Source of the DNA: Tubulanus polymorphus
Lineage: Eukaryota > Animalia > Nemertea
DNA: 64,000 nt
Assembly: GCF_964204645.1 (NCBI RefSeq)
Contig: NC_134034.1
Span: 13,839,062-13,903,061 of the forward strand
Reading direction: 5' to 3'
Each line of letters starts with the position of its first letter. Position 1 is the stretch's first letter. A model generated the notes under the pieces. It searched no databases, had not been told where the DNA came from, and saw only the letters and a list, made by a program, of their open reading frames with translations. Shown piece after piece: positions 1-64,000 of the stretch. The position numbers were made by a program, and so were the translations under genes.

Positions 1-697
1 GACTTAGTACTTAATTCAACAGTTCTAAGAGGAGTATAGGAGATACGCTATGGTTAGCAGACGGTTTTCTGCACCAAGCCCTATGCCGATAGGGCCATTT
101 GTTGAGTACGTGCACATCTATGGTGGGTGGGTTAAAATTTGGCCATATCTGCCTTTGTACAATACACACATATTATGTATAATACTGTTAGAATCTACTA
201 TTGTACAAAATTACATTTATGAGAAGGGGGTTGATAATAATCAGATTTCACATACATTTGTATAAACTTCTCAGGTCTCCATCAGACCAGTCTCTACATC
301 TTATTGAGGAATACACTGTAGAAATGGCTCCAGTATTAGATTCTAGTATTACTGCTGCGTGGATAACGTAGTAAAATAATCCCAGATCGTATCAATCAGG
401 CCTATCAGAATCCTCCTATACGAGGTCGACCTACACAGAAAACACTCTAGTTACCTCTCATCTCGGTTTGTCATCCTCGTAATGTATCTATCATTGTCCG
501 TTTATATCGAATTAGGCCAAAAATGGCGGCTTGATTTATTAAATAACGACCATATTGGGTGTCGGTAGGCCTAGCGTTAACCAACAACCCAATATTATAT
601 TTATTTATTCTATCAATTCACGCGTCAAACTTTAGATTAGTAAGAGTACAATTGTACACCAGATTCCACGAAAATACCATTCTTTATAATGCGTTAA

Positions 698-833
698 CAA
701 GGTGGCCACTTTCCACCCATTTTCAAATCCCCTCATTTTTCAATGTTTACACATTTAAGGTTCAAAACGTTCATTAATTTTTCAGATTCCCTGAGTATTT
801 TTTCCAGGTATTGCAGGTTAGTGACCACCTTTG
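698..833. mobile_element. Short MITE-like element
   Basis: Inverted termini AAGGTGGCCACT ... AGTGACCACCTT; related CCCTGA-rich remnant at about 26520-26600. Confidence 0.4.
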
Positions 834-1066
834 TTAAAATATTCTTCTTGGCCCGACAGACTTTCACTGCGCTAATCAAGCATAATTAGCTAAAGGAATC
901 TGAGGGGCCGTTCGAGGGCGCCTTGCCCCGCGCTACTCGGGAACTGGTTTAAATGCTTCAGACAATCAGGGATTTGAACCCAATGAAAACAAAACGTCAA
1001 CAACGTAAGAATATAAATACTTTATTGTTCGAAATAACGAATTTAAACTCGACCTATAAACAATAA

Positions 1067-1067
1067 G

Positions 1068-1093
<26 letters not shown>
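1067..1093. repeat. (TA)n microsatellite in the 3' UTR of the zinc-finger gene
   Basis: Direct reading. Confidence 0.95.
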
Positions 1094-1099
<6 letters not shown>

Positions 1100-1627
1100 C
1101 TGAAATAGAAACATTCATTCAACAAAATTAAATCATTTAAAAATTAAACCATCCACTTTCGCAGCCGAATTCAACCAGTCCATTCTCTGAACTGTTATCA
1201 ATTTTCTTCAACGTTGATGAAAAACCTTCACACAGCAACGCGAGATCATCCACAAAACTTTGCGAATTCGTTCTTAGCATTTAAAACAATTTCTCTCAAT
1301 TAGACACAGGGTTCATACGTACTTACTCCTAATTAGTCAATCACGAGAATATGAAGAATTTTCAATGAATATTCGAGGAGAGAATGTCTTCAATTCGAGC
1401 AGGTTTACGTCTACGGGTACATTTTAACGATCATCTTTGCATTTCCAAAATCTAATCAGGATTTAGAGCAATTTCTCAAAATTGTAGAAAATTTGAGGTC
1501 CACTTCTCGAAAATTCAATGTTCAATTAAGCAGAGTTCTCAAACGATCGAGAAGCAGTACGAACCCGGTTAAACAAGACGCAGCCCGAATTCCAAATAGA
1601 AATCTTTGAATTGTAAGTGTTTATTTT

Positions 1628-4600
1628 TCATCGTATCTTATTTTCGCTTACCGAATTTTCTTGCGACTTTTTGTTCTCTCGGAAAAGTTGAATGGCCAAA
1701 CCAACGGCTTCTTCGATACTTTTACTACCGGCTTCGATCTGTAATTTGAATATTTTTGCACCGATGTTAACGCTGTGCACGGCGGTCAAATAGCAGCGAG
1801 GGGAAAATACAAATAAAGATATAAGCCAATACTGACCAGTACATCGACGAGTTGAGTGACCGTTTGGTGGTCGACATCGCGCGGCAATTTAGCCAATAAC
1901 GCCAGTTTTCTAAACAGAAAAATAATACAAAATTGCTAAAAAGTACAAAAGTTCAGTAATCCCAACTTAATCCAGATCAAGCAACATTTTATAAAATGAA
2001 GCTCTTTGCTCCGATTCAACTCATCACCCCATCCACACTTGAACCAGATAAACCCCTCTTCACAAAGCCAAGGCATTAATGCACTCCAGCACTTTGGTTT
2101 CAATTGATCATCATTGAGAGGGAGACTTTTTCGACCCCCTATTTCGCTACCCCCTATTTCGTAAAGCTTCTTTTGACCTTTTTTTTCAAAAACTTACTTT
2201 TGAGGGTCGAAAGGATCTGGTTGAGTGGGTGATGTCATCGATCTCGCAGGAGGTGGTACTCCACGTATTTGAGGGGGCGGGGACCGAGGACGTCCGTAAT
2301 AACTGAAATAACAAAATCATAAGTACATCATCATCTGAATATTGGAAATATGTATATGAATGTAACAGGTTCCAGAAGAATGATAAGAAATTAGAATTTT
2401 CAAACTGTTTTCAGTGGTTCACAGCCGACCACTTAAATTCAAAAACTAACTATTTGTCACACAAATTTTATTCAAATTACTTTTCCATTAAATTGCTTAG
2501 CAAAAACTATTCCAAAGTACGCGCAGTTATCAACATACAACAAACTAACTGTTTCAGGTGGATTTTCAAAGGAAAATTTTTACAACTATGCATCAATATT
2601 CAATGACCTTTTTCAAAATATCGGGCAATAATTAATTGTTTTAGGTCCAAATACTAACAAAGAGTCTAAAAGAGTTTCAAAGCAAATAACGAGGACTTTT
2701 CAACATACCTGGGCGGTGGAACGGGCTGTGGAGGGTATCCTACCAGCGGGGGAGGAGGTGAATACGGAACTCGTCTCATCGGGGCGCGCCCGTAATGATC
2801 ATCCATCGGTATTCCCCGATACGACGACGATGACGTTCCGAGAGACGGCGATCGTGATCTACAAACAATCAAACACAAGTCATTAGGTTCTGATCTACGT
2901 TTACTCATAGTTGGGGATAGAGCTATTATTATATGTTTTAATTGTTGAAAATTGACCGATAAGCATTTTGAGAATAAAGCAGAGTTAGTTAACATTGCCA
3001 GCCAATCAGGAACCGTGCGATGCACGTTGTTTTGCCTGACTTGATCTGCTATTAACACAGTGAAATACATCAGACATAAACAGATCCAACCATCTTAACA
3101 TATTTCCCTAATTTTCTGAATTTTAGCTTTTTTTACACAATTCCCTAATTTTTTTAGAAGATAAGAAAGTTGTTACATTCTGTAGGTTGTAAGTAACGAA
3201 CCTGTATCGAGGAGAAGGACTTCGCCTCGGACTCGGCGGTCGTCGTGGATATGACTGTTTAGGAGTCGGAGATCGCGAGTACGTCCTGCGTCTGCGCGGC
3301 GGCGGAGACGGCGTCCGCCTGCGACGTTTCGGGGCCGGGCTACGCTGACGCGGACTCGGTGACCGAGGGCGACGGAGCGGCGGAGATCGTCTACGCGGCG
3401 GAGGCGAACGAGATCTCGAACGAGACTCGCTAGAACTGCGATAATCATTGTCATGGTAACTACGCAGTCGATTTCCAATACGTCCACCTAGAAAATATGG
3501 AAACATCACACGATTAAACAACAATAGAATTACATCACTTCATGATGTTGTCGAGGTGTGGTTCCCGGAGCGCCCTCTATGAACAGTAATCTCACCTCTG
3601 TCAAGGTGTGGTTCCCGGAGCGCCCTCTATGAACAGTAATCTTACCTCTATCGAGACGATTCCCTCCGCGACCGCGATTCGGTTTACGAATCGGCGGTAC
3701 TTTCTCTACCGGCGACGGGAAGTGAATCTCGTAGATTCGTTCTTGGAACAGCGACGGCGGAATACGTTGGTTTTTTAGCGCAGCCGAAAATTCGCTGAAA
3801 AACTCGATCGGTTCGCCTTTCACAACTTCCTGTTCTTCGTACGCTTCGTACATCGTCGGTAAATCTGTTAAAACAGCAAATCATCAACAATAGTTTTCGA
3901 TCGGCTTCACTTTTCACACATTCCATTATTCAATCTACTTTATTTGATTCTATTCAGCAACAAATTTATCAATAGGGATATTTTCAATCCTATCCAGTTT
4001 CTCGTCTTTTTACTAAATCAGTTTTATCCCCAGCAAGTTTCACACATCTCGTTATCTGGATTCATTTATCTGTAGCTAGGTTTTTCATTCACTCACCGAC
4101 AGGTTTGTCTTCATCCTCTTTCAATTCGTCGACGGACTTTTTCGCGACGTCGCGATCGGAAACTTTCTGCGTTCGCATCGGTTTCTGTTTGACGAACTTC
4201 TGAATATCGCGGGCGACCGACGAAAGTTTGTCCAATTTCTTCACTTTATCCGTATCCATCCATTTGAATTTCGTGTATAATTTCGGGAATTCGGCTTGCT
4301 GTTTTAAAACAACAATAAAACATGCAAACTAAGGTGAACGCAACCATTTTAAGGCTCACTATTTTACGCAAATCTTAGCAAGAAATTTCAGGTAAAATTC
4401 CATTAAAGCATTAACGATACCAATCTAAACAGTGAGTTACTTGACACAGATTGATTTGTAGCTTTTAATTGTTTTCATTCACATGTTTGCGATATGACAC
4501 CGGCTCCACAGTATTATTATGAAATTGAAGTATTCTACTAACCAAATATCTGAGTAGATGCATCGTACTTTGAAGATGATACGTAATTGTCTCCGTCGAC

Positions 4601-7600
4601 ATTTTACGTTCGCACATGTCACAAATATAACGACATTGCATGTATTTATTTTCCGGTTGGAATTCCATGAGGTAATCCAATCCTACAAAACAACATCGCA
4701 AATAATATCAATATTTATATCCTACGAACAACGAACGCTGTGAGTTTAGAGTTTTAGATTCTAGAGAAAGTAGAGATTTTTTAAACAAAATTCCCCAACT
4801 ATTACCAGAGAGAGGGGAGAGGGAGAGAGGGAGAGGGAGAGAGAGGGAGGGAGAGAGAGGGAGGGAGCGGGAGAGAGAGGGAGGGAGAGGAGAGAGGGAG
4901 AGAGAGGGGAGGGAGAGAGCGAGGGGAGAGGGAGAGAGGGGAGAGGGAGAGAGAGGGAAGAGGGAGGGAGGGAGAGGGAGGGGAGATAGGGAGAGAGGGA
5001 AATGGAAGAGAGGGAGAGGACCAACTATTCCCTGATTTTCCTGTTTAATCAAGAGAATCGTCTGTTCTCGTTCTCTCACCTAACAAAGGTTCGTTCGACG
5101 ATCGCGAAGCTTCCGCGACGTCGAACGTTTTCAATTTGCGTCCGTTATCGTCAGATGTAACCTTCGTCTCAACGGCGACGACCTCGACGGCAGACGGCGA
5201 TTTTTCCCGCGGCTTCGATTTCTGTTTCTTTTCGGTCGTTTTTTCGGAATCAGTTTTCGCCGGCTGTTCTTCTTCGGTGCCAGGTGGCGCCGGTTGCTGC
5301 GAACCAGGTGGCGCTGGTTGTGCAGTGATTATTTTCGGTTTGCGTTTCGCCATGTTCTCATTCGCCAGGTGAAGTTTTCCCTTTTTATGGAGGTCAAGGT
5401 TCTTTTCGCTCATACACGATATACCACACAACTGAAATTAGAGACAAAATTCTGAAAATTGAGAACTTTTTTACATCCCCACAACCCGCTGAGTGTAACT
5501 CTGGGCAGGTTTGGGGTTCCTTCCCCACAAACATCTTCATGCCACTCAGGGTACATTAAACAGGTTCAAGTTTTTCCTGCTCCAATAGGGGGCGGGGTGG
5601 GGGAAGAGGCCAGAAGTTTAAATCTACATCTTACTGACCTCACAACGGAATTCTTTCTTCAGATTTTCTACTTTATTTTCTTTCGTCGGTTTCTTCTTCT
5701 CTTCAGGAGCAGACGACGGTTTGGCGCCGAATTCGTCTTTAATCTTCTGAATTTGTTTCGCAATTTTCTCCTCTTTTTTCATTCGTCTTTCGAGTTTTTG
5801 CACGTGGACCAAACTGTCGCAATGCACCTTCAAAGCCTGCAATGAACATCGAGAATGTAATAAACTCGATCTCGCATCAGTATTTCATGGACGCAGCAGC
5901 TATCGTCGTCAGGAAAATGATAAATCTGATGAATGTCATCGGGTTGAATATTTTCCACGACATCAGGAGTTTTAAAGGTCAAAATACATCTCGTATGACT
6001 GACATAAATTATTGGATTCTGTTTGAAACATTTGTCTGTTCAGGAAGTGTCCTTCGAATAATTACGTAATTAGATGATGTCACAGGTGGATAATGAAGGT
6101 GGATAATGAAGGTGGATTATGGTGGTGGATAATGAAGGTGGATAATGAAGGTGGATTATGAAGGTGGATAATGAAGGTGGATTATGAAGGTGGATAATGA
6201 AGGTGGATTATGAAGGTGGATAATGAAGGTGGATTATGAAGGTGGATAATGAAGGTGGATTATGAAGGTGGATTATGAAGGTGGATTATGAAGGTGGATT
6301 ATGAAGGTGGATAATGAAGGTGGATTATGAAGGTGGATTATGAAGGTGGATTATGAAGGTGGATTATGAAGGTGGATTATGAAGGTGGATTATGGTGGTG
6401 GATTATGAAGGTGGATAATGAAGGTGGATTATGAAGGTGGATTATGAAGGTGGATTATGAAGGTGGATTATGAAGGTGGATTATGAAGGTGGATTATGAA
6501 GGTGGATAATGAAGGTGGATTATGAAGGTGGATTATGAAGGTGGATTATGAAGGTGGATTATGAAGGTGGATTATGAAGGTGGATTATGAAGGTGGATAA
6601 TGAAGGTGGATTATGAAGGTGGATTATGAAGGTGGATTATGAAGGTGGATTATGAAGGTGGATTATGAAGGATTATAAAACGTACCTCTTCACTGTCGAA
6701 ACTCATCTGACACAATCCACAGAATATTGTCTGCTTGTTTTCTATAGTGATTCCAGTAGGTGTCGCCGGTGGTATATTCATTACAGCAGCAGCTACAGCT
6801 GCCGGTGTATTCGCAGGTGCCGGTATTCCGGGTATAGGTGCCGGAGGCATGCCCAACTGGTTATTCGGAGCCGGGCCACCGAGCATCATGGGTGCATCAA
6901 CAGGCATTCCGTTTATCATTTCCGGATGCGGAGACATCATCGCCGATGGCTGCGGTGGACCTCCGGGAGGTAGGTGGCGCGGCGGTCCTTGCTGCATTCC
7001 GGGCGGCCTCATACCGGGAGGTCTGAGCAGCGGTCGCGGTCCGGGCGGTCCCATCGGTGGCCTCATACCCATAGGCGGCCTCATACCCATCGGTGGCCTC
7101 ATACCCATACCAGGTGGTGGGCCACCGCGCATACCAGGCGGACCCATATCCATACCCTGCGGGCCCATATCCATACCGGGCGGGCCCATGGGTATCCCAG
7201 GCGGCCCCATATCCTGCGGTTCCGGGTAACTATCAACTCCTGCAGCTGGTGGGTTCACATTAATATCAAATATGCTGACAGGATTATGTACGCTGTCTAA
7301 TCCCGGTCCATGACCTGAAATTTATCATTTTACAATTTCAACGGTGTCAAATTCAACTACAAAAACAACTTAAAAATTTTGTAAACAATTTCTTACCTCC
7401 AACTGCACCGAAATTTTGCCTGGCTTCCTGTTGCTGTCTGGCGGCTTCTTGCCTTGCTTTTCTAGCATTTTCCATTTCTTGTTTTCTGAGAAACTGAAGT
7501 TAAAGAAGAACGCAAGAAATGAGCGAGATACTTACAATAGAAAACACCGGACATTAGAGCAGCAGACTTTCAGAATATGGTTGTTCAGCGTCGAGGGCCG

Positions 7601-10600
7601 TCGTTCCAGAACTTACTCTTTTGCCTTGTTCAATAAGATCAGCGTAGTCCTTCGTACTCTGTATGTTAACTGATCCCACATTCTCAACGTTTTCCTTTTC
7701 TACAGCTTTCATCATGTGCATCGTTCCTCGTAAGTGAACAACATAAATCTATACATAAAACATATCGATTCATTCATCCAGAAACTGACAATTCTGTAGC
7801 GGTTTCATTATAGGATATTTTACTGAATTTTCAGCAGTCATCGAGAATGAGAAAGTCGTCATTAAAGATTTTTGAAGTAAGTCGTCATAATTTTCATTGA
7901 AGATTTATGAAGTCATCATAATTTTACTGAATCGCGAAGTCTTTGAGATTGACAGGTCATCATCGGTAACTAATCATAAATTTACTGAATCATTGAGAAT
8001 GAGAAAGTCTTCATAAGTAACTATCCATAATTGATTTCACTGAATCCATGAAATCAATGTGAAGTTAAAATATTTTTACCTGTTTGTTGCGAAATTTCTC
8101 ATTGCAAATCTCGCAATAGTTCTGTCCTTCATTAGGAGGCAATTCGCGTTGGTCCTGTTGCCACGGGAACGGCCCGATACCTTCCGGTGCATCGTACTAA
8201 AAAAGTTCAAACATATTCTTCAATCCAAAATTGATCAGTTGCCAAAATAAACATGGCCGAAATGAAGGATTTCGAGTCAAAACCGCTTATTAGGTTATTT
8301 ATCCGTCATCCAATTTCCTTGTCGATAACCAGAAAATTGAATCAGAAATCCCACCAATGATCAAGTTCATAATAAACTAATTTTGAAAGGAATGATTTAC
8401 TCACCTGACAAGGCGGCGGAGTCGGTAATTCAAAGTCGTCGGAGCAGACGTATTTCGTCGTTTCCGTTTCGAGCGTCTCTTTACTCGGTAACAATGAGCC
8501 ATCCGGTGAAAACGAGTAATTATGTTTCGGCGGTCGTTCCCAAGGTTTACGCGGAGCGAACTGCTGAAACCGACGATTTCCTTGGTTACCGCCTCTACCT
8601 TGGCCGTGACCTTGAAGATAATAGCGATGTAGATGATAAATATGACGTCAAATGATTACATTAATATTAGAAATCAAATAACGCACCAAATTTAATCGAG
8701 TCCTAACTGTATCCATTTAGGGGCAGTTTATTGAAACTATACAAACATTTCTAATTTCCTATTTCTCAAAATTGAATGAGTTTTTAAGGAGTTTATTCTG
8801 TTCAAATGAAAGAATATCAAGCATTTTTCTGTTGAGAAGGAGTTTATTAAAAGGAATCTAGTTGCAGTATCAATATTTACACAACTTACCATCGTGTTGC
8901 ATTTGTCGCCCGAATTCACGAGGAGGTCGTCTCATCTGCTGAATGTGGTTCCCGCGACCGAACCCTCCTCTATCACTAAACCCTCCGCGTCTGTTACCGT
9001 GGTCCCCGTAACCAGGCTCGTTGTAACCCTGGTCATCGTCATAGTAACCTCCTCTGTGGTCGTCGTGGGGATACTGTTGGTGATGAGACGGAGGCCCGTA
9101 TCGCGGAGGAGGGCCGCCCATCCTGGGTGGAGGCAGCTGACGACCGCCCATCGGATACTGATGCGACTGCTGCTGATGCATCATGGGAGGTGGTCCTTGT
9201 TGTTGCTGTTGCATCATGGGACCTGAATTTGGCATGTTGCCAGACATCATTTCTTGCATTTGATTTCCGGCGCCCTGAATTCAATAGAAATGATGGATAA
9301 TTAAAAGCCATGGCAACATCGGTTCGTTATATCGCTATCAAATAATAAACTCTTAACCCTTTCAGTGCTGGTTAATCAATACCCTATAGTGCTGGAGATA
9401 ATTTGAAATTTTTTTTTTAGAATTCCACCCTAGTGTGTTGAATAACGGGAATACCACTGTAGTGCCTCTACACCGCGGCGCGGTGTAACGTTAGTTACTA
9501 GTATTTCACTATTTTTGACAAGTGCTGCTATCTTTCAATAGAGACAAAAAACTAATTACTAATTACACCAACTGCGGTGTACTAGCAAAATCCATCACTG
9601 ATTTATACACTGCACTGCAGTGTTGACGCACTGAAAGGATTAAGTAGCTCTACATCAGGCTGGGCTCAGGAACTCTACATCAGGCTGGGCTCAGGAACTC
9701 TACATCAGGCTGGTCATAGGAACTCTGCATCAGGCTGGTCTTTGAGAAACATCAACTTTCTACCTATATAATTACCATTTGTGACATTGTTTGTTGCCAT
9801 TGGTTCATTTGATTGGTGAATTGTTGCCATTGTTGATTTTGCTGCGAGCCCCAATTCATGGAGGACATGTTTGAAAACATTGTCATAGCTGACTGCATCC
9901 ACTGGTACATCTGAGCCATCTGAGACGACAGTGCATTTCCACCACCACCGCCGCCATTATCTGAATATTACATAAATCAATTTTATCTCTTCATTAGTCC
10001 GAATAGATCTAGGAGTTTACCGATAGTGATGGGTGTCGTAGCGATTGCTTACAATTTAATTATCTCCATAGAGTCAATTGTTATAATTTCTATGAACTCA
10101 ACATCACTTTCAGGACTATGAAAAACTGCCATTAAGACTGAACAGGAGACTAGGAGTCTCTTCTACACGGTTAAATGATGTACCTGGTTGTTGATGCTGC
10201 TGCAGATGATGCTGCTGCTGCTGCTGCGGCTGTTGTTGTTGAACTGGTTGTTGTGGCCGGTCTTTCTGCTGTTGTTGTTGTTGCATGTTTTGATACGCTG
10301 TCATCCAATGAGTCAGATTCTGATAATACTGCTGCCATTGTTCCTGTATGCTCTGTGGAGTTGATGACGAGGAACCTGGTGCCTGCTGCTGCTGCTGCTG
10401 GGAGCCTGTAACCATCGAAAAAATATCTCAAAGATCATTTTTTTTCATCCCTAAACCTGCTGAGCGAATTATTAGGTATTTCAAGGATTCTCTTTCATAA
10501 CGCTCGTAATGTATTCATGATCTATGTGTGAGTGCTATCCAATAAACTTTAGATATTGAAATGGAGCGAGGACACTCTGCATTGATTCGAAATTGAAGGG

Positions 10601-11089
10601 TTTTTATTCAATAAGTGAATATACCTTGATGAGTATACTGCTGTTGATTTGGATACTGGACCAATTGTTGTTGTTGCTGTGGGGAATAACCTACGTACAA
10701 AAAAAAATAAAGGCCTTATCGTTATACGGTTCAGGTGTCCGGACCAAAATGCAACCGGACTAAACCACGGAGTGCGGTTACACAGCCTCGACAACTATCT
10801 CTCAAATCATCTCGAACAGAGATATTCTAGGCTTACGTCAGGGTTCCAATAAACCAGGATCTGTGAACGAAGACTTTGCAGTATACAGTACAAAATAGAT
10901 ATTATAACGATGGTTTCATTTAGACTGCACAGTTTCAATTTGAGGTTTCAAACGATTATGAGGAATCCCCAAAAAATCGATTCACTAACAAAGCAGGCCT
11001 AGAGAGGGCTAGGCTAGAATCTTACCTCCTCCTCGGTGATTGAACTGCTGTTGTCTTTGCCCGTGGTGTCTCGGTGGTGGGCCGTTCAT
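1628..11089 (-). CDS. Multi-exon (about 17 coding exons) nuclear/RNA-binding-type protein: Q- and P/G/M-rich N-half, four widely spaced C2H2 (U1/matrin-like) zinc fingers, RS/SP-rich C-terminal region; last finger resembles the uncharacterised CG7065-like family
   Basis: GT-AG exons join in frame from ATG 11089 (MNGPPPRHHG) to TGA 1628-1630. Fingers split across introns: CEICNEKFRNKQ|IYVVHLRGTMH, CGLCQMSFDSEE|ALKVHCDSLVH, CE|LCGISCMSEKNLDLHKKGKLH, GLDYLME..YICDMC..YHLQSTMHLLRYL. RS exon 3202-3488. Minus-strand AATAAA at 1021-1026. Family name is from recall. Confidence 0.8.
4808..5019. repeat. GA-rich polypurine low-complexity tract (intronic)
   Basis: About 210 bp almost entirely G/A on the + strand. 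Confidence 0.95.
6084..6677. repeat. 13-bp minisatellite (GAAGGTGGATTAT), about 45 copies, intronic, starting just after the 5' splice site at about 6684
   Basis: Direct reading. Confidence 0.95.
9357..9639. mobile_element. piggyBac-type MITE
   Basis: TTAA on both sides (9353-9356, 9640-9643); TIRs CCCTTTCAGTGC / GCACTGAAAGGA. Confidence 0.8.
9648..9740. repeat. 25-bp tandem repeat (CTCTACATCAGGCTGGGCTCAGGAA), about 3.5 copies
   Basis: Direct reading; abuts the piggyBac MITE. Confidence 0.9.
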
Positions 11090-11805
11090 GGTGTTCCCTA
11101 GTAGCTTTGCACCCGTCGAAACCTGCTGAAACTACCCAATAAAAAAAAAGAAAATTGAATTTGATTGAACCGAAGATGAAGCCTGAAAAATCAAGTTATT
11201 CCGCGTAGAATCGATATTTTCAGGATTAATGAAAGTAGAATTCATGAACAAGATATTGAACTCGAGCTTAACAGCTCAATTGGAATGGTCATCTTACCTA
11301 ACTAAGCACTTTAAATCGGTAAAAACGACATGAAAATGCCCCAGCATCGAATTAGCGTCGATTTGAAATGGGTTCGAATCCCGTAAATGCTCAGAATTAC
11401 AATTACAAATGTTTCTCACCCGATGTAATTAATGTATGTATTTATCCCGGTAGCGGGTTCCGGTTTAACGCTATCGATATCGGTCAAGGAAGGATGGCCT
11501 AATTAGCGGTTTATCCGGGACTGAATTCTAATATCGATTCCGAAAAATCCGAATCCACTCGTAGTTGCTAGGTGACGCTGGCCGTGGTAACAGGGTAAAA
11601 AATCAGCTCCGCGGATTTTCACAGTTTTTTGGATACTAACACATTTTTCCAGTCAGCTTTTTAGTAATATACTAACACATTTCTTTTGTGAGAGTGTGTG
11701 GAAAAGTCTCTGAGTGTGACTGGGTGTTAAACAGCAAGTTTTTGTGGCTTCCTGCCAACTAGCTTCCTGGAAAGAGAACAGCTGATCTAAGCAACATGGC
11801 CGACA

Positions 11806-13451
11806 ATGGATTCTATGGAAACTAGAATTCCTGGAAGACGATTGAGCTTGTTTGAAGAGTTGGTTGAAACAGAAATACGAGAAAATACCCCTCCTCATCC
11901 ATCAGTGAGCTCTACGTGTAATTTAGAATTAAGGAAACGCACAAGCGAAGTGAGTTCAAATCTTATTCCTTCCCGAAGTCGTCGAAACGTGAGTAAAGAG
12001 TTTCAAGCAAATCGAAAGAATTTTATTGTCGGGCGGGAACCCGAAATCAACAACGAAGACATGGCTAGTAGAGGGAATGAAAGTATGAACCCCCTTACCC
12101 ACTGGGCTGAGTCAGATTCTGAGGATGAGATAGGGTCCTGGGGAAAAACGGGGGGTAGATTTGAGCAATCTACAACAACAACAACGGACCAACACCAAGT
12201 AAGTCCGAATAGCCGTACAATAAGCCAAGAAACTGCACCTAAAGGCAAACGGTTTTTTGTGCATGTCGAGAAGCGACCAGAATCTAAGTCAGACAGTGTC
12301 AGGAAATCTTTGTCTGACATCATAGCTGAAGCTGCACTAAGCGCAGGTATTTTAGAAACTGTAAATACCCGCGATGATGCACAGGAGAAAAATAAAAGAA
12401 AAAGGGAAGACCATAAAGCAGATGATGAGCTAAGTCAAGCCACGTCTAGACCCAGACTAATTTCACCAGTTAAAAAAGCCAACACCACTCCTGATACTGA
12501 ATTTACTGAAGACAATTATTGTTCAATATGTCAGAAGCCTATTGTATTCTCAAGTTCACTAACATGTACTTTCTGTGAAAAAAGTTTGTGCTCTAGTTGC
12601 TCAAATTTACCAAGCGGTTATGACGTTGATTTAACAAACATGGAGCAGTAATTTGCCGTGAATGTAAAGGAAGAAAAACTGATGAAGGACGACTCACTAG
12701 ATACGCAGATAGGATGGAAAAGATCCTGAAGAACTACGATGAATCAATGGAAAGAATACTGAACAAACTGGAAGAAAAAGCGGACAAATCAACTGTCACT
12801 TCTTTGTCATCAGACGTAACACAATTGAGAGACAGAATTGAGCAACTTAATCTCAATCTCCCGGACGACAGAGTTCATGAGATGATCAATAAAGCTGTAA
12901 ACTTGCAGATTACACAAGGAAACTTGGAGGTAAACGAGACTGTAAAATCAGCAATAGACAAAGAAATCCAAGATGTTCGATGTGAAATTTGGGAGACGGA
13001 AATCAGACGAAATAATATACTGATATATGGCTTACAGGAAGCAAGCGAGGAACAGGTGAAATTAAGGCGTAAAAAAGAGTGGCAAAATCTCTATGGATTT
13101 ATCACCCAGGGCTTAGGTTTAACAGATCTTCATAAACCTAAATTAGTGAACCGTGTAGGACGGTATGAGCAAAATAAATGTCGCCCACTTCGGGTAATAC
13201 TAGCTACAGAACTCGATAAAGAATTGATCATAAACAGATTTATCGAATTAAGGAGAAATGGAGATCCATCTATTACAGGGGTATCTGTATCCAGCGATAG
13301 AACTATGAACCAAAGAAAACACTATCAGAAATTAAGGGAAGAGCTGCAGGAAAGAACAAAAAATGGAGAACGAGGTCTTATCATTCGTGGGAATGATATA
13401 GTCAGTAGATTACCGCCGGCATTTCGTCAAGCAAACCAAAACCAACCATAA
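11806..13451 (+). pseudogene. LINE ORF1 (PHD-like finger, coiled coil, RRM-like/CTD) split by a -1 frameshift near 12635-12645
   Basis: CSIC..CTFC..CSSC in the 11806 ORF; the last pair continues as KHGAVICREC in the frame of the 12714 ORF. RRNNILIYGLQE, RVG, RPLRV and SDRT..QR motifs are typical of CR1/L2 ORF1. Confidence 0.8.
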
Positions 13452-13527
13452 GGACAATCAACCAGACAAATCACTGTCAGAAAAATTTTTAAGAAAAAAT
13501 GATCAAAATCTGAAAAGTAACCAATCA

Positions 13528-16500
13528 ATGTTAAAAAGTAATTGCAAATCGAATCAACAAAAACCAGGAAATTATGATAGGAGCCAATCATCAACTGAAA
13601 TTACGAGAAAGAATCACGAAAGATCCAAATTACATAAGGATCAACAAAATAGATCAGCGAAAAAGAAATCATTAGTACCAAAACAATCACTCGATAATAA
13701 TCGCAATAATCAACTGTCAATGAATGTTGCATCTAGCAGACCGACACATAACCCTGCAGATGACAGTATATTATATGAAAATGAAGATAATCAAAAAGAA
13801 TCACCAAAGAATGAAGGATACAATAAAAACTCAAACAACTGTTATTACAGAAACCAAGAGAAAAATATTAAAGTTCTATATACTAATGCTGATAGCATGA
13901 TGAATAAAAAACCTGAGTTGAGTGCCCTAAAGATCGAACACGATCCAGACATTATATGCATCACTGAAGCTAAACCGAAATATAGTACCTTAGCATATAA
14001 CCCCAGTGATGTTATGTTCAATGGTTGTGAAGAATATGAAACATTTACCAATATAGAGGAAGATGGAAGAGGAATCGCCGTTTTCATCCGATCTACTATG
14101 AAACCATGTAAACCGCCCGTGCGAGTTCTAGAGAGACTGAAGGCATCAATGACTAATGAAATAATTTGGGTAGAAATTCATCATACTTCTAACAAACGGC
14201 CTTTGCTCCTGGGATGCGCCTATCGAAGCCCAAACAGCAGTCTGGTGAATAACAACCATTTCAGAGATATGATTATATCTTTAGGAACCTTAAAGGAATA
14301 TCAAACTGTACTATGTGGTGATTTCAATTTACCAGAAGTTAATTGGGAAACAAACCACTGTAGACAAGCAGACACTCATGTCTCCACAAAGCTATGGGAA
14401 GCAAGTAATGATGCATTTCTCGAACAACACGTCAAACACCCAACCAGATTTAGAGAAAACCAGGAACCCAGTTTGCTAGATCTACTATTCACTAATGACC
14501 AGGAAATAGTTCAGAAGGTTGATTACATGGCTGCACTAGGAAAAAGTGACCACATCTGTCTAATGTTTAACCTGAATATACTACTCGAAAGAAATACAGC
14601 AACTAAGACCGAAAGGCGGAACTACTATCGTGGTAACTACGACAATTTACGAAAAGAATTGAATAACAATCTCAAAACAGAATCCCTCCTTCAACTGGAT
14701 ATGGAGTCATGTTGGCAAAGTATTAAAGAAAATATCCTTAAAGCAGAAAGAACACATGTTCCTCTTTATCAAGCACCACGATGGAAAAGGCACTCCCCAC
14801 TATGGATGAATAGAAAAGCAATGTCAAAAGTTAGAAAGAAACACGAAGCCTGGAAGCGGTATCTCAGGACAAAAGATGGAGAAGATTACAGGAAATTTCA
14901 AGTAGCTAGGAATCTAGCAAAAAAGGAAACAAGAAATGCAATCAAGAACTATGAAAAGAAACTATCCCAAGAGGTAAAAACAAATCCGAAAGCGTTTTGG
15001 AGATATTGCCGCAGTAAGACATCACCAAAAGGAAGTATACCAGACTTACAAAAGAATGGCACATCCATTTCTGAGGACATTACCAAGGCCAACACCTTCA
15101 ATGAATACTTTGCAAGTGTATTTACAGAAGAGGATACCTCACACATACCAGAACCCAATGCACAAATAAATGAAATTCCTGAAATACATGACATTGAGAT
15201 CACTCCCGTACTGATTGCAAACAAGCTGAAAGGTCTGAATGAAAATAAAAGCATGGGACCTGACTTAATGCATCCGAAAATTTTGAAGGAAGCAGCAGAC
15301 GAGCTCGCAGAACCACTGAGCATTCTCTTCAGGAAAACCTTAGAAGAAGAAAAATTACCTACATCATGGAAAGAAGCTAATGTAACTCCTATCCACAAGA
15401 AGGGCCCAAAAAATATTGTGGAGAATTATAGACCAATTAGCCTGACTAGTATTGTATGTAAAGTCCTGGAATCCATTGTAAGAGATAACATCATGAGTCA
15501 CCTAATTACTAATGGAGTTTTAACAGATGCCCAACATGGATTTGTACAGGGTAGATCTACGCTCACACAATTACTGAAATCAATGGATGATTGGACACAA
15601 GCCCTAGAAATAAAAAAATCCATTGACGTAATTTTTTTGGACTTTCAAAAAGCGTTTGACACAGTGCCCCACAAACGACTTCTAAATAAAATTGAAAATT
15701 GTGGTATCACAGGTAAAGCCTTGAAATGGATTGAAGACTTCCTAAGTGAAAGGAACCAAGTGGTTAATATAAATGGTGCGACATCCACATCTAAACCAGT
15801 GATAAGTGGTGTACCGCAGGGCAGCGTGCTGGGTCCTTTATTGTTTGCCATTTACATCAACGACCTCCCTGATGAAATTCAAAGTTATATTCTCATGTAT
15901 GCTGACGATACAAAAATTTATAGAATCGTACACAGCATCCAAGATCAACACAGACTTCAGGAGGATCTGGACAAACTATCAGACTGGGCAAAGAAGTGGC
16001 AAATGACTTTTCACCCAGACAAATGCGTGGTGATGCACATAGGAAAAAATAGACAACATTTTCAGTATACTATGGATGCAGGAAACAGAAGACACGAATT
16101 GAAGGCGGTCCCAGAGGAGAAAGATTTGGGAATAATTGTTGATGATAATCTCACCTTTCAGGCACAGTACTCCACGACAATGAATAAATGTAACAAGATC
16201 CTAGGAATGATCAAAAGATCATTTGAACGTTTAGATGAAAGAACATTCAGTCTTGTCTACAAAGCATTAGTAAGACCAATTGTGGAGTATGCTATCCCCG
16301 CATACAACCCACACCTACTAAAAGATGTAGACAATTACGAAAAAATTCAGCGACGAGCAACCAAATTAGTACCACATCTGTACGATTTACCATACCACGA
16401 AAGACTAAAACAACTAAAGCTTCCATCGTTGAGCTATCGAAGAGCAAGAGGAGATATGATAACTGTCTACAATCTGGTTCATAACAACTACCGCGCTGGA

Positions 16501-16737
16501 GACTCCTTAGTGCCACGAGATCAACGAAGAGTGAATCTAAGAGGACACTCTCTGAAGATCCAAAAACAGAGAGCTAAGAAGGATATCAGGAAATACTCCT
16601 TCCGTCACAGAGTGGTGAACAACTGGAACTCGCTCACGGAAGATATAGTGAATGCTCCATCTACAAATGTTTTCAAATTACGTCTCGATAAACACTGGCA
16701 AGAAAAGCATTTCCTACTACGGGTCGAGCACTACTAA
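13528..16737 (+). CDS. LINE ORF2: AP endonuclease plus reverse transcriptase, uninterrupted 1069 aa
   Basis: YTNADS, ITE, GDFN, LDL, SDH (APE); NYRPISLTS, QHGF, DFQKAFD, GVPQGSVLGP, YADD (RT); CR1-type tail RRARGDMI..RGHS..RVVNNWNSL. Confidence 0.97.
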   Translation: MLKSNCKSNQQKPGNYDRSQSSTEITRKNHERSKLHKDQQNRSAKKKSLVPKQSLDNNRNNQLSMNVASSRPTHNPADDSILYENEDNQKESPKNEGYNKNSNNCYYRNQEKNIKVLYTNADSMMNKKPELSALKIEHDPDIICITEAKPKYSTLAYNPSDVMFNGCEEYETFTNIEEDGRGIAVFIRSTMKPCKPPVRVLERLKASMTNEIIWVEIHHTSNKRPLLLGCAYRSPNSSLVNNNHFRDMIISLGTLKEYQTVLCGDFNLPEVNWETNHCRQADTHVSTKLWEASNDAFLEQHVKHPTRFRENQEPSLLDLLFTNDQEIVQKVDYMAALGKSDHICLMFNLNILLERNTATKTERRNYYRGNYDNLRKELNNNLKTESLLQLDMESCWQSIKENILKAERTHVPLYQAPRWKRHSPLWMNRKAMSKVRKKHEAWKRYLRTKDGEDYRKFQVARNLAKKETRNAIKNYEKKLSQEVKTNPKAFWRYCRSKTSPKGSIPDLQKNGTSISEDITKANTFNEYFASVFTEEDTSHIPEPNAQINEIPEIHDIEITPVLIANKLKGLNENKSMGPDLMHPKILKEAADELAEPLSILFRKTLEEEKLPTSWKEANVTPIHKKGPKNIVENYRPISLTSIVCKVLESIVRDNIMSHLITNGVLTDAQHGFVQGRSTLTQLLKSMDDWTQALEIKKSIDVIFLDFQKAFDTVPHKRLLNKIENCGITGKALKWIEDFLSERNQVVNINGATSTSKPVISGVPQGSVLGPLLFAIYINDLPDEIQSYILMYADDTKIYRIVHSIQDQHRLQEDLDKLSDWAKKWQMTFHPDKCVVMHIGKNRQHFQYTMDAGNRRHELKAVPEEKDLGIIVDDNLTFQAQYSTTMNKCNKILGMIKRSFERLDERTFSLVYKALVRPIVEYAIPAYNPHLLKDVDNYEKIQRRATKLVPHLYDLPYHERLKQLKLPSLSYRRARGDMITVYNLVHNNYRAGDSLVPRDQRRVNLRGHSLKIQKQRAKKDIRKYSFRHRVVNNWNSLTEDIVNAPSTNVFKLRLDKHWQEKHFLLRVEHY

Positions 16738-17578
16738 CTTGGACCTGAATGTTATCGGAATTCACGGATGTTGTTATGTTTTCCGCTATTACCAAAGTGC
16801 TGGCAATACCTGGCAACTTAAGCGAAACACCGAGGCAGTCAAATTTATAGGCCAATAGGCCTTCTTCAATGACTGCGAAAACGATACGATACGATACGAT
16901 AGTCTAGTAGTCTATGGATGGGTTTAGTTTGGAACGATGGGGCCTCGGACTGCCCACAGGTTGACTCAAGGGATCAATCGTTTGTCAATCAATCATGGAT
17001 TATGAGTTCAAATTACTTGACCTTGGTCGAAACCCGCTTTTTGTGAAACTGTGCCCTGGAAAAACTTAGTTTGTCCCTGCAGCGAAGCCACAACGGCCAG
17101 ATCGACTCCCCTGATGTGGACACACCCGGGCGCCGTCACGTGACTCGAGTTCAGGACCGCATTCTTGTTATCTATTATTGGGGAAACTAATACTCGAGTC
17201 ACGTGATTACACAGAATCAAAGACATCATTTAGAATTATACAGAAAGAGAATTATGATGAATTTTAATTAGAGATCAAATCGATCGCTACAGGTTCAACA
17301 CTCGTAAGTCCAAGAAGTCAATATCTCAAGGAACCTATATCTATTATTCAAACCATACGAAACGGGAAATACCTACCTTAATTGAAAAAAAAGGTGCAGA
17401 ATTTTGTATAAGAAAGAACTCAAGTTCAAGTTTTCCCGGCGGCAAAAGAAAAGACACATTAACAATTCTGCCTTTATCAATAAGTGGTCAGGTCAGATCC
17501 AGCCTACCACTAGTGTATAGAGGGTACTCAGGTTTGCCCTTCTATTTCACAAGTTCGTCATTTTGACTCTTGTACTAA

Positions 17579-17798
17579 GGCTAACAAAAATTGATACCTT
17601 GTTTCTCCGCTCTGCTGAGCTTAAATGTTGACCCGGCCGGCCGCCTATCTACCCTATACATTACTTTTTTAAAAATCGTGATCAATTTTACCATAACAGA
17701 CCCGGCCGCTATAGAAATGAACTGTTTATAAATTTTATCATATTTTACAAAAATGACCCGGCCGCTGCGGAGAAACAAGGTATCATTTTTGTTTAGCC
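17579..17798. mobile_element. PIF/Harbinger (Tourist-like) MITE
   Basis: About 32-bp TIRs (GGCTAACAAAAATTGATACCTTGTTTCTCCGC / GCGGAGAAACAAGGTATCATTTTTGTTTAGCC) with TAA on both sides. Confidence 0.8.
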
Positions 17799-18209
17799 TA
17801 ACATGAATGTTTTATTCCGAGCAAGTACAATGTATAATGGAAAAAGTATAAGAAAATGGTCAATTCGAATCAAAACAAAATAGTTAACTTCTAGGAGGAT
17901 AGATTTTATGCCCCAAACGTGCTTAAAGATTGCATCTCACAGTCTTGAAAATTAGAAGTATTCTCGGGAGTGCCCCCAGCAGATCCCCCGATTTGTGCTA
18001 TGATATAGTTGCCCTTCCAGTTGACAGCAGGACTCAGAAACCGCTCTGAGTTGGTGAAACATCTGGATCCGCGCCTAGACCAAAGATAATAAGAAAAATT
18101 ATTCAAATATGAGCTCTCAGAGCCACCAGAACGCATCTCAGACGTTTTAATATTCACAATATTCTTGGGGGGGGGGGGGAAGGCAAACCCACTATGCCAA
18201 CTATCCACT

Positions 18210-18362
18210 GGTTAACTCTTACCAACTTTTGAGCAACTGGCCCCTGGGGTCGCATTTGTTCAAATGTTGGTCAAAGATAACCAACGGATGAATACCATTT
18301 AACCTTTAATTGTCACTATGTCAACTATAACTCTAACCAACTTTTGAGCAACTGGCCCCTGG
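18210..18362. mobile_element. Two adjacent MITE ends/fragments (ACCAACTTTTGAGCAACTGGCCCCTGG), probably Harbinger-like
   Basis: Same terminus twice; related to the GGGGCCAGTTGC end at about 63125. Confidence 0.5.
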
Positions 18363-19110
18363 GCAGTGTTCGGAAAGTAACGCTACATGATCATTCACCG
18401 TCCTGTTATACGGCTATACGGACTTATCTCCTGCGGTTAAGGAGTTACGATCGAATGAACGTTCATTTGCACCTCCACCCGCGGGTAGGCTGGGGTAGTA
18501 CTGGGCCAGTGTTCGGAAAGTAATGCTATATCCGCCGTCCTGTTTTTGCTTCATACTTCACACTTACACTGATCTCATTGTGCCTGCATCAGTTCCTTCG
18601 TGATATGCGTACTATGCGAAATTGGTATCAGATTTACAATTCTGATATTCCCAAACGAACGTCCCTTTCAAAAACACCTGAATCGCACGAAGTTTGTAGT
18701 TTGTAATTTAAGATCTGTAAAAACAGAAAATAACTAAACACGAGAGAACGAGCGCGTGGTGAGCGTGCGACATGCGTCAGCTTTTTAGGTTTCATGAAAA
18801 AAAAATCGATGAAATTTCGACAAGTCGCGTTTGATAATAATACCTTACCTTATACACTGCGCGAGATACTGTCTTCTGTGTATCTTAATGAAATTGGATC
18901 TGATCATTTGTCGTGAACGTCACGAAGAAAACTTTCCGCAAGACTTCCAATCCCTGGAGCTGACAGTTCTGCCCGTAATATTTAACATTGCAGACGTAGG
19001 TTTCAAGTGGATCCTTTTCTCATCGAAGCCGTGAACGAACAAACAACTTTCTGACCGTCGTCGGAGCCGTAGCTAGTATTACTCGGTTGTCAAACACGAA
19101 ACGATACGAG

Positions 19111-20163
19111 ATGTTGGATTATAATTTCACAACCGCTGTCATTAACACGACCACTGGCGATGGTCGGGTCGTGCTGATGCCACCCGATAATGTAAAACTC
19201 TTCATGAATTTCTACCGAGCCTGTTTGTTCCCGTTTTTCGTTTTCATGGGTATCGGAGGCAACATTTTATCGTTGATCATTTTTCCACGAATGAAAAGAC
19301 GCGATAAATCGACGTCGCAGTATTTGACGTTTTTGGCGGCCAGCGATCTGGTGAATCTAATCACAAACGGTCTGACCGATAGTTGGATGAATAACGCCTT
19401 GTACGAATACACGGACGGCAAAGTGCACTTCGACTTTTTGGCCACTCACATGGCCGTGTGTAAAATATTTCGGTATCTTTGGTACATTTCGTCTGCGACA
19501 TCGACGTGGACTTTGATGTTGTACAACGTAGAGAAATGCGTCGCGATTCATTTTCCGCTGAAACGCGAACGATTGATCACATCTCGCAGTCGGATAATTG
19601 CCATTTGTTCCATCGTAATCATAGCAATGATCGGTCGATCGCCGTTTGTATTCGGGTATGATCTGAATGAAGAAGGCACTAGTTGTGATTTGATTTTCGA
19701 TCGTCTGCCCGGAGCCGGCACGATTATAGTGATCGTAGTGGAATTGATCACCACGTTCGCGATACCGTGTTTTATTGTGATCGTATCGAACGTGGTGATC
19801 GCCTCGACTTTGATCAAAACTCGTCGAGCTACCGGAAGTGAGGCCATACAAAAACATGGCGGACATTCAGACGATAAATCTTATCGATTTCTCGTCAATT
19901 TGATTTCGGTATCGGTTTTGTTTTTGGTTACGGTGACACCTGCTTGTGTTTTGTGGACTATGTTCTGGATTCGGATTCTCATACACACCCTATACGGAAG
20001 TGGACCGAATTTCGACGTTCTTTATTACGCACTGTTTGCGACGAATATTCAAGATTTGAATTTCTGTTTGAATTTCGTCGTTTATATCGCGTGTTTAGAT
20101 TTCTATCAGCAAGAAGCTCGTAAACTCGTCTGCAGGCCCTGCATCGCTGCAAAACAACACTAA
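19111..20163 (+). CDS. Single-exon class A GPCR, peptide-receptor-like (FMRFamide/sex-peptide-receptor-like expansion type); ligand unknown
   Basis: Seven hydrophobic segments; GN in TM1, LAASD in TM2, CK..Y at TM3, EKC at the DRY position, P in TM5/TM6, NFCLNFVVY in TM7; first ATG at 19111. Confidence 0.88.
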   Translation: MLDYNFTTAVINTTTGDGRVVLMPPDNVKLFMNFYRACLFPFFVFMGIGGNILSLIIFPRMKRRDKSTSQYLTFLAASDLVNLITNGLTDSWMNNALYEYTDGKVHFDFLATHMAVCKIFRYLWYISSATSTWTLMLYNVEKCVAIHFPLKRERLITSRSRIIAICSIVIIAMIGRSPFVFGYDLNEEGTSCDLIFDRLPGAGTIIVIVVELITTFAIPCFIVIVSNVVIASTLIKTRRATGSEAIQKHGGHSDDKSYRFLVNLISVSVLFLVTVTPACVLWTMFWIRILIHTLYGSGPNFDVLYYALFATNIQDLNFCLNFVVYIACLDFYQQEARKLVCRPCIAAKQH

Positions 20164-21422
20164 AATCCGCATTCCTTTCAATAAACCCCCCCCCCCCTCC
20201 CCGCCACCATACACAAGCAATCAAATTATAAACAAAAACAATAAATAGAATCAGTTATTTCCAAATAATCACAATAAGTAAAACTATCAATCGTTTGGTC
20301 TTCCATGACGCGTGAAATGTATCTCTAACAACTAATATGGTTGACGTTTGAAAATATCCTTCATTCTCCTCCACCATCTATATAAACTTACGTATGTGAC
20401 ACTTTAGTCACCAGATTAGAGTCCGGATAACTCCCAATTTAAGATCAACTGAACATTTTGGTTTGAACAATTTTTCTGACTGGCTAGAAGCTGGATAACA
20501 TTTTTTTACGATGGCCCAGTTTTTCTTTTCTCGCGCGAGAAAACCAAACTTTTTGAATTCTCGCGCGATAAGATATTTAATCACTAATTTCCGTTTTTCT
20601 TGTGATTTAAAAGAAGTTACATTAGAAATTTGGAAATAAGTCGATTATGGGGCAAAAACAATTGTTAGAATTTCACAGTTTTCAGAATTTTCCATAATCA
20701 AAGCGTAATTTGCAATTTAATTCTCTATCCTTGGAGCACGGAAGGGTCAAGGTCGACGGTATTTAGTAATTTTGACCTTAAGACTGGGGTCAATTCCCAC
20801 CGGTCACTTGTTTTCACTTCACGCGCTGATGCTTATTGAGGACCGTTTAAAACCTTGTTGAAATTATTACACTCTGATTCAATAGAACGCGTCGAGGATC
20901 GTGTGTACGCGGCGCGTGTATGTACGGCAAGGGCGGAATAGTCCCGTGTCTGACGCGTTCCGTCAACTACAGTCGCCGCTATTCTCTCTTACTCCCTCCA
21001 CATCTCGATCGGCCACCGGATCACCAGAACTGGGCTAACAACCGAAAATGGTTATTACTTTTGTGTAGGAAATTTTAATCGCCGTGAAAAATGATTACAT
21101 TGAAAAATGAAGATATAATTTGGAATAGCCTATATCATCTTCGCTATACGTGGCACGATTTTACGCAGATGCGCTGAGAAATACCGAGTTACGCGATATG
21201 TAACTTTAATTTTTTGTGTATTTCTTCACCAATGAACTTTCCTCGGAGTACAGGGATTGATTACAGGATATTTATCAAACCCTCATCTACGTAGGATTCA
21301 AGTTGCTTAGATACGAAATATAGGACGTAGAAAATAGACTTTTTTTCGCTATAATCGGTTTGGCGAATAAATCCTTCTGCCGTATGTTACGAGGATTCGA
21401 AGTCTGTCTCAGAATCGAAAAC

Positions 21423-24400
21423 ATGACAATTTCACCGGTGATTTTCTTGGTTTGTGGTTTAATCTTGTTCTATGATACAAAATCTGCTACAGGTATCTAT
21501 CATTTATTTCTTTGTATCTAGTGTAAGAACCGAGATACCGCCTACACACTTAGACAAGTTAAATTTGACTGAATCCAGTTCCACAGTTTTGTGGGTTTAA
21601 TTTGACTCTGGGTCCACTTCCGCAGTTGTGTGGGTTTTAGTTTGACTCCGAACCCAGTTCCACAGTTGTGTGGGTTTAATTTGACTCTGAATCCAGTTCC
21701 ACAGTTGTGTAGGTTTAGTTTGACTCTGAATCCAGGTCCACAGTTTTGTGGGTTTAATTTGACTCTGAATCCAGGTCAACAGTTGTGTGGGTTTAGTTTG
21801 ACTCTGAATCCAGTTCCACAGTTGTGTAGGTTTAATTTGACTATAGATCCAGTTCCACAGTTTTGTGGGTTCCTCTGCACCCACAGTTCCACAGTTTTGT
21901 GAGTTCCTCTACACCCACAGTTTCACAGTTTTATTAGTTTAATTTGTCACTAGATCCAGTTTCCCAGTTGCTTTATTGGACCGCAATCTTATAATCTTAT
22001 ATATTCAGGAGTGATGGTTCAGTCTGGAATTCTACGCAATATTCCGAAATCGACTCTGCAGACCGGTAGAACCGCCGTCTTAAACTGTCCATTAACCAAT
22101 CCACAACACTACCACGTTAGTACTTTTTGCTCGTAAATATCACTAGACAATCTACCGAATTAGTGCATAATTCTAGTCACTGTCTTATCTACAGTGTTTC
22201 ACTCTCATCCATCTTTTGAATGAGGCCGGTCGAAGATTGTTTTATTGGTCTACAGCCATCATCAGTTCCTGGATAACTCATAACATTACATGTGAAAATT
22301 TAAATATTAGATCGTCGACAAGTATTTTATGTACAAATTGTTATATCGAATAAACAGGGAAGATTTATCAAAAGCAAAGCTTGCGGCAAATATCATCCTA
22401 CAAAACGAATGTAAACTAATTAGGCCTTTCAAACAACTTAAAACCGAGCCTTAAGATTTAATGCTAATCTTGGACTTAAGTCACCACTGCGCAAGTGGAC
22501 TTAACCCGTTTTTTGGTCAGCGCAGTAAAAGTAACGAATCATTGAGTGTTTTTGTGTGAATCAATTCATAAATGGAAAATATTTCTCTCTGAGAAAGTAA
22601 GCCTCTGAAAATCATGAACTCTGTAAAATACCGTGTCAAAAATGTGTGAAAAGAAAGACACATTTTTAACTTCACTTGAACCTTCATTTGAGTTTTCCCG
22701 GATGAGCCTCTTCATGCCATTAGACATCATAGATACCACATTTTCTAGGTGACATTTTAGAAGTAGTCTCTTGACATTAAACATACACACATGTTGTCAC
22801 CAAATAGCCGAAAATGTTTCGTTTCAAAAAATGAATGAGAAAGAACATTGTGCCAACCGTTGTGATATATTGGTCAAGTAAGACAGCTAGCCATGTGAAG
22901 GTGTCAGAGTAAAATGTTTCAGGGTAAATCTAGAATATTTCTGTTCCACGTCTTGCATCCACCGAGTGTGTGCGTAATTCAAGAGAGGTCGATCACATTC
23001 AATACATTTTTCAGTTTATGCCTCAATTAAATTTCTTGCTGGTTTTTGTTGATTCCGTTCAATGCTAGTATCTCAACTGCCACAGTTTTGTCACTCGTTC
23101 ATTGTAACTTTGCCGTTTCATATTTTTGTTTATGTAAATTACATGTATTACCGAAGTTGTTTTGGTTGCGACGAGAGAAAACTGGAAAATATACACCAAT
23201 CAGCGCTGATACGACTTTAACCATTATCAACCCAGACGTAGGTACGATAGATATCGGTCCAAACATCATTCAAAATACATTCATGTGTTTCTGATGAAAT
23301 GCAAGTTTTAATACAAACGCAATCTATCTCAAGTTCAAGTTCATCTTGTAAAATTAGGTGATCATCGGATTCTGAGATTAATTACCAATGTCATTGTTTC
23401 AAAGCTTGAAAAAGCTGAAATATGTGCCTACACAATTTCTACCCGATTTCCTTCTAACCTAAGATCGAACCGTATGGAAAAAATAAACATATTATATCAC
23501 ATGACAGAATGAAGTTTTTTTCATCCATTTTCAGGTAACGGTCAAGTGAAATACGAAGTTCGAATGAGAAACAACGGAGCAAATATCATCATATATACTT
23601 TAATCATCCGATCAGTTAAAGAGGAGGATGCCGGGAAATATAGGTGTCAAATCGGCATTCCTAATTTACTGGATCCACCGTTTGCCGACGCGGTATTAGT
23701 CGTACAAAGTAAGCTTACACTCTGCGGTAATCCTCGGGGGGGGGGGGGGGAGCGGTTGAAGACCCATCACTATCAACCACACGTTCCCAATCAGAACGCT
23801 CTCCTCGCCGCCCAGCGACTCTCGATCTCTAGAATCCAAGTTCCTGGAAACGATATGCCCCATTTGGTCGGACACTAAATGTTCCTGGAAGGATATTCCC
23901 GATTCGCTCGGCACTAGAAGTTCCTGGAACGATATGCCCAATTCGGTCGGGCACTAGAAGTTCCTGGAACGATATGCCCAATTCGCTCGGCACTAGAAGT
24001 TCCTGGAACGATATGCCCATTTCGGTTGGGCAATAAATGCCACGTATATCATGTTTCAGGAGCTCCGTGGGTTGTTGATGGAACTGGTACACCCATTTAC
24101 ACACGAGAGGGCGTTGACTACGAAATGGCTTGTTACGCCGAGGGTACGCCTAAACCATCGATCACGTGGTCAAAGCCGAACGGGAAACCGCTGAAAACTG
24201 GTCAATTTAAAGCATATGTAAGTTATATATAGACGCGTGTGAGCTGATAAATGGACAGATGAACACGTGACTCTTCTAGACAGATACGCGTCTCTGTTAC
24301 TTCACCAGAAACCTATAATGTGACTGTTCTAATCCGTCTTACAACGATAGGTGTGAGAGACTAGAAGCCTCAAAGGACTAATCCAGGGCTGTACCTGGTA

Positions 24401-26229
24401 TTTGAGTTGGGGGGGGGGGGGGCAGAGAACCAAAAAAGGTACTGTTCCAAAATCCCCCCTAATCTCTCGATTGATATTGCTGTATTTCAGGGAGATCATT
24501 TTGTAATAAAGAACGTTACTCGAGAAGATCGAGGTATTTATCGCTGCACTGCGACTAACAACGTTCCACCTCCAAACACTAACGATATCGAATTGAGAGT
24601 ATTTTATGCCCCTTTCGCGCGTCCGTTTCGCACTACTATTGGACAGATGCCGGATAAAAACTACAAAGCTGAACTCGATTGTATCGTATCAGGTGAGAAT
24701 TGTTAAAATGTAGTTGTTTTCAATGAAAGTCGTATTGTACAACTTGTTTGTATTGAAGTACTTAACACACTAGCTGTATGAGTTACATTTTGTATTCATG
24801 GTTTAAAGCTGGTTAAAAACAAATAGATAATTAACTCAAGTTTTTTTTCATATGGGGAGGGGGCGGCGACCATATTTAGTAGGCTGAAGAATTTGAGTTC
24901 ATCCGGTTGTATGACAACTAGTGCTATGTAGCGGAATTCACTATTTGATCTACACCGAGAACCTTAGCGTCAGTTGTATATCGCTATCGCGACCCCTGGT
25001 GGTGGTTCACGCCGCGAACCGGAAACTCTCGGGACTGGATGAATATTGGTTCAGCGCTTTCTTCATCTTTATCTGTTTCAGGTTATCCGGATCCCAAAAT
25101 ACGATGGTACATGCACGGTCACGACGGTTCGAAACAGCTGATTGAACGCGACTCTAAACATTACGTCGTTGAAACGACACCGAAAGGGGCCAGCGATTTG
25201 AAACAGGATGAAAAGTGGTGCACGTTAATCATTACGAATTTACAATCGGGAAACTTTGGAAACTACAGCTGTGAAGGGGTGTCACCCCTGGGAAAACATT
25301 CGGCTGTTATAACGCTTTACAGTGAGTACGATGTTTAAACCCTCGACAGAAATACGGTGTTTCTCCTGGATCCAGTTCCACAGTTATGAGTTAGAGTTAA
25401 CTCTGAACTCAGGACCCGGTTCCACAGTTATGAGTTAGAGTTAACTCTGAACTCAGGATCTAGTTCCACAGTTATGAGTTAGAGTTAACTCTGAACTCAG
25501 GACCCGGTTCCACAGTTATGAGTTAGAGTTAACTCTGAACTCAGGACCCAGTTCCACAGTTATGAGTTAGAGTTAACTCTGAACTCAGGATCCAGTTCCA
25601 CAGTTATGAGTTAGAGTTAACTCTGAACTCAGGACCCAGTTCCACAGTTATGAGTTAGAGTTAACTCTGAACTCAGGATCCGGTTCCACAGTTGTGAGTA
25701 AGAGTTAACTGTGAACTCAGGACCCGGTTCCACAGTTATGAGTTAGAGTTAACTCTGAACTCAGGATCCAGTTCCACAGTTATGAGTTAGAGTTAACTCT
25801 GAACTCAGGACCCAGTTCCACAGTTATGAGTTAGAGTTAACTCTGAACTCAGGATCCGGTTCCACAGTTGTGAGTAAGAGTTAACTGTGAACTCAGGACC
25901 CGGTTCCACAGTTATGAGTTAGAGTTAACTCTGAGTTGAAGTTAGTTCATTTTCAATGTTTTAATTCTAGAGTCAAATTTAACTCAGAACTGTGAAACTG
26001 GACCCAGGTGAACAATCATGAGTTATATAATCCAGCAGCAGTTAATCCAAACATTATAGTTTGTATCGTGTATTAATATGTTTTATTTTCAAACTGTCTA
26101 TTTTTAGGTACACCGACGTGTCAGGGTAGAATCTGCCCGATGGAGAGTATATTGTCATCTGGTCAACGACGATTGGCTAACGGATTAATGACGTCATTGA
26201 TAGCGATAGTAATAGCTGTCGGTGTTTAA
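21423..26229 (+). CDS. Lachesin-like IgSF cell-adhesion protein: signal peptide, three Ig domains, probable GPI signal; 8 exons
   Basis: Exons about 21423-21492, 22009-22115, 23157-23241, 23535-23708, 24060-24217, 24491-24692, 25082-25322, 26108-26229. DAGKYRC, DRGIYRC..ATNNVPP, NFGNYSC; terminal CQGRIC plus hydrophobic tail. Confidence 0.85.
21558..21970 (+). repeat. 39-bp minisatellite (TCCAGTTCCACAGTTGTGTGGGTTTAATTTGACTCTGAA), about 10 copies, lachesin intron 1
   Basis: Direct reading; same family as 60590-61030. Confidence 0.92.
23838..24024. repeat. About 39-bp tandem repeat (GTTCCTGGAACGATATGCCCAATTCGCTCGGCACTAGAA), about 5 copies, intronic
   Basis: Direct reading. Confidence 0.9.
25369..26004. 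mobile_element. Harbinger-like MITE whose left 44 bp is tandemly amplified 13 times
   Basis: Left end CTG|GATCCAGTTCCACAGTTATGAGTT, right end AACTCAGAACTGTGAAACTGGACC|CAG (inverted match, CWG flanks). Only the last unit continues into the element body. Confidence 0.8.
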
Positions 26230-26835
26230 ATGATAACATATAATGATGCATTATGTTTATGATGCGATGCACGTTTTATTACAAGCGCAATTTATCTCAA
26301 GTTCAAGTTTCATCTTGTTAAATTAGGTGATCATCAGATTCTGAGATTTGTTACTAGCTCCCTGACTATTTCCTGACATACCAGTTGTTTTTTCCCCTGA
26401 CTTGATCTGCTAAGAATCCAATCAATTAACACAGGCAAACAAACTGTTCGATGTAACACGTGATCTAGCAATCGTAATAAAATAACTGACTTATCCCTGA
26501 TTTTTAGTATCTGACAAAATTCACCGACTAATCCCTGACTTTTCAAAAGAAAATTCCCTGACTAATCCCTGATTTCCCAGGTAAGTGGCGCCACCCTGAT
26601 TATCTAAAGTCAAATTGAGGTCCGAGTTAAAATTTGAATATAGAAAACAAATTGAGATTTAAATCTGATGCTAAACGTTTACTCACAGTTAAACATTAAC
26701 TCACAGTTACCAAGGATCGAGTACCGGATTTTAGTAGCTGTAATCTAGTAATGACTAGGTAATATTTGATTCTAGGATTTCTGACTAGTATTAAGTTGAG
26801 TACGTGAGAACTAGCCCCCCCCCCCCCGTTAGACG

Positions 26836-30653
<3,818 letters not shown>

Positions 30654-31239
30654 CTTTCTATAATATTCACAGAGCTTAGCCTCGTCCGTGTCGGTACTGG
30701 TAATATATAGAAATCGAGAGCATTATATCTGCATGTATGTAGGCTTAGTGTGAATATAATCAAATACACGGTTAATGATCGACCAAAGTTCGAAGCTCAG
30801 CTCTGTCGCAGTTTAACGTGCCGCCGTGTGACACTGACTCATTATCAGTCGACTGCACATAGCTGCGATACATCCATGCTGTATCCGGTCGAGTTTTCTT
30901 CTTCTGTGCGCGGCTTTCTAAGTTAATGCTGCAGTTGTATTTTCAACTGAAGCTCTGATTACAATGAATACATATTGTGTAGTCTGATATGTTGATTACG
31001 AATTAAGCACATAATGATAATAGATTTAGCAATATCATAATATTATTTTAATCATTTTATGTAGTAGTAAGATATATGGAATATTATGAACATTTGGATA
31101 TGAAATCGTAGATATCTATGATTATAAATTTTGTGACATGTACGTTGTAAGTAGATATGATGCGTGTGAATTGATAATCAATTAACGTTAAAAAGAAACC
31201 CAATATCCATAAATTACAAGCGGCTTTTGGAACCACGCT

Positions 31240-31625
31240 AATTGATAATCAAAATAGGATATAACGATATGTTGTTAACGCGTAGTATCACATTTCAATT
31301 CTGCTCACGACGGAGACCAGCTAAACGAATTAACCAGTAAGAAAATTTAAATCAAGATTTCTCAATTAATAATATGATTAAGTAAGTAACGAATTGAATT
31401 CTACTCTAGCCTTCTCCTATTTCCTTTTTTCTGCAATAAGTTTGGTATCTGTGGACGCGTGTACCATTTTTGACGCAGTTCCACAGTTAACATTTTAAAT
31501 GGAGTAAAATGGCGATTTTGATCACGACATTAAAACTTGGTAAGGGTCTACTAGTTAAAAAGTCATAGGCTGATATGCGTCTCAAGCAAAAACGTTTCTT
31601 TCTCTTTTCAGCATGCGGATCTCTA
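31240..31625 (+). pseudogene. Remnant 5' end of a fourth Ig-cluster paralogue (upstream region, acceptor, first codons)
   Basis: 31240-31520 aligns by eye with 32641-32900 upstream of copy A; CAGCATGCGGATCT at about 31609 is identical to the copy C acceptor and start. Confidence 0.6.
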
Positions 31626-31694
31626 CCATCCATCCTCGCTTACCAGGGTTTGATATCGACCTCACGAAACAAATCAACTCTAGCTAGATCCTAC

Positions 31695-31820
31695 ATGGCC
31701 GATACAACAGATCCATCTTCCTCACTCAACGAGCGAGATCAACACATCCTACGAGACGGCCTGGAAGTATAGACCCGCAAATTGGGCATGTGCTTCAAAG
31801 CGGATAAGTGATTCGTGGTT
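31695..31820 (+). mobile_element. Degenerate LINE reverse-transcriptase fragment
   Basis: Translates as DQHILRDGLEV*TRKLGMCFKADK*FV, matching DQHRLQEDLDKLSDWAKKWQMTFHPDKCVV in the intact ORF2 of this window. Confidence 0.6.
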
Positions 31821-33392
31821 AGCTCAACAACAGCTTCCTTCGATTTCATGACTGAATGTTATTTGTATTTTGAGTAACGTCGCGACTGAATTGAGGATTC
31901 TGAATGAGGCCCGTCCTAGGTACTGAGCATGGGTTTCAGAAATACAGTAGACACGAACTAGGGTGAGAGTCCAGCCAATCATTTTTGCTTGGAAATATCG
32001 CAATCGACGGAATGATGAGAAGAAAAAATTGGCTTTAATAGCATTGATAATCGATTACTAAACGGTGTAGATTACAGAAAATTCCGTAACCGGTAACACT
32101 CCAGAAGAGTCTTTTAAACTTAATTTGCAAAAAAATTTTGCTCAAAGAGTTTTATAATTAGTCCTTGTTTTTAAAAACAAAATAAATATATTGTATTACT
32201 ATAATTGTAATTACTAAATAAATGATGTTTACTCGATTCGTGTTTCTAATCTAGAGGATATCAGCGACATTCATTTTTCATTATGGCAAATAAACAATGG
32301 ATGCTTAAGTCGTACAGTAGTTGCTGGGTCCATCAAATAGTTCTGTTAACTACTATCGATCGGAACTTGCAGCCAGCAACACGTAAAAACATCATTTATG
32401 AGAAATGGAAAACGATGAACTTTGTTTGAAGCAAAATAAACCTAAGACCTAATGTAGTTGATTGATAAAAGGCCATACAGTAAAAATGTCATTTGTCGAT
32501 GCATGAATGTTATCATACGCGGCACAATGAATATAAGTGCAAGTTCAACACTTCCTGGAAATTAGGTATAGGACGCGACGCAAGAGCGACACAATCTATA
32601 TCTATAATTATTAGCGAAATCCAGAGACTGCTGATACAATAATTGATAATCAAAAATGAATCCAACCATATGTCGTTTAGTATGAAATATTATTTCAATC
32701 TTCCGGAGACCAGCAAACACAACGAGAGTGCGAGAAAATATTCATCAAATCAATTTTCTTTATCAATCAAATAATTAAGTAAGTGATGAATTTAATTGAA
32801 GTTTTTTTCTTTCTCCTGCAATAAGTTTAAGTAATTAAGTAAAGATTTTCGACGCAGTTCCACAGTTAACATTTCAATTGGACTAAAATGGTGATTTTAT
32901 ATTCAAACCCGTTCAAACCCAAACATGCTAACTTTCTTAATTTCAAACCGCTAGCCTGTGCTAACTTAATTTCGAAGAAAATTTTTCAAAAAATAACGGG
33001 TTCTCTTAAGTTTATTACTAGATTAAGTAAGTGATGAATTAAGAATTAAATTTCCCATTTATCTAATTTTAATTCTATTATTTCGCTTTCATTTTGTTTT
33101 TAATGAAAATGCATTAAGAAGCAGCCAGCTTCACGAAGAAGTTTAAGCTTAAAGCGGTTATTTCTAATTTTGTTGTCCTATAATTTGAAAACCTGAGGTA
33201 ACTAATAGCAATTACACCTTTGATCTTAACCATGATAAAGTTTTTTTTGTGAAACCGGTCGATGTGAGCGTGTGTCACGTGTCTACAGGCGCTACAACCA
33301 TTTTGGGAAGCCGACTCATGACCTTAAAGTCACGTGGTCTTGTGGTATAAATCTATTTTTTGTGAAAAATCTCAATTTTTTCAGTACTGGGT

Positions 33393-36300
33393 ATGAGGAT
33401 CTATTACGTCCAAGTACTTCTGGCGTTGGCCTTGGTCCCATTGTTTGACACCACTGGAACTCAGGTCATGACTGTAGAAAAACTTAAAAACGCTCAATGG
33501 TGGTTTGATTGCGGGGTAAGCTGGAGAGAGGGTTGTATCGGTATTATAAACTGCATCCGGTACCAAACCTCATTATATTCGACTCGTTTAAACGTATCTG
33601 TATTTTCGGAACGAGGCAATTTCAATTCAAAATTGAACTGCAAATCTACGAGGAGTTTTCTTTCAGGATCCCGGTGTTACAAACCTAAATGAAATTAAAA
33701 TAGAAAAAGACAATGAAGTCCAGGAAACAGGAGCGAACCCGACGACGACTACATTCGTCGTGGCGACAGGAACGACTGTAAACTCCCCTTACAACTCGAA
33801 TTCGGACAGAACAGCAACAGATGTCACCACCACAAGTATCCAGTACAAAATCGGTAATATAAAATATACATCAATATCATTAGAATAACCCGTACACCCA
33901 TCGTGGAGAACAGATAATAAATCAAAAACCCTCCAAGAAATAAACTTAATTTGCTGCAATGGCAGCAACTGTTATGAAATGGTATAATTATCATACCACC
34001 ATTATAGCACGGTTATAACAGCGACAGAATGAGTGACTGCTTTATTGTTCATTCACAGCTGCACAAAAAGCCGAACTATTTGACAGCGGTGTTTACTACT
34101 GTCTGATAAACAATGTACGACAACCGGCAATAACTGCTGAATTAAAAGTAACAGGTAAATCATAAGCTGATCTGAAATGAATCTAACTCGGAATCTGATC
34201 GAAAGGCTACGGAACTCACGTCAGAGTTATGTTGAACCTACACAACTATAGAACTGAATTCAAAGTTACTAATGAAACCCTCAAAACGAGAATAGAAATG
34301 TGTTCTGAGGCGAACCGTAGAACCGAGGTCTTACTCTATTATGCGTTTTGCTTATCGTGTTTTCCAGACACTCCTGTTGTCCAGTGGATCTCCAATGGAA
34401 ACGTCATCACGTCTGCAGCTACGGGCACTATTGACTTGCGAACAACCGGAAGTGCAACGACCCTCCAATGCAAGGTCACTGTTGAAAGCACGAAAGCGGT
34501 GATAAGCATTGTATCAAATGGTATTTCTAAGGAAATCAACCCGTCAGATGCTGGCTGGACTGCAACGTATCAGACCTCTGCTAACTGTCCTAACAGGTAT
34601 TAGAATTCAGTGAATTTTCACTAACAAAAGCTAATTATACCAAATGTTGACAAGAATAAACTTACTTTCCAATTTTTAAACGAATAAGAGACCAAAACTT
34701 CTGTATTCCTCAAAACTACTACTCAGTTCGACACCGACCCGGAGAAAACTTAATTGAGTGAGAATCAAGATTCTACAGTATATCTAACTCTTAGTATTTG
34801 ACTCAACTATCGGGTTGAATTTTACCTCAGTAATAGAGTTTACTGTAATTCTCGAACTGTAACTATTGAAACTATTTTCAGCACTCACTCGGGTTAGAAT
34901 TTTTTTCAGCTTCAAGTTTATTGAGTAAGGGATGGAGTTTAATGATTCTGTTGTTTTAGCAAATGCTCTGTTCAGTATGAATACACCTGGAGCGCTTGGA
35001 ACGGAAGTGCTTACGATCAATTTACCTACCAGGCGAACGGTAACGCCATCTGGTGTGCAGCAACGAATGATATCGGTTTGAAGGCGTCGAGCAGTATTAA
35101 TTTGGATGTACAATGTAAGTTTGAATATCTCGCTTACCAGGGTAGGTTTGATTATGCTTTGTTTATTTCTACTTGGCAAACTGGTCCGTGCAATTTAGTG
35201 GACTGATACGTGGATATTGTATACCTGTATCGATGGAACAAACGTAGTTTTTGGGGAAGTGTTGATAGCAGTAATGACAAGAACTCAAAGTCCCACCAAT
35301 AAAATCCGGAACTTCGAATATAAATGCATACCCCTAAAGAGCAAAGGAGATAACTGGTTTTCACCTATCTCTATTACAGACGGAATGATCAACTTCAAAA
35401 TAGCTCCATTAGTTCTGACGATCCAACAACACAACCAACCATTAACGTTCATTGCCAGTTTCAAATCGAACCCGAAAACTTGCAACATCACTTGGTACAA
35501 AACCTCCACCCAGAATCAGACATTGGACGCTACATCACTGCTCCCCGCCTACCAGTGGACAGACTCGGTAGGTAGGACTGGGGCAATCCATATAGTAGAT
35601 TATAACCTGTAACAGGTCCACGCGTCCCTGTCACAGCAGTTTGTTTCGCTGCGTGAAGTTTCTTAACCATCATTTGAAAAATATGCTGTAGTTCTATAAT
35701 GTTATATTCAACCAAGAAACAGAGGCCCCTGAGGTCTAGATATAACATTGTTCATTTTAGGTTGTCCAACAAACTTACGTATCAGTGATCATTGGCAGAC
35801 AGGCCACGAAACAAGATGAAGGGTATTACCACGCTAAATGCGGCGCTGATATTGTTACAGCTCAATTGCTGTATAAGGCGTACACCACAGGTGAGGATCC
35901 GATGGAACTAAATACCTCACTAACATACCTCACTAAATACCTCACTAATATACCTCACTAATAAACCTCAGCTTGAAACGTTTGAGCGCATTTCATAAGA
36001 CTTCTTGTATACGACATTAGCCTTTAGAAATTAAATAACGTGCGTCACGGACTCGGATCAAACCAGGCTATAATGTGATGCGGACTTGTGGAGGAAGCAT
36101 TAACTGATAATTACCTAATTTGGTTTTAACTAATACACGATGAAATGAAGTGAAATATAGGTGTCGGTTTTCGGTCATACAGGATACACGATATTGAACA
36201 TGAGAGCGATGATATTCGATTTGGTTTTGTTCCCGAAAATCATTATCCCGATGTTGAATTGGATGTCGATCTACGACGCTTATACGATTCAAAATGTCAC

Positions 36301-36442
36301 TCAACGAACAACTACAACTACAACTACAACTACAACTGCGCAAGCGCCGATTGAGCAACAACCGCTGATTGAGCAACAACCGCCGATTGAGCAACAACCG
36401 CCGATTGAGCAACAACCGCCGATTGAGCAACAACCGCCGTAA
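33393..36442 (+). CDS. Ig-cluster copy A: signal peptide, V-like Ig, second Ig, degenerate third Ig, hydrophobic motif, T- and PIEQQP-repeat tail; 8 coding exons
   Basis: Exons about 33393-33515, 33667-33853, 34059-34154, 34368-34596, 34960-35113, 35379-35567, 35761-35890, 36183-36442, phases compatible. FDC..DSGVYYC; LQC..WCAATN; ITWYK..DEGYY. Confidence 0.85.
36348..36439 (+). repeat. Coding 18-bp repeat x5 (PIEQQP) preceded by an (ACAACT)n poly-Thr run
   Basis: Direct reading. Confidence 0.9.
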
Positions 36443-37070
36443 GTAGTTGAAGAAATAATGGAATTTCCAGATGCTGTATAAGACATTATTAAAACGAACA
36501 GTGTAGATTTATCAAGGGTGCTTCAACGCCGCGTTTAGGGATTGCTATTGAAATGGCTCAAAGTTATCTATCAAAGCCGTCGAGGTTACAGTGTGATGAC
36601 ACTAAGTATCCTTCTTTCGGTATAAATAATTAATCATGTCAATCAATTCACAAATCGCTAAAAAACGAGTAAAAAAACTAATTTGTACGTTGAGATCACG
36701 TGTTCAGAAATACCGATGCTGACCCGGCCAATATATACGTGTTCACTGTCAGAAGGAAGTATATACATATAGTCTCAGCAGAGAAATTACGATTCGGATC
36801 CTTGAAACACAATAGATTTCTGGATATAGAAGTTTCTAGTTTCTATACGCCATGTTGCGAGGTCCCCGAGGTTCTCGAGGTCCCCATTTAAATCGCCCGT
36901 ACTAATTGAATACGTGGTGCATTGCTTATGAAATGACAGAACACTATAAATATCGGCCGATTAAACCTACTACTATACACTAATAGCGAAAGTTCGTGCG
37001 CCAAATTAACCTTAAAATACTATTTTTCTCGTTGCATTTGAGTTTTTTTGAAGAAGAAAGTCCGTCATGG

Positions 37071-39680
37071 TTGTTTTATGGCACCGGATCTCAGGTCACG
37101 ACTGTGCAAAAACAAGCGAACGCCGTATGGTCGTTTGAATGCTGGGTAAGCGGAAAGAAAATCTAAATTGCTGTAAGACTGTTGGTCCAAGCAATATAAA
37201 CCTTAGCGAATTTGTTGGAATTTTCTTTTCAGGCTGGTACTGTGACAAGCTTAGATCAGTGGCAAGTAGAAAAAGTCAATGAAGTCCAGGAAACAGGAGC
37301 GAACCCGACGACGACTTCATTCGTCGTGGCGACAGGAACGACTGTAAATTCCCCTTACAACTCGAATTCGGACAGAACAGTAACAGGCGTCGGCACTACA
37401 AGGATCACGTATAAAATCGGTAAATTTATTACTAAGAATGACGCGATATCGTGTGGCAAACGAGCATCCGCCCTGACCCATCTACATCGTCGTGAATGCG
37501 TTTAAATCAATGGATTCTGGTGATACAAGTAGCAACGAACGGTTCCACCTATGGCAAGCAAAGATCGATCGTACGGTGTCTTTCGTTCGGATTCAGTTTG
37601 TCCTGTTGTGTTTGCTTGTTGTATCGAGATTGAGTTTGCTTGTATCTTTTTGTTCATTCACAGCTGCTCAAAAAGCCGAACTATTTGACAGCGGTGTTTA
37701 CTACTGTATGATAAACAATGTACGACAACAGCCCCTAACTGCCGAATTAAAAGTAACAGGTAAATTAAGTGAATTATGTAATGATCTGAAGCAAGTGAAA
37801 TGATACCGATAATTGGACCCACAACTGTAGAACAAAGAGTCAAATTAAAAACAAATAACTGTGGGCCACTGCTTATCGTGTTTTCTAGACACTCCTGTTG
37901 TCCAGTGGATCTCCAATGGAAACGTGCTCACGTCTGCAGCTACGGGCACTATTGACTTGCGAACAACCGGAAGTGCAACGACCCTCCAATGCAAGGTCAC
38001 TGTTGAAAGCACGAAAGCGGTGATAAGCATTGTATCAAATGGTATTTCTAAGGAAATCAACCCGTCAGATGCTGGCTGGACTGTAACGTATCAGACCGGC
38101 GCCAACTGTCCTAACAGGTATTAGACTTAAGTGACTTTTCCTTATAATGCTTAGTGTTTGAGCCGCAACGCTAGTCCGAACGCTGTGGCCGCTTCGATGT
38201 TTAGTACTGGAATCCATCACTGGTCCAGGAGACACGCATTCGCTTAACGAGTGATGTGGTATCGAGGTAATTAGATGGGTCTTAATGATTCCAGAATAAA
38301 TCTTCTGCTGTAAATGTATTTTTCACCTAAATAATTCAATTAACGACGAGATATTTTTGCGAGTAACGTTTTGTTTTTGCAGCAAGTGCCATGTTCAGTA
38401 TGAATACATCTGGAGCGCTTGGGACGCGAATGCAAACGCTTACGATCAATTCACCTACCAGATGAACGGTAACGCCATCTGGTGTATAGCTACGAATGCA
38501 ATGGGTTTGAAGGGGTCCAGCAATATCAATTTGGACGTTCAATGTAAGTATCTCTCGTTTCCAAGGTGTCGGTCGGGAAGTGTTTCGGTTAGTCTGATGC
38601 AAAGGTTTGCTATTTCTGATTCATATCAAATGTTTGATGCAAAATGTAGCCTAATCTTTCCATAAATCCTGACCCCCGAAAGCAACGATACACCCTCTCC
38701 CCACCCCAATGGAAATGATAGCACGTCGTTTTCTGCCTATTACAGACGGAATGACCAACTTCAAAATAGCGCCGGAAGTTCTGACAATCGAACATCGAAA
38801 CCAACCAATGTCGTTCGTTGCCAGTTTCAAATCGAACCCGAAAACCTGCAACATCACTTGGTACAAAACGTCTACCCACAATCAGACATTGGACGCTACA
38901 TCACTGCTCCCCGCCTACCAGTGGACAGACTCGGTAGGTAGGACTGGGGCAATCATACAGTAGATTATAACCTGTAACAGGTCCACGCGTCCCTGTCACA
39001 GCAGTTTGTTTCGCTGCGTGAAGTTTCTTAACCATCATTTGAAAAATATGCTGTAGTTCTATAATGTTATATTCAACCAAGAAACAGAGGCCCCTGAGGT
39101 CTAGATATAACATTGTTCATTTTAGGTTGTCCAACAAACTTACGTATCAGTGATCATTGGCAGACAGGCCACGAAACAAGATGAAGGGTATTACCACGCT
39201 AAATGCGGCGCTGATGTTGTTACAGCTCAACTGGTTTATAACGGCATTGAACCACTGATCCCATGGCAGCTATACGCTAACGGTAAGAATGAACAAGAGA
39301 TGTTGTCCTTGCCTTCGCTAGCCTACAAAGACCTATCCTTATGTAGACTTCCGGAAAAGATGGCTACCTCTATGTGATTCATTATGACGTCATTGAATAC
39401 CTAGCTTATAGTGCCCCTTCGAGAAAAGATGATTGGTTGATTTCACATAAGAGGCGTACTAGTAATAATCTGCAATTGAAATATTGCCTTTATTACAGGA
39501 TCCACGATATTAGACATTAGAGCGCTCATATTCGATTTGATTTTGTACCCGAAAATCATTGTACCGATGGTTAAACAGATGCCGGCCTATCAGGATTATA
39601 TAACTCAACTTGCAGCTCAGCAACTACAGCAATCTCAGCAGCAACCAGCTCAACCTGCTCAACCGCCCCCAGCGCCATAG
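37071..39680 (+). CDS. Ig-cluster copy B: same 8-exon layout, but no in-frame ATG or full signal peptide visible (pseudogene or unseen upstream exon)
   Basis: LFYGTGSQVTTVQKQANAVWSFECW|gtaag; exons about 37233-37420, 37664-37759, 37889-38117, 38383-38543, 38745-38933, 39126-39282, 39499-39680. Upstream frame closed by TAA/TAG at 36981-36986 without ATG. Confidence 0.75.
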
Positions 39681-39907
39681 CCGGTTCAGCAGCAACCAGC
39701 AGCTCACCAAAAACAGACTCAGCAATAACTGGTTTTTAGGAACTTCGAATTTGTACTTAAATTAAATGCTTGTGCTTGACATCCAATAATAGAACAGAAT
39801 CAGATTTTCCAATTTTCTTCCTTGTTTCAATTATTTTGATTCGTATCCATTTAAAAGAATGCACCCGTGTGTCCGGATGTCGGATCCATAACCATTGTGG
39901 ACCCAGT

Positions 39908-39975
39908 GCCTCTCCGTCTCCGTCTCCGTCTCCCTCTCCCTCTCCCTCTCCCTCTCCCTCTCCCTCTCCCCCTCT
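39908..39975. repeat. (CTCCGT/CTCCCT)n pyrimidine hexamer repeat
   Basis: Direct reading. Confidence 0.9.
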
Positions 39976-41286
39976 ATATATTTCATTGGGGAACTGTTGA
40001 ATGATGAAGCACTTTTTGCATTTTTTCACTTTTATCAATATTTTCCAAAGCTAACAAAATGAGTGTTGCGTGCATTTAAACGACTTAATGACTGGCGTAG
40101 ATCGCGCTGATGCTGTAGCCAGGTTTGACTAGTTTGCCAGCCATCCATCGGAAATCAAGGTTATGAATCTGTCACCTGTCAGATGACCACGCCCACACCT
40201 ACACGTCAGGCACTGGCGGCGGATTCTCGTGGTTCCGGTAGGTACTCGTATCAACCCGATTCCACTGTGATATTTATTTTGCACGACTTGTATAATTGTA
40301 TGCATGTTTTAGACACGGATTGTTACAATATCATTTACCGTGATGTCAGGCCTTTGTATCCAGTTAATCTCTACGGGGTCTCCACCATAAGTGCTCTGGG
40401 CTTCCGGACTTATAGACAACGCAGTAAAAACGTTTTTCTGTCACGTCGATTATATGTATAAAGAACAACCAGGGTTTGTAGTAGTCGTAGGTGCGAAAAT
40501 ATGAAATACATCCTAACTTGTCCCAAAAATGTTTAGGGCACCACCTACATTGCTTTATACTGGCAACGGCACCGGATCAGTCTAAACTCATTTGAGTTCC
40601 ATAGACGGCCTGGCGACTTCAGACCAATCGATGCTTATTTTTGTTCTTAAATGGTTCTACAGCCGATTTAGGTGCTACTTCAGACCAGTGGGATACGAGA
40701 TAGGTTATAACCAATCAATTACGTAACCACTCTGGGACCAATCTGATTACATAGCGCTTGATGCCGTTACGGTATAGCTGGGTCCGCGGAACGATCAGAA
40801 ACCAATTAATATAAAATCGGAATTCTATATCTGCATATTGTTAGCGGGACCCACTTATAGAATGAGTAATTGATCATACAAATATATTTAACCATACGTT
40901 GTTTAGTTTCAAATTTCAATTTATCATTCTGTACTCACCGACCGTATTTACGTTACACAAACAAGAACGAATGCTCAAGAAGGTTTGAAGAAGAGAATAA
41001 ATCAACATTTATTAATTTACCATAGAATTAAGTGATGAGTTAAATCGAATTTTCCGCATCTATTTTCTAATTATTTTGATTCGTTTTTTTTTTTTACAAT
41101 TTCTTTGATAGAAATTAAAAATGATTTTGTGAGGTCATTTCGGACTACAAGTCGCACAGTAATGAGTTCCTCTCAAGTTACAGTGTATCGGTTGATTAGT
41201 CAAACTCAAAACGTAAACCTGGGTCCTGGTAAAAATGTATGAATGCATTAAACACGTTAAGCAAATATATTTTCTATTTTTACAGC

Positions 41287-44200
41287 ATGCGGATCTTTTC
41301 CTCGCAAACGATTCTGACGTTGGCCTTGATCTGCCTGTTTGACGTCACCAGATCTCAGACCACGACTGTACAAAAACTTGCAAATGCCGAATGGTCGTTT
41401 GAATGCTGGGTAAGCTGGAAATCTATAAATTGATATTTGTTAGTCATATTTCTCAGCGGCATATCAAACCCGACGACATCACTCTACGCCGTGTTCAAAA
41501 ATCACAAATTGCGAAATTGAAAAATGAACTACTGTTGCGTTGGTCTCCTCTCTATTTTGCTTCGGGTACCGGAGTATCGAGTGGATTAAACCCTTAGAGG
41601 ACAAACCATTAAATTCGATTTAACATAGCTTTATTTTTTTCCATCTCAAACACGCTCAACATGGCGTCCACGCTTCCTCTGCAAATCATCACGTGACACT
41701 TACGTCACACAATCAATATTACTTTATAACAACTATAAATACCAGGCATTAGACATTTTATCAGCAAACTTCAAATCCACGCCCTTCATTTTGACTAAAA
41801 TGAGTCTAAAATGAGCGACAAATAGCAGACAATATACGATTTAACACCTTCCTCAACAAAATGACGAATGTTAGAGACGAGTATTACTGAAGAGTTAGAT
41901 AATACCCGACATTTGAACCCGAGGTTTGAATCTCTTTAGTTGCCGGCTATTGCTTCTCATCATAATGTGTACATGAAAAATAACAATACAACAAGATATA
42001 GTATTTGAAAGGTAAAACTTGTTTATGTGACGCACGAGTTTTCGCTAGTAGAAGGTTCATCAGGTGAATGAGTGGCCTGATGAAGCTATCACCTATTAGA
42101 GAAAACTCCAGAATTGATTGAACACGTTAACAGGCTTCTCAAAGATTGAAAAATGAGGATTGTTGGAATTTTCATTCCAGGATTCGACTGCAACAAACCT
42201 GAATGAACTATTAATAGAAAAAGACAATCAATACCAGAACTCACCAGGAAACCCTGCGACGATTACATACGCCGTGGCGACTGGAACGACTGTTGCTACA
42301 GCTTATGCCGCGAATTCAGACAGAACAGCGACAAGTATCGGCACCACGAGAATCAAGTATACAATCTGTAAATAATTGAGAAACCGTGTATCTAAAAAGA
42401 TACCAAATTCGATTAAATCGGTGGTAACCTCAGTGAACGTAATGACGCGGTCCCCTGACTGCAGTCCACAGCGGATCACTACGATAATAAGTTAGAAAAT
42501 ATATCAAGACAGACGGAAAAAACTGTCGGCTTCCCAAAAAACATATGGGAAACACTTCCAGCTGGCGATACTTATCAATCTCCGAACAACAATTATTTGC
42601 TGCAATGGCAATTTCTATAAATTGTGTTGTGAGTTAAAAGCGAAAAAATAGCAGATCATTTGTTGTTGTTGTATTTTTCTTTCACAGTGGCGCAAAAAGC
42701 TGAACTATTCGACAGCGGGGTTTACCACTGTAAGAAAGGCGGCAGCAGAATAGCGTCCATCACCGCTGAATTAATAGTAACAGGTGATTTATCTGTGTCT
42801 TATAACTGATTCTACTACTTCACTCTCCTGTTCTAGAAATGGCAATCGCGGGAGAAATTTCGGACATTTTGTATTTGATTTTAAAAAAAATATATATATT
42901 ACCAGAATAAATGTGCCTTTATTTCGGTAATACCCGGTGTTGGGGTCGTCCAGAAGAGATTTCAACCAGATGACATCGCTAGTCTGGAATATCCTCTCGG
43001 CGAGTATGACGGTTTGCAGGGATATACGGATCTAATAAATGGGAATATTATAGGATTTTCAACACTGCGATGAATTGATTCTTTGTGAAGAGACATGATA
43101 CAGATATTTCCTCGGGATAAAATGACCGCTTCCTGGCCTTAGCAGGGAAGACAACGAGCGGCGATTGGATAGATCTGCCAGCATCGAACGCACCAGTTTG
43201 CGCTATAGGCTAATGCGTTGTCTTTTTTTCCAGACACTCCTGTTGCCCAGTGGATCTCCAATGGAAACGTGCTCACGTCTGCAGCTACGGGCACTATTGA
43301 CTTGCGAACAACCGGAAGTGCAACGACCCTCCAATGCAAGGTCACTGTTGAAAGCACGAAAGCGGTGATAAGCATTGTATCAAATGGTATTTCTAAGGAG
43401 ATCAGCTCGACGGATACTGGCTGGACTACAACGTATCAGACCGGCGCCAACTGTGCTGATAGGTATTAGGCAAATATAATTCATACGCAGCTTAACATTC
43501 TTTGTAAAATGCCTGCCTTATTTGCAATTTCATGAAAAATATAGCTGCAAAAGCAGCGATAACGGGTTTTCTGCCTAGCTACATCCTTATTATGCGAACT
43601 AAAGGGAATTATTGAAACCTATCACGATATGACCCTCAACAACTTATCTTTGAGATCGCGTTTGAACGGACGCTATACTCACTAGCTATACGTGAACCGA
43701 ATCAAGCTGAAATCTCAAAGATAAAATTCTTACTAACAGCAAACGGCAGTCAAAAACTTGTTACTTTTTTCTCAATTTCGGAAACTCAACTACGCCTGCA
43801 AGGAGTCGAATGAAGGTGTCTAAAATATCCAGTGAATTTGCTAAAGATCGGTAACGTACTTAAGTAGAAATCAAATGTTCATAATTACCATTTCAAGGCC
43901 TTGGCACAATGTGCAAAATGGTGGGAATAAATTATTGTATTTACACTTGAAATGATTATCGAAACTTGCGGCGAATTTACGACGTAGAAAAACATATCGA
44001 TTTATTGAATGGACCAAAATTACGATGTTTACGGTACAACACGATTGCTGTACAACCTTTACCGAGTAAAGCGAGCGGCCTGAACTGGATAAATAAACGA
44101 TACATGTTCAAAACAAATAATTTACCAGAATCTATTGATAAAAAATTAACCACGCCAAGGACGTGATTATGATACCAAGACCTCGTCGGCCCAGAAAAGT

Positions 44201-46381
44201 AGCCCCAACCGTAACCCTAACTGGCTCGTAACCCTAACCCTAGATCGCTTGTAACCCTAACCCTAGCAGGATCCGAACCTGCAATCTCCGGCATGCCAGG
44301 AGTGCACGCTACCCACTAGGCCACTGAGCTGTACTGATAGAATGAGTTTGTAAATATGTCCGGTCAGTGTGGTGACCAGTCACGCGTGGTCGACTCTATT
44401 CACCAAAGGCACCCTCTCATATGTTATTTAAAGATAAATGGATATCCTAGATTCCATAAGAATTCTCGTATTTTTCAACTTCTGTGAAGTTTTGCTTGAA
44501 CATATTCGACAAAAGCTTATATTTCTCTTGCTAATTCGGCCATTTTATTCACAGCTGTCATCGTCAACATATTGATGGAGTTAACGTAGATCTAAGTGAC
44601 CTTATCTGTTAATTACATCGTACTATACAAAGACAATGTTTTCTAGTGAAAATAGTGTGAAAAAACGGGGCAAAAATAATAATCTGGGGCATGATAATAG
44701 AGTTTTCTGTGAAATAACAAAAAACCCTAAAAAGTTGTCAAACTTGTTTATTTCATGAGAAACACGAATTGATACAAACTCCAGGTTGTACCTATATTGC
44801 CAACATCGACTGTACCGAGATTTACAGTATTTCTCGAACTCAACTCAAAATGTAACCCCGATTCGGGGTAGAATTTTAATTGTATCACCTTATACAAGAG
44901 ACAGGGTGTTATTATGTTTGCAGCAAGTGCAATGTTCAGTATGAATACATCTGGAGCGCTTGGGACGCGAATGCTAACGCTTACGATCAATTCACCTACC
45001 AGATGAACGGTAACGCCATCTGGTGTATAGCTACGAATGCAATCGGTTTGAAGGCGTCGAGCAGTATTAATTTGGACGTACAATGTAAGTTTGAATATCT
45101 CGTTTACCACGGTCATCTTCATCCGTCAAGGGATTCGGACCCACTAAGCTAAAGCCGTTCGGGGAGCGATACCGGACCCCTGGCAAGCGAGGATGACTAG
45201 GGTATAGATTTCAATAGAAACTGGCGCGTCAATATAAGCGCCTTCGAGTACATGGAGAAATAATCCTTGTATTTTGTTTTCACCTATCTCTATTATAGAC
45301 GGAATGGCCAACTTCAAAATAACTCCATTAGTTCTGACGATCCAACAACACAACCAACCATTATCGTTCATTGCCAGTTTCGAATCGAACCCGAAAACTT
45401 GCAGCATCACTTGGTACAAAACCTCCACCGCAGATCAGACATTGGACGCTACAGTGCTGCTTCCCACTGACCAGTGGACAGACTCGGTACGAAGGACCAT
45501 ATTACCTTCTCATACATTCACTTCATGTTTTGTGAAGTCTTAATTATGGTGTATGGTAGTCAATCAGTTTGTAAATATGTATCAAATTAACAATTCTGAA
45601 CACACGTGAGACATTGGTGAGTTGGGAAATGTCTGGCACCGCGGATTAGTTGCTCAAAACTTAGTAAAGGATAAGAAACCTATTTTTGAGCAACCTGAAG
45701 TCACGAGTGCGTGTATTAACAACTTCAGATTTATAAGTTCATTTTAGGTTGTCCAACAAACTTACGTATCAGTTATCATTGGTAAACTGGCCACGAAACA
45801 AGATGAGGGGTATTACCACGCTAAATGCGGCGCTGATGTTGTAACGGCTCAATTGGTTTATAACGTGATTTCACCACCAAAACCGCATGTGAACTACACC
45901 GCCGGTAGGGAAGAGTCATTGATAGTCTTACCTCGACCCGTGCGCGCACAACCTCTGATAGATAGACCTCCAGGGCTACCTGTGTGTACAAAACCCCTCA
46001 TATACCTGGCGTATTAAATACCCTTCATGAGAAAATTATAGATTTTAAGGAAAATATCATCTTAACTGGTAACGTCTGTTCAGAAATTAGTTAGTTTAAT
46101 AAAACCACTGAGGAGTGTGTGGAGGAAGCATTATGACCGATCAAGGCCATTTATATTAAGTGATAATATTGAATTGAAAAAGATGTCTGTTTATTACAGG
46201 TTACACCATGTTCAATATGAGAGCGCTCATATTCGATTTGATTTTGTACCCGAAAATCATTGTACCGATGGTTAAACAGATGCCGGCCTATCAGGATTAT
46301 ATAACTCAGTTTGCGGCTCAGCAACTACAGCAATCTCAGCAGCAACCAGCTCAACCTGCTCAACCGCCCCCGGCGCCATAG
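41287..46381 (+). CDS. Ig-cluster copy C: signal peptide, three Ig-like domains, hydrophobic motif, Q/P tail; 8 coding exons
   Basis: MRIFSSQTILTLALICLFDVTRS leader; exons about 41287-41409, 42181-42367, 42688-42783, 43234-43462, 44924-45084, 45299-45486, 45748-45904, 46200-46381. Confidence 0.85.
44205..44331 (-). mobile_element. tRNA-derived SINE-like head followed by short TTAGGG blocks
   Basis: Minus strand AGCTCAGTGGCCTAGTGGGTAGCGTG..GCAGGTTCGGATCCTGC: A box, B box and T-arm present; acceptor stem poor, so not called a tRNA. Confidence 0.6.
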
Positions 46382-46980
46382 CCGGCTCAGCAGCAACCAG
46401 CAGCTAACCAAAAACAGACTCAGCAATAACTAGTTTTATTGACAAGAACTTTGTACTTATTAACAACTGCTTTAGCTTTACACCCACTATGACCAACTGC
46501 AACGAGTGTGTTTATTATATAACCTTTTCAAAAGCATGGACACCTAAGACTGAGTTACTACTAGCGATACCTGGTGGATCCTTGCTTGCGGGAATATCTT
46601 TGTTTTTAACCACTCATTTTTATTCAGAAAACAAAAGAACACAAATACAAGATTAACGTCACAAAACGCCTCGAAGGTGGCATTGTGTACAAGGAAACAT
46701 ATAGATTTAATATAACTTTAAGCAGGCCGAAAAAACCAGTGATCTATGATTACAATGTATACAACGCATTGTGCAAAATTAAAATTTTGATAAGTGCGCC
46801 GCGGTCTAGCGATATCATCCATATTTGAATCGTTTGAAAACCCCTTTACAAGGTTCATTTGATCGACAACTGACGATTGGAACCCGTATCGCGACCGCAT
46901 TCGTACTGTCAATCAATTTCTTGTGCATCGACATCGCGATAGCTGTCGTTACCCGGCGCTTCACCACATTGTATGACATC

Positions 46981-49900
46981 TCAAGCGACGACTATAGGTG
47001 GCGTTTCCGATTGTTGCAATTCCCACATAGACGCGTACACGTCACCAGCAGCTAGTAGTTCCTCGTGTCTGAAATGAGAAATAAACAAATAAATAATAAC
47101 GCTTATCTAAAATAGTATCTCTCTTAAATCAACTGACGTATTTCAACACGTTCACTGTCGCAACCTCTAATACCGGTTATATCGCTATTATACATACACA
47201 GGGTCAGACCTAAGAAATGAAAGCCACTTGCCCGGGGGGCAAGCATATCTGAAATTACGCTTGCCCCTCCAAAAGCTACTTGCCCTTCACAGGCAGTCCG
47301 ATTGGTGGAACTATCATCCGTTGTATCGATTGGGGAAATAGCTTTTGACATAAAATTGCACTAGCCCGGAGGACAAGTGATAATGAAAACCGACTTGCCC
47401 TGATGATAATATACTTGTCCCGGGCAATCGGACAAGTGCTTAGATCGCACTCTGCATACATGTAGTTTTAGTATGAGAAATGGAGTCTATTTCAAAATCA
47501 AAGATTCTTCGCCTTGCGGGCGGCCGCCGCGTGCTCAAAGGGATTACATATATAACGTGATAAAAGGTCAGAGATTGATTTAAAAACACAGTTCCCTATT
47601 AGAGTTATAGTATCCTCACCGTCCTCGCTCAACTATCCTGCCGTTTTTAAGGACGAGTATTTGATCAGCGTGGACGACCGTCGACAATCGATGAGCGACT
47701 ATAATCGTAGTACGATTCTCGCAGATATTTGACAGTGACGTCTGGATGGCCCGTTCTGTTTGAGTATCTAAAGCAGACGTAGCTTCATCTAATAGAATAA
47801 TCGCTGGTGATTTCAGTATCGTTCTCGCTATGGCAACGCGTTGTTTCTCGCCTCCACTAAGTTTTAACCCTCTCTCACCGACTTGGGTTTCATATTCTGT
47901 CGATGATTGGAAAAGAAAGAAGTACTGCTGTAACATTTGATGATAGCCTATATAACACAGATAAAGGGAGGGTCAGAGAGGGAGAGATATGATAAGAGTG
48001 GCAGTTTTAAACTTACGTTTCGGGAAGCAGATTATTTTCGGATGAATATTGGCGGCTTCGGCCGAATCGATGACGTCATCATCATCTGCCGTCACTCTGC
48101 CGTATCTGATATTGTATTTGATATCAGCGTTGAATAGATTGGTGTCTTGAGGAACTACACCGATATTCATCCGTAGAGATTTCTGAGTCACCTAAATTGA
48201 ACGTTATTTGAACGAATTTTACGTAGGTTCGAGTCCCGAATTTGATATGATATTTTCTCCATAAAACATTTCTTTATGATTAACAAAATATTGATTATAC
48301 AAAATATATGCAAATTATCTGTCTGGATTCCAGTATTCTACCTTTGTTATATCCTGTCGATCGATTTTGATCGATCCTGACTCTGCCTCGTAGAAGCGAA
48401 ATAGCAGTTTGATTAAGGTACTTTTACCGGATCCGGAAGGTCCAACTAACGCGTATGTCTCACCAGGTGGAACACTGAATGTTATATCCTTTAAAACAAG
48501 CTCCCTGAGTAAAATTACATAAATATCTCATTTATTTTGTTCGCTCAAATTAGTTAACTTATGCTACGGTCGCTTTTTGGAAGTAGAAAAATATGATTTT
48601 TGAAAATCGGTTGATTCAAACTTATATATAAAACTATAGAAGCAATGGCCGACAGATGGCGCCAATTAAGCTGACCTTTGATTGTACCGGAAGCAGACGT
48701 CCTTGACATCGATACGACCTTCAACCAGTACGAGATCTCGCGCATTCTCGTCGTCGACGATATCTTGTTTCTCGTTCATTAGGTCGAACATGTTTTCCAT
48801 ATCGATAAACGATTGTTGTAGAACTCTGTTTATGGAAATTTACATAATATTCAATGAAAACAGTTCAAACATAGGATATACGCCTCACTTTAACCCTACC
48901 CTCATGCGCGGATCCAATGGGAAGGGTGTGTACGTCTTCTATTAAAATTGTGTCCCCTTCACAAAAAAACTTGATCCGCCACGGTGTCTCTTACTTTCAC
49001 CAATAAACTTGTTGTACCCAGATGGCCCTGCCCAGTGTAGTGCACCACCTTACCTCTTAGTACCTCTGAAAAAGGTTCCCAAGTACTTTTTCCCCGAGAC
49101 GTTTGTTTGAGCTGAAGAGAGGGCCAATCTACACAGTACTACGGTACGTACCTGTATTGTGTACCGAAATAGTTGAGAGGAGTGTAAAGTTGTCTGATGT
49201 AACTAACAAACAGAACGAAATCTCCAACAGTGAAATCGCCTTCATATACGATATTGTGAACCATCATAATGGATCCTAACAAGAATCCGCAGTGGATCAC
49301 TATATTCTGTATGTTGTTGAGTAAGATCACTGTAGCATTCGACGTCCATTCGGCACTCTGAAAATACATTTAAAACTGGTACTGGTCGTAACTGTCTTAG
49401 AGTCCATGTTGGGAAAGCAGTTTATAGTTTCTTTGTAAACCCCTTTTTAATAACAGTTTAGGTGGGAGAGAACCCAGTGTACCCACCTGAAACCCCCACC
49501 TGAAACCACCACCTGAATCCCCACAGTTTACCCACCTGAAACCCCCACCTGAAACCCCAGTGCACCCACCTGAAACCCCAGTGTACCCACCTGAAACCCC
49601 CACCTGAAACCACCACCTGAATCCCCACAGTTTACCCACCTGAAACCCCCACCTGAAACCCCAGTGCACCCACCTGAAACCCCAGTGTACCCACCTGAAA
49701 CCCCCACCTGAAACCACCACCTGAATCCCCACAGTTTACCCACCTGAAACCCCCACCTGAAACCCCAGTGCACCCACCTGAAACCCCAGTGTACCCACCT
49801 GAAACCCCACAGTGCACCCACCTGAAACCCCCACCTGAAACCCCACAGTTTACCCACCTGAAACCCCCACCTGAAACCCCAGTGCACCCACCTGAAACCC

Positions 49901-52513
49901 CAGTGTACCCACCTGAAACCCCACAGTGCACCCACCTGAAACCCCCACCTGAAACCCCCACCTGAAACCCCACAGTGCACCCACCTGAAATCTATCGATA
50001 GATAGTGAATATGTTTCTAATTCGAACTCCTCGCCGCAGTAATATTTCACTGTTTCGTGGTTTATCAGTGAATCAACTGCTCTAGTGTTACTATCATTCT
50101 CACATTCATTCATAGTTCGGCGGAATTTCGATCTCCATTCGGTCATTCCAATTGTCGTAGCTACAATTTCAGTCGACAACAACATAGTTTTATCCCTAAG
50201 AAGTTTAACGAAGGCGAATGGATCTTTCCAGAAAAGATAGACTTCCATAGATTCCAACAGGCATGATAACCTAAGCGCTGTTTATAGTATTATTTCATGA
50301 TAAGCGGTCAGCTTATAATTACGCAATTTAGAATGATGTGATAAGTTTGTGATGTCATGGATGGATTTGTGAAACTTTCTAGAAGGATCCACTTACTGAT
50401 ATAGATTAACATAGTGGCAGCAACGATCAGCGCGTACCACGCGTTAAAAGCCATAGCGAAATAAACGATAGCGATCGTAATATCGACCACGGTGGGCAAC
50501 AATTTAAAAAGAACTTTACTGAAAAATAGAAATCAAAATGTACTTAATATCGGTTGAATGATTTATCGCGATGACTCCGGTGTGGAAGACTCTTTACTCT
50601 AATATCAGATTGATGCTGTTTGTTCCGCGATCCAGGATTTTAAGAACTTCGCCCGTATTCCTGTTCAGATGCCAATTCAACGATAATCTACAAAAGAAAA
50701 GATTGGCCAAACAGTTCGCTTTTATAAAGGTCTCGTGCAGATTCTAACGTGCGCGAGTCAGCGAAATAAGACAAAGTGTTGTATGTTCGGTCGGTTTTAC
50801 CCGTGTAGATGGTCGAACAGTTTCGTCTGTATCATTTTCGTCGTAAATTGTTCGATGCGAATCCAGAAAAATGATCGAATATTATTGAGCAGACCCATTG
50901 TACCTGAAAGTATCCAAAATACGCACTAATAATAATATCTCTGCGTCGATTCGATACCGGTCACCTCCAGTAATCCACTTCTAATGTTCTGTTTACAATC
51001 AGTAAAATCTTCTTGGCCCATTTTACATAAAGCGATACTCACCCCCTCCTCCGCTACCTTGTAAGAATTTCAAAAACACAAACAAGCTGATGAGACCCCA
51101 TCTGAAATTTGCCTGTGATCCCAGCGTCAAATAGTCGACTGTCAAATACATAATTCAATTATCTTACTCCGCTATTGCTAAGTTGAAAGGAGGTGTTTGG
51201 AGCAGTTAACCAGAAAACCCGGCGCACTCACCTGATTTTTTGTACGTTACCGGAACTAAAAGATTAACAACTCGTCCGGCGATTAGTACTAACATACACA
51301 GGAGAACCCTCATCTGCAGCAGCAAGTGACCCTTGGGCCAAACGAAAGGGTAAATCATACGTATTTTAGACACAATACCAGCCCAAGTCGATCGCGATAG
51401 TGGCGCTTCTTGAAAGCCGTTATCAGTGATGTCATTTTGGATTAGCTACAATGGAGAAGATAATGCACATCTCGCTACAATGGACAAGACGACGCTCAAA
51501 GCGGAACGGATAAATCGCTTACCGCGGAACGGATAAATCGCTTACCGCAGCTTGTTCCTCGTCAGCATTGATCAGCAGCCTGCGGTCTGGCAGGATTCTT
51601 CGCGGAATCGCTGGAGATTTACGCGCCAAAACGAATATTGTAAACGTGAATGTCGTTGAAATGTATCTGGCCAGCCATAGACCGAATCGCACCTTGTTTA
51701 AACTGCTATGTTTAAAAGAAGGAATTGTTCTTAATAAAGTCCACATCAGTTATTTTGTTCAAGAAGAGGGTGGGTGGATTGGAATATCTTTGGATTTTTG
51801 GATGATAAAAAACATTTTGGTCGGTGGGTCAGTATAAAAATAGAAAATGTTTGACGACCCTAGGAAGCGCAGAAGATACAGTGGTCGCAGTGTTAAAACC
51901 ATCGCTTTAATTGTATCGGGAACTATCTACGACCCTACAGAAGCTCTGGAAAATAGAAATAGCGTATTAAAACTCATTAAGCCTACCCAGCAAGGTTCCA
52001 CCACCATAACGGACTCATCCAGTTTATAAATGTCAAATTTTCTGACAAAAAACACAGCGACCAAAAAACCAATAATTTCATCCCGTGTCCAGCTTGCCTC
52101 TCTTGTCGGGCACGATGTCTCTCTTGGAAAATGAAGCCTATAGAACCAGCCCAGCTGAAAGTCCGGGTCACTGTCGCTAGTATCTGATATCCGTATATCG
52201 TTTTACTCCCTGTCGCCATGGCTACGGTTATAATATTCCCGAAGACGCTTTCGATCACCATGGCAACGCTGACGATTATTTGGAAAATGAATAATAAATT
52301 AGTCGACGGTGGCGCCATCACTCGGGCTGGCGATACTAGACGAGTATCGGCATCGCAACATTTGATCCTGATGAATTCAAAGAATGCCGATAAAAACATG
52401 GCGCTAAACACCGTTGTGGACGTCACGGTTTGCAGGAAACACGGTGAAAATCCATTTTGAATCCACGGTTCGGTCAGATTTTCACCAGCCGGGCAAAATG
52501 ATCCCATCAACAT
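46981..52513 (-). CDS. ABCB6: ABCB6/HMT1-type ABC half-transporter with TMD0 extension
   Basis: N-terminal FCP..W...GFSPCF TMD0; [13 protein letters not shown]; [13 protein letters not shown]; Walker A GPSGSGKS; VVPQDT; [21 protein letters not shown]; [11 protein letters not shown]; AHRLST; stop TGA 46981-46983. Confidence 0.93.
47199..47454. mobile_element. MITE-like element in the last ABCB6 intron
   Basis: Imperfect TIRs CAGGGTCAGACCTAAG / CTTAGATCGCACTCTG, repeated ACTTGCCC motifs, CATACA on both flanks. Confidence 0.5.
49473..49991 (-). repeat. Compound minisatellite built on TTTCAGGTGGG with about 104-bp higher-order period, starting at an ABCB6 exon-intron junction
   Basis: Direct reading. 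Confidence 0.93.
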
Positions 52514-53352
52514 ATTCCCAACGTCACCTTTACTGCAAATGACAAGTCGTTTATCGAACTGAACGCGTACGAATTACACGCAATTTAAACAACTGCAGTT
52601 CGTGTGCGTCAATCTGTGATCCGCGTTTAGTCGAGATTGTTACAGGTTTAGAGATTGCCGATACCTCAACGATTCCAACGGAAACAGAATATTTAAACTA
52701 TATTCAATGAGTCTCTACTTTACTGCGCTGCCAAAAACTGGAGGTATAATAATCTAACAGTGGTAACAGTTGTGTTTAATGACGAACGGACCTCTATTAG
52801 CCAGATGAAATATTGAATTCTAATTCATGCTGGTCGCGCCATCGTATAGACTATATATTCATTCATGCTGTTAGTTTGTCTTAACTTAAATCAAAACGAA
52901 ACGATTTAATTGCGTTACGTTATAATATGTCATTTAACTATCTATACCACGTACATAATCTGCATCTATAGTAAGACGTTCTGAAGTCAGATCGCCGAAA
53001 GTCGAATAATCGCTTAAATAGGATGAATGTCGATGGTCCTGAATATTCCATCTGTTTTTCACAAGAATTCATATTTCAAAGTCGGATTTTATGAACCTGA
53101 AACGAGGGGCAGAGAGCCAGAGGGCGGGGATTTCTAACCAAGAAACCTTGTGAAAATCACAGGTAAAATTGTATAGAAAAATAAATCCAAAATTTCAGTG
53201 TTTTGAAATCATTTCTTGTAGATGATGATTAAATATTTCTAACCCCTGAAGCTCGTTCTAAACACATTTCCATTCATTTTACATTTTTTAAAATGCGACA
53301 TTAATAACTTGATTTATTTCATTATGAAAAACCTAAATATAATTGATTACAT

Positions 53353-54715
53353 TCAGGACTGTCCGGTCCATTTCCAAACGTAACCGCTGCTAAAACCATG
53401 GCAGATATTATCGGATCTGTTTTGCCAAGTCATTTTATATTCGGCCAGTTGAACCAATGATCGGCGGCGAGTGGCGGAGCCGTGTATTGATTGGAGATAG
53501 AGGCGACCCGGATCACCAATCACAATGACTTTACCAGCGCCATGTAAAACGTCCAGCCAATCACAGACGAGTTTAGTAAATTGTTCGTCGTAGAACATGT
53601 CTCCTAATAGAACCACGTCCCATTCTTTACTGCAAATTCCGATTAAGTTCTCGGATGTTTTCTCCAATCTCTCCTCGACCGTAATTAGAGCACCGTCACT
53701 ATTCATTAATCCTCTGTTAGCTTCGAAATTTAAATCCAAACTCAGCAGCGCATCTAAAATTCAAAAATATTTAACATTTGAACCTACAGGAAAACTTCAT
53801 GAAAATATGACGTAGATAATGACAGTAAATCAATAGATTTAATATGGATACAATGTACACCGTAATTTTCTTAAGTTTTTGGGTACAATACATTATAGTA
53901 AACGGTCTTAGAGCTACCGAGCCCGAGTCTCAATTACTGCGTTACGAGACTCTCACCGCCTATCAGTGCCAGGAATCGTCAACTTACCCGTATCAATATC
54001 GTTAGCGATAACTTTCTGAGCACCGGCTTTTAAACAGGCTAGAGAGGTGGCGCCACATCCGCTTCCTACATCTAATACCACTTTAGATCGAACCAGAGTT
54101 TCGTTATCCAAGATAAACCTTCAAATAGATACAAAATGGTGTAAACTGAAATACGAAAACAGATATTAAAGATTCATATATTCATCATCACCTCGTCAAT
54201 GCCTGACCTCCGGGCCAATAAAACGCCCAATACGGCTCTGGAAATGGACTGCCACCGTTCTCTGTCGAGCCGATCGGATCCGCTGTCCATAAGCGACAAT
54301 TCGGGGTTATCAGACGTAGTCCGAATTCTGGGGTCAAGTGGTCGTTTGTCAGTTCAGTTTCATCGACGATCGCTTGGCGGCGCTGTGATTGAGCGTTCAT
54401 ATATCGATTTTCACGAGAGGAACGACCGATTGCCAGACCGCTATTTCTAATTCTGGATCCGCGGAATTTGTGTGGAGTTAAATACTCAGAATCCAAGCGA
54501 TATACAGGCGGCCTACCCTTACAACATCCGGAGAGGCCTCTCTTCGTTGCGATACAGGCGCGAGGACTGTCAGTATCCCGACGAGGACGCATCACCGGAT
54601 AGCGCCCTGGCGATCCCGCAACTGTTCTGCCAATTATGAAATACCGTCGAAGCCAAGACGATGTATGCATCTTTTTATCTGCGAATTTCAGACAATACCA
54701 ATTTTCATCACTCAC
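53353..54715 (-). CDS. ETFBKMT: ETF beta-subunit lysine methyltransferase (METTL20), 3 coding exons; start codon uncertain (54715 or about 54667)
   Basis: HLTPEFGLRLITPNCRLW, EPYWAFYWPGGQALTRF, VLDVGSGCG, ANDID, LLGDMFYD, IGDPGR. Confidence 0.9.
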
Positions 54716-55398
54716 ACAATCCCCAGGCAGCCTTCAACAAAATGTAAGAAGCAATATAATACATCGGGTAAAATAAAGATTTCATTAGAATTTCAGAAAG
54801 ATGTTGGTGCTGCAGTGCCATGGCCATCGAAATATTGTTTGAAACTTAACGAAATTGTATTCGAGATCCAACTCAACAAGGTTACTATACTAAATTACTG
54901 AGGCGTGGAAACATATTGTTGAAATTAATTTAGTGGAGTCTTTTTTTTCTGATTCAAATGAGGAAGACTATTTGGCAATGTTTCCTACAGGATAAAACGA
55001 TTGTTTATTCAGATCGCACATCGGTCATGAATCGACACATTCAGCTTGATTTAACTGATTTCTTAGTTCCCATGCTTATCCATAGTTTTCGGGGTCCTAC
55101 GGACTTGAAGCGCCGAGTTGGCCTATTGATGACAATCCGGCCGTAATCAGGGCCCGCCTCGATGCTGTTGCAAAATGGGCGACCGCCCGCGAAACTAGAC
55201 CCTGGCAAGCGAGTATTGAGAAAGAGAGTCGGATTCGAACGCTCCCGCAAGTGTCGGTGCTTGATACATAGACGGAATGAATGGTCGAATTAATCAAAAA
55301 CAAGCCCAAGAAATATCGTATCACCTCATACCTATGATACAGATAAAAATTGTCAATTCTTCTCAAACCACGGTAACGGTATTCGAATTAAATGTAAA

Positions 55399-55516
55399 TC
55401 AATTAATTTATTGCTAGTCCGGTGGCGTTGTCGGAATTCAATTCAATTTTATTGCTGGTCCGGTAGCGTTGTCGGAATTCAATTTAATTTTATTGCTGGT
55501 CCGTCAGCGGTGTCCG
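55399..55516 (+). promoter_or_regulatory. 41-bp unit x3 immediately upstream of the PSMC5 ATG, in the divergent ETFBKMT/PSMC5 interval
   Basis: CAATT.AATTTTATTGCTGGTCCGGT.GCGTTGTCGGAATT repeats; regulatory role inferred from position only. Confidence 0.6.
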
Positions 55517-55525
55517 AAAACAAAC

Positions 55526-59481
<3,956 letters not shown>

Positions 59482-60395
59482 ATATTGTTCCCGCCCCCGG
59501 TGGAACGACAAAGACATTTTCAAATTGCGCAATATTCAACGTCATCAGAGTGTGAAACAAATAGAAAAAGTTCAAACTGGTCAATTTGTGTTTGGAGGCT
59601 GAAAATCTTTTCGATATTAGTTTAAATTCCTTCTCGCTACTGAAGATGGAACCGTAGCCTTTGATTGGTCAATTCAATAGTTCACGTCGGTTAATACCAG
59701 ATGTTTGTGTCGCATTTCAAACTATGTATTGAAAATGAAAACACGATGTAAATATAAGTATTTATGTGAAAATTCATCGATTGTTTTCTGTTAATATTGT
59801 GGTTATTATTGAAGAGACTGTGAAAGGTCACAACGATTCTTAACGCTGTTCTTTGCTCTGCATCTACGAGCCAGAAACTTCATATACTAGTACAGTGAAA
59901 GTTGCTTACCGGTAATCCAGATCACTGTTAAAGGACACATTTTAAAGACAAAAATCCACGACATTCTACTTGCTACTTTCGTCACTGTAGCTGTTGAGAG
60001 GTGTCTGTTCTGGTGTGAGCTAACTGAGGACACAAGTTACCGATATGTCGGCTCGAACCTACGTGGGGAGCCGGAGAGAGAGAAGAGACTGTGGTCGCTA
60101 TTGTTGAGATAATGAACTTGTGACTATTTTATAGTAGAAAAAGAATCTTTTTAATTACAGAAATTATAAATAAAATTTATATACACAAAATAATAGCACA
60201 AAAACATATTTTTCAAGTAGATCGGAGGTAAAACCAGCCAAAAACCTCGACACATGAAAACGAAACCTCAACATATGAGGATAATCACTTTTTGAAAGTT
60301 GGCAGCTGAAATGTCTGGTGTTTATATATAGTTCATTTTTAATTAAAAATGCGTTAATCAACTCAAAAAATATCGACAAAGTTGGAACAAGCGAA

Positions 60396-63300
60396 TCAGT
60401 GTAACTGCGATATTGAGACTGGAGTCGATGAACTGATATTCAAGAAGAATGGAGCTTCTTTTCCCGGATGGAACGTACACGGTATAACATTATAGAGACC
60501 TCCCGATACATCGTCTATTTCTAATACTGAAAATCCTCGTCTGAAATAAACAGTAATTATACAATCATTTAGAATGATTCAAAGTACAGTGAATTTAGAT
60601 TCTGGACCACAGTTGTGTGGGAATAATTTGACTCTGAATCCAGTTCCACAGTTGTGTGGGTTTGATTTGACTCTGAACCCAGTTCCACAGTTGTGTGGGT
60701 TTAATCTGACTCTGAATCTAGTTCCACAGTTGTGTGGGTTTAATTTGACTCTAGATCCAGTTCCACAGTTGTGTGGGTTTAATTTGACTCTGAACCCAGT
60801 TCCACAGTTGTGTGCGTTTGATTTTACTCTAGATCCAGTTCAACAGTAGTGTGGAAATAATTTGACTCTGAATCCAGTTTCACAGTTGTTAGGGTTCGAT
60901 TTGACTCTGGATCCAGTTCGACAGTTGTGTGGGTTTGATTTGACTCTAGATCCAGTTCCACAGTTGTGTGGGTTAAATTGGTCTGGATCCAGATCCACAG
61001 TTCAATTCAACGTGGATCCCAGTTCCAGTATTGACTTATCTACTTTGAACACAATTGCACAGTTGTTAATGTTTACCTGAAATCTCCGGAAGATTTCCGT
61101 TTGAAAGCACCGGGAGCGTTTGACACATTTTCAGACACAGTTATCACATCAAAACCAACGCTGTATTCTCTAAAAACATGAAGAACAAATCAATGATCAG
61201 TTTGAAATAAATTGTTGCATCCAAAATACTTAACAAGGTTTTGAAAGTAAGGTACATGAGGTACTTACTTCGGTCCTCGGAGTTCTATAAGTATGTGATT
61301 GTTGATTACTGTATTGTCCAGTTTGATTTGATAAACCGGATTGTTTTTATATGTTTCCGGGTAGTTTCCACATCCACCCGCCGAACGACCCTTCCACTGT
61401 CCAGTAATCTATACGAATAAATAGAATAAGAGTGATTTCAGAATAAAGGGGGCACCATTATCCAAATAACTCATCCGCTGTTCTTGAGTTTGGGGAACAG
61501 TTACATTATTTATCCAAATATTAGGCCAAGAGTTCATACAGCAGTTGATTCACACTAACCCATCCTGTGAGGGAGGATGTGTCTACTAGGACAGGGGTTT
61601 GTACTGTGACAGTGTCTCGTGATGTCATCAGGTTCATATCCCTGTGAGGGAGGATGTGTCTACTAGGACAGGGGTTTGTACTGTGACAGAGTTTCATGAT
61701 GCCATCAGGTTCAAATCCTTGTGAGGGAGGATGTGTCTACTAGGACAGGGGTTTGTACTGTAACAGAGTCTCATGATGCCATCAGGTTCAAATCCCTGTG
61801 AGGGAGGATGTGTCTACTAGGGCAGGGGTTTGTACTGTGATAGAGTCTCGTGATGTCATCAGGTTCAAATCCCTGTGAGGGAGGATGTGTCTACTAGGAC
61901 AGGGGTTTGTACTGTTACAGAGTCTCATGATGCCATCAGGTTCAAATCCCTGTGAGGGAGGATGTGTCTACTAGGGCAGGGGTTTGTACTGTGATAGAGT
62001 CTCGTGATGTCATCAGGTTCAAATCCCTGTGAGGGAGGATGTGTCTACTAGGACAGGGGTTTGTACTGTTACAGAGTCTCATGATGCCATCAGGTTCAAA
62101 TCCCTGTGAGGGAGGATGTGTCTACTAGGGCAGGGGTTTGTACTGTGATAGAGTCTCGTGATGTCATCAGGTTCAAATCCCTGTGAGGGAGGATGTGTCT
62201 ACTAGGACAGGGGTTTGTACTGTTACAGAGTCTCGTGATGTCATCAGGTTTAAATCCCTGTGAGGGAGGATGTGTCTACTAGGACAGGGGTTTGTACTGT
62301 TACAGAGTCTCGTGATGTCATCAGGTTTAAATCCCTGTGAGGGAGGATGTGTCTACTAGGACAGGGGTTTGTACTGTGACAGAGTCTCATGATGTCATCA
62401 GGTTCAAATCCCTGTGAGGGAGGATGTGTCTACTAGGACAGGGGTTTGTACTGTTACAGAGTCTCGTGATGTCATCAGGTTTAAATCCCTGTGAGGGAGG
62501 ATGTGTCTACTAGGACAGGGGTTTGTACTGTTACAGAGTCTCGTGATGTCATCAGGTTTAAATCCCTGTGAGGGAGGATGTGTCTACTAGGACAGGGGTT
62601 TGTACTGTGACAGAGTCTCACGATGTCATCAGGTTCAAATCCCTGTGAGGGAGGATGTGTCTACTAGGACAGGGGTTTGTACTGTGACAGAGTCTCATGA
62701 TGTCATCAGGTTCAAATCCCTGTGAGGGAGGATGTGTCTACTAGGACAGGGGTTTGTACTGTGACAGAGTCTCATGATGTCATCAGGTTCTAATTCCTGT
62801 AGTGAAGATGACAACATGAAATATGATAATGACAAACCTGTTTTTCATATTTAGCGATGTAAGGGTCAATGATTTTAGTGAGTGAAATTTCACACGTTGA
62901 ATAAATGCGAAGCGTGTAATGAATTGTGTTATTTTTCTCGTATTGTGAAACGACGAGACTGTAGTTCTTCGTGCCGCGATCCTCAACCAGTTTACACAGA
63001 TAATGAGGGCTGTTTATCCGCACGCCGTCCTTATACGGGGCAGGATCATCTGCGAAAACAAAATCAAAATGAAATACAGCATTATACTGCACTTCTTTAA
63101 TCTAGGCTCATAGACCATAGACCGGGGGCCAGTTGCACAGTCGTGACTTATGTCCAAAAGTGGTCTTAAATCTTAATTAAGACTGGTCTTAAGTTGTTAG
63201 ATTGGCTATAGAACTAAGTTAGTCTTAGACTGGTCTTAAGTCTAAGGCATGACTACGGAAACGGTCCCTGCAGGTGTCCAAGTTCAGAGACCAAATCCAC

Positions 63301-63870
63301 AGAATAACCTTGACCCTATCATTAGTTACTTACAGGGATAATAAACGCGTCTGCCTCCATTCTTATAAACGAGTAACGTAATAAATTCTTTATTCTGAGC
63401 GAAATCATCCTAGAAATTAAACAACAAAGTAAATAATCAATATTAGTCCAAATTTTGACCGAGACTAGTAAGGAATCATGAAACTAAGAGAGAGAGAGAG
63501 AGTTACAACTACGTGGCTGGACGGTTCACTTATTTACCTTATCAGTGATATGTCTAGTAAGTAGGATCCAGACAGGTGTAGCCTGCGTCGCTCTGATCTC
63601 TAGTCTATATTGAGGGTTGTCGCTGATGTTGTAAACATCTTTTTTCGGCCCTGATTTCGCTTGCCACGTACTGAAATGAGGACATAATGTCGTTTGTGTC
63701 TCAAATAATTAGCCACAACCGTTTTTAAGTTTTTGGGTTGAGCCACAGCTCAGTTACGGCGAGTACTGACCTATGAATGCAAGTCGTGTGAGTGAAAAGA
63801 TCCGGATTCCAATTGATGTAAATTACATCGTAAAATTTCATCAGAGATGAATAGTCAATCCAGAACACAC
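60396..63870 (-). CDS. CAPN7: Calpain-7 (PalB-like), 3' exons only; gene continues beyond the window
   Basis: GVFWID..DVIYINWNP, WILLTRHITDK, DFITLLVYK, DGVRINSPHYL, SQYEK.NTIHYTLRIYS, GQWKGRSAGGCGN, IPCTF.PG.EAPFFL; stop TGA 60396-60398. Confidence 0.92.
60590..61030 (+). repeat. 39-bp minisatellite, about 10 copies, last CAPN7 intron; same family as 21558-21970
   Basis: Direct reading. Confidence 0.92.
61563..62790 (+). repeat. 77-bp tandem repeat x16 in a CAPN7 intron
   Basis: Unit CCCTGTGAGGGAGGATGTGTCTACTAGGACAGGGGTTTGTACTGTTACAGAGTCTCGTGATGTCATCAGGTTCAAAT. Confidence 0.97.
63125..63267. mobile_element. Harbinger-like MITE
   Basis: GGGGCCAGTTGCACAGTCGTGACTTA ... TAAGGCATGACTACGGAAACGGTCC|CTG imperfect TIRs with internal AGACTGGTCTTAAG repeats. 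Confidence 0.6.
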
Positions 63871-64000
63871 CTGAAACACATATTTTAGCCTCATCCATGT
63901 GTTCGAGACTTTAAATTGAAAAAGAACTACACACACCAGACACTCTCCACATTCCCAGCATTAAATGTTTGGAGAGGAACAACCGAGACAATAAATCTGA

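Follow-up and report, generated by a model that had tools for sequence, protein, structure and literature searches.

Interlocus gene conversion has been described between the tandem GOT1Sd/GOT1Sr and GOT1p1/p2 paralogues of the copepod Tigriopus, which encode a metabolic enzyme (PMC3728101), and between the Caenorhabditis paralogues col-12/col-13 and fog-2/ftr-1 (PMC3966223). Hydractinia Alr comprises 41 loci encoding transmembrane proteins of the single-pass type, with a single exon for each domain, an Fn3-like spacer and alleles that number from tens to hundreds (PMC9546547). The secreted VIgL proteins of snails (FREP, CREP and GREP) combine one or two N-terminal Ig domains and a variable N-terminus with a C-terminal fibrinogen, C-type lectin or galectin domain (PMC5433772).

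Here, we describe three neighbouring 8-exon paralogues, A, B and C, each encoding three Ig-like domains, in the ribbon worm Tubulanus polymorphus; the window, i.e. the whole stretch of DNA analysed, is 64,000 nucleotides long. Like the copepod and nematode pairs, these genes have tracts confined mostly to exons, unalignable introns, occasional crossing of a short intron, mosaic alleles and one decaying copy. Unlike those pairs, they are Ig-like and appear to exchange sequence in all pairings, and the decaying copy, B, is headless, with a matching head-like stub, Z, beyond its neighbour A. They resemble Alr as tandem, highly divergent Ig superfamily genes with non-canonical cysteines, and Alr likewise includes pseudogenes, some of them expressed, and models that lack a signal peptide (PMC9546547); they differ in having three copies, domains split over two or three exons, and neither a transmembrane helix nor Fn3. 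With snail VIgL proteins they share N-terminal Ig domains, a variable N-terminus and, probably, secretion, but they have three Ig domains rather than one or two and do not end in a fibrinogen, C-type lectin or galectin domain (PMC5433772). The comparison with FREP/VIgL and Alr drawn in a preliminary description of the locus does not extend to membership of either family, since the proteins lack the lectin domain of the former and the transmembrane helix of the latter. We conclude that the patchwork of similarity among A, B and C is genuine, and that it most probably reflects gene conversion of an ordinary kind among tandem duplicates. The locus offers a clean, small example of interlocus conversion, in an undescribed and probably secreted Ig-like family from a little-studied phylum.

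Joined exon models were used for translation, alignment and dN/dS, and database homology searches were run exon by exon. Hydropathy and repeat analysis of the gene A product predict a signal peptide followed by three Ig-like domains, an amphipathic segment, a Thr run and 18-bp Gln/Pro repeats. Each Ig-like domain is encoded by two or three exons, with phase-1 introns at the domain borders. Repeated genome searches found only three close copies; a further match on contig C5 (L043) is interrupted by a stop and looks like noise. The 8-exon plan is common to all three genes, as previously proposed, but B departs from the shared layout: we looked there for promoter homology, an in-frame ATG and a signal peptide, and found none. 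A lachesin-like gene lies ~8 kb upstream, and a GPCR gene is also found in the neighbourhood.

Table 1. Genes, shared tracts and associated features, numbered from the first nucleotide of the window
Feature	Position	Strand	Remarks
Gene A	33393-36442	+	Intact, 455 aa; open frame, all introns GT-AG
Gene A exons	33393-33515, 33667-33853, 34059-34154, 34368-34596, 34960-35114, 35380-35567, 35761-35890, 36183-36442	+	
Gene B	37071-39680	+	Headless; 424-codon open frame starting in exon 1 remnant (37071-37145)
Gene B exons after remnant	37233-37419, 37664-37759, 37889-38117, 38383-38543, 38746-38933, 39126-39282, 39499-39680	+	
Gene C	41287-46381	+	Intact, 440 aa
Gene C exons	41287-41409, 42181-42367, 42688-42783, 43234-43462, 44924-45084, 45299-45486, 45748-45904, 46200-46381	+	
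A=B region in domain 1	33711-34154	+	Middle of exon 2 plus exon 3, without intron 2; partner 37277-37759
127-bp tract identical in A, B and C	A 34407-34533; B 37928-38054; C 43273-43399	+	Exon 4
A=C region	35072-35479	+	Last part of exon 5 with 29 bases of the adjoining intron; first half of exon 6
A=B tract	35514-35850	+	Partner 38880-39215; end of exon 6, whole intron 6 and the greater part of exon 7
B=C tract	38391-38502	+	Exon 5; partner 44932-45043
B=C tract	39519-39788	+	Exon 8 and 3' UTR; partner 46220-46489
Stub Z, upstream part	31176-31519	+	Family-specific promoter/5' UTR-like region, no gene body
Stub Z, acceptor and start	31584-31627	+	Splice acceptor, ATG (31613), first ~14 coding bases like C exon 1
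Short dispersed repeat	36970-37040	.	Just upstream of start of B exon 1 homology; six other places in genome

The closest partner changes along the gene, and there are shared tracts for all three pairs. Five tracts had been reported as identical; all are located where they were claimed, but at about 97-98% identity rather than strict identity. For A=B, these are mid exon 2 (33711-33813 vs 37278-37380, 100 of 104 columns, with the register off by one, at 37277) and the end of exon 6 with intron 6 and exon 7 (35455-35870 vs 38820-39235, 407 of 417 columns). For B=C, they are exon 5 (38378-38500 vs 44918-45040, 120 of 124 columns) and exon 8 with the 3' UTR (39518-39730 vs 46219-46431, 206 of 213 columns); for A=C, the end of exon 5 with the start of the intron (35072-35132 vs 45042-45102, 60 of 61 columns). 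Exon 4 is 93-97% identical between copies, most other introns are scarcely alignable and share only short patches, and the most divergent parts are domain 1 and the exon 7/8 junction, all as first described. Among the 233 exon columns that are polymorphic, we counted 79 changes of partner pattern, whereas 20,000 permutations gave 140±7 (p < 1e-4). Each of the pairs A=B, B=C and A=C has longest runs that are significant in their own right (p <= 5e-4), and patterns are unevenly distributed among exons (chi-square p = 1.5e-13). The A=B tract that crosses intron 6 contains an exact match of 257 bp, with one substitution and one indel between the two copies of the intron (99% identity). The tract identical in all three genes spans ~32 synonymous sites with no differences (P 1e-4 to 2.5e-3 at gene-wide synonymous rates). 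Thus, A, B and C have clustered tracts of identity that include synonymous and intron sites and have conflicting partners, the pattern expected of interlocus conversion.

Partner-switch statistics, the identity of intron 6 and synonymous identity in exon 4 argue strongly for repeated short-tract gene conversion as the best explanation of the patchwork, in agreement with the initial proposal. Selection on the protein is rejected as the sole cause because intron 6 is 99% identical and exon 4 is identical at synonymous sites. Conversion mediated by cDNA need not be invoked, since intron 6 lies within a tract. We favour a scenario, with a probability of about 0.62, in which a small, lineage-restricted family of secreted three-Ig proteins consists of old tandem duplicates among which tracts have been copied by germline conversion. 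An ancestral gene would have duplicated in tandem long ago, so that the introns no longer align. Since then, ectopic conversion in the germline would have copied tracts of ~30-400 bp between neighbouring genes, in each of the three pairings. Outside the exons, too little similarity would remain for tracts to form, except that one extends over intron 6, which is short. On balance, this would have homogenised domains 2 and 3, the shuffling being incidental; dS is lower in these domains (0.09-0.29) than in domain 1 (0.22-0.62). Contig C6 carries a distant relative that has all seven intron phases in common with A, B and C (7/7), similar exon lengths and a GPI-like tail; it may have kept a membrane tail that the A/B/C branch lacks, which would link the cluster to a GPI-type ancestor.

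Gene B is apparently transcribed and spliced despite its missing head: a spliced B-type contig covers exons 5-7, and is the only spliced type among A, B and C in the stretch to which contigs were matched, where gaps carry no weight. Its head may have been lost when A, together with its flanks, became placed within B exon 1, making Z the former head of B, or by two separate deletions. B would persist in transcribed form, with conversion helping to keep its frame open, and is liable to be mis-modelled in annotation as an intact gene. The upstream part of Z is 67% identical to the A upstream region (32640-32898, E 7e-31) and 60% to that of C (40800-41077); these are its only two DNA matches in the genome, and it is therefore not a dispersed repeat. 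After its ~14 coding bases, Z continues into unrelated sequence, with a stop after 24 codons. Transposon capture of A was rejected because 31.6 kb and 37.07 kb are not linked by terminal repeats or a target-site duplication. Splicing of Z to B across A is contradicted by the absence of the joint in four runs, and by a Z frame without a signal peptide. That Z is the remains of a complete copy was unconvincing, the one match being 15 bp of A intron 5, weaker in the other allele. An origin of B as an A/C hybrid by a single crossover was rejected, given six or more switches and the presence of A=C tracts.

The assignment to three Ig-like domains, weakly suggested by sub-threshold profile matches, motifs and phase-1 borders, agrees with the layout originally proposed; the first domain is V-like, the second C2-like and the third lacks canonical cysteines. 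Domain 1 has a DSGVYYC motif in exon 3, with no evident C-strand Trp, a Pfam V-set match below the curated cut-off (E 0.03), and PDB matches to contactins and to Dscam, of which the best reaches E 1.4e-5 when repeats are summed. Exon 4 gave 12 weak matches of 27-37% identity, and of 10 scanned, seven were Ig_2-repeat proteins, the rest being ankyrin or repeat noise; it had no match in the PDB. All exon 6 matches were sub-threshold: Pfam Ig_3 (E 0.053), PD-1 with Ala at the B-strand Cys (E 0.18), and Atlas C2/I-set clusters (0.83-0.87). As first supposed, the family is not a recognised one. A large search with exon 4 found no orthologue: the best match was no better than E 5e-8, and the top matches, multi-repeat proteins of mostly metagenomic origin, were taken as fold-level only. 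Word searches with exon 4 and the exon 6 profile, to which only proteins of similar length are visible, were blank; local comparison of the joined models with 13 retrieved proteins added nothing; and literature searches for Ig proteins of Tubulanus polymorphus and secreted Ig proteins of nemerteans returned none.

Hydropathy suggests, with moderate confidence, that the proteins of this branch are secreted, as the preliminary description had thought possible. We found no transmembrane helix or lectin domain in the proteins, whose C-terminal tail is Gln/Pro-rich; the stop codon lies 59-85 residues into exon 8, with no Pfam match to fibrinogen, C-type lectin or galectin. They may be an extracellular adhesive or binding component of matrix, mucus or tube.

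An immune role is unsupported, and the mosaic pattern is uninformative on function because the same pattern has been published for a metabolic enzyme (PMC3728101). Polymorphic immune or self/non-self recognition, with headless B as donor and allelic mosaics under balancing selection, is nonetheless the alternative that survives best, though we consider it unlikely. In its favour, domain 1 is V-like and shows the greatest divergence (59-75% amino acid identity), and B is open and transcribed although headless. Moreover, conversion tracts appear to differ in a second haplotype: in sample S2 (at most two samples were compared), the B allele has 22 differences from A in exon 6, as against 18 in the reference B, so that the two B alleles are about 4 bases apart in this exon, one DNA contig fits none of the three reference types, and another runs from an intron 6 of A/B type into an exon 7 end of C type. 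However, this hybrid is partly explicable as a graph jump through a shared 35-bp stretch, and flanking polymorphism is at an ordinary level (1.5%). Binding domains under diversifying selection often show the highest dN/dS. Here, dN/dS is 0.33-0.73 in all Ig domains; it is highest in domain 1 (0.46-0.73, averages over three sequences with little power), but not significantly so (Fisher p 0.2-0.5). The close copies number only three, of which B is headless, the A=C tracts imply that B is not the sole donor, and no lectin, transmembrane or signalling part is present. With dN/dS below 1 and conversion that mostly homogenises, the genes are not "diversified" in the immune sense first suggested. It is quite unlikely that they encode a nemertean secreted recognition protein whose alleles are actively reshuffled in the population by conversion involving the intact A and C and the headless but transcribed donor B, with individual-specific mosaics under balancing selection. 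Many mosaic alleles under selection in the population would give the locus greater importance, as the literature searched contains no conversion-diversified recognition molecule from ribbon worms.

A secreted protein of gametes or mating (egg coat, sperm binding or cocoon) is very unlikely. Such proteins, too, commonly have tandem copies that undergo conversion and change rapidly at the N-terminus, and a fast-evolving, lineage-restricted, secreted protein with a Gln-rich tail and no orthologue found would suit this role on general grounds, but dN/dS nowhere exceeds 1 in the Ig domains. Highly improbable, in turn, is membrane-bound adhesion of the IgLON/lachesin/DIP type, with exon 8 as a membrane or GPI anchor. 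IgLON, lachesin and DIP are three-Ig GPI proteins, and A, B and C resemble them in the family's signal peptide, three-Ig layout and V-like first domain; the C6 relative has a GPI-like end, and the lachesin-like gene lies close by. Exon 8 encodes a hydrophobic stretch (Kyte-Doolittle 1.6-1.7), but this contains Arg, Asp, Pro and Lys and precedes 35-65 polar residues, and its best window scores ~+6 on a crude insertion scale on which a GPCR control scores 0.7 and the C6 tail 1.7. The third domain of A, B and C lacks both canonical cysteines, there is no terminal GPI signal, no sequence match was found, and the lachesin-like neighbour has different intron positions and canonical cysteines.

Assembly collapse or haplotype switching, to which several tracts identical over >100 bp might point, is barely credible: the tracts are short, with a few differences of their own, and are flanked by unique sequence, and in another sample a single spliced B-type contig unites B-specific exon 5 with A=B exon 7 and the B-specific exon 7 end. 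The DNA contigs, like their depth, also speak against collapse. In run X1, possibly from the source sample of the assembly, depth, which is not itself a copy number, rises from ~30-35 in single-copy stretches to 52 in an A=B tract and 84 in the three-copy tract. X1 contigs show 0-1 differences from unique stretches, and a DNA contig (36410-37306) spans the A-B junction with 0 differences.

Gene models were built by comparing the window with itself and by manual modelling. Each of the three tandem paralogues, A, B and C, has eight plus-strand coding exons with GT-AG introns in the same phases (0,1,1,2,1,0,1). A shared layout, as given in the preliminary description, holds for exon number and phase but not for exon 1 of B, which is truncated: the first 48 coding bases have no counterpart, similarity starting at 37071, and reading upstream from there a stop is reached before any in-frame ATG. 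B has an open frame of 424 codons. The region upstream of B has no similarity to those upstream of A or C, and a short dispersed repeat lies at 36970-37040. Intron 4 of C contains a short telomere-like repeat run beside tRNA-like (SINE-like) sequence (44200-44330).

Features of the cluster, its surroundings and its relative on contig C6
Feature	Position	Strand	Remarks
LINE-type retrotransposon, apparently intact	11806-16737	+	two upstream ORFs; 1069-aa endonuclease/reverse transcriptase ORF
Rhodopsin-family GPCR, single exon	19087-20163	+	358 aa
Lachesin-like three-Ig gene	about 23000-26230	+	canonical I-set matches; hydrophobic end
Flavin amine oxidase gene (spermine-oxidase-like)	27000-30670	-	directly upstream of cluster
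Stub Z, upstream-like part	31176-31519		67% to A upstream region, 60% to C upstream region
Stub Z, start-like part	31584-31627		resembles acceptor and first codons of C; resemblance ends there
Gene A	33393-36442	+	455 aa; hydrophobic signal-like stretch at start
Gene C	41287-46381	+	440 aa; hydrophobic signal-like stretch at start
ABCB6-like transporter gene	47616-52513	-	MTABC_N domain, ABC ATPase exon; directly downstream of cluster
C6 relative	C6:4686349-4690289	-	modelled gene; same seven intron phases as cluster

All five tracts of shared identity claimed earlier for the cluster are present, at 97-98% identity. B and C are closest in exon 1, A and B in mid exon 2 and exon 3, and all three agree in the core of exon 4; exon 5 passes from B and C to A and C, exon 6 from A and C to A and B, intron 6 and exon 7 pair A with B, and exon 8 with the UTR pairs B with C. 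Among 233 polymorphic exon columns, A and B group together in 100, B and C in 68, and A and C in 51. The pattern changes partner 79 times, against 140±7 expected (20,000 permutations, p<1e-4), and permutation detected a significant run for each of the three pairs. Between A and B, intron 6 shows a single substitution and a single indel, the remaining introns sharing only short patches, and exon 4 has 32 synonymous sites without a difference, as compared with 17-25% synonymous difference gene-wide.

The preliminary description raised the concern that shared tracts might be assembly collapse; this is unlikely, because the tracts are short and carry differences of their own, and because depth in the DNA run X1 climbs with copy number (about 30-35 in unique stretches, 52 in a two-copy tract and 84 in a three-copy tract, values that are indicative only). 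Selection on the protein cannot explain the near-identity of intron 6 or the unchanged synonymous sites of exon 4, and a single crossover cannot yield the observed partner order, since the partner switches repeatedly along the gene. The patchwork is therefore best read as the product of repeated ectopic gene conversion, whose direction cannot be told; the number of partner changes, intron 6 and the synonymous sites bear out the earlier suggestion of this process.

In copepod GOT1, conversion is exon-limited, introns are unalignable, alleles are mosaic and one copy is decaying (PMC3728101); exon-limited conversion of this type has been reviewed for Caenorhabditis (PMC3966223). Because the same pattern occurs in these systems, we consider that it does not indicate immunity. 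The conversion mechanism is ordinary, and the cluster behaves as any old tandem array under conversion. VIgL proteins require a C-terminal lectin domain (PMC5433772), which the cluster proteins lack, and the 41-locus, transmembrane, one-exon-per-domain plan of the Alr genes (PMC9546547) does not fit; judged by its sequence, the cluster belongs to neither.

Protein similarity searches were run exon by exon. Exon 3 carries the motif D-x-G-x-Y-x-C, matches Pfam V-set weakly and has contactin/Dscam matches; against 1.8 billion representatives, exon 4 gives matches of no more than 27-37%, for the most part to Ig_2-repeat proteins; and exon 6 matches Pfam Ig_3 (E 0.053) and resembles C2/I-set clusters. 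Aligned with PD-1, exon 6 has Ala at the B-strand Cys position; the F-strand Cys of domain 3 is missing as well, and another Cys pair is present (Cys298 and Cys353 in A). Given these matches, which fall below curated thresholds, and the phase-1 introns flanking each domain, the three Ig-like domains described previously are a reasonable reading. The hydrophobic stretch of exon 8 contains Arg, Asp, Pro and Lys, which break it up, and its score is well away from that of a membrane helix; a Gln/Pro-rich tail follows it, with no lectin or signalling module thereafter. The tail of A alone (36341-36439) has a Thr run and an 18-bp coding repeat present five to six times; those of B and C are of a Gln/Pro type unlike that of A. 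The proteins are most likely secreted, and we tentatively suggest an extracellular adhesive or binding role.

Domain 1 is the most divergent, as noted before, with 59-75% amino-acid identity among copies against 83-91% in domains 2 and 3. Its dS is 0.22-0.62, against 0.09-0.29, suggesting that it has mostly been converted less often. The corresponding dN/dS values (0.46-0.73 and 0.33-0.51) do not differ significantly, and a value of 1.1 occurs only in the A-B comparison of the short tail, with few sites. Nothing in per-domain dN/dS points to positive selection, at the low power of three sequences. The immune diversification proposed earlier is not supported, and a recognition role is improbable.

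Searching the genome (268 Mb, 77 contigs; the window is on contig C10) with DNA and, exon by exon, with protein detected only A, B, C and one weak match, on contig C6; profiles including this relative added no further convincing members, these counts being lower bounds. Its exon lengths are similar to those of the cluster (172/187, 81/96, 232/229, 131/155, 185/188, 130/130), and similarity is significant in exons 3, 4 and 6 (shuffle p 0.0005-0.02). Its domain 3 lacks canonical cysteines and has the Ala-for-Cys change and extra cysteines seen in the cluster. The C-terminus is hydrophobic, typical of a GPI signal; the signal-peptide exon was not located. Because of the shared phases, domain 3 traits and GPI-like end, the cluster appears to be a branch, now secreted, of a small family of membrane-anchored proteins. 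Searches outside this genome, weak for short exons, found no orthologue; the family, unrecognised at first reading, is undescribed.

B is apparently both transcribed and spliced, since a 502-nt contig from run X4 (library type not on record) has two GT-AG joints linking exons 5-6-7, and its 12 exon 5 differences from A, 4 in exon 7 and loose end are exactly those of B. Exon 6 has 22 differences from A, against 18 in reference B. In a DNA contig from the same sample that spans 35454-35640, 8 substitutions and not a single gap were counted, although 5 substitutions and one gap would be expected of reference B; these deviations suggest a second B allele in that sample. Another contig joins A/B-type intron 6 to a C-type exon 7 end. 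It shows 7 differences from A, the number expected if a C allele had undergone conversion with its breakpoint near 35800, which is suggestive on difference counts only; a graph jump through a 35-bp stretch common to B and C predicts 5. This hints at allele-specific tracts in the cluster. No spliced contig from A was seen among the run contigs compared, which excluded the C locus, and this absence carries no weight.

Upstream of A lies stub Z, a promoter-plus-ATG-like piece whose upstream-like part has no DNA match in the genome besides the A and C upstream regions. Its content approximates the complement of what B is missing, minus about 35 bases. Either A and its flanks came to lie inside exon 1 of B, or a four-copy array was hit by two deletions; transposon capture of A finds no transposon ends in its support. 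X1 DNA contigs span from Z into the A upstream region and from the end of A into exons 1-2 of B, so a misjoin is unlikely; X1 may be the source sample. Over 31460-33169, X1 also has a second haplotype, with 25 differing sites, and a further 6 gap positions, across 1.7 kb (about 1.5%). Among the neighbouring genes, the lachesin-like gene has minisatellites in its introns.
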